NCBI GenBank assembly: GCA_947259705.1
Contig: CAMYNL010000002.1
Location: 9,868-73,867, forward strand
Length of the DNA stretch: 64,000 nt
From: an uncultured Gammaproteobacteria bacterium
Lineage (GTDB): Bacteria; Pseudomonadota; Gammaproteobacteria; Arenicellales; JAANXG01
Reading direction: 5' to 3'
Shown: positions 1 to 64,000 of the stretch, piece by piece
Position numbering within the stretch: position 1 is the stretch's first letter
How the letters are laid out: every line of letters begins with the position of its first letter
Made by a program: the position numbers and the translations under genes
Notes under the pieces: generated by a model
The model's database searches: none
Seen by the model: only the letters and a program-made list of their open reading frames with translations
What the model was told of the DNA's origin: nothing

Positions 1-1
1 G

Positions 2-124
2 GAGACCTTTGTGATCGATCGGCGCGGCGTCATCCGCTACAAGCACATCGGACCGGTGTCGGGTGCCGACCTGGACGAGAAGATCATCCCCATCATCCGG
101 CGCCTGGTGGAGGAGAAAGCATGA
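2..124 (+). CDS. ccmG: CcmG/DsbE thiol:disulfide oxidoreductase, C-terminal fragment (5' end outside window)
   Basis: Frame from nt 2 reads ETFVIDRRGVIRYKHIGPVSGADLDEKIIPIIRRLVEEKA*, matching the conserved CcmG C-terminal 'PETF(L/V)ID..G.IRY.H.G' block. Its TGA (122-124) overlaps the ccmH ATG (ATGA). Confidence 0.8.
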   Translation, partial: ETFVIDRRGVIRYKHIGPVSGADLDEKIIPIIRRLVEEKA

Positions 125-588
125 CGCCAAGGTGGGTCGTGATCGCCTTGCTGCTGTGCAGCCTGCCGCTGCAGGCCCGCATAGAGGCGCTGCAGTTCGA
201 GGATGCGCGGCAGGAACAACGCTACCGCAACCTGATCGCCGAGCTGCGCTGCCTGGTGTGCCAGAACCAGAACCTGGCCGATTCCAATGCCGAGCTGGCA
301 CAGGACTTGAGGCAGCAGACCTACGAGATGATACGCAAGGGAGCCAGCGACGACGAAATCGTCGACTACATGGTGAAACGTTATGGCGATTTCGTGCTCT
401 ACCGCCCGCCGGTAAAGACCAACACCGCCTTGTTGTGGATCGGTCCCTTCGTGCTGCTCGGCGCCGGGCTGGTGACGCTGATCGTCTTCGCGCGCAGGCG
501 CGGCCGCGCGGCGGCTGCGACGCTGGACGATGCCGAGCGGGAGCGCGTCAGGCGCCTGCTCGATGACGAAAAGGAATCGGTAAGCTAG
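121..588 (+). CDS. ccmH: cytochrome c-type biogenesis protein CcmH (CycL)
   Basis: 155 aa with signal peptide, the LRCLVCQNQNLADSNAELAQDLR motif (LRCxxC) and a C-terminal TM helix. Lies between ccmG and ccmI. Confidence 0.9.
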   Translation: MTPRWVVIALLLCSLPLQARIEALQFEDARQEQRYRNLIAELRCLVCQNQNLADSNAELAQDLRQQTYEMIRKGASDDEIVDYMVKRYGDFVLYRPPVKTNTALLWIGPFVLLGAGLVTLIVFARRRGRAAAATLDDAERERVRRLLDDEKESVS

Positions 589-1836
589 ATGGTCGTCTTC
601 TTTTTAGTCGCCGCAGCACTGTTGCTGCTGGTGCTGCTTCTGATTGTTCCCTCCCTTTCCGGTCGCGGCGGCGACTACGAGCAGCAGCGCGACGAACATA
701 ACATCGCCATTGCCCGCGAACGGCTGGCCGAACTCGACGCCAGGCACGAGCGCGGCGAGCCGGACCAGGGCAACTACGAACGCGAGCGCCTCGACATCGA
801 ACGCGCGCTGCTGGACGACCTCGACCGTGCCGGCGCCGCAGCTGCCGGCGCCGGCCCGCGCGGCGGGCCGTGGACAGCGATCGCGGTGGGCGTGGCGCTG
901 CCGATACTGGCCGGCGCCCTGTACCTGGGACTGGGCCGGCCCGAGGTCCTGTCCGGCGCGCCGGCCGCCAAGGTGGCGCAGGCACCCGCCGACGGTCAGC
1001 ACCCGGTGGACATGGAAGCCATGGTGGCGCAACTGGCGCAACGCCTCGCCCAGGACCCCGACAACGCCGAAGGGTGGGCCATGCTGGGCCGCTCCTACAT
1101 GGCCATGAGCCGGTATGCGGAGGCCGCCGATGCGTTCGGCAGACTGTACGAACTGGTGGGCGAACAGCCTGCGGTACTGGTGCGTTACGCGGACGCTATG
1201 GCCATGAGCAACGGCGGCAGCCTGGCCGGCAAGCCGCGGCAGCTGGTGGAGCGCGCCCTGGCCCTGCAGCCGGACAATACGCAGGGTCTGTGGATGGCCG
1301 GGACCGCGGCGCGGCAGGCCGCCGACCACCAGCTGGCGCTGGACTATTTCCGGCGGCTGGAGCCGCTGGTCGCCTCGCAACCGGACACCCAGGCCACCAT
1401 CCGGCAGTTGATCGCCGAGGCCGAACAGCAGCTGGGCGGCGCCGCGGCGCCGGCTCCGGGGCCCGCGGCCGGACCGGCGATGGCGGCGGCCAAGTCCGTC
1501 ACCGTGGAGGTGAACCTCGATCCCTCACTGAACGCCAGGGTGACCCCCGATGACACCGTGTTCATCTTCGCCCGCGCCCTGCAGGGGCCGCCCATGCCGC
1601 TGGCGGTGGTTCGCAAGCGCGCCGGTGAACTGCCGCTCACGGTGACCCTCGACGACAGCTCGGCGATGGCGCCGGCGCTGCGCCTGTCCAACTTCGACCA
1701 GGTGCGGGTGAGTGCACGCATCTCCAAGAGCGGCCAGGCGGTGGCCCAGAGCGGCGACCTGCAGGCCGAGGCGCTGCCGGTGTCAACGCTCGCCGGGGAA
1801 CCGGTCACCCTCAGCATCAACCAGGTCGTGCCCTGA
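589..1836 (+). CDS. ccmI: cytochrome c-type biogenesis protein CcmI (CycH), TPR-containing
   Basis: 415 aa with two N-terminal TM helices and TPR-like repeats (EGWAMLGRSYMAMSRYAEAADAF...). The ATG immediately follows the ccmH stop. Confidence 0.8.
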   Translation: MVVFFLVAAALLLLVLLLIVPSLSGRGGDYEQQRDEHNIAIARERLAELDARHERGEPDQGNYERERLDIERALLDDLDRAGAAAAGAGPRGGPWTAIAVGVALPILAGALYLGLGRPEVLSGAPAAKVAQAPADGQHPVDMEAMVAQLAQRLAQDPDNAEGWAMLGRSYMAMSRYAEAADAFGRLYELVGEQPAVLVRYADAMAMSNGGSLAGKPRQLVERALALQPDNTQGLWMAGTAARQAADHQLALDYFRRLEPLVASQPDTQATIRQLIAEAEQQLGGAAAPAPGPAAGPAMAAAKSVTVEVNLDPSLNARVTPDDTVFIFARALQGPPMPLAVVRKRAGELPLTVTLDDSSAMAPALRLSNFDQVRVSARISKSGQAVAQSGDLQAEALPVSTLAGEPVTLSINQVVP

Positions 1837-1852
1837 CGCGCGGCCACGGTAA

Positions 1853-2068
1853 CCGGTATATTGCGCCAGGGCGGCGCAAAGAGGACCAAACTTTTTGTCT
1901 GGTGCGAAACAACTGTCGACATCCAGCGTGACGCCTGATGCGCGGGTACCGGCCCATCCCGGCCCCGGCGGAAGATAAAAGTACGGGCACGACATCGGCA
2001 AGGCCGCGGCGGACATCCCGCGCGGCGGTCATGCCCATGTCCACAACGTCAAGACCAAGCGGTGGTAG
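1853..2068 (+). pseudogene. remnant of a SAF-domain small subunit of a UxaA/GarD-type sugar-acid dehydratase (in-frame TAA at 1976-1978)
   Basis: The frame ending at TAG 2066-2068 reads ...VPAHPGPGGR*KYGHDIGKAAADIPRGGHAHVHNVKTKRW*. KYGH.IG.A..DI..G.H.HVHN is the conserved C-terminal block of SAF/UxaA N-terminal domains. The upstream part is too short and is interrupted by a stop. Confidence 0.5.
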
Positions 2069-2070
2069 GC

Positions 2071-2861
2071 ATGGCCGACTACACATTCCAGGGCTATCGA
2101 CGCGAGCCATGCGGCGTGGCGGAACTGTGGGTATCGGTGACATGCGGCGAATCCGACACCACCTCGGGCCTGGCCGCGAACCCGACCGTGGGCAATCTGA
2201 TCGACAAGCTGGGTCCCCTGGGCGCCACCACCTGCTTCGGCGAGACCTCGGAGTTGACCCGCGCCGAGCAGGTCTCCGCCAGCCGTGCCAAGACCCCCGA
2301 GGTGGCGAACAAGTTCCTCGGCACCTGGCAGGCATACATGGACGAGGTGGTCGAGCCTTTCAAGACCAGTGATCTCTCCGCGAGCCAGCCCACCAAGGGC
2401 AACATCGAGGGCGGGCTGACCCCCATCGAGGAAAGGCGTTCGGCAATCTGGAGAAGATCGGCAAGCACACCCGGTTCATCGACGTGCCGGGGCCGGCCGA
2501 GACGCCCGGCCGCGGTCCCGGAGTCTACTTCACGGATACCTCCTCGGCGGCCGCCGAGTGCGTCACCCTGCAGGCGGCGGCGGGATTCGTGGTCCACCGG
2601 TTTCCCACCGGGCAGGAAAATATCATTGGCAATCCCATCGAACCCGTCATAAAGTTGACCGGCAACCCGCGAACTGTCCGCACCATGAGCGGACACATCG
2701 ACCTCGATGTGTCCGGCCTGCTGCGGCGCGAGATGAACATGGACCAGGCCGGAGACCAGTTGATCGATATCACCCTGGGCACCGCCAGCGACCGCCTGAC
2801 GGCAGCCGAGGCGCTGGGGCCCCGGGAGTTCGTGCTCACCAAACCGTATCGCAGCGCGTAA
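2071..2861 (+). pseudogene. UxaA-family dehydratase large subunit, decayed (frameshift near 2431-2436 plus apparent internal deletion)
   Basis: MADYTFQGYRRE... joins directly to ...ELWVSVTCGESDTTSGLAANPTVG, which resembles the '..CGGSD.TSG..ANP' block that normally lies about 150 aa downstream. The frame changes after [12 protein letters not shown]. The other frame continues [12 protein letters not shown]...GVYFTDTSS...[30 protein letters not shown]...GPREFVL, a typical UxaA C-terminus. Confidence 0.65.
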
Positions 2862-2893
2862 GCGCAATCACCATAAGTTCTGGAGGAAGCTAG

Positions 2894-3850
2894 ATGAAAA
2901 ACCGCAGATCCGTCGTGCTGGCCGCGGCCATGGCCGCCATGCTGGGCACAGGCGCCGCAGGCGCCGCCGATTATCCGTCGAAACCCGTCAGCTACGTGAT
3001 CCCCTTCGGGCCCGGCGGCGAGTCCGACATCACCGCGCGCCATCAGCAGGCTTTCTTCAACAAGAAGTTCGGCCAGGACCTGATCATCTCCTACAAGCCC
3101 GGCGGCGGTGGTGCCGTGGGCTGGTCCCAGTTGAACGATATGCCCGGCGACGGCTACAACCTCATGGGCGTCAACCTGCCGCATATAGTGGTCAAGCCGC
3201 GCCAGAAGGATGTCGGCTTCAAGACCGAGGACCTCGCAGTCGTGTACATGTTCCATTACACGCCGGACGCCATCGTGGTGGAGGCCAACAGCCCCTTCAA
3301 GACGGTGCAGGACGTCATCGACTACGCCAGGCAGAACCCGGGCAAGATGACCTTCTCCGGCTCCGGCAAGGGTACCGCCAACCACCTCGCCCAGGTCACC
3401 TTCGACAAGCTGGCCGGCATCAAGACCACCTACGTGGCCTTCAAGGGCACCGGTGCCTCGGTGACCGCCCTGCTCGGCGAACAGGTCATGGGTCAGTGGG
3501 GCTATACCTCGGTGGGCGCCAAGCACGAAGGCAAGGTGCGCCTGCTGGCGGTGGCGATGGACGAGCGCCATCCCAAGTTCCCCGAGGTGCCGACCTTCAA
3601 GGAGCTGGGTTTCGACATCGTCTCGGGCGCCTACCGCGGCATCGCGGTGCCCAGCTCAACCCCGGAGGATGTGCGCGTGCAGCTGTCCAAGATGATTGGT
3701 GAGATCAACGCCGACGCGGATTTCAGAAAGCGCATGGAGAACGATGGTTTCGCGCTGGTGGAAGTCGACTATGCCGGCATGAAGTCATTCCTCGACGAGA
3801 AGAGCCAGGGTTACATCGAGGCCGCGAGGGAAGCCGGGGTCATCAAGTAG
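2894..3850 (+). CDS. tctC: tripartite tricarboxylate transporter (TTT) substrate-binding protein, TctC/Bug family
   Basis: 318 aa with signal peptide. YPSKPVSYVIPFGPGGESDITARH...YKPGGGGAVGW is typical of the Bug/TctC family. SD GGAGGA lies upstream. Confidence 0.9.
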   Translation: MKNRRSVVLAAAMAAMLGTGAAGAADYPSKPVSYVIPFGPGGESDITARHQQAFFNKKFGQDLIISYKPGGGGAVGWSQLNDMPGDGYNLMGVNLPHIVVKPRQKDVGFKTEDLAVVYMFHYTPDAIVVEANSPFKTVQDVIDYARQNPGKMTFSGSGKGTANHLAQVTFDKLAGIKTTYVAFKGTGASVTALLGEQVMGQWGYTSVGAKHEGKVRLLAVAMDERHPKFPEVPTFKELGFDIVSGAYRGIAVPSSTPEDVRVQLSKMIGEINADADFRKRMENDGFALVEVDYAGMKSFLDEKSQGYIEAAREAGVIK

Positions 3851-3859
3851 ACCAGGTTC

Positions 3860-3885
3860 CGCGCCCGCCGACCGCGGCGGGCGCG
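3860..3885 (+). other. GC-rich stem-loop just after tctC (possible attenuator or mRNA stabiliser)
   Basis: cgcgcccgccg-accg-cggcgggcgcg forms a perfect 11-bp stem, 10 nt after the tctC stop. There is no clear U-run. Confidence 0.4.
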
Positions 3886-4158
3886 TTCCCTCGCGAAGAC
3901 CGGTATGTCCAGCCTGCACGGCTTGCCAGGCGGCCGGAAGCACATTGTCAACGTATTGCCAGCATAAGGATGCCGGGGCTTTGACTGATATACAGGCTGC
4001 TGCGGTAAGCGCCAACCCGGCCCCGGCTGGTCCGGCGGTCGTCGTTGAAGCGGGACCGCACTCGAGGTATCAGCACCGCGGTGAGTGGTGTTTCGATCCG
4101 ATTTCATCCGCACCCGGGGCCAACATGCCCGGGCCAGGACCCGGGGTAGCGCTCGACC

Positions 4159-5673
4159 ATGCAGGCTAGCGTCGGCTATCTGCTGGAGGCATTGACGCCT
4201 TTTCACGTCCTGCTGGCCCTCGGCGGGGTAATCGCCGGCACGGTGGTCGGTTCGCTGCCCGGGCTCACCGCCACCATGGCGGTGGCAGTGCTGGTCCCGA
4301 TCACCTTCACCATGGAACCGGCCGCGGCGCTGATACTGATGGGCGCCATCTATACCGGCGCGATCTACGGCGGCGCCTATGCGGCGATCCTGCTCAACAC
4401 GCCGGGCACGCCCTCTGCCATCGCCACCACCTTCGACGGCTACCCGATGGCCAAGCGCGGCGACGGTGATCTGGCCATCACACTCGCCTGCCTGGCGTCG
4501 GTGTGCGGGGGGCTGGTGGGCGCGCTGTTCCTGCTCAGCCTGGCGCCGCCGCTGGCCAACGTGGCGCTGGCCTTCGGTCCGGTGGAATATTTCTGGCTGG
4601 CGATCCTGGGCCTCACCCTGATCGCCGCCCTGTCCCAGGGCAATTTGCTCAAGGGACTGGTCGGGGCCTGCTTCGGGCTGCTGCTGTCCTGCGTCGGGGT
4701 GGCGGAGATCAGCGCCGACGTGCGCCTCACCTTCGGCAGCCAGAACCTGCTTGGCGGCATCGAGGTGGTGTCGGCGCTGATCGGACTGTACTGCATCCCG
4801 GTGCTGATCGACCTGGTCGCCACGCCCGACCGTCACCTGAAGGTGGACCAGGACGTCAGCCGCGGCTTCCGGCTGACCGAGGCGCTGCGCATTTCGTGGC
4901 GCGGCAAGTTCAATCTCGCGCGCAGCTCGGTGATCGGCACCCTGGTCGGCATCCTGCCCGGCGCCGGCGGCTCCATCGCCGGCCTGGTCGCCTATTCCGA
5001 GGCGCGTCGCGTGGCACGGGACAATTCGCGCTTCGGCAAGGGTGCCCCGGAGGGGGTGCAGGCCACGGAGTCGGCCAACAACGCCACCGTCGGCGGCGGC
5101 TTCATCCCCACCCTGGTGCTGGGCATCCCCGGCACGCCGCCGGATGCCGTCATCCTGGGCGCGCTGCTGATCCAGGGGGTGAAGACCGGACCCAACCTGT
5201 TCACCGAGCAGGGCTCCATCGTTTACGTGTTCATCTGGGGCCTGCTCATCGCCACCGTGCTGATGCTGCCGACCGGGCTGCTCATCGGCCGCTACGCCTA
5301 CCGCTCCATCGTCGCCGTGCCCAAGGCAATGCTGGTGCCCACGGTAGCCTTCATGACCCTGATCGGCACCTATGCCATTCGCAACAGCGTGTCCGATGTC
5401 GTCATCATGATCCTGCTCGGCGCCATCGGCTGGCTGCTGGGACGCTTCGGCTTCAGCGCCTCCCCCATCGTGCTGGGACTGATCCTGGGCTCCATCGCCG
5501 AGCAGGGCTTCGTGCAGGGCTGGACCATCGGCGCCGCCACCGAGAACCTCACGGGGCAGTTCTTCGGCCGGCCCATCGCCATCGGTATCCTGCTGTTTAT
5601 CCTGGTTTCCCTGTTTTCGCCGTTGTTGATGCGCCGTCTGCGGCCACGCGCAGGTGTGCCTGGTGGCAACTGA
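4159..5673 (+). CDS. tctA: TTT transporter large permease TctA
   Basis: 504 aa polytopic membrane protein. GSLPGLTATMAVAVLVPITF and GILPGAGGSIAGLVAYSEA motifs are typical of TctA. Confidence 0.9.
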   Translation: MQASVGYLLEALTPFHVLLALGGVIAGTVVGSLPGLTATMAVAVLVPITFTMEPAAALILMGAIYTGAIYGGAYAAILLNTPGTPSAIATTFDGYPMAKRGDGDLAITLACLASVCGGLVGALFLLSLAPPLANVALAFGPVEYFWLAILGLTLIAALSQGNLLKGLVGACFGLLLSCVGVAEISADVRLTFGSQNLLGGIEVVSALIGLYCIPVLIDLVATPDRHLKVDQDVSRGFRLTEALRISWRGKFNLARSSVIGTLVGILPGAGGSIAGLVAYSEARRVARDNSRFGKGAPEGVQATESANNATVGGGFIPTLVLGIPGTPPDAVILGALLIQGVKTGPNLFTEQGSIVYVFIWGLLIATVLMLPTGLLIGRYAYRSIVAVPKAMLVPTVAFMTLIGTYAIRNSVSDVVIMILLGAIGWLLGRFGFSASPIVLGLILGSIAEQGFVQGWTIGAATENLTGQFFGRPIAIGILLFILVSLFSPLLMRRLRPRAGVPGGN

Positions 5674-5695
5674 GGGGCGGCGCGACACCGGCGGC

Positions 5696-6130
5696 ATGGT
5701 GGTCGCCGCCATCTTCATCTTCGTGGGTGGCCTGGCGGTGTGGGACAGCCTGGACTACACCGACGCCGACTCGTTCGTGTTCCCGCGCACCATCGCCGCC
5801 GCCATGATCGTGTTCTCGCTGGCACTCATCGGCTGGAACCTGGCGCGACCGGTGGCGCCGGAACCGGCCGCCCCCGGCTCGACGCCGCGCCGCGTCGGGC
5901 TGGTCGTAGCCATGCTGGCGGTTGCGCTCAGCATGCCCTACACGGGTTTTCTGATCGCCGGCCTGGGCGCCTTCGCGGCCATCACCGCGCTGGCCATGTA
6001 TGATCCCTGGACCCGCGGGCGCCTGTTGTTGTACCCACTGGTCGGCGCGGCTATCGTATTTGGCTTCTACGTGCTGTTCACCAAGGTGCTGCTGGTGCCG
6101 CTGCCGGTAGGCAGGTTCTTCCAGGGCTAG
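5696..6130 (+). CDS. tctB: TTT transporter small permease TctB
   Basis: About 144 aa with 4 predicted TM helices, directly after tctA. ATG at 5696 is preferred over the GTG at 5654 that overlaps tctA. Confidence 0.7.
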   Translation: MVVAAIFIFVGGLAVWDSLDYTDADSFVFPRTIAAAMIVFSLALIGWNLARPVAPEPAAPGSTPRRVGLVVAMLAVALSMPYTGFLIAGLGAFAAITALAMYDPWTRGRLLLYPLVGAAIVFGFYVLFTKVLLVPLPVGRFFQG

Positions 6131-6374
6131 ACAGCGAATTGGGTCGGCTATCGGGATGTGTAATGTATGTATCAGCATCCCGAGAGCAAACACCTTGAGC
6201 TATCCGATGCCTTGGCTACCCGGTGGCAGGGCATCATGGCAACTCGTCTGTGTAGATGCTATGCGTGAATTACCCGGGTCGCTATCGCAGAGAAACCCGC
6301 CCACCCGCTGGATGGCCCGGGATGCAGCAGGGTCACAATGCGCTTGTCGTCGCCAAGTGTGCGGGTGTGGCCCC

Positions 6375-8312
6375 CTACTTCTCGGGTGTGTACCAGATCG
6401 GTGATGTATAGGCACGTTCCTGCTGGCTCTTGGGGGCATCCTTGGGAACTTCGATGCCAAACCGGAACGCATCGTAGGCGTACCAGGGTGGCGTGGGGAT
6501 CTCCAGAACGCGCACGTAGTAGAAGGCACTATCCGCAGGATCGAATTCCGGATCGGTCCACACAGCTCCGAGTTCAGATGCACCGATGGTATTGGTCCAG
6601 CTTGCTGACGCAACGTCAACAGTATCGCCGACCGCTGGCAGATTTCCGTCGGCGCCAGGCTTACGGGCATCCGACCAGGCGACGTTATAGACTTTCTCGT
6701 GTGTCTTACCGGCGCTGTCGAGCCAGCCCTTCACTATCTGGATGCGGTCCAGGTTTGCCCCGATCGGATCACGCAGTGCGTATGCCATGAAAGTGGGCGC
6801 TTTCGAACCTTCGGGGGCAGGAGCCAGGTCTCCCCCCATTGGAACTCCTTTTTCATAACCGCGGAATGCCGGTTCACGACTGCTGAGGTCACTATCGGTA
6901 TATTGCCAGCCGCCAAAGAAGCGAACGACCATACGGGGGCCGGTTGTCGCGTAGAGTTCCTTGCGATCCATCGCATCGAAGAGCGAGGCGCGGGTGTTTT
7001 CATGCGCCCATACCGCGGTGTAGCCAGACGCCACCATCTGCCAGCTGAAAATCTCGCCGTTTTCGGACTTCATGAACGGGTGGGTGAGCCGTTCCGGGGA
7101 CGGTTCATAGCCGGCATGCTTGCCCCAGAAATTGTTTTCTTCCGCGGTGGCCAGCGATGTGTGACTGTCGGTGGCGCCGGTGAAACCGAATTTATAGGGG
7201 TTGGTTCCCAGTTCCTGCTCCAGTGCCAGCCCGTTCTTCAGGGCTTCACGGGCGTATTCGTATTGGAGCATGTCGTCCGTTTTGGCCTCGGAAACATCGA
7301 GGTTGCCGACATCCCAGGTACCGTAATCGGCGAATGCATCATCCGGTGACAGGAAGGGGTGTGCCTCACCATCGCCCTTGATCTGAGTGATCTCGTAGAT
7401 CGGTTCCCATTTGGCGCGCTGCTTGACATAAAATTCATCGATCTTTTTGCCCGTGTACTGGGCGTCAACCGGAAACATGATCCCGTTGGACAGGTTGCCG
7501 TTGTGCGCGAACGCCATGGCTACGCCGTTGGTTCGTGCCTCGTAATCCTCAAGGTATTTGTATAGATCGAGTGGATCGGTGCTGCCCATTGGCGGGAACG
7601 TGGTATAGGCGAGGACCTGGCGGGCCCGGTCCGCGCCATCTCGGAATATCACGTTCCGGTGCATGTTTCCCCCCTTCACAAGCGAAGTCCATTCAAACGC
7701 AATGAATGCAGTAAAACGGCCGGGATCGTTAAATTCTTCTGCGTTATTGATGACGTCGTCCCAGATCGTGGCATAACGCCTTGAGCCGGGCGAGTAATTG
7801 GCAAACATTTCAGGGTCCACCTTGCCCTGCGAAAACGTGGTAATCAAATCCAGGGTGGCATTTACCGCCTCCTGTCCACCGGCCCGAAATCCTTTTGACC
7901 AGCGTGCACCCTGCTCAAACTTGGTCACTTGAGGCGCCGCCGCGATTACATCGTCGAAGAATCCCATGCCGTCGGAATGATCCGTGATTGCGATCCAGTC
8001 CAGGGGCCGGGCGAGTCGCACCGGCTGGCCGGTTGACGAGATCACTTCTTCACCCCTGGCGAATCGGTAGGCCTCCCGAGGGGGGAGCCGGTTACCGAAT
8101 CCACCGGCATCCATCGACAGGGAGGTGTGCAGATGAGAGTCGCCCCAGAGGGGCCGTTCCGGGAACTTGCGTCCTGCATAGGGCGAATAGGCCTTGCCGG
8201 CGTATCGCTCAGAAAGCTGTTTCTCGTCGGGCTGCCATTCCTGTGCCACAGATGCGGTTGTCAGTGCGAACAGGCAGATCGTTATGCAACCCGAAGTAAT
8301 CTTCTTCATCAA
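6375..8312 (-). CDS. DUF3604 domain protein (secreted, PHP-like metal-dependent hydrolase fold)
   Basis: 645 aa with signal peptide. [17 protein letters not shown]...[10 protein letters not shown] is an N-terminal His/Asp metal motif typical of DUF3604. Visibly more AT-rich than its neighbours. Confidence 0.75.
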
Positions 8313-8875
8313 CTCCTCCCAAATAGTCCTTAAGACAAGATCTCCGGTTCACTTTAACAAACTCACAGGGATCATGGAATGAGTGACGTTTCGAGTCATT
8401 TCGGCTGCACGGGATTGGGCTGAGCGTTGTACCGTATGGATGTATCGCATGATCTCTTAATTCAGTTCAGCGACACAGCTCGATATGCCGGATTCCCCAG
8501 GCAACACCTCGCATTGAACATGAGATCGCCCAGGCCCATTGTTCGAGCCTCGTCAACAGACCAAGGCAGGAAATGCCGTTTTGATGGCCGGGAGACCCGC
8601 ACTCGATTTCGTACATAGGGTGATCAAGCGAACTTGGTTTATCAACCTGGCAACGGTGAGGGGGCCTTGACCCCTGAATCGAGATGGCGTAAAGCGGGTC
8701 TTCATCCAACAGGGCTTATAGGGAAACAGAGCGGTTGCGATGTTAGCATCCGCGAGTGTCGCCGATCTGGTTTCGTCCGTCTTGAGGTGCCGGAAAGGGC
8801 GTGCAAGCGGCGATATGACATGGGCAGCTCCAGACGGCGTCCGGGGTTCTTTTACTCACTGCAGGCCAGCCAAGC

Positions 8876-10045
8876 ATGCGCATCACCGAGATCCGGGAAA
8901 ACACGGCTTCCATCAGCTCCTCCATCCGCAACGCCTACATCAGCTTCAGCCGCATGACCATCAGCGTGGTGGCGGTGATCACCGATGTCGTGCGCGGTGG
9001 CCGGCCGGTGGTCGGCTACGGCTTCTGCTCCAACGGCCGCTATGCCCAGGGCGGCATCCTGCGGGAGCGTTTCATCCCGCGCGTGCTGGAAACCCCGCCC
9101 CGCGACCTGCTCGACGAGGCCCACGACAACCTGGACCCGTTCAGGATCTGGGACAGCTTCATGGCCGATGAAAAACCGGGTGGCCACGGCGACCGGGCGG
9201 TGGCCGCCGGCGCCCTGGACATGGCGGTGTGGGACGCGGTGGCCAAGCTCGCCGAACAGCCGCTGTGGCGGCTGCTGGCGGAGCGCTACAATGGCGGCCG
9301 CCACGATGAGCGGGTACTGGTCTACCCCGGGGGGGGTTACTACTACCCGGGCAAGGGCCTGGAACAGCTGCAGGACGAGATGCGCGGCTATCGTGACCAG
9401 GGCTACCAGGTGGTCAAGATGAAGATCGGCGGCGCTGCCCTGGAGGAGGACCTGCAACGCATCGAGGCGGTGCTGGGGATCGTCGGCTCCGGCCGGGCGC
9501 TGGCGGTGGACGCCAACGGCCGTTTCGACCTTGGCACGGCGCTGGCCTATGGCGAAGCGATGCGGGAGTTCGAACTGTTCTGGTACGAGGAGCCCGCCGA
9601 CCCGCTGGATTACCTGCTGCACGCGACGCTGGCCGAGCATTACCCGCACAGCCTGGCCACCGGCGAGAACCTGTTCTCACGCCAGGACCTGGTCAACCTG
9701 TTGCGCCACGGCGGGCTGCGCCCCGACCGCGACTGGCTGCAGCTGGACCCGGCCTTGAGCTACGGCTTGACCGAGTACCTGCGGGTCATCGGCAGCGTCG
9801 AAGACCATGGCTGGAGCCGGCGGCGCCTGATCCCCCACGGCGGCCACCAGCTGGCGTTGAACGTCGCCGCCGGCCTGCAGACCGGGGGTTCCGAGTCCTA
9901 TCCCGGCGTGTTCCAGCCCTATGGCGGTTTCGCCGACGACATCGCCGTCGAGGAGGGTTACACCCGGCCCCACGACACCCCGGGTATCGGGGTGGAACGC
10001 CGTGCGAAAATGTATGCCGAACTGCGCCGGCTGACGGAGACCTGA
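8876..10045 (+). CDS. enolase-superfamily enzyme, mandelate-racemase subgroup, D-tartrate-dehydratase (TarD)-like
   Basis: 389 aa. It carries VVKMKIGG (KxK) and the metal-ligand blocks AVDANGRF, FWYEEP and ATGENLF, plus IPHGGH. The N-terminus SSSIRNAYISFSRMTISVVAVITDVVR and GGYYYPGKG closely resemble my recollection of Bradyrhizobium TarD. Confidence 0.75.
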   Translation: MRITEIRENTASISSSIRNAYISFSRMTISVVAVITDVVRGGRPVVGYGFCSNGRYAQGGILRERFIPRVLETPPRDLLDEAHDNLDPFRIWDSFMADEKPGGHGDRAVAAGALDMAVWDAVAKLAEQPLWRLLAERYNGGRHDERVLVYPGGGYYYPGKGLEQLQDEMRGYRDQGYQVVKMKIGGAALEEDLQRIEAVLGIVGSGRALAVDANGRFDLGTALAYGEAMREFELFWYEEPADPLDYLLHATLAEHYPHSLATGENLFSRQDLVNLLRHGGLRPDRDWLQLDPALSYGLTEYLRVIGSVEDHGWSRRRLIPHGGHQLALNVAAGLQTGGSESYPGVFQPYGGFADDIAVEEGYTRPHDTPGIGVERRAKMYAELRRLTET

Positions 10046-10048
10046 GCG

Positions 10049-10984
10049 ATGACCGAGATAGTGATCAGTGAATTCATGGACGAGACCGTGGTCGAGCAAC
10101 TGGCCATGGATTACGAGGTGCTGTACGACCCGCGCCTGGTCGATGCCGAGGACGATCTGCGCGACGCCCTCGGCGATGCCGCGGCGTTGATCGTGCGCAA
10201 CCGCACCGCGGTCAGCGCCGAGCTGCTGCAGCATGCGCCGCGGCTGCGGGTGGTGGGGCGGCTGGGGGTGGGGCTGGACAACATCGACCTCGATGCCTGC
10301 GCCCGGCGCGGTATCGAGGTATGCCCGGCCCGCGGGGCCAACGACGCCGCGGTCGCCGAGTACGTGGTGACGATGGCGCTGATACTGCTGCGCAATGCGT
10401 ATTATGCCGGCGCCGAGGTCCGCGCCGGCGATTGGCCACGCACCGATTGCATGGGCCGCGAAGCCGCAGGCAAACGGCTCGGCCTGGTGGGGGTGGGTGC
10501 CATCGCGCGCCAGGTCGCGGCGCGGGCACAGGCGCTGGGCATGCAGGTCAGTGGTTATGATCCCCACCTGGCGGCGGAGGAGCGTGTATGGCGGCAGATC
10601 GAACGTGCCGGTTCGCTGCGTGAGCTGCTCGGGAGCAGCGACGTGGTCAGCCTGCATGTGCCGTTGACCGGCGAGACCCGCCACCTGCTGAACGCCACCA
10701 CCATCGCCGACTGCAAGCAGGGCGGGCTGCTGATCAATGCCGCCCGCGGCGGGGTGGTGGACGAAACCGCCCTCATCGAGGCCTTGCGTGACGGCTGGCT
10801 GGGCGGCGCCGCCCTCGACGTGTTCGAGCACGAACCGCTGGATCGGGAGCAGGGGCAGCGCTTCGCGGGGATCGAAAACCTGGTCCTGACACCCCACATC
10901 GCCGGCATTACGCGCGAATCCAACCGTCGGGTATCCGCCCTCACCGCGGACAACGTCAGACGCGTGCTGCAGGGGATGCATTGA
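10049..10984 (+). CDS. D-isomer-specific 2-hydroxyacid dehydrogenase (PGDH-like)
   Basis: 311 aa with the NAD-binding GLVGVGAIARQVA motif, the catalytic region LLINAARGGVVDE...LDVFEHEP and TPHIAG. Confidence 0.85.
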   Translation: MTEIVISEFMDETVVEQLAMDYEVLYDPRLVDAEDDLRDALGDAAALIVRNRTAVSAELLQHAPRLRVVGRLGVGLDNIDLDACARRGIEVCPARGANDAAVAEYVVTMALILLRNAYYAGAEVRAGDWPRTDCMGREAAGKRLGLVGVGAIARQVAARAQALGMQVSGYDPHLAAEERVWRQIERAGSLRELLGSSDVVSLHVPLTGETRHLLNATTIADCKQGGLLINAARGGVVDETALIEALRDGWLGGAALDVFEHEPLDREQGQRFAGIENLVLTPHIAGITRESNRRVSALTADNVRRVLQGMH

Positions 10985-11985
10985 TGCATGCATCGCTGCC
11001 GGAGCTGGTGGCCCTGTGCACCGACGCGCTGACCGCGTCGCGCACCAGCGCCGACAATGCGGCCGAGGTTGCCGCGGCGCTGGTGGCGGCGGAGGCGGAC
11101 GGGTTGCAGGGCCACGGGCTGTCGCGGGTCGCCAGCTACGCGGCCCAGGCCCGCAGCGGCAAGGTCGACGGCCATGCCCGGCCGCGCGTGGAACGGATCC
11201 GCGCCGCGGCGCTGCGGGTCGATGCCGCCAACGGCTTCGCCTACCCGGCCCTCAGTATGGCCATCGAGGCGCTGGCTGAGTTGCTCCCCGGCAGCGGTAT
11301 CGCCGCCGCCGCCATCAACCGGTCGCATCATTTCGGCGCCGCCGGTTACCACGTGGAAAGAATGGCGGCACGCGGACTGATCGGTTTGCTGGTAGGCAAC
11401 AGCCCGCGGGCAATCGCCCCCTGGGGCGGACGCAGTCCGTTGTTCGGCACCAACCCCATCGCCTTCGCGGCGCCGCGCCGCCAGGGGGCGCCACTGGTCA
11501 TCGACATGTCGCTGTCCAAGGTCGCCCGCGGCAAGGTAATGCTGGCGGCCAAACGTGGCGAAGCCATCCCGCCGGACTGGGCACTGGATGCCGACGGGCG
11601 GCCGACCACCGATGCCGAGGCGGCCCTGGCGGGTTCGATGCTGGCGATGGGCGATGCCAAGGGCAGCGCACTGGTCATGATGGTGGAGATACTGGCCGCG
11701 GCGGTGGCCAATGCCCATTTCGGATTCGAGGCCAGCTCGTTCTTCGACGCCGAGGGAGAGCCCCCGGGGGTGGGCCAGTTCCTGCTCGCCATCGACGCCG
11801 ACGCCTTCTCGGGCGGGCAGTTCGATCAGCGCCTGGAATGTCTGCTCGCCGCGATCGTTGATCAGGCAGGCGCCCGCCTGCCCGGGGCTCGCCGCCTGGC
11901 GCGGCGGGAACAGGCCCGACGATCCGGCATCGACGTCGACGACGTGCTGTACGACGAAATCAAGGCGCTGGCGGAGGGCGGCTAG
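10984..11985 (+). CDS. Ldh_2 family oxidoreductase (malate/L-lactate/sulfolactate dehydrogenase family 2)
   Basis: About 333 aa with GLQGHGLSR and NRSHHFGAAGYH motifs. The ATG overlaps the upstream TGA by 1 nt. Confidence 0.8.
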   Translation: MHASLPELVALCTDALTASRTSADNAAEVAAALVAAEADGLQGHGLSRVASYAAQARSGKVDGHARPRVERIRAAALRVDAANGFAYPALSMAIEALAELLPGSGIAAAAINRSHHFGAAGYHVERMAARGLIGLLVGNSPRAIAPWGGRSPLFGTNPIAFAAPRRQGAPLVIDMSLSKVARGKVMLAAKRGEAIPPDWALDADGRPTTDAEAALAGSMLAMGDAKGSALVMMVEILAAAVANAHFGFEASSFFDAEGEPPGVGQFLLAIDADAFSGGQFDQRLECLLAAIVDQAGARLPGARRLARREQARRSGIDVDDVLYDEIKALAEGG

Positions 11986-12027
11986 AAAAAGTGGGGTCGG
12001 AGTCGTGACTCCGACCCCATTTTATTA
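11985..12027. terminator. bidirectional intrinsic terminator, also one copy of a palindromic repeat family
   Basis: The sequence is gaaaaagt-GGGGTCGGAGTC-gt-GACTCCGACCCC-atttta, a 12-bp perfect stem flanked by an A-run and a T-run. It lies between the convergent Ldh_2 gene and a small minus-strand ORF. It shares gaaaaagtggggtc and ggagtcgtgact with 24755-24862. Confidence 0.75.
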
Positions 12028-12080
12028 AACGCCGGTCGGGCGACCGCGAACGCGCCCGGCCGGTCAGCCACGGGGGTGGC

Positions 12081-12203
12081 TTACTGCTGCAGGTTGTCGA
12101 TCAGGTCATAGACCGCGGGGCGGGCCGAATCGCTGGCATCGTTGGCCGCGTACACCGGCCCCAGCAGCCCGAGAGAAAGCACTACTACGATAATGGTACG
12201 CAT
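12081..12203 (-). CDS. small secreted peptide (40 aa), hypothetical
   Basis: MRTIIVVVLSLGLLGPVYAANDASDSARPAVYDLIDNLQQ* has a signal-peptide-like N-terminus. A strong SD GGAGGT lies 7 nt upstream of the ATG and the terminator lies about 50 nt downstream. It is below the ORF-track size cutoff. Confidence 0.45.
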   Translation of the reverse strand: MRTIIVVVLSLGLLGPVYAANDASDSARPAVYDLIDNLQQ

Positions 12204-12379
12204 AATCATTACCTCCGTTCGTCTTTGAGGGTCAATAACAAGGAGCATCCGCTCTTGCCTAATAAGACCCGACGCGGCGCCGCTTCCTTACATCCCCACA
12301 GGCGGCCTGTCGCGGTCCTGCTTGATCGGGATGTCGGAGACGGGCCACAATTGAACAAAGCATCGATAAAAGGAAGGCA

Positions 12380-12940
12380 ATGCAACTGACCCCCGGAATG
12401 ATAGAAAGCGAGGACGGCATGGTGCCCGCGCAGCTGCTCGCCGATCTGTTCTACAGCGTCCACGCTCCCGCCGCCTACCGCTTCAGCGGCAAATCAAACC
12501 CCGATGATCCGTTCGGCTTCTGGCTGGCCAAGATCGACAGCGAGATCCTCAACGCGGTTCCCGCCTTCAAGCAGCTCTGGCTGACCATCGATCAGCACAT
12601 CACCCACGGGGCATACCGCATCTACCACATGCTGGTGAATGCCAATAACTTCGGCGACTGCCCCACGGTGCACGTGGACATCCCGGCCGACAAGCCCGAT
12701 GCCGAGGGCTACTACACCGTGCTGTACTACGCCAACGACGAATGGCAGGCGGACTGGTCCGGCGAGACGGTGTTCTACAATGACCAGCGCGACGACATCG
12801 TTCGCTCGGTATATCCGCGGCCCGGGCGCATCACTGTCTTCGACAGCCGCATCCCCCATGTCTCCCGCACCCCGTCGCGCAACTGCCCCATGGTGCGCTA
12901 CACCATCGCCATCAAGGTGGTCGGCAAAGACCAGGTCTGA
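12380..12940 (+). CDS. 2OG-Fe(II) oxygenase-like protein (prolyl-hydroxylase-type fold), function unknown
   Basis: 186 aa with an HxD...H pattern (TVHVDIP ... RIPHVSRTPS ... RYTIAIKV). SD AAGGAAGG lies upstream. Confidence 0.6.
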   Translation: MQLTPGMIESEDGMVPAQLLADLFYSVHAPAAYRFSGKSNPDDPFGFWLAKIDSEILNAVPAFKQLWLTIDQHITHGAYRIYHMLVNANNFGDCPTVHVDIPADKPDAEGYYTVLYYANDEWQADWSGETVFYNDQRDDIVRSVYPRPGRITVFDSRIPHVSRTPSRNCPMVRYTIAIKVVGKDQV

Positions 12941-13192
12941 ATCAGGTTCGCCCGGATATTGCTCCAAGGATTCGGGGTGATAGCGAAGAGATCGGACGAC
13001 TGAACGCCGCGCTGCAAAGAAACGCATAGCCAGCCATGGGTTGAGTGGAGCGCAATTGCCGGCGTTCGAGATCGAGCCAGGGCCGGGATAGGCGACTGCC
13101 CGGACACCAAGTGTCGCCCACGATATTGGTCGACTTGCTCATTTCAAACTGGCAGGCAGCCCCGTTGTCGCCACCTTGGTCCAATATCCGGG

Positions 13193-14512
13193 CTAGGCCG
13201 GCATGGCGTCGAAGGCGATGCTGATGCGTTCCTGGTCGGATTCGAACGGGATGGTGCAGTGATACAGGTAGGACGGGAACAGCACCAGCAGCCCGGGCTC
13301 CGGCTTGATCAGCCTTGTCTCCGGCGGCTGCTTGCAGTGAAAGTCGGCCGGCGGGCGGCCAAACTCGATCCAGCCTTCTTTCTGCGGCGCATCGGCCCCG
13401 ACCACGTCGGGCAGTTCCGGGTAGTAAACGCCGCTGATGTAACCGTCGCCGTGGATGTGCGGCAGCTGATGGCCCTGGCTCTGCATCACCACCGCCCACA
13501 CGGCGAGCCGGAACTGCCGCGGCATGTTGGCCACGTAGGGGTGCTCCGGCGCCACGATGCCGACCGTCTTGAGGTAATCCGCCACCGTACGCTGCAGGAG
13601 CCGCTCCAGGTCGGCGATGGGACCCTTGGGTTCCATCAGCAGCTCGCCGGTGTGCTTGCCGTGGCGCGTGGCCTGCAGGCTGGGGCCCTCGCGCAGGCTG
13701 GGATGGGCCCGCACATGGGCGGCGAGGGCGGTATTGAACTCGGCCAGCCCGGCAAAACCGGGACCCGGATCGACGATAACGGGGTACAGCAGCCGCTCAA
13801 GGTTCAGGAGTTGGCTGAGTTCGTCGCGGGCGCCGCATTCCTGCAGCGCCACCGCCTTGTAGGCCAGCGCCAGGCGGTTGCCCGGCGCCTGTGCCAGGCA
13901 CTCGTTGCACGACTCCAGCGCGGCCTGCGCATCACCCTGTTGCAGCAGGACGTCGGCCAGGTTGGCCCGGAACTCGATGGTGCCGGGTTCCAGCTCGGCG
14001 GCACGGCGGAACGACGCGGCGGCCTGCTCCAGCGCGCCCTGCTGCTTGTGGGCGGTGGCCAGGTTGAAATGCGCCGTGGCCAGACCCGGCTGCCGCGCCA
14101 GTGCCTCGCGATACAGGTCCATGGCCCGCTCCAGCTCACCGCAGCCCTGCAGTGCCGCCCCCAGGCTGCAGCGATACAGCACCTGATCCGGGTCCAGCGC
14201 CACCGCCCGTTGGTAAGCGGCCGCCGCGCCCGCATAGTCCTCCTGTACCTGCAGCACCCGGCCGAGATTGGCATGGTAATCAGCCTGGTCATCACGCTGC
14301 GCGATGGCGCGGTCGATCAGCTCCGCCGCGCCCCGATGGTCGCCGCGCTGGTGCGCGATGACGCCGAGCAGGTGCAAGGCATCCGGCTGCTCCGGCTGCC
14401 GCGCCAGGACGGCCTGGTAGATCTCGCGCGCGGCATCGATGTTGCCGCCCCGGTGCTGGGTCAGCGCCTGCGCCAGCGCCTCCTCCACGCTGAGGTCACC
14501 GTTGCTGGTCAT
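13193..14512 (-). CDS. TPR-repeat protein with C-terminal putative 2OG-Fe(II) oxygenase domain
   Basis: 439 aa. The N-terminal half has several TPR units. The C-terminus QGHQLPHIHGDGYISGVYY...LVLFPSYLYHCTIPF matches the 'putative 2OG-Fe(II) oxygenase' domain often fused to TPRs. Confidence 0.75.
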   Translation of the reverse strand: MTSNGDLSVEEALAQALTQHRGGNIDAAREIYQAVLARQPEQPDALHLLGVIAHQRGDHRGAAELIDRAIAQRDDQADYHANLGRVLQVQEDYAGAAAAYQRAVALDPDQVLYRCSLGAALQGCGELERAMDLYREALARQPGLATAHFNLATAHKQQGALEQAAASFRRAAELEPGTIEFRANLADVLLQQGDAQAALESCNECLAQAPGNRLALAYKAVALQECGARDELSQLLNLERLLYPVIVDPGPGFAGLAEFNTALAAHVRAHPSLREGPSLQATRHGKHTGELLMEPKGPIADLERLLQRTVADYLKTVGIVAPEHPYVANMPRQFRLAVWAVVMQSQGHQLPHIHGDGYISGVYYPELPDVVGADAPQKEGWIEFGRPPADFHCKQPPETRLIKPEPGLLVLFPSYLYHCTIPFESDQERISIAFDAMPA

Positions 14513-15333
14513 GCCTGTCTCGCGAAGCGCTCGCGCACCTGCGCGGCGCTGGCCAGCGGCCGCCCCAGGGCATCGGCCGCGGCCGCCATCTGCCGCACCA
14601 GCGCCGCGTTATCGGGGGCGGTGCCGCCGTCCTTGAGCCGCAGGTTGTTCTCGAACCCGACCCGCACATGTCCGCCCAGGGACGCCGCGCACGTGCCGCA
14701 GGCGTGCTCCTGCGGCCCGAATGCACAGACCGCCCACGGCACCCGGTCGGGCAGCGCCTGCATGAATGGCAACAGATCACCCGGCTGCGAGGTTTGATCC
14801 ACGCTGTAGCGGCCCAGCACCAGCAGCAGCCAGTGCGGCATGGCCGGGATCACCTCGCGATCACGCAGTCCGGCATAGGTCACCAGGTCGTCCGCCGCAT
14901 AGATGATGAATTGCGGCACCACCTGCTCGTCCCGCAACCAGCGGAAGAAATCCGCGGCCTGTGTCACATCGTCGCCGGCCGGCAACAGCTCGCGCAGCGC
15001 CACCGACACCGACTCCGGCCGCAAGGCCATGACCGCATCGATCTGCTCGGATGGCGTGTAGCGCTGCACCGCCTCGGTGGTCGCCTGGATCACCAGCCGT
15101 TCGCCCACCCGCTCCCGCACCGCGGCGATCGCCTCGCGGTACAGCTCGGGCGACAGGCTGTGGCGGCCGGCTGTATCGCGCACGTGCAGGTGCAGCAGTG
15201 CCGCACCGGCATCGGCGCAGCGTTCGGCCTCGGCGGCGATCTCGGCCGGCGTCAGCGGCAGCGCCGGATGGTCGTCCCGGGTCTTGCGCGCGCCGTTCGG
15301 CGCCACCATCAGCATCAGGGGTTCCCAGTCCAT
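14509..15333 (-). CDS. 3-keto-5-aminohexanoate cleavage enzyme family (BKACE/DUF849)
   Basis: 274 aa. LMVAPNGARKTRDDHPALPLTPAEIAAEAERCADAGAALLHLHVRD is the BKACE N-terminal signature. Its stop overlaps the next gene's start. Confidence 0.8.
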   Translation of the reverse strand: MDWEPLMLMVAPNGARKTRDDHPALPLTPAEIAAEAERCADAGAALLHLHVRDTAGRHSLSPELYREAIAAVRERVGERLVIQATTEAVQRYTPSEQIDAVMALRPESVSVALRELLPAGDDVTQAADFFRWLRDEQVVPQFIIYAADDLVTYAGLRDREVIPAMPHWLLLVLGRYSVDQTSQPGDLLPFMQALPDRVPWAVCAFGPQEHACGTCAASLGGHVRVGFENNLRLKDGGTAPDNAALVRQMAAAADALGRPLASAAQVRERFARQA

Positions 15334-15343
15334 GGCCCGATGA

Positions 15344-16672
15344 TCAGCCCTCCCGCTCGACGGCGGTGTTGATGGCCGCGTGCAGCTTGCTGACGATCTC
15401 GTCCACGTGCATGCCGTCGATGATGTAAGGGGGCGCCAGCAGCACGTGGTCGCCCTGGCGGCCGTCGATGGTGCCGCCCATGGGATAGCACATCAGGCCC
15501 TGGTCCATGGCGGCGCGCTTGACCCTGGCATGCAGCTGCCGCGCGACCGGGTAAGGGGCCTTGCTGTCACGATCGGCCACCAGTTCCAGGCCGATGAACA
15601 GGCCGCGGCCGCGTATGTCACCGACGTGGGGGTGGTTTGCGAAGCGCTGCCCCAGCGCCGCGCGCAGTTCCTCGCCGCGGTGCCTCACGTTGGCCAGCAG
15701 GTCGTCGCGCTCGATCACCTGCTGCACCGCCAGGGCGGCGGCACAGGCGGTCGGATGGCCCATGTAGGTATGGCCGTGCTGGAAGAAGCCGCTGCCGCCG
15801 GCGATGGTGGTGTAGATGTCCTCGCTCATCAGCAGCGCGCCGATGGGCTGATAGCCGGCGCCCAGGCCCTTGGCCACCGCCACCAGGTCCGGGCATATAC
15901 CCTCCTGTTCGCAGGCGAACAGGGTGCCGGTGCGCCCCATGCCGCACATCACCTCGTCCAGGATCAGCAGCACGTCGTAGCGATCACAGATCTCGCGCAC
16001 CCGCGTGAAGTAGCCGGGCACCGGCGGCACCGCGCCGGCGGTGGCGCCCACCACCGGCTCGGCCACGAAGGCCAGCACGCTGTCACCGCCAAGCTCCTCG
16101 ATCTTCGCCTCCAATTCGTCGGCCACGCGGCGGCCGTATTGCGCCTCGCTTTCCTCCGCCCGCCGGTCCCGGTAGGCGTAGCAGGGGGCGATGTGGTGGG
16201 TCTGCATCAGGATGGGCTCGAACTGCTGCCGGCGCCACTGGTTGCCGCCCACCGCCAGCGCGCCCAGGGTGTTGCCGTGGTAACTCTGGCGGCGGGCGAT
16301 GAAATGCCGGCGCTGCGGCTCACCGCGCTCCAGAAAGTACTGCCGCGCCAGCTTGAGCGCCGCCTCCATCGCCTCGGAACCGCCGGACACCAGGTACACC
16401 CTTGCCATGCGTGGGCTGCGCGCGACCAGCAGGTCGGCCAGTTCCTCGGCGGCGGCGGAGGTGAAGAACGCGGAATGGGCGAAGGGGATGGCGTCGAGCT
16501 GCCGCTTGATGGCCGCGATGACGTCGGGATGATCGTGGCCCAGGCAGGACACCGCGGCGCCGCCGCAGGCGTCGAGGTAGCGGCGGCCCTCGCTGTCGAT
16601 GATATAGGGCCCGTCCCCGCCCACCGCGAAGGGCGGCTGCATGCGGGTGTGACGGTAGAAGACGCTGCTCAT
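15344..16672 (-). CDS. class-III (omega) aminotransferase
   Basis: MSSVFYRH...YLDACGGAAVSCLGH...LILDEVMCGMGRTG...VAKGLGAGYQPIG carries a PLP-lysine motif. The ATG at 16672 is preferred, and an upstream ATG at 16720 is also possible. Confidence 0.85.
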   Translation of the reverse strand: MSSVFYRHTRMQPPFAVGGDGPYIIDSEGRRYLDACGGAAVSCLGHDHPDVIAAIKRQLDAIPFAHSAFFTSAAAEELADLLVARSPRMARVYLVSGGSEAMEAALKLARQYFLERGEPQRRHFIARRQSYHGNTLGALAVGGNQWRRQQFEPILMQTHHIAPCYAYRDRRAEESEAQYGRRVADELEAKIEELGGDSVLAFVAEPVVGATAGAVPPVPGYFTRVREICDRYDVLLILDEVMCGMGRTGTLFACEQEGICPDLVAVAKGLGAGYQPIGALLMSEDIYTTIAGGSGFFQHGHTYMGHPTACAAALAVQQVIERDDLLANVRHRGEELRAALGQRFANHPHVGDIRGRGLFIGLELVADRDSKAPYPVARQLHARVKRAAMDQGLMCYPMGGTIDGRQGDHVLLAPPYIIDGMHVDEIVSKLHAAINTAVEREG

Positions 16673-16871
16673 GACGGTGGCGACCTGGTTGACTTTAGCA
16701 AAGGTAACCGTGCGGAGCATGATGAGGCAATAGGCTCAGGTGGTCACCAGCCGGTTCAGTCTGGGATCGGCATACCACACCAGCACGGGGCGGTTCACCT
16801 GCTGCGGGGAAGCTTGGGTGGAAATGGAAGAGTGGGCGCTGCTGCAGCGACCAGGAAGGGATCGACGGGTG

Positions 16872-17285
16872 CTAGCGGATGCGGGAGCGCAGTGATTCCA
16901 GCTCACGCTTGAGCTGATCGACTTCGTTCTGCAGGCGTTCTATCTCGCGGGTCTGGCGGTCCAGCATCTGCGACTGCCGATCCAGCATCTTCGCCTGGCG
17001 CTCGATGATAGCCGCGGACTGGGGGTCCGGGCCCTGGCCGACGGCCGGTGGCGCGCCCGGTGCCTGGGAGACGACGGGGGCCTTTTCCTCGTCCTTGGAG
17101 TCGCCGCCGAATTCGCGGCTGACGACAAAGCCGCCTTTCTCACCGGTGAGCAGACCCGGGCCTTCCTTGACCTCGTCCTGCAGGGGCGGTTGCGGGGCGG
17201 GCTCCATGTCCGCGCACGCTGAGAGGAGAAAAATAAGGGTAAGGGCGACCAGCGCCGATTTCATTGCTGAATCAATGCTAGTCAC
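16872..17285 (-). CDS. lipoprotein with C-terminal coiled coil, hypothetical
   Basis: Lipobox LLSAC. The C-terminus ERQAKMLDRQSQMLDRQTREIERLQNEVDQLKRELESLRSRIR is a heptad-like coiled coil. The GTG start has SD AGAGG, and an alternative ATG lies at 17264. Confidence 0.6.
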   Translation of the reverse strand: MTSIDSAMKSALVALTLIFLLSACADMEPAPQPPLQDEVKEGPGLLTGEKGGFVVSREFGGDSKDEEKAPVVSQAPGAPPAVGQGPDPQSAAIIERQAKMLDRQSQMLDRQTREIERLQNEVDQLKRELESLRSRIR

Positions 17286-17325
17286 CCTTACCTCTTGTCA
17301 ATTGCTTACGTCTGTATTGGCGTTA

Positions 17326-18393
17326 TTAGAACTTGATCCGCGAACCGACGTGGAACATGGTGATCTTCTCGGCGGCGGTGTTCTTGGACTCGCGCTGGAA
17401 GACACCGGCGTAAAGCTCGACGCCATAGTCCTTGAGGTTGGCCAGGTACTGCAGACCGCCCTCGCGGAGTTCCTGGCCAGGGCTCACATCGTCGCGGGCG
17501 CGGTAGCTGATACCGAAGTGATGCACACCGGTGATCCAGCCGCCCTTCAAGTACCAGTACTTCGGATCGTCCGGGCCCTTGTTCGCGTCGGTGTCATCGA
17601 GGTCGCGCTGACCATAGGCGCCGGTCAGGTTGAAGCCGCCCGGCAGCAGCACCGAGGCCGACAGGCTCAACTGGCTGCCGTCAAAGCTGCCCACGCCTTC
17701 TTCCTTGGTATCCACGTAGGCCAGCGCCCCGACCACCTTGCCGCCGCCGCCGAACTTGGAGCTCAGGCGCGCCGCCAGCTCGAACTTCTCCTGGCCGACG
17801 TCACCGGAGAGCACCAGCGGACCGAGGGCCGGGGTGTCATAGCGGATGCGGTCGTTACGGCTCAGGCCGTCGAAGCCGCCCAGGCCGCTGCCGCCGAGGT
17901 CTGCGCCGTTTTCGCTGCCGTCAGCGACGCGGAAGTGGACGCCGTCACCCAGGTTGGTGTCGGCGTTGCTGATGATGAACAGGCCGGACAGGTCGGACTC
18001 CAGGCTGCCGTTGGCGGCGCCGTTGCCCTGGCCCAGGTACAGCTTGCCCCAACCACCGCTGAACCAGACCTCACGGAAGCGGGAGATGAACTGCGAATCA
18101 TTGTCCCCGTCATTGATGTCGATCTGCGAGGAGCTGTTGTCCTGGTACTGCGACTCCCAGTGGATGCCGGCCTTCATGCCGTTGCCCATCTCGGTGTTGC
18201 CGGTGAAACGCATCCGGGTGCCGCTGGCGTTGTTGTCGACGAACAGGGCGTCGGAGTTGACGCCGTTGTCCGCAAAGGTGATGGCGCGGTTGACCTGGCC
18301 CGAGAGCTTGGCCTCGACCTTGGCCGCCTGCGCCACCGGGACCATGCTGGTCGCCACGGCTAAAGCGATAAGGGTCTTGGAAGGACACTTCAT
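17326..18393 (-). CDS. outer-membrane porin (Gram-negative porin family)
   Basis: Signal peptide MKCPSKTLIALAVATSMVPVAQA with a strong SD AAGGAGG. It is Gly/Asp/Tyr-rich in a beta-barrel pattern and ends ...VGSRIKF (terminal Phe). Confidence 0.85.
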   Translation of the reverse strand: MKCPSKTLIALAVATSMVPVAQAAKVEAKLSGQVNRAITFADNGVNSDALFVDNNASGTRMRFTGNTEMGNGMKAGIHWESQYQDNSSSQIDINDGDNDSQFISRFREVWFSGGWGKLYLGQGNGAANGSLESDLSGLFIISNADTNLGDGVHFRVADGSENGADLGGSGLGGFDGLSRNDRIRYDTPALGPLVLSGDVGQEKFELAARLSSKFGGGGKVVGALAYVDTKEEGVGSFDGSQLSLSASVLLPGGFNLTGAYGQRDLDDTDANKGPDDPKYWYLKGGWITGVHHFGISYRARDDVSPGQELREGGLQYLANLKDYGVELYAGVFQRESKNTAAEKITMFHVGSRIKF

Positions 18394-18634
18394 TTTATTG
18401 CCTCCTTGTTTGTAGGCTTGTGTTTGCACGATTTCCGAAAAACTTTTGTCCGCCCGGCCCCGCGGTCCACACACCCCCCGAGGGCAAGGCGGCGCTATTT
18501 TTCCTTATTATTGGTACAGATGCAACTGAAATCGGAGAAAACGTCTGATCAGCGCAACACCGATGTTTTTCTGTTGTATTTTTGCAACTTTCGCTCCCGG
18601 CTGGGGCCGTGGCCACCAGCATCACAGCCCCTCG

Positions 18635-19066
18635 TTAGCGTACCAGCATCACCGAACACTTGGCGTTCTCCACCACCTTGGAGGCGCAGTAGCCCAGCAG
18701 GCCCTTGCCGATCTTGCGCTGCTTGCGCGAGCGCATCACGATCAGGTCGATGTCGTTCTTCTCCGCGTAGTTGACGATGTTCTCCGCGGGGTTGCCCTCC
18801 AGTATCTTCTCCCGGATCTTGCCGATATCGTCCGGCGCCAGCTTGCCCACGTAGTCCTTGAGCTGTCTGGCGACGACCTTCTTCGCTTCCTTGAGCGCGT
18901 CCTTGGGGAAGAACGATCCCACCAGCGGCATGCCATACCCCGGCACCACGGTAACAACATGCAGCGCGCCGCCGCTCTCGCGCACCGCGCGCACGGCGAT
19001 ATCAATGACCTGCTGGGTCTTGCTGGCGTGCTGCAGGTCGATGGGCACCATGACGTTCTTGAACAT
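18635..19066 (-). CDS. universal stress protein (UspA family)
   Basis: 143 aa: MFKNVMVPIDLQH...DLIVMRSRK...LGYCASKVVENAKCSVMLVR. Confidence 0.85.
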   Translation of the reverse strand: MFKNVMVPIDLQHASKTQQVIDIAVRAVRESGGALHVVTVVPGYGMPLVGSFFPKDALKEAKKVVARQLKDYVGKLAPDDIGKIREKILEGNPAENIVNYAEKNDIDLIVMRSRKQRKIGKGLLGYCASKVVENAKCSVMLVR

Positions 19067-19087
19067 GAGTGGGTCTCTCTTCTGAGG

Positions 19088-21676
19088 CTAAGCGGTTGCG
19101 GCGGCCACGGCGCGGCGGCGACCGCGCTGCAGCAAGGCGACCAACGCCAGCAACGCCAGCGCCGGGATGAACATGAGCTGCTTGGGCAGGCGTTCCGTCT
19201 TCACCTCGATGCCGAGTATCTGCCAGTCGAAGTCGAGGCCCGCCTTCTCGGCGGCGCTGCCGAACACCACGTTGTCGACGAAAACCTTGCCTTCCTCCTC
19301 GCGGGTCTCGAGGCCCGCCTCCTGCAGCCGCTGCGCGCCCGGACCGGCCGCGCCCATGGGCAGCATGACAGTCTTCTCCACCAGGTTGCCCTCCAGGGTC
19401 TCGCCCTTCACCGACACCCTCATCATGCCGTTCGGCCTGACCTTCTCCGCCATCTCCACCACCTGGCTGCCGGGCACGGTCTGCAGCGGCGGAAACAGCT
19501 CGTCCCACCAAAAGCCCGGGCGAAACAGGGTGAAGGCCACCAGCAGCAGCACCAGGGTCTCCCACCAGCGGCTCTTGACCAGGAAGAAGCCCTGGGTGGC
19601 GGCGGCGAACGTGAGCATGGCGACGACGGCGGCGCTCACCGTGACCAGCAGGTGGAACAAGCTCTCGATGCCGATCAGCAGCAGCTCGGTGTTGAAGATG
19701 AATATGAACGGCAGGATGGCGGTGCGGATGTCATAGGTGAAGCCCTGGATGCCGGTACGGATGGGGTCGCCGCCGGATATGGCGGCGGCGGCGAAGGCGG
19801 CCAGGCCAACCGGCGGCGTGTCGTCGGCCAGGATGCCGAAGTAGAACACGAACAGGTGCACCGCGATCAGCGGCACGATCAGCCCCGACTCCGCGCCCAG
19901 GGTGACGATCACCGGCGCCATCAGCGTCGATACCACGATGTAGTTGGCGGTGGTGGGCAGGCCCATGCCCAGGATCAGGCTGATGATGGCGGTGAACAGC
20001 AGCATCAGCACCAGGTTGCCGCCGGAGATGAACTCCACGAACTCGGTCATCACCAGCCCGATGCCGGTGAGGGTGACGGTGCCGACGACTATGCCGGCGG
20101 CGGCGGTGGCCACGCCGATGCCGATCATGTTGCGGCCCCCCGCGATCAGCCCGTCCAGCAGGTCCTGCAAGCCGTGGCGCAGCGCCGCGGCCATCTCGCC
20201 CTGCTTGCGCAGCACCACGAACAGGGGCCGCTGGGTGACGACGATGAAGGTCATGAACAGCGCGGCCCAGAAGGCCGACAGTCCCGGCGACAGCCGCTCC
20301 ACGACCAGGCACCACACCAGCACCACCACCGGCAGCAGAAAATACAGCCCGGCCTTGATGGTGGGCCCCGCCTCCGGCAGCTCGTCGATGCGGTGGTTGG
20401 TCTCCAGCTCCGGCACCGTCGCGGCGTAGGCCAGCAGGCCGACATAGGCGGCCACCAGCAGCGCGGTGGCGATCCAGGGGGTGGCATCGCCGGCCACGGT
20501 CTTGATCCAGCCCAGCCCGTAATAGACGATGCCCGACAGGATGATGAGACCGATCACGGTCATCAGGAACGACAACAGGCTTTGGGTCAGGGTGCGCTGG
20601 GTGCGTCTCGGCAGGCCCAGCAGATTGGCCTTGCAGGCCTCCAGGTGGACGATATAGACCAGGGCCACGTAGGAGATGATGGCCGGCAGGAAGGCATGCT
20701 TGATCACCTCCACATAGGAGATACCCACGTACTCCACCATCAGGAAGGCCGCCGCGCCCATGATGGGCGGCGTCAGCTGGCCGTTGGTGGAGGAGGCCAC
20801 CTCCACCGCACCGGCCTTCTCGGCCGGGAACCCCACCCGCATCATCAGCGGGATGGTGAAGGTGCCGGTGGTGACCACGTTGGCGATGGAGGAGCCCGAC
20901 ACCAGCCCGGTCATGCCCGAGGACACCACCGCCGCCTTGGCCGGGCCGCCGCGCATGTGGCCGAGCAGGGCAAAGGCGACGCGGATGAAATAGTTGCCGG
21001 CGCCGGCCTTTTCCAGCAGCGAGCCGAACAGCACGAACAGGAACACCATGGAGGTGGACACGCCAAGGGCGACGCCGTAGACGCCCTCGGTGCTGAGCCA
21101 GTAATGGGACATACCCTTGGACAGGCTGGCGCCCTTGTGGGCGATCACGTCGGGCATGTAGGGACCGGCGAAGGTATACAGGATGAAGACGCTGGCCACC
21201 ACCATCAGCGGCGGGCCCAGGGCGCGCCGGGTGGCCTCCAGCAGCAGCATCATGCCGATAACGCCCACGACCAGATCGAAGGTGGTGGGCAGGCCCGGCC
21301 GCTCCGCGAGTTCGCGGTAGAACAGGAACAGGTAACCGGCACAGAAGGCGCCGACCAGGGCGGTGACCCAGTCCTGCAGCGGGATGTAGTTGCGCGGCGA
21401 GCTCTTGAACGTCGGATAGGCGGTGTAGGCCAGGAAGATGGCGAACGCCAGGTGGATGGACCGCGCCTCGGTGTCGTTGAGCACGCCGAAACCGACCATG
21501 AATGGCAAGGGCGACGCGTACCAAAGCTGAAACAGGGACCACACCAGCGGGATGATCAGCAGCAGCTGGCCGGCGAAACCCGCCGGCGAGCGTGCGCCGG
21601 TGTCCGCCTCGGCGATCATCTCCTGCAGTTCGCTGTCGTCGCTCAGGCTTTCTTCTTGGGTGGGCTTGTCAGTCAT
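19088..21676 (-). CDS. TAXI-type TRAP transporter fused permease (4TM/12TM fusion) with C-terminal DUF3394-like extension
   Basis: About 862 aa polytopic protein. The ATG at 21676 (MTDKPTQEE...) is preferred over the ORF-track start. Its C-terminal 130 aa form a soluble-looking domain plus a final TM. It lies next to a TAXI binding protein. Confidence 0.85.
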   Translation of the reverse strand: MTDKPTQEESLSDDSELQEMIAEADTGARSPAGFAGQLLLIIPLVWSLFQLWYASPLPFMVGFGVLNDTEARSIHLAFAIFLAYTAYPTFKSSPRNYIPLQDWVTALVGAFCAGYLFLFYRELAERPGLPTTFDLVVGVIGMMLLLEATRRALGPPLMVVASVFILYTFAGPYMPDVIAHKGASLSKGMSHYWLSTEGVYGVALGVSTSMVFLFVLFGSLLEKAGAGNYFIRVAFALLGHMRGGPAKAAVVSSGMTGLVSGSSIANVVTTGTFTIPLMMRVGFPAEKAGAVEVASSTNGQLTPPIMGAAAFLMVEYVGISYVEVIKHAFLPAIISYVALVYIVHLEACKANLLGLPRRTQRTLTQSLLSFLMTVIGLIILSGIVYYGLGWIKTVAGDATPWIATALLVAAYVGLLAYAATVPELETNHRIDELPEAGPTIKAGLYFLLPVVVLVWCLVVERLSPGLSAFWAALFMTFIVVTQRPLFVVLRKQGEMAAALRHGLQDLLDGLIAGGRNMIGIGVATAAAGIVVGTVTLTGIGLVMTEFVEFISGGNLVLMLLFTAIISLILGMGLPTTANYIVVSTLMAPVIVTLGAESGLIVPLIAVHLFVFYFGILADDTPPVGLAAFAAAAISGGDPIRTGIQGFTYDIRTAILPFIFIFNTELLLIGIESLFHLLVTVSAAVVAMLTFAAATQGFFLVKSRWWETLVLLLVAFTLFRPGFWWDELFPPLQTVPGSQVVEMAEKVRPNGMMRVSVKGETLEGNLVEKTVMLPMGAAGPGAQRLQEAGLETREEEGKVFVDNVVFGSAAEKAGLDFDWQILGIEVKTERLPKQLMFIPALALLALVALLQRGRRRAVAAATA

Positions 21677-21918
21677 GGCGTGGCCACTCTTCCGGTGAAC
21701 GCGCCCGGAACGGGCGCCACCGCGCCAAGCCGGCATGCCGGCGACGGATGGAGCCGATCCAGGTCGAAGGTTGGTTGATATGCAGCGGGCGCCCGCGCCC
21801 GCATACACGCACCCGCCGGGCGGATCCTTGAGCCGGCGCGGTCGGGTTTCGCGATGCAAACATCGAATCACCGCTGCCGGGGGACGACGGCAGTCGTCCC
21901 CCGTCGCGATTCATCGAA

Positions 21919-22899
21919 CTACATCAGGCCTGCTTCCTTGTAGTACTTGGCGGCCCCGTCATGCAGCGGCGCCGACAAGCCATCCTTGATCATCTCTTTC
22001 TTGTCGAGATTCGCAAACGCCGGGTGCAGTTTCTTGAAATCGTCGAAGTTCTCGAACACCGACTTCACCACCACGTAGACGGTGTCGGCCGGGGTCTTGG
22101 TGGTGCTGACGAAGGTGGCGCCGACGCCGAAGGTGACGGTATCGCCGTCGTTGCCCATGTACATGCCGCCGGGGATGACGGCCTTGCGGTAGTAAGCGTT
22201 CTCACTCACCAGCTTGTCTATGGCGGGGCCATCCACCGCCACCAGCACGGTGTCGCAGGAGGTGGTGGCCTCCTTGATGGAACCGCTGGGGTGGCCGACC
22301 GTGAAAACGATGGCGTCGACCTTGTTGTCGCACAGCGCGGAGGCCTGCTCGGCGGACTTCAGCTCCGAGGCCAGCGAAAAATCGGACGTCTTCCAGCCCA
22401 GGGTGTTCATCACCACCTCCATGGTGCCGCGCTGCCCGGAGCCCGGGTTGCCCACATTGACCCGCTTGCCCTTGAGGTCGGAAAACTTCTTGATCCCTGC
22501 ATCGGCGCGCGCCAGTACCGTGAACGGCTCCGGATGCACCGAGAACACGGCACGCAGGTCCTTGTTGGCGCCCGCGTCCTGGAACTTGCTGGTGCCGTTG
22601 TAGGCATGATACTGCCAGTCGGACTGGGCCACGCCCATGTCCAGCTCACCGGTACGGATGGCGTTGAGGTTATAAACCGAGCCGCCGGTGCTCTCCACCG
22701 AACAGCGTACGCCGTGGTCTTTGCGGCCCTTGTTGACCAGGCGGCAGATGGCGCCGCCGGTGGGATAGTAGACCCCGGTCACGCCACCAGTACCGATGGT
22801 GATGAAGGTGTCCGCCGCTTGTACGCTGGGGGCGGAAAAAACCGCCATCGACCCGACCAGGGCAGCCACCAGCGGCATCTTGATCTTGTTATGCAACAT
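21919..22899 (-). CDS. TAXI family TRAP transporter solute-binding protein
   Basis: 326 aa with signal peptide and [26 protein letters not shown], the TAXI signature. Confidence 0.9.
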
Positions 22900-23082
22900 G
22901 CTTTCCTCCTGTGGATTTTACTCAGACTTCACCGGGATATTGGCACCCCGTTGCGGCTAACTTAGCACTATGGTCGCGACGGGTCCACCGTTCGCGGAAC
23001 GACCATTTTAAGCGGCTTGACGTCTCAGTCGTGTTTCAACTTCCCCGCGCGTCGTTTCAGTTTTATCCACGCGGCCGGGGCC

Positions 23083-23670
23083 TCAGCCCCGGGAGGTGAG
23101 TGCGGCAGGGGTATTCACATCCAGCAGAACACCCTCGTCGTCGCATTCCAGGCGCTGCAGCAGGGCCGCATCCCGCGCCACGATGTCGCGTGCGCCGCGA
23201 TCGCCGCTTAGCGTCAGCAATTCGTCGCGGTAAGCCGCCGAAAACGCCACCGGGTTTCCGCGGCGACCATGATGGCAGGGTGCCGCCAGGGCCGCACCCT
23301 GCCGCAGGCTATCGCGCAGCATGGCGACGGTTTGCGCCCGCACCCAGGGCATGTCGGCCAGCGCGATGATCCAGCCCGCGGCCTGCCTGCTGGCCTGCAC
23401 ACCGCAGGCGATACTGTGCCCCATCCCCTGGTCCGCCGCCGCACAGGGACACAGCGTCACGCCGACGGATGCATCACCGAGCGCTTCCTTCAACAGCTCG
23501 ATCAGTTGCCGCTGCCGCGGCCGCACCACCACCGTTACTGCCTCCAGTTCCGCGGTCAGCGCCGCCAACGACGCCAGGACCATGGGTCGTCCGTCAGCCA
23601 GCGATGCGAGCAATTTGTCGCCGCCGAAGCGGGCGCCGCGGCCCGCCGCCAGCAGCACGCCGCTGATCAC
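23083..23670 (-). CDS. MobA-like nucleotidyltransferase (molybdenum cofactor cytidylyltransferase MocA-like)
   Basis: 195 aa with the N-terminal NTP-transferase motif GVLLAAGRGARFGGDKLL. Its start overlaps the XdhC stop. Confidence 0.75.
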   Translation of the reverse strand: MISGVLLAAGRGARFGGDKLLASLADGRPMVLASLAALTAELEAVTVVVRPRQRQLIELLKEALGDASVGVTLCPCAAADQGMGHSIACGVQASRQAAGWIIALADMPWVRAQTVAMLRDSLRQGAALAAPCHHGRRGNPVAFSAAYRDELLTLSGDRGARDIVARDAALLQRLECDDEGVLLDVNTPAALTSRG

Positions 23671-24653
23671 GCCGGCCCGGCTCCGTCGACCTCCGCCGAC
23701 GTCGATGCCGCGGCCCCGGGGCGGTGGCGGGCCGCGGTGATGGCGGCCATGATGGAGACCGCGATCTCGGGTGGCGAGCGGCCGCCGAGGGGAAGGCCCA
23801 CCGGGCTTTGCAGCCGCGCCAGCTCGGCCTCGTCGAGGCCGAAGTGCCGGCGCAGGCGGTCGAGCCGCTTGGCGCTGTTGCCCCGCGAGGCCAGTGCGCC
23901 GACATAAAAAGCAGGTGAACGCAGTGCCTCCATCAACGCCAGGTCATCCAGGTTGGGTTCATGACTGAGGGCCAGCACCGCGGTCCGGCGGTCCGGCTGC
24001 AGGGTCGCCACCACCTCGTCCGGCGAGTCGGCCAGCAGGGTGACCGATTGGTCCTGCCAGTTCTGCCGGTAGCTGGCGCGCGACTCGCAGACCATGACCT
24101 GGTAACCCAGCATGCCCGCCATCGCCGCCACGTAGCCGGTGAGCTGGTTGGCGCCGATCACCAGGATCCGCCAGCGCGGCCCGAAGACCTGGACCAGCTG
24201 CTCGTCGTTACAGTTCATGTCCTCGTCACGGCCCGCCGGCTCGCAGTGCGCGCTGCCGGTGCGCAGGTCCAGGCAGCGCCGCACCACCCGCCGCTGGGTC
24301 AGCGCATCAACCGCCGCCTGCAGCGTATCCACGGCTTGCACCGGCTCCACCACCAGCTCGATGGTGCCGCCGCAGGGGAGCCCGAAGCGCGCCATCTGCT
24401 CGGCCTCGACACCGATGCTGACGCGCTCCGGCACGGCGGGGGCGGTGTCGTTGATGCGGTCGGTCAGCTCCTTCTCGATGCAACCTCCCGACACCGACCC
24501 GACGAAACGGCCGTCGTCACACACGGCCATCATGGCGCCCGGGGGCCGTGGGGAAGAGCCGAACGTCGCCACCACGGTGACCAGGTAGACGCGCCGCTGC
24601 GCGCGCATCCAGGCCAGCGCGGCATCGAGGACCTCGATCTCGACACCCTGCAT
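23667..24653 (-). CDS. XdhC/CoxI family molybdoenzyme maturation factor
   Basis: 328 aa. VYLVTVVATFGSSPRPPGAMMAV...GSVSGGCIE is followed by a Rossmann-like ILVIGANQLTGYVAAMAG. Confidence 0.8.
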   Translation of the reverse strand: MQGVEIEVLDAALAWMRAQRRVYLVTVVATFGSSPRPPGAMMAVCDDGRFVGSVSGGCIEKELTDRINDTAPAVPERVSIGVEAEQMARFGLPCGGTIELVVEPVQAVDTLQAAVDALTQRRVVRRCLDLRTGSAHCEPAGRDEDMNCNDEQLVQVFGPRWRILVIGANQLTGYVAAMAGMLGYQVMVCESRASYRQNWQDQSVTLLADSPDEVVATLQPDRRTAVLALSHEPNLDDLALMEALRSPAFYVGALASRGNSAKRLDRLRRHFGLDEAELARLQSPVGLPLGGRSPPEIAVSIMAAITAARHRPGAAASTSAEVDGAGPA

Positions 24654-24754
24654 GGTCTAACCCGTGTGTTGCACCAAGGCGGCGAAAAGAGGCGCCGACA
24701 TACTGTTTGGCATGTACATGTTTAACACAGTGCAGTATGACTCCGCATGTCCGG

Positions 24755-24862
24755 GAAAAAGTGGGGTCAGATCCGACTTACCGTGACGTCATCGGTCCAG
24801 CTGGCAGCCGCAAGGCTGTTCTCAAATAAGTGGGATCTGACCCCACTTTTGGAGTCGTGACT
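24755..24862. repeat. palindromic repeat element (REP/MITE-like), second and larger copy. It probably also acts as terminator of the quinoprotein operon.
   Basis: aaaagtggggtcagatcc (24757-24774) and its inverted partner gggatctgaccccactttt (24832-24850) flank about 57 bp. It is followed by ggagtcgtgact, which is identical to 11999-12010. The left end gaaaaagtggggtc is identical to 11985-11998. Confidence 0.6.
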
Positions 24863-24872
24863 ACGGCCCCGC

Positions 24873-25427
24873 CTACTGCCCGAGCAGGCGCAGAAAGGGG
24901 CCGGCTTCGGGATGGTTCTGGGCGGCGGCCTTGCGCAGCCACCGCGCGGCCTGCTCGAGGTCCGCGGCGGTCGCCTTCTCGGGCCCGGCGCCGTAGGCGG
25001 TCGCCAGCATCACGCCCAGGTTGAACTGGGCGTCCTTGTCGCCCTGCTCGGCGGCCTTGCGGAACCAGTCGGCGGCGGTCCGGTTGTCGCGCGCCACGCC
25101 CAGGCCCTTCTCGTAGGCCAGGCCCAGGTTGAGCTGGGCCACCGGGTCCCCGAGCTCCGCCGCCTTGCGCAGCCACTCGGCCGCCTTGGCCCGGTCCTGC
25201 GCCACGCCCTGCCCCTGCTCATACATATTGGCCAGGTTATTCATGGCGGTGGTGTTGCCGCGTTCGGCCAGCGACAGCCACAACTCGCGGGCCTGTTCGT
25301 AATCGCCCGCCTTGTAGACGGCGTAGGCCTTGAGCGACTCCACGGCCTCGCTGCTGCTGCGGTCGGGGCCCGCATGCACGGTCCCCAGCAGCAGCCAAGA
25401 CAGACAGAAAAACAGTACTCGCATCAC
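24873..25427 (-). CDS. Sel1-repeat (TPR-like) periplasmic protein
   Basis: 184 aa with signal peptide and repeated units A..NL(A/G).(M/A)Y..G.GV..D...A..W(L/F)RKAAE.G. Confidence 0.8.
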   Translation of the reverse strand: MMRVLFFCLSWLLLGTVHAGPDRSSSEAVESLKAYAVYKAGDYEQARELWLSLAERGNTTAMNNLANMYEQGQGVAQDRAKAAEWLRKAAELGDPVAQLNLGLAYEKGLGVARDNRTAADWFRKAAEQGDKDAQFNLGVMLATAYGAGPEKATAADLEQAARWLRKAAAQNHPEAGPFLRLLGQ

Positions 25428-25445
25428 ATCCTCCTCGATCCTCGC

Positions 25446-26000
25446 TCAGGGTGTTCCGGCATCGCCGATGGGCACCGGGGTTGCTTCCACCACTGGCTGA
25501 CCGTGTTGCTCCCACTCGTCGGTGCCGCCGCGGTACCAGTAGAGGTTACGATAGCCGTAGGCCGCCGCCCGCTGCACCGCGTTCCATGACATCCAGCAGT
25601 CCAGCACACAATAAAACACCACGGCGCGTCCCGGGTCGCCGGCGGTCAACTGCCGCAGGCTATCACGAAAGTATCGCTCCATCCTTGGTTCCAGCTCACC
25701 GAAGCCGACGTTGGGAAGCCAGGCGCTGCCGGCGATGTGATAGCGCACCGTGGCCGGCAGCCACTCCATGCCGAACTCCCGGGTCTCGGGCCTGACCACC
25801 ACCGGCTGCACATCGATCAGCACCGGGTCGGCATCGCGCATCAGGGACAACAGCTGCCCGGTGCCGAGGGTTTGCGCATGGGGTACGGTCAGCGGCGTGG
25901 GAGCGCGGTAGCGCTCCATGCGCAGGCCCTGCGGTCCGATGTGTTCCAACGCAGCGGGGTCGGCCGGCGCCGCCGGCGGGTACGCCAGCCAGCAGGCCAT
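25446..26000 (-). CDS. PQQ-dependent catabolism-associated CXXCW-motif (rhodanese-like) protein
   Basis: VVFYCVLDCWMSWNAVQRAAAYGYRNLYWYRGGTDEW carries the C-x-x-C-W motif. The start is uncertain because a signal-peptide-like in-frame extension runs upstream without an ATG/GTG/TTG start. Confidence 0.75.
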   Translation of the reverse strand: MACWLAYPPAAPADPAALEHIGPQGLRMERYRAPTPLTVPHAQTLGTGQLLSLMRDADPVLIDVQPVVVRPETREFGMEWLPATVRYHIAGSAWLPNVGFGELEPRMERYFRDSLRQLTAGDPGRAVVFYCVLDCWMSWNAVQRAAAYGYRNLYWYRGGTDEWEQHGQPVVEATPVPIGDAGTP

Positions 26001-26050
26001 TGCCGGCCACAGGCATCGTGCCAGGCGGGCGGTCGCCGCGGCCGATGGTA

Positions 26051-26992
26051 TCAGTTGGACACCCGCGGCAGCTCGCGCCGCTCGCGCTGAGGATAAAGAT
26101 GGCTCACGGAGCGATGAAACTCCGCCGGCATCACGCTCAAGGCATCGAATTCGCCGGGCAAGGGTGTGTAGAGCAATTCGGCCATGTCCACGCCGCTTCG
26201 CGCCGCGGTGTTCAGGGTCTGTTCCAGCCAGTCCAGGTAGCCGCGGGTCTGCATGACCGGGTGCAGGTCCCGGGTCACCGGTCCATGGCCCGGTACCAGT
26301 ACCTCGACCGGCAAGGCCTGGATACGCCGCAACGATCGCAGCCAGATATCCAGCTCCGCATGGGGGGTGGTGGGCGCGCGGTCGTGGAACACCAGGTCGC
26401 CGGCGAACAGGACCCCGGTGGCGTGGTCCAGCAGCATCAGGTCGTCCGGGGTATGACCGCCACCGGCGATCACCTGCAGGCGACGGCTGCCGAAGCTCAG
26501 TTCGCCCTCGTCAATGGCCTCGTCCGGCCGCACGGCTTCGGTACCGCGCATCCAGCTGCCCGCCAGGCGGTACATGTTGTCGGTGAAGGCATTGGCCTGG
26601 CTGCGTATGCCGTCAATGGTGCCGGCCAGCGCCAGGATCGGCACGTCGTCGTAGGCCTGGTTGCCGAGGAAGTGGTCGGGATGCATGTGAGTGATAAAAA
26701 CGCGGATGACGGGCAGGTCCGTGACCTTGGTGATGGCGGCGCGCATCTGTTCGCCATACAGCCGCGAGGGACCCGAGTCGATAACCACCACCCCGACCTC
26801 GGTGACGATGAAACCGGTGTTGACGATATTGCCGCCGTTGTCGAAGGAGAAGTCCTCATTGGCCCCCTGGAAAACGTAGGTGTCGGCGGCCACCTTGACC
26901 GGCTGCAGCCCATAGTCGAGATCCGCGGCGGCGGCGCTCCACGCCGAAAACATCGCCAGCAGCGCCAGCGCGAGTCTAAGGTGCCACCGCAT
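26051..26992 (-). CDS. quinoprotein relay system zinc metallohydrolase (MBL fold)
   Basis: 313 aa with signal peptide and the metallo-beta-lactamase motif ITHMHPDHFLGN (HxHxDH). Confidence 0.8.
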   Translation of the reverse strand: MRWHLRLALALLAMFSAWSAAAADLDYGLQPVKVAADTYVFQGANEDFSFDNGGNIVNTGFIVTEVGVVVIDSGPSRLYGEQMRAAITKVTDLPVIRVFITHMHPDHFLGNQAYDDVPILALAGTIDGIRSQANAFTDNMYRLAGSWMRGTEAVRPDEAIDEGELSFGSRRLQVIAGGGHTPDDLMLLDHATGVLFAGDLVFHDRAPTTPHAELDIWLRSLRRIQALPVEVLVPGHGPVTRDLHPVMQTRGYLDWLEQTLNTAARSGVDMAELLYTPLPGEFDALSVMPAEFHRSVSHLYPQRERRELPRVSN

Positions 26993-27810
26993 CAGCGCGC
27001 GGCGCCGCTGGCGGCCTTGCCCGCTGCGGCCGGCGGCGGAACGCTGGCGCGAAATCGATTACCGTTGTTGTCGCGGCCGCGGATCTGCACCGCGCCGCGG
27101 CCGGGCAGGTCGAGCGTGAACACTGGATTTTCCGACACCGGTTCGAAAGGCCTGATCTCCGCCAGCAGCTGGTCCTGGTCCCTGATCTCGATGTTTTCGA
27201 CGTGGAACACCGGGATGCCACTCGCCAGTCCCGTGTCCATGGGGTGGATGACATCGAAGCGTAGCCGACTTTGTTCCGCGCCGCGGTCCCACAGCCGGCC
27301 ATGTACCTGCCCCAGGCGCGCCACCCAGTCGGCGCCGCCGCTGCCCACGCTTGGCGCAGTGCAGCCGCCACCGGCGGCGTCCACCCACACGCCCCCCACG
27401 TGCCACACCTTGTCGTCAGCGGTGAGTACCGCCGCCCGGATCGGCGTGGATTGCTGCAACTTGACCCGAAAGCCGATGCGGGCGCGCGACTCCCGGGGAT
27501 AGAACTCCAACACCTTGGGCAGCGGATTCAGGTCCGCGATCACCAGGATCTTTTCGACCCGCCCCAGCGCACCGGCGTCCACCAGCACCGGCACCTCCAG
27601 GGAGTTCTCCGCGGCCTGCGGCGCCAGCACCAACACCCGGTTGTCGAACACCACCGGCCGGCCGGCCAGGTAAAGACCGTACATGTTTTCCCACTGCACC
27701 GAACGCAACGGATCGGCGGGCGGTGCTTCACCGGCCACCCCCCCGGTCGCCGAAAGCAGTGCCGCCGCCAGCAGCGGGGCCCGGATGGCAATACTCGAGA
27801 AGATCTTCAT
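26992..27810 (-). CDS. quinoprotein dehydrogenase-associated SoxYZ-like carrier
   Basis: 272 aa from the ATG at 27810 (MKIFSS...). A SoxY-like half ends in VDAAGGGC (Cys codon 27361-27363), followed by a SoxZ-like half. Confidence 0.7.
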   Translation of the reverse strand: MKIFSSIAIRAPLLAAALLSATGGVAGEAPPADPLRSVQWENMYGLYLAGRPVVFDNRVLVLAPQAAENSLEVPVLVDAGALGRVEKILVIADLNPLPKVLEFYPRESRARIGFRVKLQQSTPIRAAVLTADDKVWHVGGVWVDAAGGGCTAPSVGSGGADWVARLGQVHGRLWDRGAEQSRLRFDVIHPMDTGLASGIPVFHVENIEIRDQDQLLAEIRPFEPVSENPVFTLDLPGRGAVQIRGRDNNGNRFRASVPPPAAAGKAASGAAR

Positions 27811-27844
27811 CACCTTACTTAGACGCGCTAGAGCACGATAGTTG

Positions 27845-28399
27845 CTAGCGGATGCTGATGCGCCGCGGCCAGTGCCGGTCGCTGGCGGGATAGAGCTCGG
27901 CACGCTTGATGGGCCGCAGGTCGCCGTCTTCGGGCGGCGACGCCAGCACGTTGAGGTCGGTCTCGCGCAGCTCGCCCTCGAACCCGTCCGCGGTCATGCG
28001 CAGCGCGAAATAAAGCCCGTTCCAGGCGTTGATGCCGTACTCCTCCGGGGTCTTGTGCAGGAACAACAGGTCGTATTCCAGGTCGGTAAGGTCGGCGGGG
28101 GTGACGAGGCGTTGGTTCTCATAGGGATACGGCAAGTGGCAGATCACCTGGGCCGGGTGCGGCAGGCACTTGAACGGTCGCATGGACAGGAACTGGTCCT
28201 CGAACCTGCTTTCGTCGAGCCGCACCTGGAAACGGTAGCCGTCGCCTTCGGGCGTCAGCATCACCCGGCCCAGCTCGATCGGCTCGCCTTGTTCCGGATG
28301 CAGGCGGATGGTGAGTTCCGGGCCCAGGGCCGCGGCGCCGGCGACCGCCGTGGGCAGCAGCAGGCAGGCCGCAAGCAGTGTCTGTCGGACGATGCTCAT
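27845..28399 (-). CDS. hypothetical periplasmic protein embedded in the quinoprotein operon
   Basis: 184 aa with signal peptide MSIVRQTLLAACLLLPTAVAGAAA. I recognise no motif. It is tightly spaced with its neighbours. Confidence 0.6.
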   Translation of the reverse strand: MSIVRQTLLAACLLLPTAVAGAAALGPELTIRLHPEQGEPIELGRVMLTPEGDGYRFQVRLDESRFEDQFLSMRPFKCLPHPAQVICHLPYPYENQRLVTPADLTDLEYDLLFLHKTPEEYGINAWNGLYFALRMTADGFEGELRETDLNVLASPPEDGDLRPIKRAELYPASDRHWPRRISIR

Positions 28400-28420
28400 G
28401 TCGCTGCGGATCCGCCGCCA

Positions 28421-29284
28421 TCAACCGCCGGCGCGGCGCAACCGGCTCGGGGTTTGATAGGTCGTGCCGAAACGCTGAAAGATGCGCTCCAGCTCGCCTT
28501 CGGCCTGCAATGCGGCAACCGCTTCCTCCACCGCCACGGCCAGGTCGCCGTGGTCGGCCTTGACCGCGGCGCCCACATCCCAGCCGGACTGGCGCAGCCC
28601 GGGCATCTGGATCGGGCCGAGGCGGTAGTTCGCCGCTTGGTCGCCGAGCGCCGCCTGCAACTCCGCGCGCGGCGCCATCACCCCGGCCAGTTCGCCCTGC
28701 TTGAGGGCCCTGGCGGCCTCCGCAACACTGCGGAAATGGACCACGTTGTCGCGGATCTGGCCGTTGTAGGCGCTGAGCAGATAGAGATCCGCCAGCGTAT
28801 CCAGTTCCACTCCCACCTTCTCGCGGGTGAACACGTCCAGCGCCAGCTCACGGTCGCCGAACCCGGGGTCCAGGGCCACCACGATCTGCTCCCGATAGTA
28901 GGGAGCGATCAGCCGCACGCGGTCGTTCCCGCGAGCGAATTCCGGATCATAGGGGACGTGCAGCATGACGTCGGCCACCACGCCGCCGAGGTAATGGCCC
29001 TTCCAAACGTAGATGCGCAGATCATCCTCCATGGTCTCGTCCGGCGGTACCAGCCGCACGGACGCGGAGACGCCCAGTTTCTCGGCAATCAGTTTCGCGA
29101 GTTCCACGTCGATGCCGGTCGAGCGCCCGCCCTGCTCGTAGGAAAACGGCGGGAAGTCGTGGTAGAGGGCCACATCCAGCACCCCCTTGTCGCGCACCTT
29201 GGCAAGCCCGGTGACGTCCTGGGCCATGCTGACGCCCAGCCACCACAGCAGGACCGCGGCGGCGGCCGGTTTCAGGTATTTCAA
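28421..29284 (-). CDS. quinoprotein dehydrogenase-associated periplasmic binding protein (MoxJ/XoxJ-like, family-3 SBP)
   Basis: 287 aa with signal peptide and an SBP_bac_3-like sequence (VLDVALYHDFPPFSY...). Lies next to the cytochrome c and PQQ dehydrogenase genes. Confidence 0.8.
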   Translation of the reverse strand: MKYLKPAAAAVLLWWLGVSMAQDVTGLAKVRDKGVLDVALYHDFPPFSYEQGGRSTGIDVELAKLIAEKLGVSASVRLVPPDETMEDDLRIYVWKGHYLGGVVADVMLHVPYDPEFARGNDRVRLIAPYYREQIVVALDPGFGDRELALDVFTREKVGVELDTLADLYLLSAYNGQIRDNVVHFRSVAEAARALKQGELAGVMAPRAELQAALGDQAANYRLGPIQMPGLRQSGWDVGAAVKADHGDLAVAVEEAVAALQAEGELERIFQRFGTTYQTPSRLRRAGG

Positions 29285-29312
29285 GGAGTCGGCCCTCCTG
29301 CGGCGTCGCTGG

Positions 29313-29738
29313 TCATTCCTCGACGTGCTTGGTCTCCAGCCAGGCGCGGATCGCCCACAGGGCCTCCTGGCTGAGGATACCCTCGAACTTGGGCATGTAG
29401 GTCACGCCGTTGCGGATGGCGCCGTTGCGCGCGCGGTAGATGAACCATTCATCACCCTCGTCCTCGACCGGAAGCAGGCGAAGGTCCGGCGCAATGCCGC
29501 CCGACATGCCTCCCAGTCCGTGGCAACGGGCACAGTTCTGGTTGTACGCCGAGGACCCGAGTTCAATGGCGTCCGCATTGCCGCGGTAAGGATTCTTCTC
29601 CAGCCAATCCTCCCCGATCTGGGGAAGATGTGACGTATCGACCGCCTGCGGCTGCACGTCGCCATGACCCAACACCACCCCGGTCATGGCCGCCAGGGAA
29701 GCAACTCCCAGTAATCTGGTCAACATCGTTCTCGCCAT
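29313..29738 (-). CDS. c-type cytochrome, electron acceptor of the PQQ dehydrogenase (PedF/XoxG/c550-like)
   Basis: 141 aa with signal peptide and a single haem site CARCHG. The C-terminus MPKFEGILSQEALWAIRAWLE is typical of this group. Confidence 0.85.
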   Translation of the reverse strand: MARTMLTRLLGVASLAAMTGVVLGHGDVQPQAVDTSHLPQIGEDWLEKNPYRGNADAIELGSSAYNQNCARCHGLGGMSGGIAPDLRLLPVEDEGDEWFIYRARNGAIRNGVTYMPKFEGILSQEALWAIRAWLETKHVEE

Positions 29739-29881
29739 AACAAATCACCTCTGGATTCTATTAAATAGAAAGGCGGCATCCCTTCCTGTGGACCCTCGCT
29801 TGCCGGGCCCGTGTGATCATGCACCGAATCGTACGCCTGAGGAAACGACCGGGGACTTTCGGTCGATGGTCTCTCAAGCAA

Positions 29882-29949
29882 GAAAGACCGGCATCCAGCC
29901 GGTCTTTCCAACCATGCAGCGGTGCCGGGGATGCAGGCGTCCCCGGCAC
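29882..29949 (-). terminator. tandem stem-loops between the PQQ dehydrogenase and cytochrome c genes (attenuator or partial terminator)
   Basis: First hairpin: gtgccgggga / tccccggcac (29922-29949), a 10-bp stem. Second hairpin: gaaagaccggc / gccggtctttc (29882-29908), an 11-bp stem followed on the minus strand by ttgcttg. Confidence 0.5.
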
Positions 29950-29959
29950 TGAACGCTTA

Positions 29960-31705
29960 CTACGACGCGGGCAGCTTGAACACCCACAGCGACCCGCCCT
30001 GGTTCAGGTACTTGACCTTCTTGGCCACGTCTCCGCCCCACAGCGGCACCGCGCCGCCCCAGCCGGAGGGCACGGCGACATACTGTTCGCCGTCCATCTC
30101 CCAGGTGATGGGACAGCCGACCACGCCGGAGCCGGTCTGGAATTTCCACAATTCCTTGCCGGTCTTGGCGTCGAAGGCCTTGAGGTAGCCCTCCGGGGTT
30201 CCGGTGAACACCAGGCCGCCGCCGGTGGTCATGACGCCACCCCACAGCGGCGCGTTGTTCTTGTACTCCCAGACGATCTTGCCGCTGTTCGGGTCGATGG
30301 CGCGCAGGGCCCCGATATAGTCCTCGTTGAGCGGCTTGATGGTGAAGCCCGCACCCAGGTAGGCGGCGCCCTTCTTATAAGTCACCGGCTCGTTCCACAG
30401 GTCCATGCCCCACTCGTTGGCCGGCACGTAGAACAGATTGGTGTCCGGGCTGTAGGCCATCGGCATCCAGTTCTTGCCGCCCAGGAACGACGGGGCGACG
30501 AAGATGGTCTCGCCCTTCTTGCCGTCCGCGCTCTTGGTCGGATCGCCGGCACGCACCCCGGTCTCCATCGGACGCCCGGTCTTCAGGTCGATGCCCTTGG
30601 CCCAGTCGATCTGCTTGACGAAGGGGAAGGCGTTGACCAGCTTGCCGTTGGTGCGGTCGAGCACGTAGAAGAAACCGTTGCGGTCGGCGTGGCCGGCCAG
30701 CTTCTTGCCGCCCGAGTCGAACGACACCAGTTCGTTGACGCCGTCGTAGTCCCAGCCGTCATTCGGCGTGTACTGATAGTGCCACACGATCTTGCCGGTA
30801 TCCGGGTTGATCGCCACCGTGGAGGTGGAGTACAGGTTGTCGCCGGGACGGGTATGGGCGTTCCAGGGCGCCGGGTTGCCGGTGCCGTAGAAGATGAGGT
30901 TGGTGTCGGCGTCATAGGCACCGCCCAGCCAGGGGGCGGCGCCGCCGGTCTTCCACATGTCGCCCGGCCAGGTGGCGTTCACCTTGCCGGTGACGCCGTT
31001 TTCCTTGCCGTCCTTGGTGCCCATATGGCCCTCGACCGTGGGACGCACCCAAACCATTTTTCCGGTTTTGGCGTCGCGCGCCTCGACCCGGCCGACGATG
31101 CCGAACTCACCGCCGGACACGCCGGTGACCACCATGCCCTTGACGATGATCGGCGCGGCGGTGAAGGAGTATCCGGCCTTGAAGTCGTCGATCTTTTCCT
31201 TCCACACCACCTTGCCGGTGTCCTGGTTGAGAGCAACCAGCTGGGCGTCCAGGGTGCCGAAGATGACCAGGTCACCGTACAGAGCGGCGCCGCGGTTGAC
31301 GACATCGCAGCAGGGCAGGATGCCGTCCGGCAGGCGATGGTCGTACTGCCACAGTTCCTCGCCGGTCTTGGCGTCGATGGCGTACAGGCGCGAATAGGAA
31401 GCGGTCACGAACATGCGGCCGTCGTGGACCACGGGTTGTGCCTCCTGGCCGCGTTGCTTCTCGCCACCATACGAAAACACCCAGGCCGGCACCATGTTCT
31501 TGACGTTTTCGGTGTTGATCTTTTTCAGCGGGCTGTAGCGTTGCCCCTGCAGGCCCATGCCCCAGGTCACAACGTCACCGGTGGTCTTGGCGTCGTTGGC
31601 GATATCACTGTCGGACACCGCCGCCTGGGCGGGCGCCGCCAGCATCACCGTCAGCAGGGCGGTTGCCCCCGCGACACTGACCCCAGAAAGATAATTGTTA
31701 TTCAT
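29960..31705 (-). CDS. PQQ-dependent alcohol dehydrogenase, type I (ExaA/PedH-like), with lanthanide-type DYD motif
   Basis: 581 aa with signal peptide. It has the [12 protein letters not shown] block, the vicinal disulfide PCCDVVNRG, and [11 protein letters not shown] with the extra Asp (codon 30743-30745) characteristic of Ln-dependent enzymes. Confidence 0.9.
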
Positions 31706-31817
31706 CGCAGCAAGCTCCTCCGAGTGTTGAGATTAACGAGTTCAAAGTCCCGCAGCCCACGACACGCAGTCACCACAGGCGACGGCCGCCGTTTCGACTG
31801 GGGTGGCTTGATCCACA

Positions 31818-31833
31818 AGCAATAATGGTGCCA
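31818..31833 (-). promoter_or_regulatory. sigma-54 promoter of the PQQ dehydrogenase operon
   Basis: The minus strand reads TGGCACCATTATTGCT, a perfect TGGCAC-N5-TTGC, about 113 nt upstream of the ATG at 31705. Confidence 0.7.
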
Positions 31834-32076
31834 GACGGAGGCTCGTGCTCTACCGGCGCGGCTCCAGCCCGCCCGGCTCCGCCGCCGACGGGCATCATTA
31901 CGCCGCAAGCCATTGTTTATACTTGATTAAAACTTCCAGGAGTAGATTTCCTTAGCGCGTTACTTTGATTTTCAGCATGCCGCGCCCCTGGTTTGCCGCC
32001 TGCCGTGACAGGCAGACCGGCTCGCCTTCTCCATGGACGCGACAACTGTATCAGATTTGTGACAGCTTTGCGGTCA

Positions 32077-33027
32077 TTACCAGGTGCCCAGGGCATCGAG
32101 CATCTGCTGCTTCTTGGTTTCGTAGTCCTCGTCGGTGATCAGGCCCTGTTCGCGCAACCGGTTCAGGGTGGTCAGGCCTTCCTCGAGTTCCTGCCAGCTG
32201 ATGCCCCGCCCGACCGGCGCCGGGGCGGCGGCGGGTGCGGCCGGTGCGGATGGGCGGATTGCTTCCTCACTACCCAGTATTTCCCTGAGTTCTTCACGCC
32301 TTCTGGCCATTTCTTCATTTTTGCGCGTTGTTGCCATCTGATCGAGAGCAGCCAGCGCTGTTCTTACATCAATTACCAGCCAGTCATCCCGTCGAGAACC
32401 ATTTATCTGCTTATTTTCTATTCCGACGACTTTCATGATGGTCTTATCAAATTCTTTAGATCTCTTTGTGCGACTACCGTGATCAAATTTGTAGTGGAGG
32501 ATTCCCACATTGGTGGGATCATAGGCCGCCTCAAAGGCTTCCTCCCTAAGCCGGTTGTAATCTCCAATGATGACATTAAGTTTATTGTCTTTGTTAAACG
32601 CCCGACCGGCCACAAAATACCGCGCGGGTTTAAGAATAACAAAACGATCGACGCTCTTTTGCAGGGCGAATATGATGTCCTGGTTCGGATTGGCGCTCCT
32701 GAGACCTTTGGCGAGATTTTGACCCAGCAGTTTCGCCTGCTCAGCGGTAAATACAGGTTTTAGTTCTTCCGCTGACTTGCTGTCATCCTTTCCTTGGATC
32801 TTCAACGCCTCCAGGACAGCGCTTATTTCCCGTGCGTTTAATGCGACAGGATGATCATTCCTGCCAAAGCTCGATTCATCCTGGTCGGCGTACTTGATAA
32901 ACTCATTAGCACTCGCTTTCCAAATTTCATCGTCATCGGCAGAAGCATGACCTGCAAAGACAATTGATGAAGAAAGTATTAGAAGTGAATAAAAAAAAGT
33001 GGCGAGTCGATTCTCTGACATGTTCAT
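32077..33027 (-). CDS. secreted hypothetical protein with C-terminal SHOCT domain
   Basis: 316 aa, AT-rich, with a signal peptide and an Ala/Pro linker. The C-terminal LTTLNRLREQGLITDEDYETKKQQMLDAL is a SHOCT-type motif. Confidence 0.65.
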   Translation of the reverse strand: MNMSENRLATFFYSLLILSSSIVFAGHASADDDEIWKASANEFIKYADQDESSFGRNDHPVALNAREISAVLEALKIQGKDDSKSAEELKPVFTAEQAKLLGQNLAKGLRSANPNQDIIFALQKSVDRFVILKPARYFVAGRAFNKDNKLNVIIGDYNRLREEAFEAAYDPTNVGILHYKFDHGSRTKRSKEFDKTIMKVVGIENKQINGSRRDDWLVIDVRTALAALDQMATTRKNEEMARRREELREILGSEEAIRPSAPAAPAAAPAPVGRGISWQELEEGLTTLNRLREQGLITDEDYETKKQQMLDALGTW

Positions 33028-34548
33028 TGTATAGAGGCTTAGTCAGCCATTATGGCGAAGTGGGCTACGATGAGTTCAGAGCGTAAAGTACCCGGCAATC
33101 TTACAACAAATATGCAGACGCCGACAGTGAGAGGATAACCCGCTAACTATGAATCCCGGCCGCAATGCTGTCCACCGCTTCGTACACCGTAATGTGAGCC
33201 GAATACAAGCCACGGGTGACGACCCTGGGCCCGATCTACGACCCCCAAGAAGCTAAACTCATCTAGATTCCCACAGAATATCCACGCGGGTGAAGCGCTC
33301 GACATGCGCATGCTACGTCGATTTTTTACTGCATGCCCTGCATTCGGCCCCAGCTGAATTCGGGGACGCATGTCTCACTGTCAAGCCCAGCCACAGGCAA
33401 GCGCAGAAGGGTAAAATGATCAGTTACCCACCCACACATTTATACACGAAACACCGCTCTAACGCTGGACTGACGGAGCAACACGCCACTCAATCCACGG
33501 ACGCCGCGCCGACCCTCTGATCTCACGCGGTCGCAGCGCGCCCATTCCGATGCCGAGCTGAACCCTGGCGTTGAACATCTCCTTCGAGCGCAATTTTTTG
33601 ATTTGGGCGCCTTCCTGTGCCAGCCTGTTTACTTACCGATCACTCGATACATCGTCCACGACTTTAATACTAATGATCATTTGGACAGATCCATAGCGCA
33701 CTAGCGGATCAGCTCGCGTAGTCGCGCGACGGCCCTGGCCGCCTCAAGGAGGCGAGAAACAAGCCTTCAATTGCCTGTATCGGGTTTTCAGGCGTTACTG
33801 ATTTCTGTTGTGGATGCGAAAAAGCTTTGCTTGCAATCGCGACTACTTGCCGGAGAATCGCGCACCTGCACGCGCCGATCTACACCGCCCGTCGCCCCAT
33901 CACCGTAATCGTGCGTTAAGCGTCGACGGCTAAACGCCATGTTCGGTATTTAGCTCCGCAGGTACCCCATCCCGTCGTTCTACATTCTCACCTCCCGGTT
34001 TGCTTTTTTCCCGTCTGGTGGGCCCGCTCAAGTCTCTGGCTGGAATCCCGTTTGCGCGATGAGGGTCGGTTCGCCCCCTGAGTAGGGTACAAACTCCGCT
34101 AACCGCAAAGCTCGGCCGGGCGCGTTTCATAATTCGCCGCGGTTCCGACCACCGGCCCAGGCCTTGTCCGGGTGACCAGACGGCTCCTGGTCTACTACCG
34201 CCCGTCGTCGGCCGTAACCGGCCCTATCGTTGATCATCCCTAAAATCAATGTTTTTGGTATGGATATTGCTTCAGTTAATTGTTGTGCTAGTGATACAAA
34301 GAGTGGCTAAGCGGGTTCTTGCCCATTGTGTAACGAGCCAACGCAGTAAAGGCGCGGTATTCGATTAGAGCCGAATACTTCGGAGCACAATGGTCCGCGA
34401 GGTCAGAGCAATTGGCAATGAGTTAATTGTTGCTTCTATGAGACGCTCTGTTGCATTATTGGCACACTGCTGTTTAGTCGCGCAAGTTCTTGGCTGGCGG
34501 ACAGCAGGCAATTGAAATTTTCCAATTTGCTTGTGGAGGGTAATTCGA

Positions 34549-35775
34549 ATGGTTAATAAAAAATCGTTAGCAGGAGTCTGCGTAGCCGCAGCGACGATGA
34601 TGATTCCTGTGGCGCAGGCAGCAGAACATGAGGCGAAATGGGGTATTTCGGGCTGGATCAACGAAGGCATCACCTACTACGACGACGGCGTAGACAGCGA
34701 CGTAGCTCAGCTCTCCGATAACGGTACCACTCTAGGCAGTCGGATTACGCTCAACGGTTCTTTCATGCCTGCTGAAACCAATCTGACCGCGGGATTTGAA
34801 GTGATTCTCGAAGTCTTTTCCGGGGACCCGTACTTCGCCAATGGGACTCCGGTTACTCCACTGCTCTTCTCCAACCAGGACAATATCAACACCGTCAATG
34901 GTGCCGATATCGGTGTACTGGGCAGCAGTGTGAACATTGGTGGCAACTGGGGCAAGTTCACCATTGGTCTGCAGAGCATGCCTACGGACAATATTGCCGT
35001 ACTCGCGGATCCCTCGGGGACCATATGGTCCGGCATCTCCCCCGTCTTCCGCGGAAACGGGTTCCTGATTCGGGGACTGGGGGCGGGCACAACCAATGCG
35101 CGTTGGGGCGATTTTCTTCAATGCCTCACCGTACCCGGGCTGGGTATCGGTTTGGACTGTAACGGTATCTATCGTAATGGCGTTCGTTACGACCTGCCTG
35201 CGTTTGGTAATTTCAGTGTCGCGGTTGGTTGGGCGAATGACAAGGTCTACGATATTGCAGCGAAATACAGCGGTGAACTTGGTGGTTTGACAAGCAATAT
35301 TCACGCTGGCTATGCAAAAAACAATGACGGCGGCACCAACGTTAACGCGAGTGAGTCTGACGTTTTTCAGATTCAATGGGGCCTGCTGCATCCCGGCACC
35401 GGACTGTTCGGCCTGGCCACCTATCAAAAGGAAAATTCCGATAACGCGACCCCGGGGTCGGGGGATAGTGGTGATGCCTGGTACTTCAAGGGCGGTATCA
35501 AGAAGAAATGGGCCGCCTTCGGGCCGACATCGCTTTACATCGAGTACGGTTTGTACAACGACCAGTACGGCTTGGCTAACGCTGATGGCGTGTCCGGTTC
35601 TGAGGTCGATCGTATTGGTTTGGCCGTCGATCAGGAGATCGGCAGCAGATTGCGGATCTACGGCAAATGGAAACGGCTCAGCCTAGACGTAGACGGTAAT
35701 GCCACGGCCCAGACCTTGTATGGTGGGGCCGAGGACTTGAACCTGTTTACGCTTGGCTTCGTTGTGTTCTACTAA
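34549..35775 (+). CDS. outer-membrane porin, paralog of 17326-18393
   Basis: SD GGAGGG lies 8 nt upstream of the ATG at 34549. The signal peptide MVNKKSLAGVCVAAATMMIPVAQA shares the (V/I)PVAQAA motif with the other porin, and both share D(N/D)GV(N/D)SD. It ends ...LGFVVFY. Confidence 0.8.
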   Translation: MVNKKSLAGVCVAAATMMIPVAQAAEHEAKWGISGWINEGITYYDDGVDSDVAQLSDNGTTLGSRITLNGSFMPAETNLTAGFEVILEVFSGDPYFANGTPVTPLLFSNQDNINTVNGADIGVLGSSVNIGGNWGKFTIGLQSMPTDNIAVLADPSGTIWSGISPVFRGNGFLIRGLGAGTTNARWGDFLQCLTVPGLGIGLDCNGIYRNGVRYDLPAFGNFSVAVGWANDKVYDIAAKYSGELGGLTSNIHAGYAKNNDGGTNVNASESDVFQIQWGLLHPGTGLFGLATYQKENSDNATPGSGDSGDAWYFKGGIKKKWAAFGPTSLYIEYGLYNDQYGLANADGVSGSEVDRIGLAVDQEIGSRLRIYGKWKRLSLDVDGNATAQTLYGGAEDLNLFTLGFVVFY

Positions 35776-35870
35776 GGAATCGTGCGTAGGCCAACGGGTT
35801 TGCTGCGGCCACCCTCGGACGACTGCAAACGGGGCTAACGCCAAACCTGGCCTGGCTAAAGCAATACGAA

Positions 35871-35900
35871 AACGGCGCCTTACCGGCGCCGTTTTTTTTC
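35871..35900 (+). terminator. rho-independent terminator of the second porin gene
   Basis: aacggcgcc-ttacc-ggcgccgtt followed by tttttt. Confidence 0.85.
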
Positions 35901-36271
35901 AGCAGTAGGTTTATCGCAACAGTCCAGGGGCATTGCAACGGAATTCGGGGTGACAGACGCCGCTCTGGACTTCAAGGGCACATAGGTCGCTGTGGCTTGA
36001 ACGAAAGCTGGCCGCTACCCTTATTCTGCATTGTCGTTAGTGTGATCATTTATATATCCGTCTAACGAAAACGAAAGTACACCGGTCGCAGCGTCGAAAT
36101 GTTCTTCGGCATTACAGTCTGGCAGCTGGACGTAATTGAAGACCTGAATCCTTATCCGGACATCTTTGATCTACCAGACAAAAAATTAGAATCCCTGGCG
36201 AACGCCTGGTGGATATATTGAAAGCTGCGATAAAACCATCACAGCAACGCGACCTTAATTGATTATGTATA

Positions 36272-36736
36272 TCAGTCTCCAATCCATCTTCCTGCCTCCA
36301 TTGCACACTTGCGGATTGCTTCTGCGCGCTTGACGGGATCACCGTATATTTCCCACCCCAAAACAGCGGCATCAACCTCCAGGAGGAACTTTACAGCGCC
36401 GCGTATTTCATGAGGTTTGCCATATTTCCCGACAAAACAATCTGCCTGAGCCTCCTGTAATGCGGGATACAATTTGGGTGAAGCGAGAAGAGTATGGTTC
36501 AGCTTGATATGGGCATGGGCATGGGCCCGAAAGAAGCCGCAGGCGTCACCGATTTGTTCGCAGTATTCGGGATTATAAACAACGGCTGAACCCCAATTAG
36601 GATCAGCCCTTGCCATGGCAATGTCCGGCAGATTGGAGTCCTCGATTTCCCAAAACGGTACAACTGTCGCATTACTGCAGGACAGGAAAGCGACAACTCC
36701 CGCACACAGGATTCCGTTCCCTGGCTTGCTAAGCAT
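36272..36736 (-). CDS. hypothetical lipoprotein
   Basis: 154 aa with lipobox AFLSCS. It contains FFRAHAHAHIKLNH and several Cys. I recognise no family. AT-richer islet. Confidence 0.5.
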   Translation of the reverse strand: MLSKPGNGILCAGVVAFLSCSNATVVPFWEIEDSNLPDIAMARADPNWGSAVVYNPEYCEQIGDACGFFRAHAHAHIKLNHTLLASPKLYPALQEAQADCFVGKYGKPHEIRGAVKFLLEVDAAVLGWEIYGDPVKRAEAIRKCAMEAGRWIGD

Positions 36737-37072
36737 TTACGACAGATACAATCCAATGGGATGGAAAAGAAAGCGATTGTAGCTTGAGCCGACAAGGATC
36801 GTAAGAGTTCAACTCATCGAGGGCTCTATTGGGCTGAGAGTCGACGAAGAGATGTCGCAGTCTCGTCAATTCTCTGAGGATCTGGTCAGTCATCTGGATC
36901 ACGAATTAATAAACCTTGTTGCCTGATAGGTGCATTAGGTCAACGTGTCGCCGCCAAATTGGTAACTACCAGCCTATGGCGCTAACGCGAGTCGGGTTTG
37001 CAGCACATGCGTTTGCGGTCGATGGCCCGATATTGTGACGACTATTTCACCTAGCGATGCCCAGTGTTGCGA

Positions 37073-39469
37073 CTAGAAATTCATGCGCAGCCCAATCCAG
37101 GCGCCGAAGGGCGCCCCGGGCCCCACGAAACGCCGGGCTCCGGCGAACGCGGGACCCAGCACCTCCTCGGGTTCACCGAACACCCCGAAGGTCTCGTACT
37201 CGGTGTCGAACAGGTTGTTGACCCGCGCGAACAACTCGGCCCGCGGGGTGAAGCGGTAGGTGGCGTTCAGATTGAAGATGGCGAAACCGTCCAGGGGGTC
37301 GGCGGTGTTGGATTCGTCGCCGCGGAAGAACTGGTCGCTCTGCGTCATCATGTCGGCGCCGAGGGTAAGCCGGTCGTTGATGTCCCAGGCGGCACTGAGG
37401 CGCAGCAGGTGCTCGGGGATGCCCGGGATGCGGTTACCGGGGCTCACCACCAGGGCTTCCGGTGCCGGCCGGTCGGGGTCTGCCGGATCGCGCAGCGGGT
37501 GGTTGGGGGAGTTGACCAGGAACGCGTCGCGGAACTCGGCGTTGATGTAGGTGTAATGGGCAGCGTAACGCACCGACCCGGCGCTGCCGGTGAGGCTGAG
37601 TTCCAGTCCCCGGCGGCGAGTGTCGCCTATGTTGTCGAAGAAACCCTGGCTGGTGCTGCTGCCGTCGCTGATGAACAGGATATCGTCCTTGTTGAGGGCG
37701 TCGAAAAGCGCCACGCTCCAGCGCAGCCCGCCGATGGTGTCACCCCGCACTCCCAGTTCGAAGGTGCGCGTCACCACCTGATCCAGCGGCGGATCGTCAA
37801 CGAACGCGTTCGGCAGGCGACAGGGATCGTCCGGGTTGGCGCAAGTCAGTTCCGCCGGCGTGGGCGCCCGGCTCGACTCGGCGTAGGACCCGAACACAGT
37901 TATTCGCTCACGCGGGAACCAACTGACGGCGATCGCCGGATTCAGTCGGTCGAAATTGTGATCACCCGTCAGGCTGCTGTCATCGTCATCGTCCGCCGCC
38001 CCGTCGTCAACATCGTCCGCAGCGCCATCTTCGTCGTCGAGCTGATCGCGCAGCTTGATGTCCGTGTAGTTGTAACGCGCCGACAACGTGAGATCGAGCT
38101 GGTCCGACAGGGCGAACGTATCGCTGATGAACAGACCGCCGTGAAATGTCTCGGTATCGACGTCGGTGACGGAGGCCTGGTCGATGAAACCACTGCCGAT
38201 GGTGCCGCGGTCCCCGGTGAGGCGGGCCAGCTCAGTCCGTTGCTGGAAATTGGCATCACCGTAGTCAATGCTGGCACCGTAGAGGATGCGATGATTGCGT
38301 GCGCCGATCACCACATCACTGAAGGCCTGCAGGGAGCCTCCCAGGGCGTACTGGCTGGTTTCGCTGCTGTTCTCGGTAGCCCCCTCAACGTCTTCGGTAG
38401 CGGCGACGGGGTTGCCGAACTGGTCGAAGACGAGCTCCTCACCGTCGTCCTCCTCCTCGCAGACCAGGCCCTCGTTCTCCGGAGATTCGCATTCCTCGTA
38501 ATCACTGCCGTCACCGTTGAAGGTCTCGGTGTCGGTACTACGGTAATAGGCGATGCCGGTGAGCGTCGTACGTTCACTGGCCACCCACGAGGAGCGCAGG
38601 TTGAACTGCGCCAGACGGTTCTCGGTGATGTCCGGATGGGTGAAGACCGCTTCCCGGCCCTCGACTGCCAGCAGCTCCTCGGGGGCGGCGCCGTTGCCGC
38701 GCAGCTCGGAATCGGTCAGGGTGAGGGCAAGGTCGGTGTCCACGTTCTCACCCTGAAAGCTGTACTTGCCGAAGGCCTGCCCGAGTTCGCTGTCCGAGAA
38801 GTCCCGCCAACCGTCTTCGGTGAAACCCTCGGCGGTGAGGTACCAGGCACGGTCGCCGCGGTCGGCACCGGTTTCCGCCTGCAGCGCGAAACGCCCGAAG
38901 CTGCCGCCGTACGCCTCGACCCGCGTACCCGGATGGGTGAACCCGCTCTTGCTCTGCATGGCGATGGCGCCGCCCAGCGTGTTCAGCCCGAACAGGGGGT
39001 TCGAGCCAGGAACGAGTTCGAGCCGCGATACGGCCGAGTCGGGGATGGTGTCCCAGTTCACCACGTCCCCGAACAGTTCGTTGCGCCGCACGCCGTCCAC
39101 GTACACGGAGATGCCCTGTGGGAACCCGAGCAGGGAAGAACTGCCGAAACCGCGATAGAAAAGCTCCGGCTGGTAGGGGTTGTTCTGGGCGTCGTTGATG
39201 TGCACCGAGCCGAGGTTCTGGCGCATGAAGTCGCTGAGGTTGAGCGCGCCCGAGGCCCTGAGGTCCTCGTCGGTGGCCGCCTGCACATTGCCGGGAAACC
39301 GTTGGGCCTCGGTGGTGGCCGCGCCGCCCGGGGCGGTGATGATGATCTCCTCCTCCACCGGCTGCGCCATGGACGGGGCCCCGACCGCAAGCCCGTTGAG
39401 CACGGCCAGCGACAGCAGCACCGGCGGCGGGGCGCAATGTCTACGAACACCCGCGATCACGAAACGCAC
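37073..39469 (-). CDS. TonB-dependent outer-membrane receptor with two hyper-acidic inserts
   Basis: 798 aa with signal peptide, a plug region (ITAPGG...NLSDFMRQNLGSVHIN...YRGFG) and the C-terminal beta-barrel ending ...WIGLRMNF. The acidic inserts are GDGSDYEECESPENEGLVCEEEDDGEE and DDEDGAADDVDDGAADDDDD. Confidence 0.9.
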   Translation of the reverse strand: MRFVIAGVRRHCAPPPVLLSLAVLNGLAVGAPSMAQPVEEEIIITAPGGAATTEAQRFPGNVQAATDEDLRASGALNLSDFMRQNLGSVHINDAQNNPYQPELFYRGFGSSSLLGFPQGISVYVDGVRRNELFGDVVNWDTIPDSAVSRLELVPGSNPLFGLNTLGGAIAMQSKSGFTHPGTRVEAYGGSFGRFALQAETGADRGDRAWYLTAEGFTEDGWRDFSDSELGQAFGKYSFQGENVDTDLALTLTDSELRGNGAAPEELLAVEGREAVFTHPDITENRLAQFNLRSSWVASERTTLTGIAYYRSTDTETFNGDGSDYEECESPENEGLVCEEEDDGEELVFDQFGNPVAATEDVEGATENSSETSQYALGGSLQAFSDVVIGARNHRILYGASIDYGDANFQQRTELARLTGDRGTIGSGFIDQASVTDVDTETFHGGLFISDTFALSDQLDLTLSARYNYTDIKLRDQLDDEDGAADDVDDGAADDDDDSSLTGDHNFDRLNPAIAVSWFPRERITVFGSYAESSRAPTPAELTCANPDDPCRLPNAFVDDPPLDQVVTRTFELGVRGDTIGGLRWSVALFDALNKDDILFISDGSSTSQGFFDNIGDTRRRGLELSLTGSAGSVRYAAHYTYINAEFRDAFLVNSPNHPLRDPADPDRPAPEALVVSPGNRIPGIPEHLLRLSAAWDINDRLTLGADMMTQSDQFFRGDESNTADPLDGFAIFNLNATYRFTPRAELFARVNNLFDTEYETFGVFGEPEEVLGPAFAGARRFVGPGAPFGAWIGLRMNF

Positions 39470-39591
39470 TACCTCCTCCTCACTGTTTGCTCGCCTCGAC
39501 AGCGCGCCGGCGGGTCGATGAGCGGCCTGCTTCGCCGCGGCCGGGCGCGAAGTCCGGCCGTCCGCACATCACGATGCCGGTGTTGTTCCGG

Positions 39592-39921
39592 TCAGCTGCC
39601 GGGCCCTGCCTCATCGGTGGCGGGCTGAAAGGGCCCGAGCGCGGCGTTCAGCGCGCCAATATACTCAATCAAGGCCGCATTCGCAGCCGCATCGGTCCGC
39701 GCCAGTTCGCCGATGGCCCGTTTGAAACGCGCCACCTGCTCGTCGTGATCACGCAGCAGCCGTGCCAGCAGGGCCTGCTCGGACTCGCTGGCACTGCCGT
39801 ATTTCTTGTATTTCGCCTCCAGGCCCTGCAGCACCAGAAAATGCCGTTGCCTGGTGGCATCCATGGCGTTGTAGGCCTGCCAGGCGTGGCGCGCGGCATC
39901 GGGTAGGGGTTGGTCGAACAT
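39592..39921 (-). CDS. hypothetical helical protein downstream of the aor operon
   Basis: 109 aa with no recognised motif. A GC-rich hairpin (39931-39961, 11-bp stem) separates it from the MoaD-like gene. Confidence 0.45.
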   Translation of the reverse strand: MFDQPLPDAARHAWQAYNAMDATRQRHFLVLQGLEAKYKKYGSASESEQALLARLLRDHDEQVARFKRAIGELARTDAAANAALIEYIGALNAALGPFQPATDEAGPGS

Positions 39922-39986
39922 GGGCGGGGCGGGGGCGGCGAATCCCGGACTCGCCGCCCCCTGTCAGTCGCTACGGCCGCGGGCCG

Positions 39987-40238
39987 CTAGCCGCCGGCCA
40001 CCGGCGGCCAGATGGCCAGCACGTCGTTTTCCGCCAGCACCGGCTGCTCGCGGCGCTCGGGCGCCACGTAGCCGCCGTTGATGAGCACCAGGTGCGCCAT
40101 CGGACGCGGCACCTTGAACATGTCGATCACCTGGTTCGGCGTGGCATCGTCCGGAACCTCCACCACGGTCGCGTTTTCACGCGACTCCGCCGGCAGCAGG
40201 TCCCCCAGGGTGGCGAAAAGCTTCAAAGTAATCTTCAT
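39987..40238 (-). CDS. MoaD/ThiS-family ubiquitin-like sulfur carrier (ends ...PPVAGG)
   Basis: MKITLKLFATLGDLLP...VLINGGYV...DVLAIWPPVAGG*. Its ATG overlaps the upstream TGA (ATGA). 83 aa. Confidence 0.8.
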   Translation of the reverse strand: MKITLKLFATLGDLLPAESRENATVVEVPDDATPNQVIDMFKVPRPMAHLVLINGGYVAPERREQPVLAENDVLAIWPPVAGG

Positions 40239-41497
40239 ACCACATAGGCATTGAAGCCCACGGCCTGGGTGCGCGCCAGGTACGCCTCCATGATGCGCGT
40301 CGGGTCCTGGATCAGCCGGTCTTTCCATTCGCCCAGCCGGGTACGGCTCTGGATCAGGCCGCGCAGCACGCCGACATTATCGGTGAGACCAAGACTGGAG
40401 GCGCCCACCAGCAAGTCATCCGCGAACTGCAGGTTGAGGTACTTGAACCCGCCCGGATCGTTCAGCTCGGTGCTTTCGCCGCCGTCCACCCCCATCCACA
40501 TGCCGAAGGAACTGGAGATCAGCCCCATGGTGTCGAGCACGTTCATGTTGACGCTGCCCTGGTGGACCTGGGACATACCCGCCATGTTGCTGGCGGCTAT
40601 GCGCCCGTGGTCCGCGGCGGTGGGCTGGATCGCCTGCACCGAGTACTCGCCGGTGGAGAAATCCTTGCCCTGGCACACGTCGCCGGCGGCATAGATGCCC
40701 GGCTGGCTGGTCTCAAGATGGGTATCCACGAGGATGCCGTGGTCGGTGTCGATGCCCGACCCCTCCAGAAAACCGATATTGGATCGCACGCCGGTGGCGG
40801 AGATGACCATGTCGGCGCCGGCGGTCTCAGCGTTGCTCAACACCACGTTCAGCGCGCCGCCGGAGGCCTCGATGGCCTCCACCTTGGTCGAGGTATGGAC
40901 GCGCACGCCCTTATGCTCGCACCAGGCCTTGATCAGTCCGCCCGAAGCCTCGTTCATCATCCGCGGCACCATGCGGTTCTCCATCTCCACGACGGTGAGG
41001 TCAACCCCGCTGCTGGCCAGCGCTTCAAGTATGATACAGCCGATGAACCCGGCCCCCATCAGCACCACCCGGTTGCCCGGCTGGCACAGGCTGACGATGT
41101 TTCGTGCGTCCTCCAGGGTCCAGCAGTTGTAGACGCCCTGTGACTCCACGCCCGGCACCGGCGGCGTCGCAGGACTGGAGCCGGTGGCGATGAGCAGACG
41201 GTCGAAGGCGACGGATCCACCACCGGCCAGGCTGAGTTGCTTGCCGGCGGCGTCCACCGTGGCGACGCGATCCTGTACCAGGTCTATGCCGAGCCCGGCA
41301 AAATGATCCGCGCCCTTGCGCAGATGGGTTCCCTTCTCGTCTATCTGCTTGATCAGGAAATAAGGGATGGCCATGCGCGAGTAGGGCGGTTCCGGCTCGT
41401 CACCGATAATACTTATCTTGGCATCGGCGTCGAGCCGCCGTATGTGCTCGGCAGCGACGACCCCCGCTGGTCCCGCACCAATGATTACGTGATGCAT
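40235..41497 (-). CDS. aorC: FAD/NAD(P)-dependent pyridine nucleotide-disulfide oxidoreductase family, AorC-like subunit
   Basis: 420 aa with MHHVIIGAGPAGVVAAEH (FAD GxGxxG) and a second Rossmann VVLMGAGFIGCI. Its position after the AOR gene matches the AorABC operons. Confidence 0.75.
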   Translation of the reverse strand: MHHVIIGAGPAGVVAAEHIRRLDADAKISIIGDEPEPPYSRMAIPYFLIKQIDEKGTHLRKGADHFAGLGIDLVQDRVATVDAAGKQLSLAGGGSVAFDRLLIATGSSPATPPVPGVESQGVYNCWTLEDARNIVSLCQPGNRVVLMGAGFIGCIILEALASSGVDLTVVEMENRMVPRMMNEASGGLIKAWCEHKGVRVHTSTKVEAIEASGGALNVVLSNAETAGADMVISATGVRSNIGFLEGSGIDTDHGILVDTHLETSQPGIYAAGDVCQGKDFSTGEYSVQAIQPTAADHGRIAASNMAGMSQVHQGSVNMNVLDTMGLISSSFGMWMGVDGGESTELNDPGGFKYLNLQFADDLLVGASSLGLTDNVGVLRGLIQSRTRLGEWKDRLIQDPTRIMEAYLARTQAVGFNAYVV

Positions 41498-41520
41498 CGT
41501 GCACTCTCCATATTCTTTGG

Positions 41521-41550
41521 TAAAAAACGGGTGGGTCCTGAGGACCCACC
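41521..41550 (-). terminator. intrinsic terminator/attenuator between aorB and aorC
   Basis: The minus strand reads GGTGGGTCC-tca-GGACCCACC followed by cgtttttt. It is followed by SD GGAGA and the aorC ATG. Confidence 0.6.
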
Positions 41551-41597
41551 ACTGTTCGGCAATCTACACAAACAGCCTTTTGTTTTAGAGGAGGAGA

Positions 41598-43448
41598 TCA
41601 CAAACCCAGTCGTTGTTTGGTCTCATCGGTGACGACGCCGTCCGCCGTCCAGCCGCGGATCTTGTAGTACTCCGGCAGCATCTTGCCGAGTTCGTTCACC
41701 TTGCCCTGGGCCGGACCGGCGTTCGCAGCTTCTTCCAGCAGGCGCTTGGGCAGCGTGTCATCCTTGCCCGTCACACCGGCCAGGCGGTTGAACTCGCGTT
41801 CCATGTTCCAGATCCGTTCCCCCAGTTCCACCAGCTTCTCGGTGGTCCACCCGCCCTCGCAGGCGGCGTCGAGCTGCGGCGCCACGTCGTCCAGGGTCCA
41901 GGCAAAGGAGGTGAACACGCACAGGCCGCTGGAATCGAAGGCGGCGGTGGCGTCCTGGAAGGCCTTGACCAGCTCCGCCTTGCCCTCGGTGGCCAGCGGA
42001 TCGGTCTTTTCCGGGATGCCGAGGATCTCGGAGGCGACGGTGTAGCCGCGCAGGTGGCAGGCGCCGCGGTTGGAGGTGGCGTAGGCCAACCCCATGCCCT
42101 GGATGCCGCGCGGATCGTAGGCCGGAAATTCCTGGCTCTTCACGGTCATGGAGAGCTCGGGATGACCATACTTCTCGCACATCCTCCTGGAGCCCAGCGC
42201 CAGGTCGCGGCCGAAACCCTCACCCGCGGCCACCATCTCGACGCCATGCACCAGCGCCTCGGCGGAACCGAAATTGTAGGCCATGCCACCGGTGTGCTCA
42301 TTGGTGATCACGCCCATCTCGTAGAGCTCCATCGCCGCGGCGACGGTAGCGCCGAAGGAGATCGGATCGATGCCGTCCTCGTTGCACACGAAGTTGGCAT
42401 AGGTGATCGCATCGAGGTCATCAACGCCGTTGTCCGAACCCAGCGACCAGGCCGCCTCGTATTCCAGCCCGCCGGAGGCCTTCCAGTACTCGGGCTTGTT
42501 CTTGATGGTGAAGTGGCCCTGGTCGACGGTGGAGATGCGCCCGCAGGCGATGGTGCAGCCGAAACATGCCGCGTTGGTGGTCAGGTTGGGCTGACCATCG
42601 CTCGCGCGTGGCTCGTGCATCGCCTCGCCGGAGATCTTATGGGCGCCCTCGAACTGAGTCTCGCGCATGTTGCGGGTAGGCATCGCCCCCGACTCGTTTA
42701 TGACGTTCATCAACACCTGGGTGCCGTACTTGGGCAGGCCCTCGCCGGTCACGGCATTCTCGCGCAGCACCCGCTTGCCCTCCTCGGTGGCCTGCAGGAA
42801 ACGCATCGGGTCCTTGATATTGCCGACGCCCTTAGTGCCTCGAGCCACCACGGCCTTGAGGTTCTTCGACGCCATCACGGTGCCGACCCCGGAGCGGCCG
42901 GCGGCGCGGTGCAGGTCATTGACCACCGCGGAATAGAGGCAGCCGTTCTCCGCCGAGCGGCCCACCAGGGCGATCTTGATCAGGGCGTCCTGGTGCTTCT
43001 TGTGCAGGATCTCGTCGGCCTCCCACACCGATTTGCCCCAGATGTCACCGGCATCCATCAATTGGACGCTGTCGTCATGCACATACAGGTATACGGGCTT
43101 CGGCGACTTGCCCTCGAAGATGATCATGTCCCAGCCGGCGGCCTTCAGCTCGGCGCCGAAATAACCGCCGGAGTTGGAGCAGGCCACGGTGCCGGTGAGG
43201 GGGCTCTTGGTCACCACCGAGTACCGGCCGCCGGTGGAGGCCATGGTGCCGGTGAGGGGACCGGTGGTGACGATGAACTTGTTGTCCGGCCCCAGCGCGT
43301 CACAGGTGGGATCGACCTCCTCCACCAGGTACTTGGTCGCCAGCCCGCGCTGACCCAGGTACTGCTGGGCCCATTCCATGTTGAGCGGCTCTTCGGTGAT
43401 CTTGCCCTCGGTGAGGTTCACCCGCATCACTTTGTTGGTCCATGCCAT
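41598..43448 (-). CDS. aorB: tungsten-type aldehyde:ferredoxin oxidoreductase family protein (AorB-like)
   Basis: 616 aa from the ATG at 43448 (SD GAGGAGG). MAWTNKVMRVNLTEGKITEE...QYLGQRGLATKYL and the overall length are typical of the AOR family. Confidence 0.9.
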   Translation of the reverse strand: MAWTNKVMRVNLTEGKITEEPLNMEWAQQYLGQRGLATKYLVEEVDPTCDALGPDNKFIVTTGPLTGTMASTGGRYSVVTKSPLTGTVACSNSGGYFGAELKAAGWDMIIFEGKSPKPVYLYVHDDSVQLMDAGDIWGKSVWEADEILHKKHQDALIKIALVGRSAENGCLYSAVVNDLHRAAGRSGVGTVMASKNLKAVVARGTKGVGNIKDPMRFLQATEEGKRVLRENAVTGEGLPKYGTQVLMNVINESGAMPTRNMRETQFEGAHKISGEAMHEPRASDGQPNLTTNAACFGCTIACGRISTVDQGHFTIKNKPEYWKASGGLEYEAAWSLGSDNGVDDLDAITYANFVCNEDGIDPISFGATVAAAMELYEMGVITNEHTGGMAYNFGSAEALVHGVEMVAAGEGFGRDLALGSRRMCEKYGHPELSMTVKSQEFPAYDPRGIQGMGLAYATSNRGACHLRGYTVASEILGIPEKTDPLATEGKAELVKAFQDATAAFDSSGLCVFTSFAWTLDDVAPQLDAACEGGWTTEKLVELGERIWNMEREFNRLAGVTGKDDTLPKRLLEEAANAGPAQGKVNELGKMLPEYYKIRGWTADGVVTDETKQRLGL

Positions 43449-43461
43449 GTCGTGTACCTCC

Positions 43462-43980
43462 TCAGGCGCGCTGGTAAGAAGAGACGTCTTTCGACGCCGG
43501 CGTGTTGAAGCTCGCCTCGACCGGCTGGCTGCGCTGGGCCCAGGCGCGCATGCGGTCCAGGCCCGTGTGATCTCCATCCACGTAGGTGATGGCACCGGTC
43601 GGGCAGGCCTTCGCGCACCAGGGGTCGCCGCCGCACAGGTCGCACTTCACCACCTTGCCCGATGCCGAGTTGTAGTTCACGGTGCCGAAGGGACAGGCGA
43701 TGGTGCAGACCTTGCAGCCCACACAGGTATCCTCGAGCACCTCCTTGGCGCCGGTGGTCTCATTCACCACGATCGCCTCGACCGGGCAGGCATGCATGCA
43801 CCAGGCCTCGTCGCACTGGGTGCAGGTGTACGGCGCGAAACGGCCCGTGTCATGAAACATGAAGACCTTGATGCGGGACTTGGAGGGGTTGAACACCCCC
43901 TCGTTCTCGTAGGAACAGGCCATCTCGCACTGCAGGCAACCAGTGCATTTTTCTGGCTCCAGCTTGAGCGCTCTCAGCAT
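43462..43980 (-). CDS. aorA: 4Fe-4S polyferredoxin-like electron-transfer subunit (AorA-like)
   Basis: 172 aa with four Cys clusters (CTGCLQCEMAC, CTQCDEAWCMHAC, CVGCKVCTIAC, CDLCGG..WCAKAC). SD GGAGGAG. Confidence 0.85.
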   Translation of the reverse strand: MLRALKLEPEKCTGCLQCEMACSYENEGVFNPSKSRIKVFMFHDTGRFAPYTCTQCDEAWCMHACPVEAIVVNETTGAKEVLEDTCVGCKVCTIACPFGTVNYNSASGKVVKCDLCGGDPWCAKACPTGAITYVDGDHTGLDRMRAWAQRSQPVEASFNTPASKDVSSYQRA

Positions 43981-44079
43981 TGCAAAACTCCTCCGGATTT
44001 TCTCGTGGCTCTCGGTGGCTGAATATCATACAGGGTCAGCGCGGCGTTGCCGCGTAAACCGTGATAGCCATACGTTACC

Positions 44080-44095
44080 TGCAACTTGCGTGCCA
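44080..44095 (-). promoter_or_regulatory. sigma-54 promoter of the aor operon
   Basis: The minus strand reads TGGCACGCAAGTTGCA, a perfect TGGCACG-N4-TTGCA, about 100 nt upstream of the aorA ATG. Confidence 0.75.
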
Positions 44096-44179
44096 TGGAT
44101 GCGCGGCGCCTGTCTCGCGCCTAAACAGGCGGCCGGGGGCCTGGTCAGCCTCAGATTTGTTGCATACGCGCCTGGCGAT

Positions 44180-44195
44180 GTCCCAATAATGGGAC
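44180..44195. promoter_or_regulatory. perfect palindrome, candidate enhancer (UAS) for the AcoR-like activator
   Basis: GTCCCAATAATGGGAC lies about 90 bp upstream of the -24 element of the aor sigma-54 promoter. Confidence 0.3.
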
Positions 44196-44208
44196 ACCCG
44201 CGCGGGCT

Positions 44209-44649
44209 TTACCCGTCGTTGATCTGCAGGCGGACCTCGGTCACCTGGTCGCCGGCGACGAAGAAGGCCCGCAGCCGGTCTCCGACCGCGGCGTGGGGCG
44301 CGGCGATCACGTACAGGGCATCCGGATAGGCATGCAGCGCCAGGTCGGTGGCCGACGGATAGGCCGGCGCCTCGACATGGGAATGGTAGATGCCCAGCAG
44401 ATCCTCGCCCTGCTCCGCCATCGCCCGCATTGCCGCCAGCTGGCTGCGCGGTTCCATATCGAAATGCTGCCGGCGGTCGGCGGCGGCGTTGCGGGCGGGA
44501 TAGGCAGCGCGCACCATGCCGCCTTCGCCGCCGATCAGGCCGCACACCTCCTCGTCCGGGCTGCCGGCGGCATGGGTCAGGATGGCTTCCGCCACCGCCC
44601 GGGGGAAGGCGACCAGCGCCTGCGGCTGCCGGCGATCCGCGTCAGCCAT
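44209..44649 (-). CDS. JAMM/MPN+ (Mov34) metalloprotease-family protein
   Basis: EEVCGLIGG ... GIYHSHVEAPAYPSATD carries the E...HxH-x7-S-xx-D JAMM motif. The ATG at 44649 is preferred over the ORF-track start at 44742. Confidence 0.75.
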   Translation of the reverse strand: MADADRRQPQALVAFPRAVAEAILTHAAGSPDEEVCGLIGGEGGMVRAAYPARNAAADRRQHFDMEPRSQLAAMRAMAEQGEDLLGIYHSHVEAPAYPSATDLALHAYPDALYVIAAPHAAVGDRLRAFFVAGDQVTEVRLQINDG

Positions 44650-44830
44650 GACCGTCAGCGCGCCGGCGCCGGCGCCGGCCCGCCACCGGTGGCAGCGGTC
44701 CGCTCGAGGCGGGACACAACCGTCTCGGTTTTGTATCGTCAACTGTAATCAAGGTACACTGCCCGAAGGTCTCACATCTGCCGTGAATACAACAACATAA
44801 CACGAGTTGACGGCACGCCGGGCGGGACCA

Positions 44831-44846
44831 TGGCACGGTGTTTGCT
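44831..44846 (+). promoter_or_regulatory. sigma-54 promoter-like element directly upstream of the AcoR-like regulator gene
   Basis: TGGCACGGTGTTTGCT is a perfect TGGCAC-N5-TTGC. Its 3' end lies 20 nt before the ATG at 44867. Confidence 0.55.
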
Positions 44847-44866
44847 CCCTACAGGGTTCGGATTCG

Positions 44867-46912
44867 ATGAAAAGTACAACGAGGATGGACCACATCAGCA
44901 GGATCTCACGGGTCGCCAGGCTCGGCACGGCAGGCGACGAAGCCGCCCTCGAAGAGCAGGGTCTCGACGACCAGATCGTCTCCTCCTGGCATCGTTGTCT
45001 GTCCACCTATGGCATCGATCCGGTTTCCAGTCAGTCGGTAGTGGTGCTCGACTCGCCCGAGTTGAAAGAACACCAGGAACGGCTGGATCACATGCTCAAG
45101 ATCGCCGACGCCGAGATGCAGCTCGTCTACGAGGCGGCCGCCGGATCCGGCTACGCGATCATTCTCACCGATGCCCAGGGCGTCATCCTGCATCATGTCT
45201 CGGACCCGCGCCTGGAGCGGGAATTCCGCGACGCGGGCCTGTGGGTGGGGGCCAGCTGGGACGAGGAAGCGCAGGGCACCAACGGCATCGGCACCTGCAT
45301 CATCGAAGGGAAACCCATCACCGTGCACCGGGACGAGCACTTCCGCAGCCAGAACATCGACCTCACCTGCTCCGCGGCGCCGATCCGCGATCCGCGCGGT
45401 GAGCTTATCGCCGTGCTGGACTCGTCGGCGTGCACCAACGAGGATTCGCGCAATTCACAGACCCATGTGCGCGCGCTGGTCAGCACCTCCGCGCGGCTGA
45501 TCGAAAATCGTAATTTCCTTTTCGAATTCCGCAACAAGAAGGTGCTGCGTTTCCACAGCCGTCCCGAGTACGTCGGACTGCCGAACGAGGCGATGCTGGC
45601 GCTGGACGGGGACTGCCAGATCCTGGCGGCCAACGGCGTGGCGGTGGATTTTCTCAACGCCCATTCTCGCCGCGACCTGATAGGCAGGTCCTTGTCGGAG
45701 GTCCTCGACGCCAAGTCCACCCGCCTGATCGACGAGATGCGGTCAAAGATGGGGACGCTGCTTCCGATCCGGGGCCGCGCCACCGGGCGGCGCTTCTTCG
45801 CCATGCTGCATGCGCCCACGGCTCCCACCCCGGTTGCCCGGGTCGAGACGCCGGCGCCAACACGGCGTGACAAGTCACGTCTAGACCTGCGCGCGGTTGC
45901 CGGCCGGGACCCGCACATGAACTACAACGTGCGTTGCGCCGAGCGGATCATGAACAAGAACGTGCCCATCATCATCGAGGGCGAAACGGGTACCGGCAAG
46001 GAAGTGTTCGCGCTGGCCATCCACCTGGCAAGCGATCGGCGTGACCAGCCTTTCGTAGCGCTGAACTGCTCCGCGATTCCGGAGTCGCTGATCGAAAGCG
46101 AGTTGTTCGGCTACAAGCACGGCGCATTCACCGGCGCGCGGCGGGAGGGCATGAAAGGCAAGATACTGCAATCCAGCGGCGGCACCCTGTTCCTGGACGA
46201 GATCGGCGACATGCCGCTGCCGTTGCAGACCCGCCTGCTGAGATGCCTGGAGGAAGGCGAGGTCGTCCCGCTGGGCGGCGACAAATCCATATCGGTCGAC
46301 CTCAACGTCATCAGCGCCACCCACCGCGACCTGGAGTCATTGGTGGAGAGGGAGACTTTTCGCGAGGACCTCTATTACCGCCTCAACGGCATCAGCCTGA
46401 CGCTGGCGCCACTGCGTGAACGCGAGGACCGGGAGCAGTTGATCGAGTCTATCGTCGCCCTGGAAAACGAGAGCGACCAGGCGGTCAGGATCGACGACGA
46501 GGCCATGGACAAGCTGGTGCGCTTTGACTGGCCGGGCAATATTCGTCAGCTCCGCAATGTGATCCGCACCGCCTTGGCGATGGCCGACAACCATGTACTC
46601 AGGCTTGCCGACCTTCCCGGAGCGGTGGTCAATGCCCGGGAGCGCGCTAGCCCCGCGGGCGCGGCAAGGAGCCGTTTCGTCACCCAGTCGGCCGGCGCCT
46701 CGGTGCCGGAGACGGTGGGTCCCCGCGCGGCGGGTACCGCGGCCGAGGCGGAACTGAACCCCCTGGAGGTGGCGGAGAAGGAGGCCATCCTGATGGCGCT
46801 CGCCGCCAACTGCTGGAACATCACCAATACCGCCGCCGCGCTGGATATGAGCCGCAACACCCTGTACCGGAAACTGAAAAGGCACGGTCTTCCCACCACA
46901 CGTCCGGCCTGA
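44867..46912 (+). CDS. sigma-54-dependent transcriptional activator, AcoR-like (GAF sensor + AAA+ + Fis-type HTH)
   Basis: The N-terminal region IVSSWHRCLSTYGIDP is AcoR-like. It has the AAA+ Walker A motif GETGTGKE, the GAFTGA loop (HGAFTGA), and the C-terminal HTH NITNTAAALDMSRNTLYRKLKRHG. The start could instead be 44885. Confidence 0.85.
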   Translation: MKSTTRMDHISRISRVARLGTAGDEAALEEQGLDDQIVSSWHRCLSTYGIDPVSSQSVVVLDSPELKEHQERLDHMLKIADAEMQLVYEAAAGSGYAIILTDAQGVILHHVSDPRLEREFRDAGLWVGASWDEEAQGTNGIGTCIIEGKPITVHRDEHFRSQNIDLTCSAAPIRDPRGELIAVLDSSACTNEDSRNSQTHVRALVSTSARLIENRNFLFEFRNKKVLRFHSRPEYVGLPNEAMLALDGDCQILAANGVAVDFLNAHSRRDLIGRSLSEVLDAKSTRLIDEMRSKMGTLLPIRGRATGRRFFAMLHAPTAPTPVARVETPAPTRRDKSRLDLRAVAGRDPHMNYNVRCAERIMNKNVPIIIEGETGTGKEVFALAIHLASDRRDQPFVALNCSAIPESLIESELFGYKHGAFTGARREGMKGKILQSSGGTLFLDEIGDMPLPLQTRLLRCLEEGEVVPLGGDKSISVDLNVISATHRDLESLVERETFREDLYYRLNGISLTLAPLREREDREQLIESIVALENESDQAVRIDDEAMDKLVRFDWPGNIRQLRNVIRTALAMADNHVLRLADLPGAVVNARERASPAGAARSRFVTQSAGASVPETVGPRAAGTAAEAELNPLEVAEKEAILMALAANCWNITNTAAALDMSRNTLYRKLKRHGLPTTRPA

Positions 46913-46946
46913 CCGGCGGGTGACCGCCGGCCACGGCGCATGGCGT

Positions 46947-46962
46947 TGGTATCCATTTTGCA
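46947..46962 (+). promoter_or_regulatory. candidate sigma-54 promoter upstream of pqqB
   Basis: TGGTATCCATTTTGCA has GG and GC correctly spaced, with two deviations from TGGCAC in the -24 hexamer (TGGTAT). It lies about 40 nt before the pqqB ATG. Confidence 0.45.
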
Positions 46963-47001
46963 TGCAGGGAAGGCGCGACCCTTAGCAGAGAACCCTGATT
47001 G

Positions 47002-47916
47002 ATGCAGATACTGGTGCTCGGTTCCGCCGCCGGCGGAGGATTCCCGCAATGGAACTGCAACTGTGAGATGTGCTCGGGCGTGCGCAGCCAGCGCATTCGG
47101 GCACGCCCGCGCAGCCAGTCGTCGATCGCGGTGAGCAGAAACGGCGTCGACTGGGCGCTGATCAACGCCTCGCCGGACATCCGACAGCAGCTGCTCGCGA
47201 ACCCGGCACTGCAGCCGGCGCGCCAGAAACGCGACACCGGTGTGCGCGCGGTGGTGCTGATGGACAGCCAGATCGACCATACCACCGGGCTGCTGACGCT
47301 GCGCGAGAACCAGGAGCCGCTGCAGCTGTACTGTACCGCCATGGTCCACCAGGACCTCACCACGGGGTTTCCGGTCATCGACATGCTGCAGCATTACTGC
47401 GGCGTGGAGTGGCACGAGATCGACCTCGATGCGGCGAAGTTTTCGGTGCGCGCGGTGGACGGCATCGGCTTTCGCGCCGTGCCCCTGTCCAGCAAGGCGC
47501 CGCCCTATTCGCCGCACCGCAACGACCCGCATCCCGGCGACAATATCGGGCTGCTCATGGAGGACATGGAAACCGGAAAAACGGCATTCTATGCCCCGGG
47601 GCTGGCGGCCGTGAGCGAGGACCTGGTGCCATACATGGCGTCGGCCGACTGCCTGCTGGTGGACGGCACCTGCTGGACCAACGATGAGATGCCGCAACGC
47701 GGCGTGGGCGCCAAGCTCTCCCTGGACATGGGCCACCTGCCGCAGTCCGGCGACGGAGGCATGATCGAGCAGCTGCGGCGGTTCGATCGCCAGCGCAAGA
47801 TACTCATCCATATCAACAATACCAACCCGATCCTCGAAGAGGACTCGACGGCCCGGGCGCGGCTCGACGCCGTCGGCATCGAAGTGGCGTGGGACGGGAT
47901 GACGCTGGAACTGTGA
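47002..47916 (+). CDS. pqqB: PQQ biosynthesis protein B
   Basis: [24 protein letters not shown]... is a typical PqqB N-terminus with MBL-like fold. Confidence 0.95.
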
Positions 47917-47918
47917 GT

Positions 47919-48665
47919 ATGAACCCCCCTGCCGCCGCCGACCTGCCGCCCTGGTCTCGAGCAGAATTCGCGGACCGGCTGCGTGCCTACGGGGCACGCT
48001 ACCATATCCACCATCCTTATCAACGCATGATGGCCGCGGGCGAGTTGAGCAGGGAACAGATACAGGGATGGGTGGCCAACCGTTACTACTACCAGGTCAG
48101 CATCCCGATCAAGGACGCCAACCTGCTCGCCAACTGTCCGGACCGGGAGACCCGCCGCCTGTGGGTGCAGCGCATACTCGACCATGATGGCTATGGCGGC
48201 GAGTCCGGAGGCATCGAGGCCTGGCTGGCGCTGGGGGAAGCGGCGGGGCTGGACCGCGACACGCTCGAGTCCCAGCGCATGGTGCTGCCGGGGGTGCGTT
48301 TCGCGGTTGACGCCTACATCAATTTCGTCCGCCGCGCCGACTGGCACGAAGGGGCCGCGTCTTCGTTGACCGAACTGTTCGCGCCGGAGATCCACAAGCA
48401 ACGGCTCGACAATTGGCCGCAACACTATCCATGGGTTGACCAGGCCGGGTTTCAGTATTTCCGCAAGCGACTCGCCGAGGCCCGTCGCGACGTCGAACAC
48501 GGCCTGGAACTCACGCTCGACTACTTCAACACACGAACGCTGCAGGAGCGGGCACTGGAACTGCTGCAGTTCAAGCTGGACATACTTTGGACCATGCTGG
48601 ATGCCATGTACATGGCGTACGTGAACCAGATGCCGCCTTATTTCAACTGCGAGGAGATTCGATGA
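47919..48665 (+). CDS. pqqC: pyrroloquinoline-quinone synthase PqqC
   Basis: MNPP...[33 protein letters not shown]... The ATG is 2 nt after the pqqB stop. Confidence 0.95.
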
Positions 48666-48955
48666 ACCAAGTATCCGTAGACAGTGTTTACCGGCTGTCT
48701 CCCACCCACCGCCTGCAATGGGAGGCGGCGCAGAATTCAGATGTACTCTTGTATCCGGAAGGGATGGTAACGCTCAACCAGAGCGCCAGCGAGATCCTCA
48801 AGCATTGCGACGGCTCGCGCAGTGTCCAGGAGTTGGTGCAGGAACTGGAACGCAAGTTCTCGGCCCGGGACCTTACCCAGGAGGTCATCAGTTTCCTCGA
48901 AGCCGCCCTGGAGCGCGGCTGGATCAAGCGCGCCGAAAACGCATCCGGTCAGTGA
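48662..48955 (+). CDS. pqqD: PQQ biosynthesis peptide chaperone PqqD
   Basis: 97 aa: [54 protein letters not shown] overlap with pqqC. Confidence 0.9.
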
Positions 48956-49701
48956 CGCGGCCCGACCCTCACCACCGGCTGCTGCTGCAATGGTTGCTGT
49001 TCGCCGGTATCCTGGTGTTTGCCATCTGGGTGGCCTGGGACCATGGCCTGCTGGAGAAAGTGTACCGCAGCGACCCGACACGGTTGTCGCTGGTAATTTC
49101 ACTGCTGTTTGTGGCCGCCACGGTTCACTGCGCCGCCCGCGCGCTGTATCTTTCGCGGCAACTCAACCACATTAATGCCATTCGGCACCTCACCGCACAA
49201 CAGCGCTTTGCGCCGCGGTTGCGGGACGGACAACTGGTCATCGGCAACGCCCATGCCGCCGGGTCCCTGCCCGCCGTCTATCTCGCCGCGATCCTTGCCA
49301 AGTACCAGGCCAAAGCGCCGGTGGAACTTCGCGGCCTGGAACATGCGCAGCTAACCGAGGTGCTCGCGGAACAGGCGCGCGGCCCCCACGAGACCGGGTG
49401 GTTCGTCACCGGATTGCTGTTGAAGCTGGGACTGCTGGGCACGGTGATCGGATTCGTACTGATGCTCGGGTCGGTCTCGGGCATCGAGTCCTTCGACGTG
49501 CAGGACGTGCAGGCAGTGCTCAAGAACATGACGGTGGGGATGGCGGTTGCACTGAACACCACGCTCATCGGCTTGCTCGGCAGCATGCTGCTCGGCTTCC
49601 AGTACCTGCTGCTGGACCGCGGCGCCGACAAACTGGTGGCTGACACGGTGCATTATGCCGAGACCAGCCTGCTGCCCGTGCAGCCTACGCAAAACGGGTA
49701 G
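48952..49701 (+). CDS. MotA/TolQ/ExbB-family proton-channel protein (cassette gene 1)
   Basis: About 249 aa from the GTG at 48952, which overlaps the pqqD TGA (GTGA). It has four predicted TM helices. The C-terminal blocks LGLLGTVIGFVLML and GMAVALNTTLIGLLGSMLLGF are typical of ExbB/TolQ. Confidence 0.75.
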   Translation: MTRPDPHHRLLLQWLLFAGILVFAIWVAWDHGLLEKVYRSDPTRLSLVISLLFVAATVHCAARALYLSRQLNHINAIRHLTAQQRFAPRLRDGQLVIGNAHAAGSLPAVYLAAILAKYQAKAPVELRGLEHAQLTEVLAEQARGPHETGWFVTGLLLKLGLLGTVIGFVLMLGSVSGIESFDVQDVQAVLKNMTVGMAVALNTTLIGLLGSMLLGFQYLLLDRGADKLVADTVHYAETSLLPVQPTQNG

Positions 49702-49709
49702 GCCTCGGT

Positions 49710-50318
49710 TTGGCCTTTCGGCGACCACGACGACAGCTTGATCAGGATCCGTTCACCGACCTGCTGTTCAATTCCCTGCTGGCCTTTACCTTTCTGTTCC
49801 TGATCACCATCATGTTTCTGAACCCGCCGGCAAAGACCGGCATCATCGACCCCAAGGCCGAGTTCATCATCACCACCAAATGGGAGGACTTCAGCCCCGA
49901 TGACATCGATACCTGGGTAGAGGACCCGAAAGGCGACATCGTATGGTTCCGCAGCGCGGAAGCGGGGCTGATGCACCTGGATCGTGACGATCGTGGCATC
50001 AGTAACGACATGATGCTGGTCAACAACGAGGAATTGATAAACCCTCTCAACCAGGAGGTGGTGACCATACGCGGCTTCGTGCCGGGAGAGTACGTCGTTA
50101 ACCTGCATTACTATGCCAGCAAGACCGGCAAACCGGCAGCGGTGACGGTTCGTGTCGTCAAGGTGAACCCGAGGCTTCAGGTGGTTTACTACGGGACGGT
50201 CACGCTGGCCAGGGTGGGAGCGGAAACAACGGCCGTGCGCTTCTCGGTGACCCCGGATGGCGCCGTCGAGGGTATCAACACCATACAGAAATCGATAGTG
50301 TTGGTAGACAAGATATGA
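49710..50318 (+). CDS. ExbD/TolR-like single-pass protein with unrelated periplasmic domain (cassette gene 2)
   Basis: TTG start, with no in-frame ATG before the TM helix. RRPRRQLDQDPFTDLLFNSLLAFTFLFLITIMFL resembles the ExbD/TolR N-terminus, including the Asp at the TM entry. The roughly 150-aa C-terminal domain is unrecognised. Confidence 0.6.
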   Translation: MAFRRPRRQLDQDPFTDLLFNSLLAFTFLFLITIMFLNPPAKTGIIDPKAEFIITTKWEDFSPDDIDTWVEDPKGDIVWFRSAEAGLMHLDRDDRGISNDMMLVNNEELINPLNQEVVTIRGFVPGEYVVNLHYYASKTGKPAAVTVRVVKVNPRLQVVYYGTVTLARVGAETTAVRFSVTPDGAVEGINTIQKSIVLVDKI

Positions 50319-50827
50319 ACGAGGCAATCATAGGACTGACCGTAGCCTACGTCGCGTTGGCCGGCTTCGTAATCGGGCTCAGCATCTTTTCACGCTGGCC
50401 ATACTGGGTGAAACTCATCTCGGTGGCCGGCGTGTGCGGCCTTTATTTCCTTACCTACGCCTCGTTCAAGGGCCTGCTCGGCTGGCCGACCCGGGCCGAA
50501 CTGCCGGCGCACTTCATGTTGCTGGCGTCCTATGTCAGCGAACCCGACAAGGCCGGCGGCAGCGCGGGAAGTATCCAGATCTGGGCGGCATCACTGGCAG
50601 GTAACCGGCCGGCCGAGGCGCCGCGCGCCTATCACCTCGACTATGACGCAGAACTGCATGGTCAGCTGGAAGAGGCAGACAAGCGCATGCGACAGGGCAT
50701 CATCCAGCTCGGGCGCAAGCAGGATGCAGCGACTGCGGGCGACTCCGGTGACCCTTCCCGTTTCGCCCGCAACCCTTACCGCATCGTGATCTTCGATCTG
50801 CCAGATCCGGAGCTGCCCGAGAAGTGA
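50315..50827 (+). CDS. hypothetical membrane protein (cassette gene 3)
   Basis: 170 aa. Its ATG overlaps the upstream TGA. It has about three N-terminal TM helices and a charged soluble tail. Confidence 0.6.
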   Translation: MNEAIIGLTVAYVALAGFVIGLSIFSRWPYWVKLISVAGVCGLYFLTYASFKGLLGWPTRAELPAHFMLLASYVSEPDKAGGSAGSIQIWAASLAGNRPAEAPRAYHLDYDAELHGQLEEADKRMRQGIIQLGRKQDAATAGDSGDPSRFARNPYRIVIFDLPDPELPEK

Positions 50828-50909
50828 CCGGTGACCGGGTGCCGCGCGGAAACTGCTGCCGGCCGTCGCCGGAGCCCGCCCTGCCGGGGCGGGATCCCAG
50901 CCCAGACGT

Positions 50910-51653
50910 GTGATCTCGCAGGCCGCTGACGTGCCGCCCCGAGCCATCTCAGGACCCGCTTTCCACCTCGGCTGCGGGCTGGTCTTGGCAGTCACCATGC
51001 TGAGCGGGTGCCAGCAAACGGACCGCGGCTATTTCCCCCTGCACGACGGAGCGCGGTGGGAGTACCGCTTGACGAGTACGTGGAGCGACGGCGAGGAGAC
51101 CACCCGCTACGCGGTGACCAACCTCCGGTCAACCATGCTGGATGGACGACCCGCCACCATACGCCGCGACAGCCGGGGCACCGATTACTACATCACCCAG
51201 GATCGGCAGGGTATCGCCCGGGTGGCGAAGCGCACCGTGGTCGAGTTCGAGCCGCGACCTGAACCGGAACCGCGCTACGTCATCAAGTTTCCCCCTGTTG
51301 TCGGCACGGAGTGGCGGGTGAGCAGCCATCCCTTCCTGCTGAAGCGGCTGCTTCCCTTCAAGGAACGCTTCAATCGTGATTTCAGCGTGGTCATGCAGTA
51401 CAGCATCGTCAGCACCGACGCGGCGGTCAGCGTACCGGCCGGACAGTTTACCGGCTGCCTGCTGCTGCAGGGCGAGGGTACCCTGCGCATCTACGCTGAC
51501 GCGGTGGCAGGGATTTCCGAGGTGCCGGTTACCTCCCGTGAGTGGTACGCACCCGGCGTGGGGCTGGTCAAACTTGAGCGCCGGGAGGAGCTGAACACCA
51601 CCCAGATCATCGGCGGCTCGGCACGGCTTGAACTGCTCCGTCACCGCCGCTGA
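50910..51653 (+). CDS. hypothetical lipoprotein (cassette gene 4)
   Basis: Lipobox AVTMLSGCQQ. GTG start at 50910 or 50931. I recognise no family for the mature part of about 215 aa. Confidence 0.6.
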   Translation: MISQAADVPPRAISGPAFHLGCGLVLAVTMLSGCQQTDRGYFPLHDGARWEYRLTSTWSDGEETTRYAVTNLRSTMLDGRPATIRRDSRGTDYYITQDRQGIARVAKRTVVEFEPRPEPEPRYVIKFPPVVGTEWRVSSHPFLLKRLLPFKERFNRDFSVVMQYSIVSTDAAVSVPAGQFTGCLLLQGEGTLRIYADAVAGISEVPVTSREWYAPGVGLVKLERREELNTTQIIGGSARLELLRHRR

Positions 51654-51744
51654 ACTGGTTCGCCGCATCCAGCATGGTGGCTGTATACAACCATTTCGTG
51701 ATCCGGTGCCGGGCAATCCGCGCGCCCGTCGCCGCCATGAGACC

Positions 51745-51760
51745 TGGCATGGTTCTTGCT
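51745..51760 (+). promoter_or_regulatory. sigma-54 promoter upstream of pqqA
   Basis: TGGCATGGTTCTTGCT has a single mismatch to TGGCAC-N5-TTGC with correct spacing. It lies about 104 nt before the pqqA ATG. Confidence 0.65.
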
Positions 51761-51863
51761 TTCCATACAGAGACTTCAGTGCAAAGTGCGGCCGACCGTT
51801 GGCTTCGGGTAGGCCGTCAAATAATCAAGCAGCAATCTGTCAACTTGAATGGAGTAGCGAGAT

Positions 51864-51938
51864 ATGATTTGGTCAACACCTGAGTTCAAAGATCTGCGGT
51901 TGGGCTTCGAGATCAACCTGTACATCAACAACCGCTAA
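51864..51938 (+). CDS. pqqA: PQQ precursor peptide PqqA (24 aa, absent from the ORF track)
   Basis: [24 protein letters not shown] contains the conserved E-x3-Y (EINLY) and the DLRLG context. SD GGAG lies 9 nt upstream. Confidence 0.9.
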
Positions 51939-51954
51939 GCAGTCCGGCATGCGG

Positions 51955-51976
51955 CGCGGACCGGTTCCGGTCCGCG
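51955..51976 (+). terminator. stem-loop immediately after pqqA (attenuator or stabiliser)
   Basis: cgcggaccgg-tt-ccggtccgcg is a 10-bp perfect inverted repeat, 17 nt after the pqqA stop. There is no U-run. Confidence 0.5.
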
Positions 51977-52053
51977 TCCATTGCTCCCCCAGCCCTCCCG
52001 TGTACCGGGGGTCCCTGTATCAACCGCGCGAGTTCCGCGCCCGGTTCCCGACC

Positions 52054-53205
52054 GTGTCCCAGAACGTCATCGATCCGCAGGCCCTAGGCAAGCCCCTGTG
52101 GCTGCTGGCGGAGTTGACCTACCGCTGCCCGCTACAGTGTCCCTACTGCTCCAATCCGCTTGACCTGGCGCGCTACCGCGACGAGCTTTCCACTGCGGAC
52201 TGGGTGCGGGTGTTTACCGAGGCGAGGGCAATGGGAGCCACCCAGCTCGGCTTCTCCGGCGGCGAACCGCTGGTCCGCAAGGACCTCACGGAACTGGTTG
52301 CCGCGGCCCGCGGCCTCGGTTATTACACCAACCTGATCACCTCAGGCGTAGGCATGAACGAGTCGCGCATCCGCTCGCTGAAGGAAGCCGGCCTGGATCA
52401 CATCCAGATCAGCTTCCAGGCCAGCAGCGAGGAACTCAACAACTATCTGGGCGGCAGCGACAGTTTCCGGCACAAGATGGAAATGGCCCGCCTGGTCAAG
52501 GCCTACGAGTACCCGATGGTGCTGAACGTGGTGCTGCACCGGCAGAACATCGATTACATGCGCGAGATCCTGGACATGGCCGTGATGCTGGAAGCCGACT
52601 ACGTGGAGCTGGCCAACACCCAGTACTACGGCTGGGCCTACGTCAACCGGGACCAGCTGCTGCCCCAGCGTGAACAGATCGAGCAGGGCGAGCGCATTGC
52701 CCACGAGTACCAGGACCGGCTGCGCGGACAGATGAAGATCTACTACGTGGTGCCGGACTATTTCGAGGGCCGCCCGAAAGCGTGCATGAGTGGCTGGGGC
52801 TCCATATTCCTCACCATTGCCCCGGACGGCACGGCCCTGCCCTGCCATGCCGCCGGCCAGCTGCCGGGCCTCGGCTTCCCCAACGTCCGCGAACACACTA
52901 TCGACTGGATCTGGAACGACTCTCCCGACTTCAATCTGTTCCGGGGCGAGGACTGGATGCGCGAACCCTGTCGCTCGTGCCCGGAACGCTCCAGGGACTT
53001 CGGGGGCTGCCGCTGCCAGGCCTACATGCTGACCGGTGACCCCCGCAACACCGATCCGGCGTGCAGTCTCTCGCCCCAGCACGAGAAGATCATCCAGGCC
53101 GTCGACCGCGCCGGTGGTGCGCCGGAAGAAAAGCCGCTGGTATTCCGCAACCTGCGCAACGCCCGGACACTGAGCGGGTCGCCGCCCGCCCCGCCCACCG
53201 ACTGA
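52054..53205 (+). CDS. pqqE: PQQ biosynthesis radical-SAM enzyme PqqE
   Basis: [24 protein letters not shown] carries the CxxxCxxC motif, plus the SPASM-type C-terminal Cys-rich region. The GTG at 52054 is preferred (383 aa). The ORF-track start at 51949 is also possible. Confidence 0.9.
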
Positions 53206-53255
53206 TCACGCCGCCCGCTGCCGGCGCGGCCCGTTCGGGCCGTATAATCCGGGAC

Positions 53256-54701
53256 ATGCCCGGTGACGCGAAATCCCTCTCCCGCCTGTTGCTGAGCTAC
53301 GAGCTGGCGTTCACCCTGCTGATCGTGGTGACAGCCAGCGTGGGCGGCGTCTGGGTGTATTTCTGGCAGCAGAACTCCCGGGCGTCACTGGAGATAAACC
53401 GCCTTTCCTATGATGCGCAGCAGCTGCGCGCCGACCTGTACCGCCAGATCCGCGAGGTCTACGTGGCCAGCCGTGCCCAGGACCCGCGGGTCCTCGACAA
53501 GTACTGGACCCACATCTATGACATCGACCGCCGGTTCCATGCGCTGGAACAGGTGGTGACCGGCGGCGAGGCCTCCGCGATCCGCGGCATGCGCAACGCC
53601 TACGAAATGCTGCAGGCGCAATTGAACCGGGTACTGTCGCAGTCAGTCAGCGAGAGCCGGCGTGAGCGCATCATTCAACCTGCCTACGAGTTCTGGCTGC
53701 AGGGAGAATTCGAATCCGAGTTCGCCCGCCTGAACCAGTTGATCGCCGAGCGCCGCGCCCTGCTGGACCGGCGCCTGGCGCGCTGGAACCGCGTCGCCCC
53801 CTGGCTGCTGCCGGTGCCGATCCTGCTCGCGGTGTGGTTGCTGGGACGCTCGCACCGGCGGCTGCGGCGGGAGTTTTCGCAGCCCATGGCCGAACTGAAA
53901 AGCGGCGCAGAGCAGATCAGCGAGGGCAGGCTGGAGCACCGCGTCAATGAGCAAGGGGCCGAGGAAGTGGCCCTGCTGGCGCGGACGATCAATCAGATGG
54001 CGGCGGAACTCGCAGCCAGCCGCGACGAACTGGTGGAGAAGGAGCGACAAGCGGCGCTGGGCGCGCTGGTGCCCGTTGTCGCCCATAACATACGCAACCC
54101 GCTGGCCAGCATCAGGGCCTCGGCGCAGATCCTCGATCCGGCTGATCGCGCCGAGCTGGACGAGACCCGGCGCGGCATCATCGATACAGTGGACCGGTTG
54201 GAACGCTGGGTCAGCGCACTGCTTTCCTACCTGCATCCGCAGACACCCAGGCGCAGCGAGGCGCAGCTCGAGGAGATCATCAATGGGGCGCTGGCACCCC
54301 TGCGGGCCAGGGCACGCGACAAGGACGTCCAGCTACACCACCATGCGGCCCCACCGGGGCGTAGCCTGCTGATAGACAGCGCGTTGATGGAGCAGGCGAT
54401 CCACGGCTTGGTGCTCAACGCGCTGGAGGCGGCTCCCGACGGCAGCACCATCGATATCAGGCGCCAGGAGCAGGGACGGGGCGCGGTGATACTGATCGAG
54501 GATGAGGGCACAGGGATGCCCTTCGACCCCAGCCCCGGCGATTTCTCTCCGGGCCCGACCACCAAACCGTCGGGTACCGGCCTGGGGATACCTTTCGCCC
54601 ACAAGGTGATACATGCCCATGGTGGTACACTGGAATTCGAAGGCAGAAGGAAACACGGAACGCGGGTCCGCGTCACCATCCCCTACCAAGGAAACACATG
54701 A
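53256..54701 (+). CDS. sensor histidine kinase (2 TM, HAMP, HisKA, HATPase_c)
   Basis: ATG at 53256. HAMP segment ...EEVALLARTINQMAAEL, H-box VVAHNIRNPLASI and G-boxes EDEGTGM / GTGLGIPF. Confidence 0.85.
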   Translation: MPGDAKSLSRLLLSYELAFTLLIVVTASVGGVWVYFWQQNSRASLEINRLSYDAQQLRADLYRQIREVYVASRAQDPRVLDKYWTHIYDIDRRFHALEQVVTGGEASAIRGMRNAYEMLQAQLNRVLSQSVSESRRERIIQPAYEFWLQGEFESEFARLNQLIAERRALLDRRLARWNRVAPWLLPVPILLAVWLLGRSHRRLRREFSQPMAELKSGAEQISEGRLEHRVNEQGAEEVALLARTINQMAAELAASRDELVEKERQAALGALVPVVAHNIRNPLASIRASAQILDPADRAELDETRRGIIDTVDRLERWVSALLSYLHPQTPRRSEAQLEEIINGALAPLRARARDKDVQLHHHAAPPGRSLLIDSALMEQAIHGLVLNALEAAPDGSTIDIRRQEQGRGAVILIEDEGTGMPFDPSPGDFSPGPTTKPSGTGLGIPFAHKVIHAHGGTLEFEGRRKHGTRVRVTIPYQGNT

Positions 54702-56089
54702 GCGGTCCCGAGAGCACGATCCGTATTGCGCTGGTGGAAGACGAGGCATTGTTCGCCAAGGCGGTGGAGCGGACCCTGAATCGGCATGGTTACGAAACCA
54801 CGGTCTTCGGCTCACTGTCTGCGGCCGCGGAGGCGGTGCCCGCGCTGCAGCCGGACCTGATGCTGCTGGACATGCGTCTCCCCGACGGCTCGGGCCTGGA
54901 TTACCTGGAGCGCCTGCGCGGCGACAAGTCCGCGCAGGCGGTGGTGGTAATGACCGCGTTCGGCGACCTTGAGAACGCCGTCGCTGCGATGAAGCTCGGG
55001 GCCCTGGATTACCTCAAGAAGCCCATCGACATGGACGACCTGGTGCATGCCGTGGACAAGGCACTGGAACAGGTGCAGCTAACGCGCAGACTCGGCTATT
55101 CGCGGCAGCGCGAAGCGCGGGGCAACCGGGAGAACACGTTGCTGGGAGAAAACCCGCAGATCGTGGAGCTGCGGGAGGAGATCGCCCACATCGGCGCGAT
55201 CAGCACCCGCACCGACGAACCCCCTCCAACGGTGCTGATCCTGGCTGAGACAGGCTGCGGCAAGGACCTGGTGGCCAGGGCGCTGCACGATGCCAGCGCC
55301 CGCCGCGACCGCCCGTTCGTGCAGGTCGATTGCGCCGCCCTCCCCGACGAGCTTATCGAGTCGGAATTGTTCGGGCACGAGAAAGGGGCCTTCACCAGTG
55401 CCCATAGACAACGCAGCGGGCTTATCGAGGCGGCCGAAGACGGTACCGTGTTTCTTGACGAGATCGGTGAACTGCCGCTGGACCTGCAGGCGAAACTGCT
55501 CGCGGTGCTGGAACGACGCAAGGTGCGCGCGGTCGGCAGTACGCGGGAACGGGACACCCAGGCCTGGTTCATCGCCGCCACCAACCGGGATCTCAATGCG
55601 ATGGTGGCCAACGGGGCTTTTCGCTCCGACCTCTACTTTCGCCTCAACATCGTCACCCTCAGCATACCGCCCCTGCGCGAGCGCGGGGGCGACGTGCAGC
55701 TGCTGGCCCGACATTTCGCCGCCCAGGCCACGCGTCGTTACGGCGTCACGGGCATAGAACTGAAACCGGAGATTATCGACCAACTGGACCGATATGCGTG
55801 GCCGGGCAACGTGCGCGAACTCGCCCACGTCATGGAACGCGCCGTGCTGTTGAGCCGGGACGGCAATGTCACCGCCGCTCAACTCGCCCTGGCCCCGCCA
55901 CGGGATACCGCAAGTGCAGAGGCTGCCCTGGACAACCTGACGCTGGAGGAGGCGGAACTGCGGCTGATCCGCCATGCCCTGCAGAGAACCCGCGGTAACG
56001 TGTCGGAGGCGGCGCGGCGCCTCGGTGTTACCCGGATGACGATGCGCCACCGGATCAAGAAGTACGGCCTGGACGACCGCGACAGCTGA
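54698..56089 (+). CDS. sigma-54-dependent response regulator (NtrC family)
   Basis: REC domain (LMLLDMRLPDGSG), AAA+ domain (AETGCGKD, GAFTSA, ELGELPL) and C-terminal HTH NVSEAARRLGVTRMTMRHRIKKYG. Overlaps the kinase stop. Confidence 0.9.
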   Translation: MSGPESTIRIALVEDEALFAKAVERTLNRHGYETTVFGSLSAAAEAVPALQPDLMLLDMRLPDGSGLDYLERLRGDKSAQAVVVMTAFGDLENAVAAMKLGALDYLKKPIDMDDLVHAVDKALEQVQLTRRLGYSRQREARGNRENTLLGENPQIVELREEIAHIGAISTRTDEPPPTVLILAETGCGKDLVARALHDASARRDRPFVQVDCAALPDELIESELFGHEKGAFTSAHRQRSGLIEAAEDGTVFLDEIGELPLDLQAKLLAVLERRKVRAVGSTRERDTQAWFIAATNRDLNAMVANGAFRSDLYFRLNIVTLSIPPLRERGGDVQLLARHFAAQATRRYGVTGIELKPEIIDQLDRYAWPGNVRELAHVMERAVLLSRDGNVTAAQLALAPPRDTASAEAALDNLTLEEAELRLIRHALQRTRGNVSEAARRLGVTRMTMRHRIKKYGLDDRDS

Positions 56090-56099
56090 CGCCGACGCG

Positions 56100-56903
56100 T
56101 CAGCGCCCCTTGCGAGACACCAGGCCCCGCTGAGGATCATAACCGTACACCGCCAGGGCGAAAAACACGCAGAGACTTGCCGCCACCACCGCCAGGCTCA
56201 CCGGATTGAACTGCCCGTAGAGGGAAAAACGAATCAACTCCACGGCATGGGTAAACGGGTTGAAGCGCGCCAGCTGGTAGACCCATTCCGCGCCCGCTTC
56301 CTGCAGCTTCCAAAGCGGATACAGCGCCGAGGATATGAAGAACATCGGGAATATCACGAAATTCATGGTGCCGGCGAAGTTCTCCAGCTGCTTGATCGTC
56401 ACCGACAAGAGCAGGCCCAGTGCCCCCAGCATCATCCCGCAAAGGATGATCACGGGTAGCGCGTACAGCCACCCCAGCCAGGGGATATCAACCTGAAACG
56501 CCGCACACAGCAGCAGGAACGCATAGGCCTGCAAGGTGGACAGCAGGGTGCCCGCCCCGAGCTTGCACAGCAGCAGATACCAGCGCGGCAGCGGAGCGGT
56601 GAGCAGCAAGCGCATCAATCCCATCTCACGGTCGTAGACCATCGCCAGCGACGACTGCATGCCGTTGAACAGCAGCACCATGGCCAGCAGGCCCGGGACG
56701 ATGTAGACCTGGTACTCGATATAGGTCTCGTAGGGGGGGATAACGGCGACCCCGAAGACGTTCTGGAAACCCGCCGCGAATACGATCAGCCATAGGGCGG
56801 GCCTCACCAGCGCCGATAACAGCCGCCCGGTCTGGTGGACGAACTTGACGACCTCGCGGCTGCCGAGAGCGATGGCGGCCTGGGCGGCGTGGGCAGGCTT
56901 CAT
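56100..56903 (-). CDS. ABC-2 type transporter permease (PedC-like)
   Basis: 267 aa with six TM helices. Last gene of the PQQ-associated ABC cluster. Confidence 0.8.
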   Translation of the reverse strand: MKPAHAAQAAIALGSREVVKFVHQTGRLLSALVRPALWLIVFAAGFQNVFGVAVIPPYETYIEYQVYIVPGLLAMVLLFNGMQSSLAMVYDREMGLMRLLLTAPLPRWYLLLCKLGAGTLLSTLQAYAFLLLCAAFQVDIPWLGWLYALPVIILCGMMLGALGLLLSVTIKQLENFAGTMNFVIFPMFFISSALYPLWKLQEAGAEWVYQLARFNPFTHAVELIRFSLYGQFNPVSLAVVAASLCVFFALAVYGYDPQRGLVSRKGR

Positions 56904-56931
56904 GTTTCACCCCTCGTTCTCGCACGTCCGT

Positions 56932-58110
56932 TCATAACTTGCAGCGGTTCTCGCGTTGGTCGAAACCCAGCGTGTCGAGATTGTTGCTCTGGTGCAGAAA
57001 ACCTTCCAGTGGCGCCTGGGCGACCACCCAGTTACCCGTGGTGAGGAAGACGGGCTGCCGCAGCTGGTTGTTCCAGGAGCGGAAGTTCAGGGGATAACCC
57101 TTGACCCCGTCCAGTGTTATTTCGCCTCCACGAATATAATCGCGCAATTCCGACAGCTCGCTGGACCGGGTTCTCAGCACCGCCTCTGTAATGACCTTAA
57201 CCGCCATCCACGCCGACCAGTCATAGCCGGTCATGGGCCGATTCTCGCGCTTGAGGAACCGCTTGTTCACCTGGGGTGCACCGTGGCGTTCCCACGCCCA
57301 GTGCCACCAGTCGGCGACCAGCCCTGCGGCACCGACCACTGGCCTCGGTTTCTGTACCTGGTACGGGACGTCGCGGGCGAACTCGCCCTGGCTGTCCACC
57401 ACGTAGACGACCTCGTAGTCCTCCCCAGCAGTCAACAGGGCGACGTTGTTCTGGCTGCGCTGGCGCGGATCGCGCCCGAGAACGAAGTCCTTCTCCGCTT
57501 CCACCTTCAGTCCGTAGCGCTTGGCCGAGCGCTGAAATGCCCGGTAGTACTCGGCATCACCCTGCTGCGAACCTTTCAATACCAGCAGATCGCGCCACTT
57601 CTTGAACACCAGATACTGGGCCAGGGCATCGGTGAGCATGCTGCGGCTGGGGGCGGTGTGGAAAAGGTTCTTGTGGCACTGCTCCTGGCGCAGCGCATCA
57701 TCGAGCGCCGACACGTTGAACAGCAGGGCCGGCTGCTGGTCAGAGAGCGCGGCGATACCAGCGACCATCACCGCCGGCAGGTCCAGCAGAAATATCCGCA
57801 CGCCCTGTCCGTAGCGTTCCCGGAACAGCTGACCGGCCTGGTCCGCCGATGTGACGGCTCGGCGTTCGAGCTCCAGCTTGGTCCCGGCGGCACTCATCGC
57901 GAAGCGCGCCTCCTTAACCGCCACCGCCGCGCCGGCGTAGGGCCGTCCCCAGGGCTGGGCGGGAAACCGTGCCTCCACCGCCCGCTCCCGGTAGCGCGGG
58001 TCGTCATCCCATTCCAGCAGCACCAGGTTCAAGTTCCCGTTGCCGGCCGCCCACGCCGCCGCCGGTATCCACAGCACCAGCGCCGCGGCCACTGTCTTGA
58101 ACCACCTCAT
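56932..58110 (-). CDS. PQQ-dependent alcohol dehydrogenase system ABC substrate-binding protein (PedB-like, LivK fold)
   Basis: 392 aa with signal peptide and a type-I periplasmic binding fold-like sequence. Conserved cluster context. Confidence 0.75.
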   Translation of the reverse strand: MRWFKTVAAALVLWIPAAAWAAGNGNLNLVLLEWDDDPRYRERAVEARFPAQPWGRPYAGAAVAVKEARFAMSAAGTKLELERRAVTSADQAGQLFRERYGQGVRIFLLDLPAVMVAGIAALSDQQPALLFNVSALDDALRQEQCHKNLFHTAPSRSMLTDALAQYLVFKKWRDLLVLKGSQQGDAEYYRAFQRSAKRYGLKVEAEKDFVLGRDPRQRSQNNVALLTAGEDYEVVYVVDSQGEFARDVPYQVQKPRPVVGAAGLVADWWHWAWERHGAPQVNKRFLKRENRPMTGYDWSAWMAVKVITEAVLRTRSSELSELRDYIRGGEITLDGVKGYPLNFRSWNNQLRQPVFLTTGNWVVAQAPLEGFLHQSNNLDTLGFDQRENRCKL

Positions 58111-58112
58111 GG

Positions 58113-59087
58113 CTAGTTGTCCACCACCACGTCATGCGGTACCCGGCCCGCGGGGACCGAGCGGACCACCTTGAGGCTGCCGGTATCGATCACCGACATG
58201 TCATCGCTCTTCCCGTTGGTCACGTACAAGGTTCGCTCGTCCGGGCTCAGTGCGACCCCCCAGGCACGTTTTCCGACCAGCACATACTGTTTCACCTCGC
58301 GGGTCGGCACGTCCACCACCGCGAAATGGTTGGCACCCCCCAGGGTTACGTAGGCGGTGGCGCCGTCACGCGTCATTACCATGCCCACCGGGGTCACGTC
58401 CTCGGCGCGAAAGCCCTTGGGCTTGAATTCGATCTCACCAACCACCTGGTTGCTGGCCGGATCGATGATGGTTACCGTACCGCCCACCTCGTTGGTCACC
58501 CACAACTGCTTCTGATCCGGCGTCAAGGCGAACCGCCGCGGCCGGTTACCGACCACTATGTTGGCGACCAGCTCACGGCTCGAGGCATCCACTACGTGCA
58601 CGATGTTGGCGACCTCGGAAGTGACATAAACACGCTGGTTGTCGGGGCTCACCAACACCCCTTCGGGTTCCTCGCCGACCTCGATCTCGGCCACCACCTC
58701 GTCTGCGCCCAGGTCATAGATGGTCAGCAGACCCTCGTCCTCGTTGGAGGCGTAGAGATACTTGCCGTCCGGGCTGATATCGAAACGATCCGGATCGTCC
58801 CCGATGGCAATCGACTTTTCCACCGTCAGCGAAGCCACATCTATTACGTCGATGGCATCATCGTCGCCGCAGGCCACATACAGCTTGCTGTGGTCAGCGC
58901 TGAATTTCATTGCCCGCGGCCGCTCACTGGTCTGGATTTCCTTGACCTTCTTCAGTGATCCAGGCTCGAACACCGTTACCACGTGATCCTTTTCGCTGCT
59001 GACAAACACATAGCCGGTACCCTTGGCATGGGCGCCCAGGCTCGCCACGAGCAGCGCGAGCGGTACCAGGTACTTCCTCAATCTCAT
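58113..59087 (-). CDS. PQQ-dependent catabolism-associated beta-propeller protein (YVTN repeats, PedA2-like)
   Basis: 324 aa with signal peptide and repeated ...P.G(V/I)..SPDG..LYV(T/A)N... units. Confidence 0.8.
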   Translation of the reverse strand: MRLRKYLVPLALLVASLGAHAKGTGYVFVSSEKDHVVTVFEPGSLKKVKEIQTSERPRAMKFSADHSKLYVACGDDDAIDVIDVASLTVEKSIAIGDDPDRFDISPDGKYLYASNEDEGLLTIYDLGADEVVAEIEVGEEPEGVLVSPDNQRVYVTSEVANIVHVVDASSRELVANIVVGNRPRRFALTPDQKQLWVTNEVGGTVTIIDPASNQVVGEIEFKPKGFRAEDVTPVGMVMTRDGATAYVTLGGANHFAVVDVPTREVKQYVLVGKRAWGVALSPDERTLYVTNGKSDDMSVIDTGSLKVVRSVPAGRVPHDVVVDN

Positions 59088-59107
59088 CGTCTTCTCCAGA
59101 TCATCAG

Positions 59108-59866
59108 TCAGTTCGTATTGACGCCGGTCATGGTCAGGAAGGCATCGGCCAGCGTCGGTTGATTGGCATGCTCGATGAGGGACTGCGGCGTCCCCTGGGC
59201 CAGCAACTGGCCCTTGTGCAGCACCAGCACGCGATTGGCGCGTTCCGCTTCATCCACCAGGTGCGTCGCCCACAGCACGGAAAGACTGCGCTGTCGGCAC
59301 AGCGATGTCACATACCCCACCAACTGTTCCCGCGAAGCTGGGTCCAGCCCCACCGTGGCCTCGTCCATGAAGAGTATGTTGGGTTCGTGGAGCAGCGAAC
59401 GGGCGAGTTCGACCTTGCGGCGGTTGCCGCCGCTGAGGCTGCGCGCGGGCTCGTCGGCCCGGTCCATGAGGTCGAGCCGCTCCAGCTCCTCCCGGATTCG
59501 GCGGCGGGCGACCGCCCGGGGAATGCCGTGGAGGCGGCAGTGGAAGCGGAGATTGGCCGCCACCGTGAGGTCCAGGTCCAGGGTCGCTTGCTGGAACACC
59601 ACGCCGATTCCGGCCAACGCCGCCACCGGGTTGGCGCCTATGTGGTGCCCACCAACCTCAATGCTGCCTTCGTCCGCCACGAACAGGCCAGTGAGCAGTT
59701 GAAACAGGGTCGTCTTGCCCGCCCCGTTGGGACCCAGTAGGGCGACGAATTCGCCGGCGTGAAGCTGCAGGTCAATACCGTTGAGCGCCATGCGGGACCC
59801 ATAGGATTTACTGACACCGCTGACCTTGAGGGTCACCGCATGTTGCGCCCGGTCGCGTGCGCTCAT
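59108..59866 (-). CDS. ABC transporter ATP-binding protein (PedA1-like)
   Basis: Walker A GPNGAGKTT, signature LSGGNRRKV and Walker B ILFMDEAT. Confidence 0.9.
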   Translation of the reverse strand: MSARDRAQHAVTLKVSGVSKSYGSRMALNGIDLQLHAGEFVALLGPNGAGKTTLFQLLTGLFVADEGSIEVGGHHIGANPVAALAGIGVVFQQATLDLDLTVAANLRFHCRLHGIPRAVARRRIREELERLDLMDRADEPARSLSGGNRRKVELARSLLHEPNILFMDEATVGLDPASREQLVGYVTSLCRQRSLSVLWATHLVDEAERANRVLVLHKGQLLAQGTPQSLIEHANQPTLADAFLTMTGVNTN

Positions 59867-60666
59867 GCCGATCTCCTTTGCGGGGAACCGGTTTCCGGTG
59901 CCCCGCCCGCGATGGCCGGTACGCGGCCGGACAGTATTTTCGGGTATTCCCGAAGTATCTTCTCGTACAGTTTCTGAATGCTGGTATCGTTCAGGTCCCG
60001 AGGTCGCGGTATATCTATCTCCAGTTCGTGGATCACGCGCCCGGGACTCGAGGACAAAAACACGATTCGATCGCTGAGCGCTATGGCCTCGCGCAAGTGA
60101 TGGGTCACGAATAGCACCGTGGGTTTCAGCTCACGCCACAAGGACAGCAGCAGGTTGCGCAGGCGCTGGGCGGTAGGTTCGTCCAGGGACACGAACGGCT
60201 CGTCCATCAGCAGCAGATCAGGGCGCACCGCGAACGCCCGCGCCAGCGACACCCGTCGTTGCATGCCGCCGGAAAGCTGGCCCGGGAAGCTCTCCGCGCG
60301 TCCGCTCAAACCAACCTGTTCCAGCAGGCGGACCACGTCGTCGCGCTGCCGCACACCGGCAAGAACCAGCTCGATATTCTGCGCCACGGTAAGCCAGGGC
60401 ATGAGCCGGGGTTCCTGGAACATGTAACCGATGCGGGCCGGATGATGGGAAGAGCCGGTAACGATCCTGCCGCCGGCGGTGACGCTGCCGCCGTAATCGT
60501 GGTCCAGGCCGCCGACGATATTCAGTATGGTGCTCTTGCCCGCTCCCGAGGGGCCCACCAGGCTGACGAATTCCCCCGTCGCGGCGGTAAAACGGCATTC
60601 CGCCAGCGCTTCAACGCCACCGCTGGCGAAGTGTTTTCGTGCGATCTCGACCGCGATTTCCGTCAT
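59863..60666 (-). CDS. ABC transporter ATP-binding protein, NitT/TauT (nitrate/sulfonate/bicarbonate) type
   Basis: ATG at 60666 overlaps the permease TGA. GPSGAGKST, LSGGMQRRV and LLMDEPF. Confidence 0.85.
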   Translation of the reverse strand: MTEIAVEIARKHFASGGVEALAECRFTAATGEFVSLVGPSGAGKSTILNIVGGLDHDYGGSVTAGGRIVTGSSHHPARIGYMFQEPRLMPWLTVAQNIELVLAGVRQRDDVVRLLEQVGLSGRAESFPGQLSGGMQRRVSLARAFAVRPDLLLMDEPFVSLDEPTAQRLRNLLLSLWRELKPTVLFVTHHLREAIALSDRIVFLSSSPGRVIHELEIDIPRPRDLNDTSIQKLYEKILREYPKILSGRVPAIAGGAPETGSPQRRSA

Positions 60667-61415
60667 GGCCGCCAGCGCGATATACGCGCGTCGATGGGCC
60701 GCATCAATATCGCTTCCACGACCAGCACTATGGTAGCGAAGGCCAGCGTGTAGGCCAGGATGCTGGTGATGTCGAAGAACTGGAAGAAGGTCCCGAGCTG
60801 AAAGCCGATCCCGTCGCTGCGGCCGAGTAGCTCCACCACCAGCACGATCTTCCAGATCAGGGCGAGGCCGGAGCGCGCTGCCGCCATCAGATAGGGATAC
60901 AGCTGGGGAACGTATACCTTGGTGAGTTTGCGGGTCCACGGGACGCGGAAGGCATCGGCGACCTCGAGCAGCTTGCGGTCAACGGCCCGTGCCCCCTCAC
61001 GGACGGTGACGATGACGGTGGGTATCTTGTTGATCGCGACGGCGGTTACAGCCGCCGCTTCCACCAGCCCGAACCAGATGTAACAAAGAATAATGGTCAC
61101 CAGCGCCGGTATGTTCAGGCCCAGGACCAGGACACCGTCCAGCAGGGTGTCGAGCATCGGATAGCGTCCCATGAGGATACCGACGGCGGTCCCAACCACC
61201 ATGGCGATGGCGAAGCTCAACACGACCCGCCACAGTGTTATCGCCAGGCTGGACAGCAACTCACCGTCGATCAGGTGACCCCACAGGCTGGCGACGACAC
61301 TGACAGGCGTGGGCAAGGTGGGGATGGCCAGCAGCTGCGCGGCGACTTGCCACAGCGCGATGAAACCCAGCAGTGACAGTGCGCGCAGCCAGGGCGCAGC
61401 CTTCACCGAGTTCAC
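60663..61415 (-). CDS. ABC transporter permease, NitT/TauT type
   Basis: About 250 aa from the GTG at 61415, which overlaps the binding-protein TGA. BPD-transport-like core with the EAA-type loop ...EVADAFRVPWTRKLTKVYVPQLYPYL. Confidence 0.8.
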   Translation of the reverse strand: MNSVKAAPWLRALSLLGFIALWQVAAQLLAIPTLPTPVSVVASLWGHLIDGELLSSLAITLWRVVLSFAIAMVVGTAVGILMGRYPMLDTLLDGVLVLGLNIPALVTIILCYIWFGLVEAAAVTAVAINKIPTVIVTVREGARAVDRKLLEVADAFRVPWTRKLTKVYVPQLYPYLMAAARSGLALIWKIVLVVELLGRSDGIGFQLGTFFQFFDITSILAYTLAFATIVLVVEAILMRPIDARISRWRP

Positions 61416-62395
61416 GGCAGCAGGGATTGCGGGGCCGTCTCCATCCAGAAGGTGCCGGCCGTGAGCTCGTTGCTGCGGCCCACCAGGTCCCGCCCACCTT
61501 CCTTCGCGAGCAGCGAAAACACCTGTCGCGCGGCGGTCAGTTCCGGTTCGCCGAACTGGCGCGGAATGCCTAGACGGTAGCTGTCGCGAAGCGCCGCCAG
61601 AGTCTTGTCGTCCTCCGCCTTGGTGAGAGGGCGGATGCGCTGCCACTCGTCTTCGTTGTCGTCGAGGATGGCCTTGGCGGCGTAGGAAGATCGCAGGAAC
61701 CCGACCAGGGCGTCCCGGTTCTGTGCCGCCCATTGTTCTTCAAACACCCAACCCAGCAGCGGGACGCTGCCGCTGACCCCCAGCCCCGCCATGATGTCCG
61801 TCACCTGTATCAGCGGACGCATCCCCGCGGCCTCCAGACGGGCGCCATAGTGCCAGTAGTTGAGCACCGCGGGCAGGTCGCCCTGCAGCATCAGCTGGTT
61901 GAGCAGGGGCGGCGCGGCGAAGGTCGGCTCCGCCGCCTGCTTGAGGTCCAGTCCCAAGGTCTTCTTGGAGTAGGCCCGCAACAGCAGCCAGCTCTTGTCC
62001 ACCGGCCCGCCCGCGATACCGAGTTTCTTGCCTTCGAGGTCAGCCAGCTTGATGATGCCCGCGTCCGGGCGCACGAACAGGGAACCGACGGTCAGCGAGT
62101 AAGGGAAAAAAACGAACTTCCTGCCCTCCGCACGCTGCCGGCTCACCCAGACCCAGTCAGTAACTATGATATCCACGGCATCACCCTGCAGCGCCACGCT
62201 GGTCGCATTCTTGGAGCCCAGCGGCACCACCGTCAGCGAGATACCGTTGTCAGCGCCCAGCTTGTGATGCTGAACGACGTCGAGCTCCCAGTTGACCGTG
62301 CCGAATTTCAACACGCCCACCCGGACCGGGGCGGTGTCGGCGTTCACAAAACCGGCAAACGCCGACAGTATGCAGGCCAGAAGAAGTCGTTTCAT
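61412..62395 (-). CDS. ABC transporter substrate-binding protein, NMT1/SsuA-like
   Basis: 327 aa with signal peptide MKRLLLACILSAFAGFVNA. It shows NMT1/SsuA-type features and heads the operon. Confidence 0.75.
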   Translation of the reverse strand: MKRLLLACILSAFAGFVNADTAPVRVGVLKFGTVNWELDVVQHHKLGADNGISLTVVPLGSKNATSVALQGDAVDIIVTDWVWVSRQRAEGRKFVFFPYSLTVGSLFVRPDAGIIKLADLEGKKLGIAGGPVDKSWLLLRAYSKKTLGLDLKQAAEPTFAAPPLLNQLMLQGDLPAVLNYWHYGARLEAAGMRPLIQVTDIMAGLGVSGSVPLLGWVFEEQWAAQNRDALVGFLRSSYAAKAILDDNEDEWQRIRPLTKAEDDKTLAALRDSYRLGIPRQFGEPELTAARQVFSLLAKEGGRDLVGRSNELTAGTFWMETAPQSLLP

Positions 62396-62448
62396 ATATT
62401 TCCCAATTTGCGGCCCGTGGCCGTTATCAAAGCATTGCGACGGATTCT

Positions 62449-62464
62449 AGCAATGCGGTCGCCA
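62449..62464 (-). promoter_or_regulatory. candidate sigma-54 promoter of the long ABC operon
   Basis: The minus strand reads TGGCGACCGCATTGCT. GG/GC spacing is correct, with two mismatches in the -24 hexamer. It lies about 55 nt upstream of the ATG at 62395. Confidence 0.4.
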
Positions 62465-62547
62465 CCACGACACCTCATCACGCACCCGTCACGAGGAATT
62501 GAGCACCATTCCGGGGTCGAAACGGCTGACCAGCCCGGTTCTGCGAG

Positions 62548-63015
62548 ATGCCCGATTTGAGCCAGCTTTGCCTGCTGCTTCTCGCCTTCATCGCCCAGCA
62601 CGGACATTACCCGGCGATGGAGGAATGTCCGTCCGTTCGCACCGTGAGCGTGCCGGAACTGATGTCAACGGCGTGCGAAGGCCGTCCGTGTCCGGCGCAG
62701 GGATTCTATGACCGGGAGACCGACGCCATCCTGCTGTCGGACGAAGTGGAACTGGCATTCGCACTCGGCCGCAGCATTCTGCTTCACGAGCTGGTGCACT
62801 ACGTTCAGGACCGCTCCGGTCGCTGGCAGGAGGACGACAATGCGTGCCGAGCCGGTATGATGCGCGAACTCCATGCCTTCCACCTGCAGGAACGATACCT
62901 GCTGGACCAGAACATTCGCATCCCCGTCAGCCAGAACATGATCTACTACCGTTGCGAGCTGCCGCCTGGCCCAGCCTCGCAGGCTGCGCGCAGGGCGTCG
63001 AGCAGGGCATTGTAG
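62548..63015 (+). CDS. hypothetical secreted protein with HExxH motif
   Basis: 155 aa with a signal-like N-terminus and SILLHELVHYV (HExxH). Its 3' 70 nt overlap the convergent SRPBCC gene, so the true end or reality of the ORF is uncertain. Confidence 0.45.
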   Translation: MPDLSQLCLLLLAFIAQHGHYPAMEECPSVRTVSVPELMSTACEGRPCPAQGFYDRETDAILLSDEVELAFALGRSILLHELVHYVQDRSGRWQEDDNACRAGMMRELHAFHLQERYLLDQNIRIPVSQNMIYYRCELPPGPASQAARRASSRAL

Positions 63016-63398
63016 ATGTTGCTGCAGAAATTCACGCCGGCGTCCGACTCCGATTGCCACGACGAAAACCATTCCACGAAGGTGCCGCCGCCCCGGGTCA
63101 CCGGACGCAAGCGTAACGTGCCCCGGTAGTCGGAGACTTCGCGGCTCGAGACCGGGCTTGGCCCGTCGTCGATGGAATAGCTGATCAGGTGCCGGGCCGG
63201 ATCATGCTCCAGCAGGGTCTCATGGAATACGCCGTTGAGCAGCCGCCGCGCCCCCTCCGTAGTGCCGTCAAGCTCACCCACCTTGTCACAGCTCTGGATG
63301 ACATTGGGCGCCCAGGAGAAGTCATGAAAGTCGCAAACGGTCTTCCAGACTTCATCGAGCGACGCGGCCACGTAGATTGACTGATAGGTTGTTCTCAT
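62946..63398 (-). CDS. SRPBCC-superfamily protein (polyketide cyclase/dehydrase-like)
   Basis: 150 aa. MRTTYQSIYVAASLDEVWKTVCDFHDFSWAPNV... is a typical SRPBCC N-terminus. Confidence 0.7.
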   Translation of the reverse strand: MRTTYQSIYVAASLDEVWKTVCDFHDFSWAPNVIQSCDKVGELDGTTEGARRLLNGVFHETLLEHDPARHLISYSIDDGPSPVSSREVSDYRGTLRLRPVTRGGGTFVEWFSSWQSESDAGVNFCSNIYNALLDALRAACEAGPGGSSQR

Positions 63399-63505
63399 AT
63401 CACGCTACAGGTTTCTGATCACAGTTTCGAGTGCTCAGGCAGACGACCGCTCGCGGGGATCCCCGCCGCCATCCCCCGCCGGCCCGGCACTGGCCGCCGG
63501 TCCAC

Positions 63506-64000
63506 TCACGAGTCGCTGACCGCCGTCGCCAGCGGGCGGCGGGTAAACAAGCGCACGCCGTCCTCCAGCACCAGATAACAGACCGGAATCAACAGCAGCG
63601 TGATGAAGGTCGCGAACAGGATGCCGAAGCCGAGTGAGACCGCCATGGGGATGAGGAACTGGGCCTGTGTGCTCTTTTCGAGTATCAGCGGCGAAAGACC
63701 GAAGAAGGTGGTCAAAGACGTCAGCAGGATGGGACGAAATCGCGCCACACCGGCAACGCTGACGGCATCGAAGAGACCGCTGCCCTCGCGGCGGCGGCGG
63801 TTGACATAGTCCACCAGTACCAGGCTGTCGTTGACCACCACGCCGGCCAGCGCCAGGATGCCCATGATGCTGGTAATGCTCAGGTTCATGCCCATGATCA
63901 TGTGGCCGAGAATGGCGCCTACCACGCTGAACGGTATGATTCCCATGACAATGAGCGGCTGAACGTAGGAGCGGAAAGGTATTGCCAGCAGGCAGTAGAG
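63506..64000 (-). CDS. RND efflux transporter permease, C-terminal part (continues beyond window)
   Basis: ...[25 protein letters not shown]...[23 protein letters not shown]... are the AcrB/CzcA-type TM10-12 motifs. The reading frame is open to the window edge. Confidence 0.85.

Follow-up and report, generated by a model that had tools for sequence, protein, structure and literature searches.

An aorABCD aldehyde oxidoreductase operon in a PedH-type alcohol oxidation island of an uncultured gammaproteobacterium, and its probable role in place of an NAD-dependent aldehyde dehydrogenase

Here we present an analysis of a 64-kb stretch of DNA from an uncultured gammaproteobacterium, hereafter the window, which carries a minus-strand operon of four genes, aorA-aorB-aorC-aorD, at positions 39987-43980. 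All four genes were found where the initial annotation had placed them. Every part of the surrounding island belongs to a known family, and the coordinates of the genes and signals are collected in Table 1.

Table 1. Genes and sequence signals of the aor operon and the surrounding island (positions within the window)
Feature	Position	Strand	Description
Rest of the ADH operon	24873..29738	-	PedF, SBP_bac_3, 184-aa ORF, SoxYZ-like carrier, relay-system zinc metallohydrolase 1, rhodanese, Sel1
PedH-type PQQ alcohol dehydrogenase (ADH)	29960..31705	-	581 aa; lanthanide D-x-D motif; TIGR03075
Sigma-54 promoter of the ADH operon	31818..31833	-	Perfect; 113 nt 5' of ATG
TonB-dependent receptor	37073..39469	-	3' of aor genes; Plug and TonB_dep_Rec domains
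109-aa ORF	39592..39921	-	3' of aorD; no Pfam or NCBIfam match
aorD	39987..40238	-	MoaD/ThiS-like, 83 aa, C-terminal GG; Pfam ThiS
aorC	40235..41497	-	FAD/NAD(H) subunit, 420 aa; Pyr_redox_2
Terminator-like hairpin GGTGGGTCCTCAGGACCCACC and T-run	41530..41550	-	aorB-aorC spacer; z-score -3.2
aorB	41598..43448	-	Tungsten-cofactor catalytic subunit (by family), 616 aa; AFOR_N and AFOR_C
aorA	43462..43980	-	Small subunit, four [4Fe-4S] clusters, 172 aa; 4Fe-4S dicluster Pfam (Fer4) domains
Sigma-54 (-24/-12) promoter of aor, TGGCACgcaagTTGCA	44080..44095	-	Perfect consensus; 100 nt 5' of aorA ATG
Dyad TGTCCCATTATTGGGACA (TGT-N12-ACA)	44179..44196	-	Candidate activator-binding site, read from sequence
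JAB/MPN (desampylase-like) gene	44209..44649	-	5' of aor promoter; Pfam Prok-JAB
Sigma-54 site of the activator gene	44831..44846	+	Perfect; 39 nt 5' of gene
Sigma-54 enhancer-binding protein	44885..46912	+	GAF, AAA+, HTH_8; 675 aa; divergent from JAB-aor, 5' of pqqB
pqqB, pqqC, pqqD	47002..48949	+	NCBIfam equivalogs above cut-offs
Near-consensus sigma-54 site of pqqA	51745-51760	+	One mismatch; 104 nt 5' of pqqA
pqqA	51864-51938	+	Found by motif
pqqE	51994-53199	+	NCBIfam model above cut-off
PedC, PedA1, PedA2, PedB	56100..59866	-	ABC transporter of PQQ-ADH systems; TIGR03861, TIGR03863, TIGR03866, TIGR03864 above cut-offs

To our knowledge, the enzyme of Aromatoleum aromaticum (PDB 8C0Z) is the sole characterised bacterial three-subunit AOR, and the predicted subunits align with its chains. 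AorA has 8C0Z_C as its best PDB match (256 bits, 71.5% identity), and each of its 16 cysteines is aligned and conserved in that chain; the gene lies directly upstream of aorB across a gap of 13 nt. The metagenome gene call of aorA is only 153 aa long, a form that would lose the first CxxCxxC motif. AorB contains both Pfam domains in full (AFOR_N, 262 bits; AFOR_C, 471 bits). Aligned end to end, it shows 68.5% identity to A. aromaticum AorB (8C0Z_A), which, at 991 bits, is its nearest neighbor among the AOR structures; next come 9MQX (681 bits) and the Pyrococcus furiosus AOR (607 bits). AorB and 8C0Z_A have the CFGCTIAC segment in common, and the distal GLCVFTSF of AorB is matched there by GICVFTSF; from AOR structures, we take the C-x2-C-x3-C motif and the distal cysteine to be the Fe-S ligands. 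AorC shares 53.5% identity with 8C0Z_E over 411 residues (445 bits), and its stop overlaps the start of aorD by 4 nt, a downstream position that aorD keeps in 78 of 86 loci. By subunit identity and shared gene order, the match to the A. aromaticum AorABC arrangement proposed in the initial annotation is borne out, and on these alignments we class the operon as an ortholog of aorABC(D). It thus probably encodes an NAD-linked three-subunit aldehyde oxidoreductase of the AOR family; the family is tungsten-dependent, and we infer the same metal here.

The spacer between aorB and aorC contains a terminator-like hairpin, and stable folds are frequent in the same spacer of orthologous loci; one might speculate that the hairpin sets the ratio of AorAB to AorC. 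A scan of the whole window against Rfam gave no matches, not even a Moco/Wco riboswitch in the leader of aorA, and a search for tRNA genes in the window found none.

Downstream of aorC, a search for a second MoaD-like gene (aorE) found only aorD. The 109-aa ORF that follows was considered as aorE and rejected, as it matches no family and is unrelated to MoaD-like proteins; up to 11 loci have a homolog of it (38-51% identity) 3' of aor. In place of a second MoaD-like gene, most orthologous loci have an ORF of about 100 aa ending in RGGG, which is missing here. The TonB-dependent receptor, which scores below every NCBIfam equivalog cut-off, has homologs close to aor in 9 of 80 AorB loci. On the other side of the operon, the JAB gene has desampylase as its best NCBIfam match, at 95 bits under a cut-off of 130, and is restricted to copies of this same lineage. 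We rejected it as an operon member because the sigma-54 promoter lies 3' of it and other lineages do without it. No tungstate transporter was found in the window; its second ABC system (59863-62395) is SsuABC/NitT-like.

The alcohol dehydrogenase of the island scores 794 bits against TIGR03075 (cut-off 480), and among PDB entries its top matches are PedH (6ZCV/6ZCW; 887 bits for 6ZCV), followed by ExaA (1FLG, 742 bits) and XoxF (414 bits). Its NDGWDYDGV segment aligns with HDGWDFDGV of PedH, giving the D-x-D with the extra aspartate for lanthanide, and the vicinal Cys-Cys pair is also present. The D-x-D motif has been called diagnostic for lanthanide-type enzymes (PMC11996626). The assignment to the lanthanide type made in the initial annotation therefore stands, with lanthanide dependence as a prediction. 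Three further genes of the ADH operon score above the cut-offs of their models: TIGR04494 (cytochrome c550 PedF), TIGR04557 and TIGR04558. With the pqq genes and a transporter whose make-up agrees with PedA1A2BC of Pseudomonas putida (PMC6839425), the aor operon is embedded in a complete ped-type island. It had been described as lying next to the ADH gene, which is right as to the island but not as to direct adjacency: ADH and aorD are 8.3 kb apart, with the TonB-dependent receptor, the 109-aa ORF and a low-GC stretch of about 5 kb between them.

Three perfect matches to TGGCAC-N5-TTGCW occur in the window, against 0.05 in shuffled sequence, and the one upstream of aorA is well placed, which upholds the earlier reading of a perfect, putative sigma-54 promoter for aor. 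The other two precede the ADH operon and the gene of the GAF-type activator, one of two sigma-54 activators in the island; in 10 of 37 related loci, a homolog of this protein (40-50% identity) is encoded beside the PedH-like ADH. Dyads of the form TGT-N12-ACA lie 5' of both the aor and the ADH promoters, TGTCCCATTATTGGGACA and the similar TGTCACAAATCTGATACA respectively, at differing distances. The former could be a putative activator site or, instead, the stem of a terminator for the JAB gene; clearer GTGTCA-N6-TGACAC dyads were seen only in ALDH-type relatives. A sigma-54 site with at most one mismatch stands 5' of aorA in just 1 of 79 orthologous loci, and therefore the sigma-54 wiring of aor is lineage-specific and tied to the ADH-linked group.

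The NAD-dependent aldehyde dehydrogenase (ALDH) PedI/ExaC is part of both the ped cluster of P. putida KT2440 and the exaABC cluster of P. aeruginosa. No such enzyme is encoded here: the called ORFs of the window contain no Aldedh domain (PF00171), and a six-frame search of the window for the ALDH active-site signature was equally negative, in agreement with the absence first reported. A conventional ALDH just outside the window, which the initial annotation had named among the findings that would speak against its reading if it carried the flux, was not recorded in the 10 kb past either end, extending the ALDH-free region to about 84 kb.

Among related loci, L154 has an activator gene, then a sigma-54 site and the ADH gene, followed by genes for cytochrome c, the binding protein, an ALDH (PF00171) and acetyl-CoA synthetase, and in one comparison nine loci of the same ADH clade had an ALDH just 3' of the ADH operon. 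In L105 and L106 aorABCD directly follows an ADH gene that is preceded by a sigma-54 site; 10-70 nt separate the end of the ADH ORF from aorA, and aorABCD appears to be co-transcribed with ADH. Same-clade loci thus hold either an ALDH or aorABCD 3' of the ADH operon, which supports the idea that the AOR replaces the ALDH. Other arrangements also pair the two systems: in L095, the divergently oriented ADH and aorA genes are each preceded by a perfect sigma-54 site; in L071 the ADH operon is followed by an activator and aorABCD, with no sigma-54 site 5' of aorA; and ADH and aor are paired in L081 as well. Altogether, at least four gene arrangements besides that of the window show the pairing, and they come from different lineages. 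None of the 37 ADH-related loci carries both an ALDH and an AOR, although with 12 ALDH loci and three AOR contigs (from two lineages) this mutual exclusion is not statistically strong.

Viewed from AorB, an ALDH lies within 10 kb in 1 of 80 loci. Ped/PQQ-type genes are found within the same distance in 20 of 48 full-length AorB loci (about 40%), scattered over the AorB tree, and the ADH gene itself in only 2 of the 48. Bacterial three-subunit AORs are widespread, with at least 600 genome stretches matched in one scan. The best genome match of this AorB is 80% identical, identical copies of the proteins are confined to JGI metagenomes and the MAG GCA_945787095.1, and a plasmid collection held no close AorB ortholog (best about 50% identity).

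Since related bacteria carry an NAD-ALDH in such islands, aor probably performs the aldehyde-to-acid step, and we consider it reasonably likely that aorABCD is the cytoplasmic part of a sigma-54-controlled, PedH-type alcohol oxidation regulon. In this scheme, the periplasmic lanthanide/PQQ ADH would oxidize alcohols and pass the electrons to cytochrome c550 PedF. The aldehyde would then enter the cell and be oxidized by AorB at a tungsten cofactor, with electrons flowing through the iron-sulfur chain of AorA to the FAD subunit AorC and reducing NAD+; AorD would serve as the MoaD-like factor of cofactor maturation. One of the two sigma-54 activators, more likely the adjacent GAF-type protein, may activate the promoters of ADH, aor and pqqA-pqqE jointly. 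Such co-induction, and an AOR that carries the main flux over a suitable substrate range, would be expected of the scheme. The A. aromaticum AOR oxidizes many aldehydes with NAD+, and the source for its purification was a mutant without the ALDH of the pathway (PMC6365974); it takes over large-scale aldehyde oxidation if the dedicated dehydrogenases are absent (PMC10413684). Counted against the scheme are the distance between the ADH and aor operons, which have separate promoters, the rarity of a sigma-54 site 5' of aorA (1 of 79 loci) and of the ADH gene near full-length AorB loci (2 of 48), the small numbers behind the mutual exclusion of ALDH and AOR, the lack of a tungstate transporter in the window, the ability of PedH-type enzymes to oxidize aldehydes (PMC11996626, PMC12510462), and the standing of the AOR in A. 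aromaticum as chiefly a side enzyme for detoxification (PMC10413684).

In a different reading, AorABC is a general enzyme of aldehyde detoxification or overflow, as in A. aromaticum, which the adjacent activator would induce under aldehyde stress, while the main flux runs through an NAD-ALDH encoded elsewhere or through periplasmic oxidation by the PedH-type enzyme. AOR enzymes have been proposed to serve primarily in removing surplus aldehydes (PMC10413684), and PedH/ExaF-type enzymes act on aldehydes themselves (PMC11996626, PMC12510462). Also, aor has its own promoter and lies 8.3 kb from ADH, and an ADH gene is missing from the 10 kb around most AorB loci. However, aorABCD occupies the ALDH position of the sister loci and is apparently co-transcribed with ADH in L105 and L106, paired sigma-54 promoters precede ADH and aorA both here and in L095, and the region lacks an ALDH over some 84 kb; we regard this detoxification or overflow reading as rather unlikely.

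The adjacency could also be incidental, with aor and the GAF-type activator forming a module of their own that lies among ped and pqq genes by chance and handles, for instance, aromatic aldehydes arising from amines or amino acids. Such a module would suit the part that the A. aromaticum AOR plays in degrading phenylalanine, benzylamine and benzyl alcohol (PMC10413684), the low-GC stretch that splits ADH from the TonB receptor-aor block, and the lineage-specific JAB gene and 109-aa ORF. It is made improbable by the recurrent ADH-aor pairing in different lineages, the flanking of ADH by the same activator family in related loci, and the frequency of ped/PQQ genes near full-length aor loci across the AorB tree. 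Least credible, and very improbable in our judgment, is reductive operation, in which acids would be converted to aldehydes to supply alcohol formation. AOR enzymes do reduce acids given donors of very low potential (PMC6365974, PMC9295118), but the reverse rates are very low and strong reductants are needed (PMC6365974); moreover, the neighboring genes specify an oxidative, cytochrome c-linked periplasmic system, and a hydrogenase or low-potential ferredoxin module is absent from the window.

Returning to AOR as the aldehyde-to-acid step, we tentatively suggest a dedicated two-metal route, in which a periplasmic lanthanide/PQQ ADH is followed by a cytoplasmic tungsten AorABC. Among uncultured Gammaproteobacteria that are largely aerobic or microaerobic (Granulosicoccaceae, Thiotrichaceae and relatives), it might be a widespread alternative to the pair of ADH and NAD-ALDH and interchangeable with it. 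If true, growth on alcohols or volatile organics would hinge on both lanthanides and tungstate, and Class III tungsten oxidoreductases would gain their first defined physiological role. Few WOR clades have such a role in a 2026 classification (PMC13328260), and the repeated wiring of aorABCD into the ALDH position of PedH-type clusters offers a concrete and testable one. Confirmation that alcohol oxidation in these bacteria needs two uncommon metals, a lanthanide and tungsten, would bear on trace-metal ecology, on the cultivation of the many uncultured carriers, and on biocatalysis with an oxygen-tolerant NAD-linked AOR.

Among known systems, AorABC(DE) of A. aromaticum EbN1 (Class III WOR) shares with the window the three subunits at 54-72% identity, the conserved AorA cysteines and AorB Fe-S motif, the gene order, and a MoaD-like aorD at the end. 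In the A. aromaticum operon, aorC is followed by two genes for MoaD-like maturation proteins, aorD and aorE (PMC6365974), whereas here the 109-aa ORF and the TonB-dependent receptor come after aorD. Furthermore, the A. aromaticum AOR is a side enzyme of anaerobic aromatic catabolism, unlike the present operon in its ped/PQQ island with predicted sigma-54 control; tungsten content, an NAD+ link and AorAB filament formation are putative here.

The ped cluster of P. putida KT2440 (PedH/PedE, PedF, PedI, PedA1A2BC, PedS2/R2) likewise brings together a PedH-like ADH, PedF, PedA1A2BC and pqq genes (PMC6839425). The island differs from it in having no Ca-type PedE paralog, and from both ped and exaABC in having aorABCD instead of a PedI/ExaC-type NAD-ALDH, sigma-54 activators instead of the LuxR-type PedR2/ExaE, and a TonB-dependent receptor.

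The closest precedent for the route is the short-chain alkane pathway of the hydrocarbon degrader Cycloclasticus, for which oxidation by a PQQ-ADH to the aldehyde and by a tungsten-type AOR to the acid has been proposed (PMC12510462, citing Rubin-Blum et al. 2017) on the basis, as given there, of gene presence and proteomics. That paper was the sole match in the literature searched for a tungsten AOR with a PedH cluster; its two-step logic is the same, and we found in it no mention of clustered genes, of wiring through sigma-54, of the lanthanide type or of an AOR standing in the position of an ALDH. With this precedent (PMC12510462), and with the pairing recurring in several uncultured lineages, its original description as unusual was overstated. 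Finally, the sister loci, for example L154, share with the window the same ADH clade (70% identity, D-x-D), the activator family and the sigma-54 site 5' of ADH; they have an ALDH at the place where L105 and L106 have aorABCD, while the window has aorABCD elsewhere in the island.

The aor operon (aorA-aorB-aorC-aorD) is surrounded on both sides by the genes of a complete ped-type island for lanthanide/PQQ alcohol oxidation and consists of four closely packed genes on the minus strand (39987-43980), after which come a 109-aa ORF and a TonB-dependent receptor. When AorA, AorB and AorC were each compared with all solved structures, the best match in every case, by a wide margin, was 8C0Z, the cryo-EM entry of the Aromatoleum aromaticum tungsten-type aldehyde oxidoreductase (AOR). 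AorB scored 991 bits against 8C0Z and 681 and 607 bits against the next two AOR structures; AorA and AorC scored 256 and 445 bits against 8C0Z, and the same alignments gave identities to its subunits of 68.5% for AorB, 71.5% for AorA and 53.5% for AorC. All 16 cysteines of AorA are conserved relative to 8C0Z, as is the AorB motif CFGCTIAC. Some metagenome annotations (L001, L002, L004-L006) give aorA as 153 aa, but the start that yields 172 aa is preferable, because the shorter form loses the first CxxCxxC motif, a part of AorA that aligns with 8C0Z_C.

Upstream of aorA is the sigma-54 site TGGCACgcaagTTGCA, one of three perfect TGGCAC-N5-TTGCW matches in the window, where shuffled sequences yielded 0.05. 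Thus the AorABC operon and the perfect sigma-54 site of the initial annotation are both borne out at the coordinates it gave. The other two perfect sites precede the genes for the PedH-like PQQ alcohol dehydrogenase (ADH) and a GAF-AAA+-HTH sigma-54 activator, and their placement is as meaningful as that of the aorA site; a near-consensus site precedes pqqA. Among the AorB loci, a sigma-54 site before aorA is not generally conserved. On the pqq side of aor the island also encodes a histidine kinase and, as a second sigma-54 activator, a response regulator of NtrC type; either this regulator or the GAF-type activator would presumably co-induce the aor and ADH genes. Dyads of the GTGTCA-N6-TGACAC type recur 5' of the sigma-54 sites of related ADH operons (L113, L128, L108, L154 and L110), and looser TGT-N12-ACA dyads lie 5' of the aorA promoter and of the ADH promoter in the window; all are candidate activator-binding sites.

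Features of the aor/ped island in window coordinates
Feature	Position	Strand	Details
XdhC-family gene	23667-24656		orphan
PQQ dehydrogenase (ADH)	29960-31705	-	581 aa; 8.3 kb downstream of aorD
Sigma-54 site, perfect	31818-31833		113 nt upstream of ADH ATG
Low-GC stretch	about 32000-37000		52-57% vs about 65%
TGT-N12-ACA dyad	about 32047-32064		5' of ADH promoter
TonB-dependent receptor	37073-39469		3' of aor genes
aorD	39987-40238	-	83 aa; ThiS/MoaD family; GG at C-terminal end
aorC	40235-41497	-	420 aa; Pyr_redox_2 flavoprotein
aorB-aorC spacer	41498-41597	-	100 nt
Terminator-like hairpin	41530-41550	-	T-run; 9-bp stem
aorB	41598-43448	-	616 aa; AFOR_N and AFOR_C domains, both full-length
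aorA	43462-43980	-	172 aa; 4Fe-4S dicluster domains
Sigma-54 site, perfect	44095-44080	-	100 nt 5' of aorA ATG
TGT-N12-ACA dyad	44179-44196		5' of aorA promoter
JAB/MPN gene	44209-44649		just 5' of aor promoter
Sigma-54 site, perfect	44831-44846		39 nt upstream of activator gene
Sigma-54 activator	44885-46912		GAF-AAA+-HTH; divergent from aor
pqq set	46999-53199		split
Sigma-54 site, one mismatch	51745-51760		104 nt upstream of pqqA
pqqA	51864-51938		followed by pqqE
Second ABC importer	59863-62395		adjoins pedA1A2BC

The ADH scored 794 bits against TIGR03075 (cut-off 480), and among solved structures it matched PedH of P. putida (887 bits) better than the Ca-type ExaA (742) or XoxF (414). Its motif NDGWDYDG contains D-x-D, the lanthanide signature of such enzymes (PMC11996626), and a vicinal Cys-Cys is also present. 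The ADH is followed by genes for cytochrome c550 PedF (TIGR04494), an SBP_bac_3 protein, a 184-aa ORF, a quinoprotein dehydrogenase-associated SoxYZ-like carrier (TIGR04557), relay-system zinc metallohydrolase 1 (TIGR04558), and a rhodanese and a Sel1 protein, the three TIGR families all above cut-off. On the far side of aor are pqqB, pqqC and pqqD, separated from pqqA and pqqE by an ExbB-like gene, three small ORFs of no family and the near-consensus sigma-54 site, together with PedC, PedA1, PedA2 and PedB, all four above their NCBIfam cut-offs.

Several other genes of the island deserve mention. The low-GC stretch, which lies between the ADH operon and the block of TonB receptor and aor genes, contains a SHOCT-domain protein and ORFs without family match; one metagenome contig ends within it. 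In L091, the closest ADH relative, a SHOCT protein (4920-5735 of that locus) lies directly 5' of ADH, and therefore at least the SHOCT gene may be a cluster member. The TonB receptor fell below the PqqU cut-off; homologs of 35-39% identity lie ~5 kb 5' of aorA in about nine loci, beside PedA1A2-like genes, and by analogy with methylotrophs (PMC6839425) it may serve in lanthanide-chelator uptake. The second ABC importer (327-aa binding protein, BPD_transp_1 permease and ATPase) is SsuABC/NitT-TauT-like; NCBIfam ruled it out as a tungstate/molybdate system, and no tungstate transporter was found within the window. The XdhC-family product has a weak, below-cut-off likeness to the XdhC-related aldehyde oxidoreductase maturation factor, and no xanthine-oxidase-family enzyme gene lies near it.

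No called ORF of the 64-kb window matched PF00171, the NAD aldehyde dehydrogenase (ALDH) family, and paired ALDH Glu/Cys active-site signatures were absent in every frame. Hence the initial annotation was also right that the window lacks an ALDH and, given the PedH match and the D-x-D motif, that its ADH is lanthanide-type. The absence extends to 10 kb past either window end on metagenome/MAG contigs identical to the window, where RND efflux and multicopper oxidase genes lie on one side and ccmFG, an amino-acid ABC transporter and IclR on the other.

With one genome scanned per species, at least 598 stretches with AorB relatives were recovered, and the best 80 of these (73-80% identity) came nearly all from Gammaproteobacteria MAGs. 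The aorA-B-C-D cassette is kept in nearly all of the 80, and an ALDH was nearby in only one. Recurrent neighbours within 10 kb of aor were MoaA (24 loci), a PedA2-like beta-propeller with a PedA1-like binding protein, divergent from aorA (22), pqqB, pqqC or pqqE (12), a LapD_MoxY_N histidine kinase with a LuxR-type regulator (12), a TonB-dependent receptor (9) and an ABC ATPase. Flanks were complete in 48 loci, and 20 of these, scattered across the AorB tree, had at least one ped/PQQ marker. The PedH-like ADH itself was found in two, L071 and L081. The Granulosicoccaceae locus L071 repeats the operon order of the window (ADH, cytochrome c, binding protein, SoxYZ-like, metallohydrolase), directly followed by a sigma-54 activator and then aorABCD; in L081 ADH and aor are paired.

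When the comparison started from the ADH instead, its 80 closest relatives in metagenomes shared 67-87% identity with it; the D-x-D motif was found in 73, and a non-D-x-D form in none of the 80. Of these loci, 37 span at least 12 kb, and an ALDH gene is present in 12 of the 37; nine loci overall have it just 3' of the ADH operon. The clearest example is L154, where a GAF-type sigma-54 activator is followed by a one-mismatch sigma-54 site and then by genes for the ADH, cytochrome c, a binding protein, an ALDH (525 bits against PF00171) and acetyl-CoA synthetase. In L105/L106, a perfect sigma-54 site lies 5' of ADH and aorA-aorB-aorC-aorD follow on the same strand, only 10-70 nt past the ADH ORF, in the slot of the aldehyde-oxidising gene of sister loci. 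In L095, aorA and aorB diverge from ADH across a common 585-bp spacer with two perfect sigma-54 sites in opposite directions. Positional replacement of ALDH by AOR is thus recurrent. None of the 37 loci carries both enzymes, an exclusion that is only suggestive because it rests on just 12 ALDH loci and three AOR contigs. Activators of one family (40-50% identity) adjoin ADH in 10 of the 37, with either aldehyde enzyme.

The aor genes have further features of their own. A strong terminator-like hairpin lies between aorB and aorC (MFE of the spacer -33.8 kcal/mol, z-score -3.2); orthologous spacers are usually 50-350 nt and often fold very stably, with a canonical T-run in only 5 of 70. Because of the hairpin, less AorC than AorAB could be made, in keeping with an AorC-capped AorAB filament. 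The JAB/MPN product best matched an archaeal desampylase, and AorD best matched SAMP1, both in NCBIfam and below cut-off; AorD already ends in GG and therefore needs no processing, and no other lineage was found to carry the JAB gene. A family of ~100-aa ORFs ending in RGGG, without Pfam match, follows aorD in 39 AorB loci (L008, 14447-14752, and 38 others) and is absent from the window; it may represent an aorE or another sulfur-carrier-like factor.

From orthology to the A. aromaticum enzyme and genomic context, we consider it rather probable that AorABC would convert aldehydes to acids in the cytoplasm as part of a PedH-type regulon under sigma-54 control, with AorD contributing to cofactor maturation. 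The A. aromaticum AOR acts on many different aldehydes, using NAD+, and was purified from a mutant without the pathway ALDH; in air, the purified enzyme had a half-life of 1 h and activity in cell extracts was unaffected (PMC6365974). Where dedicated dehydrogenases are absent, the A. aromaticum AOR can assume bulk aldehyde oxidation (PMC10413684). The main rival, that AorABC serves detoxification or overflow while the main work falls to an ALDH encoded elsewhere or to the PedH-type enzyme oxidising aldehydes in the periplasm, seems to us less likely. With AorABC as the aldehyde-to-acid step, the enzyme would presumably use tungsten, take the aldehydes formed by the ADH as substrates and carry their flux.

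All components of the aor/ped island belong to described families. No description was found in the searchable literature of aorABCD embedded in PedH-type clusters, of its location in the ALDH position, of its sigma-54 wiring or of the recurrence of this arrangement across lineages. A two-step route, PQQ-ADH first and tungsten AOR second, has been proposed for pentane and short-chain alkane oxidation by Cycloclasticus (PMC12510462). The clustering gives AorABC, a widespread enzyme, a directly testable role.

Follow-up and report, generated by a model that had tools for sequence, protein, structure and literature searches.

A putative three-component member of the MotA/ExbB/TolQ motors, with a lineage-specific fourth gene, encoded between pqqD and pqqA in an uncultured gammaproteobacterium

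In a 64,000-nucleotide stretch of DNA from an uncultured Gammaproteobacteria bacterium (GCA_947259705.1 CAMYNL010000002.1:9868-73867, hereafter the window), a cluster of four genes, g1 to g4, is found among the genes for PQQ biosynthesis. We consider it rather likely that the products of g1, g2 and g3 make up a three-component proton-driven motor of the 5:2 MotA/ExbB/TolQ class that had not been described, and that g4 encodes a lineage-specific periplasmic partner. The three genes would constitute a proton-driven module not described before, present in hundreds of bacterial species and in bacteriophages.

Results

Organization of the locus

The genes follow each other along the window in the order pqqB-pqqC-pqqD, g1, g2, g3, g4 and then pqqA and pqqE (Table 1). 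Direct reading of the sequence bore out, base by base, the junctions described in the first-pass annotation: the stop of pqqD overlaps the start of g1 in the GTGA at 48952-48955, the TAG stop of g1 is followed after 8 nt by the TTG start of g2, g2 and g3 overlap in an ATGA at 50315, and g4, separated from g3 by an 82-nt spacer, contains the lipobox within MLSGC. The peptides quoted in that annotation (LGLLGTVIGFVLML, MAVALNTTLIGLLGSMLLGF, RRPRRQ, DPFTDLLFNSLLAFTFLFLITIMFL) were all found in the sequence, and pqqA and pqqE do resume after the cassette, with matches to TIGR02107 and TIGR02109 above cut-off. The true start of pqqE may be the GTG at 52054, since homology begins only at residue 45.

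Table 1. Features of the window around the g1-g4 cluster. Coordinates are counted from the first letter of the window.
Feature	Coordinates	Strand	Description
sigma-54-dependent activator	44885..46912	+	MimR_N/GAF + AAA+ + HTH; NCBIfam and Pfam matches
candidate sigma-54 promoter	46947..46962	+	TGGTATCCATTTTGCA; 37 nt upstream of pqqB; 2 mismatches, GG and GC kept; consensus match only
pqqB	46999..47916	+	Lactamase_B_2, 165.8 bits; 74% identity to L001 pqqB
pqqC	47919..48665	+	TENA_THI-4/PQQC, 169.8 bits; gene call in L087; ORF start possibly 47889
pqqD	48662..48955	+	PF05402, 58 bits; stop overlaps g1 start
g1	48952..49701	+	249 aa; 4-TM MotA/ExbB/TolQ-family subunit, presumed pentameric channel or rotor part
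g2	49710..50318	+	202-aa bitopic B-type subunit; N-terminal TM helix and periplasmic beta-sandwich
g3	50315..50827	+	170 aa; two TM helices, small beta-barrel-plus-helix domain, C-terminal tail
g4	50910..51653	+	lipoprotein, probably DUF3108-like; Cys of the LSGC lipobox at 51009-51011; accessory, clade-specific
candidate sigma-54 promoter	51745..51760	+	TGGCATGGTTCTTGCT; ~100 nt upstream of pqqA; 1 mismatch; consensus match only
pqqA	51864..51938	+	TIGR02107, 39.8 bits (cut-off 20); same place in L001
pqqE	51949..53205	+	TIGR02109, 564 bits (cut-off 381)
HAMP histidine kinase and sigma-54-dependent response regulator	53256..56089	+	Pfam and NCBIfam matches

As in the canonical pqqABCDE(F) operon, the full set from pqqA to pqqE is there, intact, on one strand and within 6.2 kb. 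The order, however, is pqqBCD ... pqqA-pqqE, so that pqqA precedes pqqE and not pqqB, four unrelated membrane genes lie between pqqD and pqqA, and, to judge from consensus matches, there are probably two sigma-54 promoters. The cassette had been described as inserted inside pqq. This is true of the layout in the window, but in a close relative (L006/L090) the cassette is bordered by the activator and the ped ABC cluster known from the window, and pqq genes are absent there. It is therefore as fair to say that pqq genes surround a cassette already resident as to say that the cassette breaks up pqq.

The sigma-54-dependent activator is encoded directly 5' of pqqB; its ORF has an alternative start at 44807, it measures 675 aa in the gene call of a near-identical MAG (L087), and in L090 it lies directly 5' of g1. 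Both candidate sigma-54 sites have equivalents in locus L001, where a perfect consensus (TGGCACCGTTCTTGCT) precedes pqqB and TGGCACAAATTCTGCA precedes pqqA, and loci of Thiodiazotropha and Salinisphaeraceae have sigma-54-like sites immediately ahead of g1. Over the whole window, matches to the sigma-54 consensus with two or fewer mismatches are in no excess over shuffled sequence. The candidate site upstream of pqqA implies that pqqA-pqqE would form a separate transcription unit. The coupling to pqqD and the sigma-54-type sites at pqqB and pqqA fit a co-expression of the cassette with pqqBCD, and the cassette is probably transcribed with them from the predicted sigma-54 promoter. It lies within an island for a PQQ alcohol dehydrogenase (ADH) of the lanthanide (PedH-like) type, the window containing a PedH-like ADH (6zcw, E 1e-264; DGWDYDG motif) and a ped ABC system. 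Because of its coupling to pqqD and its probable co-transcription with pqqBCD within this island, the cassette would be co-regulated with periplasmic quinoprotein metabolism. The histidine kinase and response regulator downstream of pqqE show 40% and 56% identity to a pair that adjoins g1-g3 in ~44 loci of a sister clade (clade B, see below), so that the three genes have this two-component pair beside them there as well.

The proteins encoded by g1 to g4

The first-pass annotation took g1 for a 4-TM protein with the C-terminal signature of ExbB/TolQ/MotA, and this reading holds. The protein matches PF01618 above the GA threshold (31.5 bits vs 22.9, residues 159-230), and four hydrophobic TM segments are seen by hydropathy. 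Its Azospirillum homolog scores 34.3 bits in the same search and the short phage versions score 23.0-23.2 bits. A profile made from 20 homologs found TolQ and MotA as its best matches in the PDB, weakly (E about 0.2) and over TM3-TM4 only; in the profile alignment the invariant T164 and T204 of g1 fall on T145 and T178 of TolQ, the conserved pore-lining threonines. g1 is a member of the MotA/ExbB/TolQ family in which both pore threonines have been kept. It has a short cytoplasmic loop of about 85 aa, which is reduced to a minimum in viral g1 proteins of only 156-187 aa. A fusion of g1 with g2 also exists (P0238).

The product of g2 has one TM segment by hydropathy, and in the AF2 model, which is of moderate confidence (pLDDT 74) and models the HLDRDDRG-bearing loop poorly, a helix (residues 14-37) is followed by a beta-sandwich. 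Residue D17, in the motif PFTDLLF, is invariant in the 20 sequences aligned (20/20) and is kept in the majority of distant homologs and of those from phages, with the Asp four residues earlier in the P0153/P0238 subgroup. The N-terminus had been likened to that of ExbD/TolR. The likeness stands for the TM helix only, and the pairing of D17 with D25 of ExbD by hhalign lacks significance (E 0.14 over 11 columns). The claim that the C-terminal domain is unlike those of ExbD, TolR and MotB was borne out by the searches. No match was obtained for g2 in Pfam or NCBIfam at E<=0.1, where OmpA-family (peptidoglycan-binding) domains were likewise absent, or with its profile among PDB sequences at E<=10, and a Foldseek comparison of the AF2 fold with the PDB returned no significant match and no OmpA-like fold among the matches. 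The predicted TM helix of g2 has its conserved aspartate in a PF-x-D context like that of ExbD, and the modelled beta-sandwich is unrelated to the domains of ExbD, TolR, MotB and OmpA. We collected 6604 homologs of g2, and 2057 clusters at 50% identity were counted. Among the proteins of the cassette g2 has changed least (65-75% identity, vs 32-62% for g1), and its periplasmic domain has the invariant motifs HLDRDDRG, NPLNQE and GEY-VN-HYY.

The third gene had been noted as encoding a 170-aa polytopic protein with ATGA coupling; besides the overlap read in the sequence, two TM helices are present in an AF2 model of moderate confidence (pLDDT 74). Its fold found no match in a search of the PDB. 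The charge bias of the loop between the TM helices places the C-terminal domain outside the cytoplasm, and the predicted beta-barrel-plus-helix domain is probably periplasmic. The alignment shows an invariant C-terminal tail, DLPDPELPEK, acidic and rich in proline. In the bacterial and viral loci examined, g3 always comes after g2.

The lipobox lipoprotein announced for g4 was found as described, and both its signal peptide and its lipobox Cys are conserved in all g4 homologs. Where the gene starts is less certain: a proper lipoprotein signal peptide results from either of two GTG codons, at 50910 and 50931, whereas the ATG at 50997 chosen in a public annotation leaves none. PF21347 (DUF3108-like) is matched by 15 of 16 members of the g4 family (best E 1.1e-8), the protein of the window itself scoring 19.9 bits, below the GA of 27, and 4fvs and 3fzx came up as its relatives in the PDB when a g4 profile was used.

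Distribution of the module

At least 512 bacterial species carry the g1-g2-g3 triad. All four genes, g1-g4, recur in the order seen here in about 30 further species, which goes beyond chance; we call the lipoprotein (g4) clade, with 29 species, clade A, and its sister clade, with 45 loci, clade B. The three genes g1-g3 kept their order in all 84 bacterial loci examined and were contiguous in 82-84 of them, and the triad was contiguous in 79 of 80 viral contigs. It is present in 29 genomes of Rhizobium or Sinorhizobium phages (Rhizobium phages RHph_N34 and RHph_X2_25, for instance) and on Azospirillum chromids. What follows the triad varies: a lipoprotein here, nothing in phages, and in clade B a protein with a signal peptide, a VWA domain, a TM helix and a cytoplasmic FHA domain. 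The "four-gene cassette" of the first-pass annotation is right as to the genes, which are real and ordered, but the unit consists of three conserved genes and a swappable fourth. The g1-g2-g3 triad is a fixed, self-contained and generic module.

Discussion

We infer the 5:2 architecture of g1 and g2 from family membership alone: a pentameric channel of g1 would enclose a dimer of g2, and protonation of D17 of g2 would drive rotation or conformational cycling, with the work delivered in the periplasm. The strict adjacency of g1 and g2, and their fusion in P0238, agree with this assembly in an indirect way. The output of such a motor is probably periplasmic, because the phage g1 lacks nearly all of the cytoplasmic loop and the periplasmic domain of g2 is the best conserved. 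The charge bias of g3, the lipoprotein nature of g4 in all homologs and the signal peptide of the clade-B partner point the same way. Beyond this we can only guess that the g2 sandwich might bind an invariant ligand in the envelope (the cell wall, or a metal-dependent partner), that g3 might act as a third subunit in the manner of TolA or TonB, and that its tail might dock the variable partner, be it the g4 lipoprotein or, in the sister clade, the VWA-TM-FHA protein.

The first-pass annotation proposed a machine driven by the proton motive force and dedicated to PQQ or quinoproteins, for PQQ export or for uptake of lanthanide or PQQ through the nearby TonB-dependent receptor; such a machine might also load the dehydrogenase with PQQ or lanthanide. 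We hold this to be doubtful. The coupling of g1 to pqqD speaks for it, as does an Arenicellales MAG that repeats the pqqBCD-cassette-pqqA-pqqE layout; pqqBCD also adjoin the triad in locus L057 and lie within 10 kb of it in Thiothrix eikelboomii. The invariant acidic cluster of g2 could, from its sequence, bind Ca or a lanthanide, and the window carries a PedH-type ADH, ped ABC and a TonB-dependent receptor (37073-39469). That receptor, however, lies 10 kb from the cassette on the opposite strand and is not PqqU (118 bits vs a cut-off of 1200), and the statement that the window has no TonB or TolA partner agrees with a crude scan in which none of its ORFs showed a TonB/TolA-like Pro/Glu/Lys-rich stretch. 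Neither does such a stretch recur beside the triad in the 84 loci.

A survey of other genomes supported a link to PQQ in part. Genes of the lanthanide-type PQQ ADH system (PedH-like ADH, ped ABC or pqq) were found within ~11 kb in 18 of the 29 clade-A species, a count that ignores kinship, and this linkage spans several families, with varying distance and orientation. On the other side, 11 of the 29 have no PQQ gene nearby, the triad lies inside pqq in only two lineages (this species and the Arenicellales MAG), none of the 45 clade-B loci has PQQ genes near it, and the triads of Azospirillum and phages sit among unrelated genes. The triad is far more widespread than its linkage to PQQ, and to our knowledge no member of the MotA/ExbB/TolQ family transports small molecules, which also counts against a PQQ-dedicated machine. 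We find no support for such a function as the core one; the tie to PQQ is a lineage-specific add-on and not the main job of the triad.

It is also unlikely that the triad is a phage-derived conflict module (for anti-phage defence or superinfection exclusion, Zorya-like, or for phage takeover) that landed in the pqq island. Triads are common and highly diverse in phages, where their branches lie outside the gammaproteobacterial group. The fourth position can be exchanged, and conflict systems often contain VWA and FHA domains. ZorA-ZorB of Zorya, an envelope sensor, are, moreover, a MotAB-like pair outside motility and associated with phage biology, and g1 gives weak matches to ZorA (PADLOC, best E 2.7e-5; NCBIfam, 18.9 bits). 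These matches, however, span only the shared TM3-TM4 region and stay far below the cut-off of 100, and g1, at only 249 aa, has no long ZorA-type tail. PADLOC gave no Zorya match for g2-g4, and none to ZorB, ZorC or ZorD; the triad lacks the peptidoglycan-binding domain of ZorB, the ZorC/ZorD/ZorE effectors and any effector-like gene. In contrast with fast-evolving defence islands, bacterial g2 keeps 65-75% identity from one order to another, and the triad occurs in conserved, non-defence neighbourhoods, that of clade B being stable and housekeeping-like (YkuD, DUF302, cytochrome b, a two-component system). The copy in the window is translationally coupled to a biosynthetic operon.

An ordinary ExbB-ExbD/TolQ-TolR energiser, placed in pqq by chance and serving a TonB or TolA encoded elsewhere, might be suggested by the family of g1, the ExbD-like helix of g2 and the receptor 10 kb away, but it is highly improbable and was rejected, as g2 has no ExbD/TolR domain (Pfam, NCBIfam, PDB) and is modelled as a beta-sandwich, g1 has 4 TM segments vs 3 in ExbB/TolQ, g3 adds a conserved subunit that has no equivalent there, no TonB-like ORF came up in the crude scan of the window and no receptor is conserved beside the triad in the 84 loci.

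The three-component motor that we favour does resemble ExbB-ExbD-TonB and TolQ-TolR-TolA in general plan. Its A subunit belongs to PF01618 and has the conserved threonines of GLxGT and ALxxT, its B subunit is predicted to be bitopic, its Asp lying close to where the TM helix begins on the cytoplasmic side, in a P-F/L-x-D-V/L context, a third inner-membrane subunit is present, the genes are tightly clustered, and the work would be expected to be done in the periplasm or at the outer membrane. It differs in that the ~150-aa sandwich of g2 has no detectable relation to the alpha/beta domain of ExbD/TolR, g3 has two TM helices and neither the SHLS motif nor a proline-rich rod, and the cassette contains no TonB-box partner, TolB or Pal. 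With the MotA-MotB/PomAB stators the triad shares adjacent genes for a 4-TM A subunit and a single-TM B subunit with the Asp that is essential in stators. Unlike in the stators, a flagellar context is missing, g2 has neither plug nor OmpA-like peptidoglycan-binding domain, and g1 would lack a torque-generating interface, because its cytoplasmic loop is short and almost absent in phage copies.

A precedent for an Asp-bearing TM helix in a non-ExbD partner of a TolQ-like pentamer comes from TolQ-like motors with vWA force transducers, among them the "TPH-vWA" proteins, a proposed replacement of TolR (Mol Biol Evol 2025, PMC12204202). There the Asp helix is fused to vWA and the pairs are heterologous, whereas in g2 the helix leads into a novel beta-sandwich, and g3 has no counterpart among them. 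Such motors have genetic links to vWA proteins, and a VWA protein also accompanies the triad, in clade B only and as a separate fourth gene.

The triad proteins and their relation to known motors

Among the products of g1, g2 and g3, the first three of the four envelope-protein genes between pqqD and pqqA (hereafter the triad), only g1 is a member of the MotA/ExbB/TolQ family. It scored 31.5 bits against Pfam MotA_ExbB (threshold 22.9) and has four hydrophobic segments, which upholds the first-pass annotation of a four-TM protein with the ExbB/TolQ/MotA signature. When a profile of 20 homologs was searched against the PDB, TolQ and MotA came out best, both weakly, and in its alignment with TolQ the invariant g1 T164 and T204 were paired with T145 and T178.

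g2 matched no family in Pfam, NCBIfam, PADLOC or PHROG, and its profile retrieved nothing from the PDB sequences even at E ≤ 10. The AF2 model (pLDDT 74) has a TM helix (14-37) followed by a beta-sandwich (52-190), and Foldseek against the PDB and viral structures returned generic beta-sandwich/OB-like matches only, none significant. The helix carries an invariant PFTDLLF; when g2 was compared with ExbD by hhalign, the helix alone was aligned (to ExbD 20-30, D17 with D25), not significantly. Since the ExbD alignment is confined to the helix and the periplasmic domain has no family, PDB or significant fold match, the earlier description of g2, an ExbD-like helix joined to a periplasmic domain foreign to that family, is accurate, and the model suggests an energy-converting helix attached to a new periplasmic domain. 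The YfaP (DUF2135) label that JGI gives to a few g2 homologs was dropped, there being no Pfam match at E ≤ 0.1.

The g3 model (AF2, pLDDT 74) consists of two TM helices and a small beta-barrel-plus-helix domain for which Foldseek found no fold match in the PDB (generic sandwich/OB-like structures only, none significant), and the protein ends in an invariant DLPDPELPEK. The inter-helix loop has a strong positive charge that the N-terminus lacks, from which we infer that the C-terminal domain is periplasmic. In PHROGs, g1, g2 and g3 belong to no family, and neither do the phage homologs of g2 and g3. The fourth gene product, g4, is a lipoprotein, as had been annotated: all homologs have the signal peptide, and 15 of 16 family members match DUF3108_like.

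The 5:2 proton motors that are understood are a handful (Mot, Ton, Tol, Gld, Agl and Zorya), each of which opened a field. We propose that the triad may resemble Ton, Tol and Mot in its mode of working, with a g2 that has neither the ExbD/TolR nor the MotB domain. A Zorya system was rejected on its defining features. An ordinary ExbBD set, which the first-pass annotation had named as the alternative to a new system, would account for g1 and for the Asp-bearing helix of g2; it was rejected because the C-terminal domain of g2 has no ExbD/TolR match and no TonB or TolA partner was found, either in the window (crude ORF scan) or recurrently beside 84 triad loci. TolQ-like motors with an Asp-bearing helix joined to a vWA domain have recently been proposed (PMC12204202) and are the closest conceptual precedent, but they belong to a different protein family. 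As the first-pass annotation had supposed, no description of such a cassette or triad was found in the literature, nor of DUF2135/YfaP in this context. Judged by sequence, the triad adds a predicted motor family of thousands of members, two of whose three subunits match nothing in Pfam, NCBIfam, PHROG or PADLOC, and thousands of "hypothetical proteins" could thereby gain names.

Distribution in bacteria and phages

We found 6604 g2 homologs in a 90%-clustered database; the best 120 of these are 65-98% identical, and named entries among them read "hypothetical protein", except two YfaP (DUF2135 family). An exhaustive profile search gave 2057 clusters at 50% identity (the 150 listed are nearly all partial or ~190-230 aa long), and at least 512 GTDB species representatives encode a close relative. 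The three genes are contiguous and in the same order in 82-84 of 84 fetched loci.

Two clades can be told apart by their fourth gene. In clade A (~29 species besides that of the window, from Arenicellales, Granulosicoccaceae, Salinisphaeraceae/Spectribacter, Ca. Thiodiazotropha, Thiothrix eikelboomii and others) it is the g4 lipoprotein. In clade B (~45 species) it codes for a 503-aa protein that combines a signal peptide, a periplasmic VWA domain, a TM helix and a cytoplasmic FHA domain; its stable neighbours are YkuD, DUF302, cytochrome b and a histidine kinase paired with a sigma-54 response regulator. The latter two share 40% and 56% identity with their counterparts downstream of pqqE in the window, and the association of the triad with this two-component system is therefore older than its association with pqq. 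A neighbour-joining tree of g2 unites the gammaproteobacterial clades in a single short-branched group, with diverse viral sequences outside it.

Searches by tblastn with g2 also matched Azospirillum chromids. On plasmid p1 of A. brasilense Sp7, a model bacterium amenable to genetics (NZ_CP012915.1; 5139-6998 of the fetched locus, L093), g1-, g2- and g3-like genes overlap, with no fourth gene, and the g3 homolog has a C-terminal LPQPQLPEK. This triad adjoins a divergent gene for an AmiC-like cell-wall amidase, and a second place on the same replicon matched as well. In a 49.5-kb NCBI/ENA contig, one ORF (P0238, 411 aa) joins a g1-like MotA_ExbB protein and a g2-like protein, and may be either genuinely fused or the product of a frameshift; in the subgroup of P0238 and a second protein, P0153, the helix Asp lies four residues earlier (DPFxV, not FTD).

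The same tblastn search matched 29 Rhizobium/Sinorhizobium phage genomes, with E down to 1e-28. In the T4-like phage RHph_N34 (MN988534.1; L092 3426-4915) the g2 homolog is flanked by a g1-like gene (148 aa; PF01618, 23.0 bits; hhalign against the g1 profile, probability 94%, E 1.4e-7) and a g3-like one (hhalign E 2.7e-4), and RHph_X2_25 (MW960032.1; L091 3251-5532) shows this trio too, an HNH homing endonuclease being inserted between g2 and g3. These phage g1 and g3 proteins were detected only by way of the Azospirillum proteins and profiles; tblastn with the g1 and g3 of the window gave no matches in isolate phages. Scanning IMG/VR, we found 138 viral contigs, many of them of 100-527 kb and low GC. 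Of the 80 contigs fetched (L094-L173), 79 have three consecutive genes matched in that order by the g1, g2 and g3 HMMs. Neighbours of the viral triads match PHROG families, and no conserved fourth gene was found beside them. The g1 of cultured Rhizobium phages and IMG/VR contigs is miniature (141-187 aa); in viral proteins of 156-187 aa the four TM segments are kept and the cytoplasmic loop is almost gone. No description of phage-encoded MotA/ExbB homologs or motors was found in the literature. These compact triads, cultured Rhizobium phages included, offer small, tractable systems for structural work and make one ask why a virus should come equipped with a proton motor.

The locus in the window and its regulation

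The layout claimed in the first-pass annotation, a cassette between pqqD and pqqA/pqqE, was found in the sequence in every particular, junctions included: pqqD and g1 meet in a GTGA (48952-48955), 8 nt separate g1 from the TTG start of g2, and g2 and g3 overlap in an ATGA at 50315. A near-identical MAG (GCA_945787095.1, L087) has the same gene set. The g3/g4 spacer is 82 nt long in the window, unlike in most relatives, where the two genes overlap (ATGA), and contains a GC-rich inverted repeat (CCCGCCCTGCCGGGGCGGG, 50870-50891) with no T-run. Only GTG 50910 or GTG 50931 yields a lipoprotein signal peptide for g4. The public call in L087 (10683-11339, equal to 50997-51653 of the window) begins at the Met of MLSGC and is probably mis-started, since the signal peptide of a clear lipoprotein family is thereby lost.

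Genes and candidate sigma-54 sites of the window (consensus TGGCAC-N5-TTGCW)
Feature	Position	Strand	Remark
Sigma-54 site, exact	31818-31833	-	upstream of PedH-like ADH
Protein with SHOCT-like C-terminus	32077-33027	-	lower-G+C stretch
Porin-like ORF	34531-35775	+	lower-G+C stretch
Sigma-54 site, exact	44080-44095	-	upstream of ferredoxin/AFOR operon
Sigma-54 site, exact	44831-44846	+	upstream of activator gene itself
Sigma-54 activator (MimR-type)	44885-46912	+	
Candidate sigma-54 site, two mismatches	46947-46962	+	37 nt upstream of pqqB
pqqB	46999-47916	+	
pqqC	ends 48665	+	
pqqD	48662-48955	+	
g1	48952-49701	+	
g2	49710-50318	+	TTG start
g3	50315-50827	+	
g4	50910-51653	+	start codon uncertain
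Candidate sigma-54 site, one mismatch	51745-51760	+	~100 nt upstream of pqqA
pqqA	51864-51938	+	NCBIfam equivalog cut-off passed
pqqE	ends 53205	+	NCBIfam equivalog cut-off passed
Histidine kinase and sigma-54 response regulator (the latter 54698-56089)	end 56089	+	downstream of pqqE

No sigma-70-like promoter or convincing terminator was found from pqqD to g4. An Arenicellales MAG (L001) has sigma-54 matches ahead of both pqqB (perfect) and pqqA (good), and in Thiodiazotropha and Salinisphaeraceae loci a one-mismatch site lies 22-137 nt upstream of g1; clade B has no consistent site upstream of the triad. The motif matches in the window, L001 and these relatives suggest two transcription units, pqqBCD-g1-g4 and pqqA-pqqE, both predicted to be sigma-54 dependent. 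Further, the three exact sites of the window all lie just upstream of genes, which suggests that the whole alcohol/aldehyde-oxidation island may be an RpoN regulon. Upstream of the promoter-like site of pqqA, the window carries TGTATACAACCATTTCGTG (51680-51700), and a similar element is found in L001, where GCGTACAACCAGTTTTGTCAC (~11960-12000) stands beside the palindrome CAACCAGAGTTGGTTG; this shared element may be an activator binding site.

Association with PQQ genes

A triad inside pqq occurs only in the species of the window and in L001, where g2 is 75% identical and pqqA again lies between g4 and pqqE. Looser arrangements are found elsewhere: pqqBCD lies divergently upstream of the triad in one locus (L057), pqqCDE is 9-10 kb away in Thiothrix, and in one close relative (L006/L090) g1-g4 stand between the same MimR-type activator, which they directly follow, and the same ped ABC cluster, pqq genes being absent there. 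In the window, the best match of the dehydrogenase (29960-31705) is P. putida PedH (6zcw, E 1e-264); the enzyme carries DGWDYDG, which we take to be the motif of lanthanide-type enzymes, and the ped ABC components pass their NCBIfam cut-offs.

We counted as PQQ-system genes a PedH-like dehydrogenase accompanied by its cytochrome c and SBP_bac_3 partner, a ped-type cluster of ABC, beta-propeller and binding-protein genes, or pqq genes. They occur within ~11 kb of the triad in 18 of 29 clade-A species versus 0 of 45 in clade B (Fisher p = 5e-10, a statistic that ignores phylogeny). Clade A is thus genuinely associated with quinoprotein islands, which is not a property of the triad as such, and the linkage to pqq or PQQ-dehydrogenase loci expected by the first-pass annotation holds for this clade and fails for clade B. 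The interpretation given there is supported in part: the motor-type g1 and the non-ExbD periplasmic domain of g2 stand, and the machine dedicated to PQQ or quinoprotein biology is not supported, as the triad is also present in clade B, Azospirillum and phages. A PQQ- or lanthanide-specific role of the module is, in our estimate, unlikely.

In Ca. Porisulfidus and Oxydemutatoraceae loci (L002-L004, L014 and L016, ~5460-9150), a CN-hydrolase gene and a TldD/PmbA protease pair directly precede the cassette. In Gluconobacter, a part in PQQ maturation has been ascribed to TldD, and the pair is a possible PQQ-processing link.

Proposed mechanism

The reading that we favour, with moderate confidence, is that g1-g2-g3 form a proton-driven envelope motor with a periplasmic output. 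The data show that g1 belongs to its family, that the Thr and Asp positions are conserved and that the three genes form an invariant unit, which has periplasmic or lipoprotein partners and is co-located with periplasmic functions. A g1 pentamer and a g2 dimer would make up the motor; its output would lie in the periplasm, given that phages dispense with the cytoplasmic loop and that no element is better conserved than the periplasmic domain of g2. g2 would bind an invariant envelope component, and g3, as a peripheral third subunit, would recruit a variable partner through its tail. In this genome, the module would be co-expressed with pqqBCD within a lanthanide-type alcohol-oxidation island.

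To our knowledge, no route of PQQ into the periplasm has yet been established. The triad, recurrent in PedH-type ADH islands and coupled here to pqqD, is a concrete candidate for an envelope step of quinoprotein function. A more specific version of the motor reading strikes us as distinctly improbable: that an ancient, unrecognised motor class shared by phages and bacteria, with a B subunit and a third subunit peculiar to it, was recruited in the lipoprotein clade to supply a missing energy-coupled step in the maturation of periplasmic quinoproteins (delivery of PQQ and/or lanthanide to PedH/XoxF-type dehydrogenases). Such recruitment, if true, would explain the wiring into pqq operons and ped islands. 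In our view, a widespread, phage-shared motor family and its repeated recruitment to quinoprotein islands would matter more than the interruption of pqq itself.

Other features of the window

The PedH-like ADH belongs to a minus-strand cluster (26051-31705) with cytochrome c, an SBP_bac_3 protein, a 184-aa protein, a SoxY-SoxZ sulfur-carrier fusion and a metallo-beta-lactamase, in an order conserved in Ca. Thiodiazotropha (L089 10966-15628). The Porisulfidus and Oxydemutatoraceae loci, which lack the ADH, likewise have SoxYZ fusions, 2-3 kb downstream of the cassette. Between the TonB-dependent receptor and the pqq genes, a second minus-strand cluster (39987-44742) codes for a tungsten-type AFOR, a 4Fe-4S ferredoxin, a pyridine-nucleotide-disulphide oxidoreductase and ThiS-like and JAB-domain proteins; in L001 this set recurs with ThiF added. 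Neither Rfam nor tRNA scanning yielded a match in the whole window, 32000-37000 included. This last stretch, between the ADH and the TonB-dependent receptor, has a G+C of 0.53-0.57 versus ~0.65, holds a 154-aa ORF besides the two features in the table, and is possibly acquired DNA.

Follow-up and report, generated by a model that had tools for sequence, protein, structure and literature searches.

The 24-codon reading frame directly upstream of pqqE in the window (the whole 64-kb stretch of DNA that was analysed) is a genuine PqqA family gene that occupies a non-canonical yet recurrent position. It is quite probably the functional precursor gene of the cluster, read from a sigma-54 promoter of its own and followed by a 3' hairpin that would hold pqqA mRNA far above pqqE mRNA. 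The operon around it is a rearranged variant rather than a one-off displacement, since at least 12 other loci share the arrangement in part and one, L087, shares it fully.

Identification of pqqA and layout of the cluster

A preliminary description of this DNA had claimed an unannotated pqqA, a 24-codon frame with the PqqA E-x3-Y core, located after pqqBCD and a cassette and directly 5' of pqqE, with no pqqA-like frame 5' of pqqB. It had proposed alignment to the PqqA family models as a check. The coordinates and the peptide were found exactly as described, and both models recognized the peptide above cut-off, TIGR02107 (NCBIfam equivalog) with 39.8 bits (E 2.8e-10; cut-off 20) and PF08042 (Pfam) with 33.8 bits (gathering cut-off 21.1). 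The E-x3-Y core lies near the C-terminus of the 24-residue PqqA as Glu16-Ile-Asn-Leu-Tyr20, of which Glu16 and Tyr20 would be the residues converted to PQQ. Column for column, the peptide lines up with the 100 PqqA sequences found in related loci, every conserved residue being kept in the window copy, and locus L001 holds a pqqA copy identical to it. Comparison with ten relatives of 77–84% nucleotide identity gave 71 synonymous and 36 non-synonymous codon differences (summed over the ten pairwise comparisons) that were concentrated at third positions, indicating that the frame is under coding selection.

The JGI gene calls of the source contig, a 146-kb metagenome contig, lack pqqA and leave exactly its gap empty, so the label "unannotated" is correct. 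A six-frame scan of the whole 64 kb revealed no second PqqA-like ORF with a G-x-E-x3-Y core, and no PqqA-like ORF was present in the 87-bp gap 5' of pqqB, as the preliminary description had held. In addition, pqqB, pqqC, pqqD and pqqE all lie less than 5 kb from pqqA on the same strand and score above their equivalog cut-offs (Table 1).

The order on the plus strand is a GAF-type sigma-54 activator gene, pqqB-C-D, a four-gene cassette, pqqA, pqqE, a histidine kinase gene and a sigma-54 response regulator gene, which bears out the claimed gene order; the canonical order, with pqqA first and then pqqB, does not occur in the window. The GAF-type activator matched the Pfam families Sigma54_activat (217 bits), GAF and HTH_8, the JGI call also starting at 44885, and an orthologue adjoins pqqB in L087, L053, L059 and L144; it is a candidate activator of the pqq promoters. 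The kinase and the response regulator form a second candidate activator pair, with orthologues adjoining pqqA-pqqE in L087, L048, L053, L059, L066, L070 and L144. Thus, two proteins with a GAFTGA-type loop adjoin the cluster; the loop of the GAF-type activator is canonical, and the NtrC-type regulator has GAFTSA in place of the usual GAFTGA.

About 20 kb upstream of the pqq cluster lies a gene for a PQQ-dependent alcohol dehydrogenase (794 bits on TIGR03075). Moreover, an aldehyde ferredoxin oxidoreductase operon adjoins the activator gene both in the window (39987-44742, minus strand) and in L087 (1-4998), where it comes with genes for a 4Fe-4S ferredoxin, a pyridine nucleotide-disulfide oxidoreductase, and JAB and ThiF-like proteins.

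Table 1. Genes and sequence elements of the pqq region and its surroundings (positions in the window)
Feature	Position	Strand	Remarks
Sigma-54-type site, PQQ-dependent alcohol dehydrogenase gene (start 31705)	31818-31833	-	perfect match
Sigma-54-type site, ferredoxin/aldehyde ferredoxin oxidoreductase operon (start 43980)	44080-44095	-	perfect match
Sigma-54-type site, GAF-type activator gene	44831-44846	+	perfect match
Sigma-54 enhancer-binding protein (MimR_N/GAF, AAA+ GAFTGA, Fis-type HTH)	44885-46912	+	directly 5' of pqqB
Sigma-54-type -24/-12 element TGGTATCCATTTTGCA	46947-46962	+	39 nt before the pqqB ATG
pqqB	47002-47916	+	TIGR02108, 423 bits, above cut-off
pqqC	47919-48665	+	TIGR02111, 361 bits, above cut-off
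pqqD	48662-48955	+	TIGR03859, 99.5 bits, above cut-off
Cassette gene 1, MotA/ExbB-like channel	48952-49701	+	PF01618, 31.5 bits; start overlaps the pqqD stop
Cassette gene 2, 202-aa membrane protein	49710-50318	+	no family
Cassette gene 3, 170-aa membrane protein	50315-50827	+	no family
Cassette gene 4, 218-aa lipoprotein	50997-51653	+	no family
Partial-dyad block GCATCCAGCATGGTGGCTGTATACAACCATTT, candidate activator-binding site	51665-51696		about 50-80 bp 5' of the -24 element
Sigma-54-type -24/-12 element TGGCATGGTTCTTGCT	51745-51760	+	10/11 positions of TGGCAC-N5-TTGCW
Shine-Dalgarno sequence GGAG	51851-51854	+	9 nt before the pqqA ATG; kept in the alignment with L087
pqqA, PQQ precursor peptide	51864-51938	+	ATG 51864 to TAA 51938, 24 codons
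GC-rich stem-loop	51946-51985	+	fold; 11-bp core stem 51953-51978, loop GUUC, outer helix
pqqE, radical SAM/SPASM enzyme, predicted PqqA Glu-Tyr cross-linker	52054-53205	+	TIGR02109, 564 bits
HAMP histidine kinase	53256-54701	+	Pfam
NtrC-type sigma-54 response regulator, GAFTSA motif	54698-56089	+	Pfam

Position of pqqA in related loci

To place the arrangement among relatives, loci were sampled with PqqE as the anchor, comprising 80 genome loci and 80 metagenome loci, and four more were added via a cassette protein. The resulting census covered 162 non-redundant loci and 100 pqqA genes; all pqq genes and PqqA-like small ORFs were mapped, the latter by means of a profile derived from the PqqA peptides already recovered. 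The metagenome loci, which reach a closest PqqE identity of 72% and do not include the source population, were used to enlarge the census.

Among the 100 pqqA genes, the next gene was pqqB in 64 cases, pqqC in 22, pqqE in 12 and pqqD in one, with none within range in the remaining one. The loci with pqqA before pqqE include those of Salinisphaera aquimarina (L053) and Endozoicomonas sp. G2_2 (L059). L087, a 4.68-Mb circular contig (ENA ERZ25072999, ctg322039_18x_c), displays the exact gene order of the window, cassette included, with proteins 50–84% identical to those of the window. The order of pqq genes in this clade is generally fluid.

In 63 of the 162 loci no pqqA was present in the DNA scanned around pqqE, some of these loci having the canonical pqqBCDE order; pqqA is therefore often located far from the other pqq genes there. 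An artefact was considered as the cause of this absence and rejected: the pqqA-less loci contained no N runs or other masked sequence, no E-x3-Y small ORFs 5' of pqqB or pqqC, and no profile match at E 10. Loci without a PqqA-like ORF within 10 kb of pqqE are L007-L012, L015, L016, L019, L023, L025, L026, L028, L030, L033, L035 and L038, among others, and loci taken from complete chromosomes are among them. A further arrangement was observed in L162 (metagenome contig Ga0114898_1000526), where two pqq clusters stand back to back, a canonical pqqABCDE and a divergent pqqA-pqqD-pqqE with the distinct peptide MQWINPDFCDLRLGFEVTAYVYVR.

A conserved sigma-54-type promoter element before pqqA

The preliminary description had also assigned pqqA a sigma-54 promoter of its own. 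The element TGGCATGGTTCTTGCT is present, and from its location transcription of pqqA would start near 51771, leaving a 5' UTR of about 93 nt. Taken from the window alone, the match is weak evidence, as six sites with at most one mismatch were found against 2.75 expected, and 36 sites with at most two mismatches against 36 expected.

The comparison with relatives is more informative. Sites were counted that kept the invariant GG and GC, matched at least 9 of the 11 positions and lay 30–135 nt 5' of the pqqA start codon. Such a site precedes 26 of the 32 pqqA genes in the closer genome loci, against a background of 1.4% per stretch (binomial p 2.5e-43, without correction for shared ancestry, although the flanks are too diverged to align), so the position claimed for the promoter is conserved. 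Sorted by the gene that follows, the site occurred in 10 of 12 pqqA genes before pqqE, 18 of 20 before pqqC and 19 of 62 before pqqB; in the Pseudomonas-like loci it was found in 1 of 24. In L087, a site with 10 of 11 matches is located 77 nt 5' of pqqA although the spacer hardly aligns with that of the window. In this comparative sense the predicted sigma-54 promoter of pqqA is real. It is not a result of displacement, because pqqA of this clade has one wherever it is located.

The -24/-12 site before pqqB likewise has counterparts in L087 (11/11), L053 and L059, and a search of 46500-53500 for sigma-70-like promoters found none. Considering also the perfect sites listed in Table 1, the alcohol and aldehyde oxidation region as a whole looks like a sigma-54 regulon. 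In the literature searched, apparently no paper links pqqA with sigma-54/RpoN. Judged by that literature, the sole feature of the present locus that seems not to have been described before is the conserved -24/-12 promoter together with its dedicated activators.

Where an activator might bind is suggested faintly by the partial-dyad block at 51665-51696, which is among the few stretches of the spacer that can be aligned with L087 at all and could conceivably serve as a binding site. Many relatives carry TGGTT-N5/6-AACCA palindromes 5' of the pqqA promoter. The strict form of this pattern had no match in the pqqA promoter region of the window, the block being differently spaced, and where other parts of the window do match it, the matches are intragenic. 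In L053 (about 9600-9760) and at the equivalent places of L059 and L144, four or five TGGCCA-N4-TGGCCA-like repeats stand 5' of the pqqA promoter, and these repeats in place of TGGTT...AACCA suggest a different activator specificity.

The hairpin between pqqA and pqqE

A perfect 10-bp inverted repeat before pqqE, likewise noted in the preliminary description, was recovered as CGCGGACCGG-TT-CCGGTCCGCG at 51955-51976; it is unique in the window and folds as a strong stem-loop. The 52 nt of 51939-51990 gave a minimum free energy of -28.3 kcal/mol (z = -3.07), and 1 of 200 shuffled sequences folded as well. The whole 291 nt of leader, pqqA and spacer folded no better than shuffles (z 0.09), the local hairpin alone being significant. 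An Rfam search of 51400-52300 returned no family match.

Whether the repeat is coding depends on the start of pqqE, which is probably GTG 52054. This codon was placed by comparison with L087, L017, L024 and L029, and the PqqE proteins of relatives start 11–13 residues before a conserved motif, with stop codons farther upstream. With pqqE starting there, the inverted repeat lies in a 115-nt pqqA-pqqE spacer and is not coding. The pqqE frame is open for 35 codons 5' of this GTG (51949-52053). Two longer starts were considered, ATG 51949, which is 10 nt past the pqqA stop and within the hairpin region, and the gene caller's GTG 52000; both are too long according to the alignment with relatives, the call of the source contig at 52000 probably by 18 codons.

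A stem-loop within about 50 nt past the pqqA stop was found in nearly all of 55 distinct loci, including all 12 with pqqA before pqqE. The hairpins of different loci have unrelated sequences, as illustrated by L087, whose 12-bp hairpin bears no resemblance to that of the window; three relatives' hairpins gave z values of -3.6 to -5.1. The tail after the stem in the window, UCCAUUGCUCCCCC, has no U-tract, so the hairpin is not a canonical intrinsic terminator, and it was not among the hits of the terminator scan. A T-run follows the hairpin in Pseudomonas and the AT-richer relatives and is absent from the window and from most relatives of high GC content.

The preliminary description had suggested that the layout would permit high precursor expression with little read-through into pqqE. 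Hairpin attenuation of this kind is the established model for pqqA generally, and by analogy it may apply here. In Ketogulonicigenium vulgare (K. vulgare), the pqqA message was about 1,000-fold above those of the co-transcribed downstream genes, an excess that depended on the GC-rich spacer after pqqA, which had a translational effect besides (PMC10520945). RNA-seq of P. brassicacearum gave log2 TPM values of 12.8 for pqqA, 6–7 for pqqB, pqqC and pqqD, and 4.0 for pqqF (PMC6722718).

The four-gene cassette

Three of the four cassette proteins gave no hit with PADLOC and relaxed Pfam searches, which returned only a generic MotA/ZorA match for the first. In relatives, the cassette was located at 9241-11849 of L087, 7203-9816 of L088 and 9256-11831 of L090. 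It stands alone in L088-L090, with no pqq gene nearby in L088 and L089.

A tie of the cassette to quinoprotein or PQQ biology, for example as a proton-driven membrane machine exporting PQQ or its precursor, is an improbable idea. To our knowledge, the export of PQQ or a precursor from the cytoplasm is a step that has never been assigned a protein. The first gene of the cassette overlaps the pqqD stop and would be transcribed from the sigma-54 promoter of pqqB, L087 retains the insertion although the proteins are only 50–75% identical, and the cassette of L090 adjoins genes for ABC-transporter and periplasmic binding proteins of the kind found alongside quinoprotein dehydrogenases. However, the family is very widespread, with 6,604 homologues of the 202-aa protein alone (the best 120 at 65% identity or more), and besides the pqq-less surroundings in L088 and L089, none of the 80 genome loci has the cassette within 10 kb of pqqE, and none of the 80 metagenome loci has it within 7 kb.

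Proposed mechanism

The observed layout, together with the promoter element and the hairpin that are conserved across relatives, suggests a model in which the pqq cluster is split into two units, each with its own sigma-54 (-24/-12) promoter. We infer the activity of these promoters, the activator that acts on them and the effect of the hairpin on transcript levels. Unit 1 would comprise pqqB-pqqC-pqqD and the four-gene MotA/ExbB-like cassette, and unit 2 would comprise pqqA-pqqE and probably also the genes for the histidine kinase and the response regulator. The promoters would presumably be turned on by one of the neighbouring sigma-54 activators or by both. Sigma-54 RNA polymerase would then start near 51771 and yield a short pqqA message, while the GC-rich hairpin 15 nt past the stop would halt most polymerases (by termination, or as a pause or roadblock), block 3' exonucleases after processing, or both. 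By either route, pqqA mRNA would accumulate far above pqqE mRNA, an excess that would suit a peptide consumed stoichiometrically as opposed to a catalytic enzyme. Since there is no terminator between the cassette and the pqqA promoter, transcripts running on from the pqqB unit may also contribute.

Alternative explanations

Because it has 24 codons only, and 186 ORFs of at least 20 aa occur in 14 kb, the frame could be thought a chance small ORF and no gene. This notion is practically ruled out by profile scores about twice the curated cut-offs and by the substitution pattern; the peptide is identical in 22 of 24 residues to that of a Chromatiaceae genome despite 17% nucleotide divergence, which falls mainly on third positions. 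It is also hard to believe that pqqA here is a redundant or silent extra copy and that the working precursor gene resides elsewhere in the genome. Some methylotrophs are known to have more than one pqqA copy, and L162 has two. The scan covered 64 kb of the genome, and the 63 of 162 related loci without pqqA in the DNA scanned indicate that the gene is often remote. Yet the copy at issue is the sole pqqA in 64 kb, is situated beside the maturase gene pqqE with all conserved residues kept, and combines synonymous-biased substitution with a conserved ribosome-binding site, promoter and hairpin.

Given a functional pqqA, its expression could be explained in other ways than by its own sigma-54 promoter and a terminating hairpin. 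One long operon, pqqBCD-cassette-pqqA-pqqE, might be read from the pqqB promoter, the -24/-12 match before pqqA being fortuitous or minor. In its favour, the genes all point the same way and either overlap or are separated by short gaps, the stretch between the cassette and pqqA lacks a convincing terminator, and the count of -24/-12 sites in the window is near chance. Nevertheless, this explanation appears very unlikely in view of the very large enrichment of sites over background and of their position, which is kept in 10 of 12 pqqA-before-pqqE loci; moreover, in L053, L059 and L144 read-through is impossible because pqqBCD lie on the opposite strand. A post-transcriptional origin of the pqqA excess deserves somewhat more credit, although it is still rather unlikely: the polymerase would read through, and the hairpin would mainly be an mRNA-stability or processing element, or a barrier to pqqE translation. 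Such roles would agree with the lack of a U-tract here and in most of the GC-rich relatives and with the GTG start of pqqE, which has no visible Shine-Dalgarno sequence. Part of the effect of the spacer in K. vulgare is translational, reducing expression of the downstream genes (PMC10520945). On the other side, the same hairpin is followed by terminator-like T-runs in Pseudomonas and the AT-richer relatives, suggesting a termination role at least there. Transcription termination and RNA stability or processing are not mutually exclusive roles for the hairpin.

Comparison with known systems

Compared with the canonical pqqABCDE(F) operons of the Klebsiella, Pseudomonas, Acinetobacter and Methylobacterium types, the window gene belongs to the same PqqA family (TIGR02107/PF08042), has the same size and shares the pattern W-x-x-P ... 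DLR-x-G-x-E-x3-Y-x3-R. Both cluster types include pqqB, C, D and E and have a stem-loop directly after pqqA. In contrast to the canonical operon, pqqA of the window is neither first nor before pqqB but follows pqqBCD and four unrelated genes, and its -24/-12 promoter sets it apart from the Pseudomonas-type loci, nearly all of which lack one (1/24 with a site). The regulator reported for the Pseudomonas pqq operon is AgmR (PMC12997753).

Closer counterparts are split-cluster loci of other Gammaproteobacteria, namely L053, L059 and the MAG or metagenome loci L048, L066, L110, L126, L133, L143, L144 and L153, which share the adjacent pqqA-pqqE. Like the window, they have a hairpin between the two genes, most have a -24/-12 site before pqqA, and orthologous histidine kinase and sigma-54 response regulator genes adjoin pqqA-pqqE; a further likeness of L053, L059 and L144 is that the GAF activator and pqqBCD form a unit of their own, equipped with a separate -24/-12 site. 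The split-cluster loci differ from the window in the orientation of the kinase and regulator genes, which diverge from pqqA-pqqE, and in pqqBCD, which either converges from the opposite strand or is missing at the locus. The MotA/ExbB-like cassette is found in none of them, and only L087 has both the tandem order of the window and the cassette.

The attenuated locus of K. vulgare resembles the window in the GC-rich structured spacer that follows a short, AT-richer pqqA (PMC10520945). The large excess of the pqqA message observed in K. vulgare would be expected for the window as well. The gene behind the hairpin is pqqE in the window and pqqB in K. vulgare and Methylobacterium extorquens. A short abundant pqqA transcript was reportedly described in M. 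extorquens by Ramamoorthi and Lidstrom in 1995. As in RiPP clusters of the mycofactocin mftA-mftB-mftC type, the precursor gene lies directly 5' of the first-acting radical SAM/SPASM maturase gene. Unlike in such precursor-maturase clusters, the chaperone gene pqqD is not placed between the two but 3 kb upstream, in the other proposed transcription unit.

Implications

The pqq cluster looks incomplete in the source annotation because blindness to short genes leaves pqqA uncalled; once pqqA is counted, the core gene set for PQQ synthesis, pqqA-E, is present and could supply the cofactor to the quinoprotein alcohol dehydrogenase. These findings do not alter how PQQ biosynthesis itself is understood. 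They do show that the pqq order in uncultured Gammaproteobacteria is much more fluid than the textbook pqqABCDE, and that two small signals, a -24/-12 promoter and a 3' hairpin, accompany pqqA wherever it is located. Sigma-54 control of the PQQ precursor supply would offer a handle on how cofactor synthesis may be coupled to the availability of alcohols and aldehydes.
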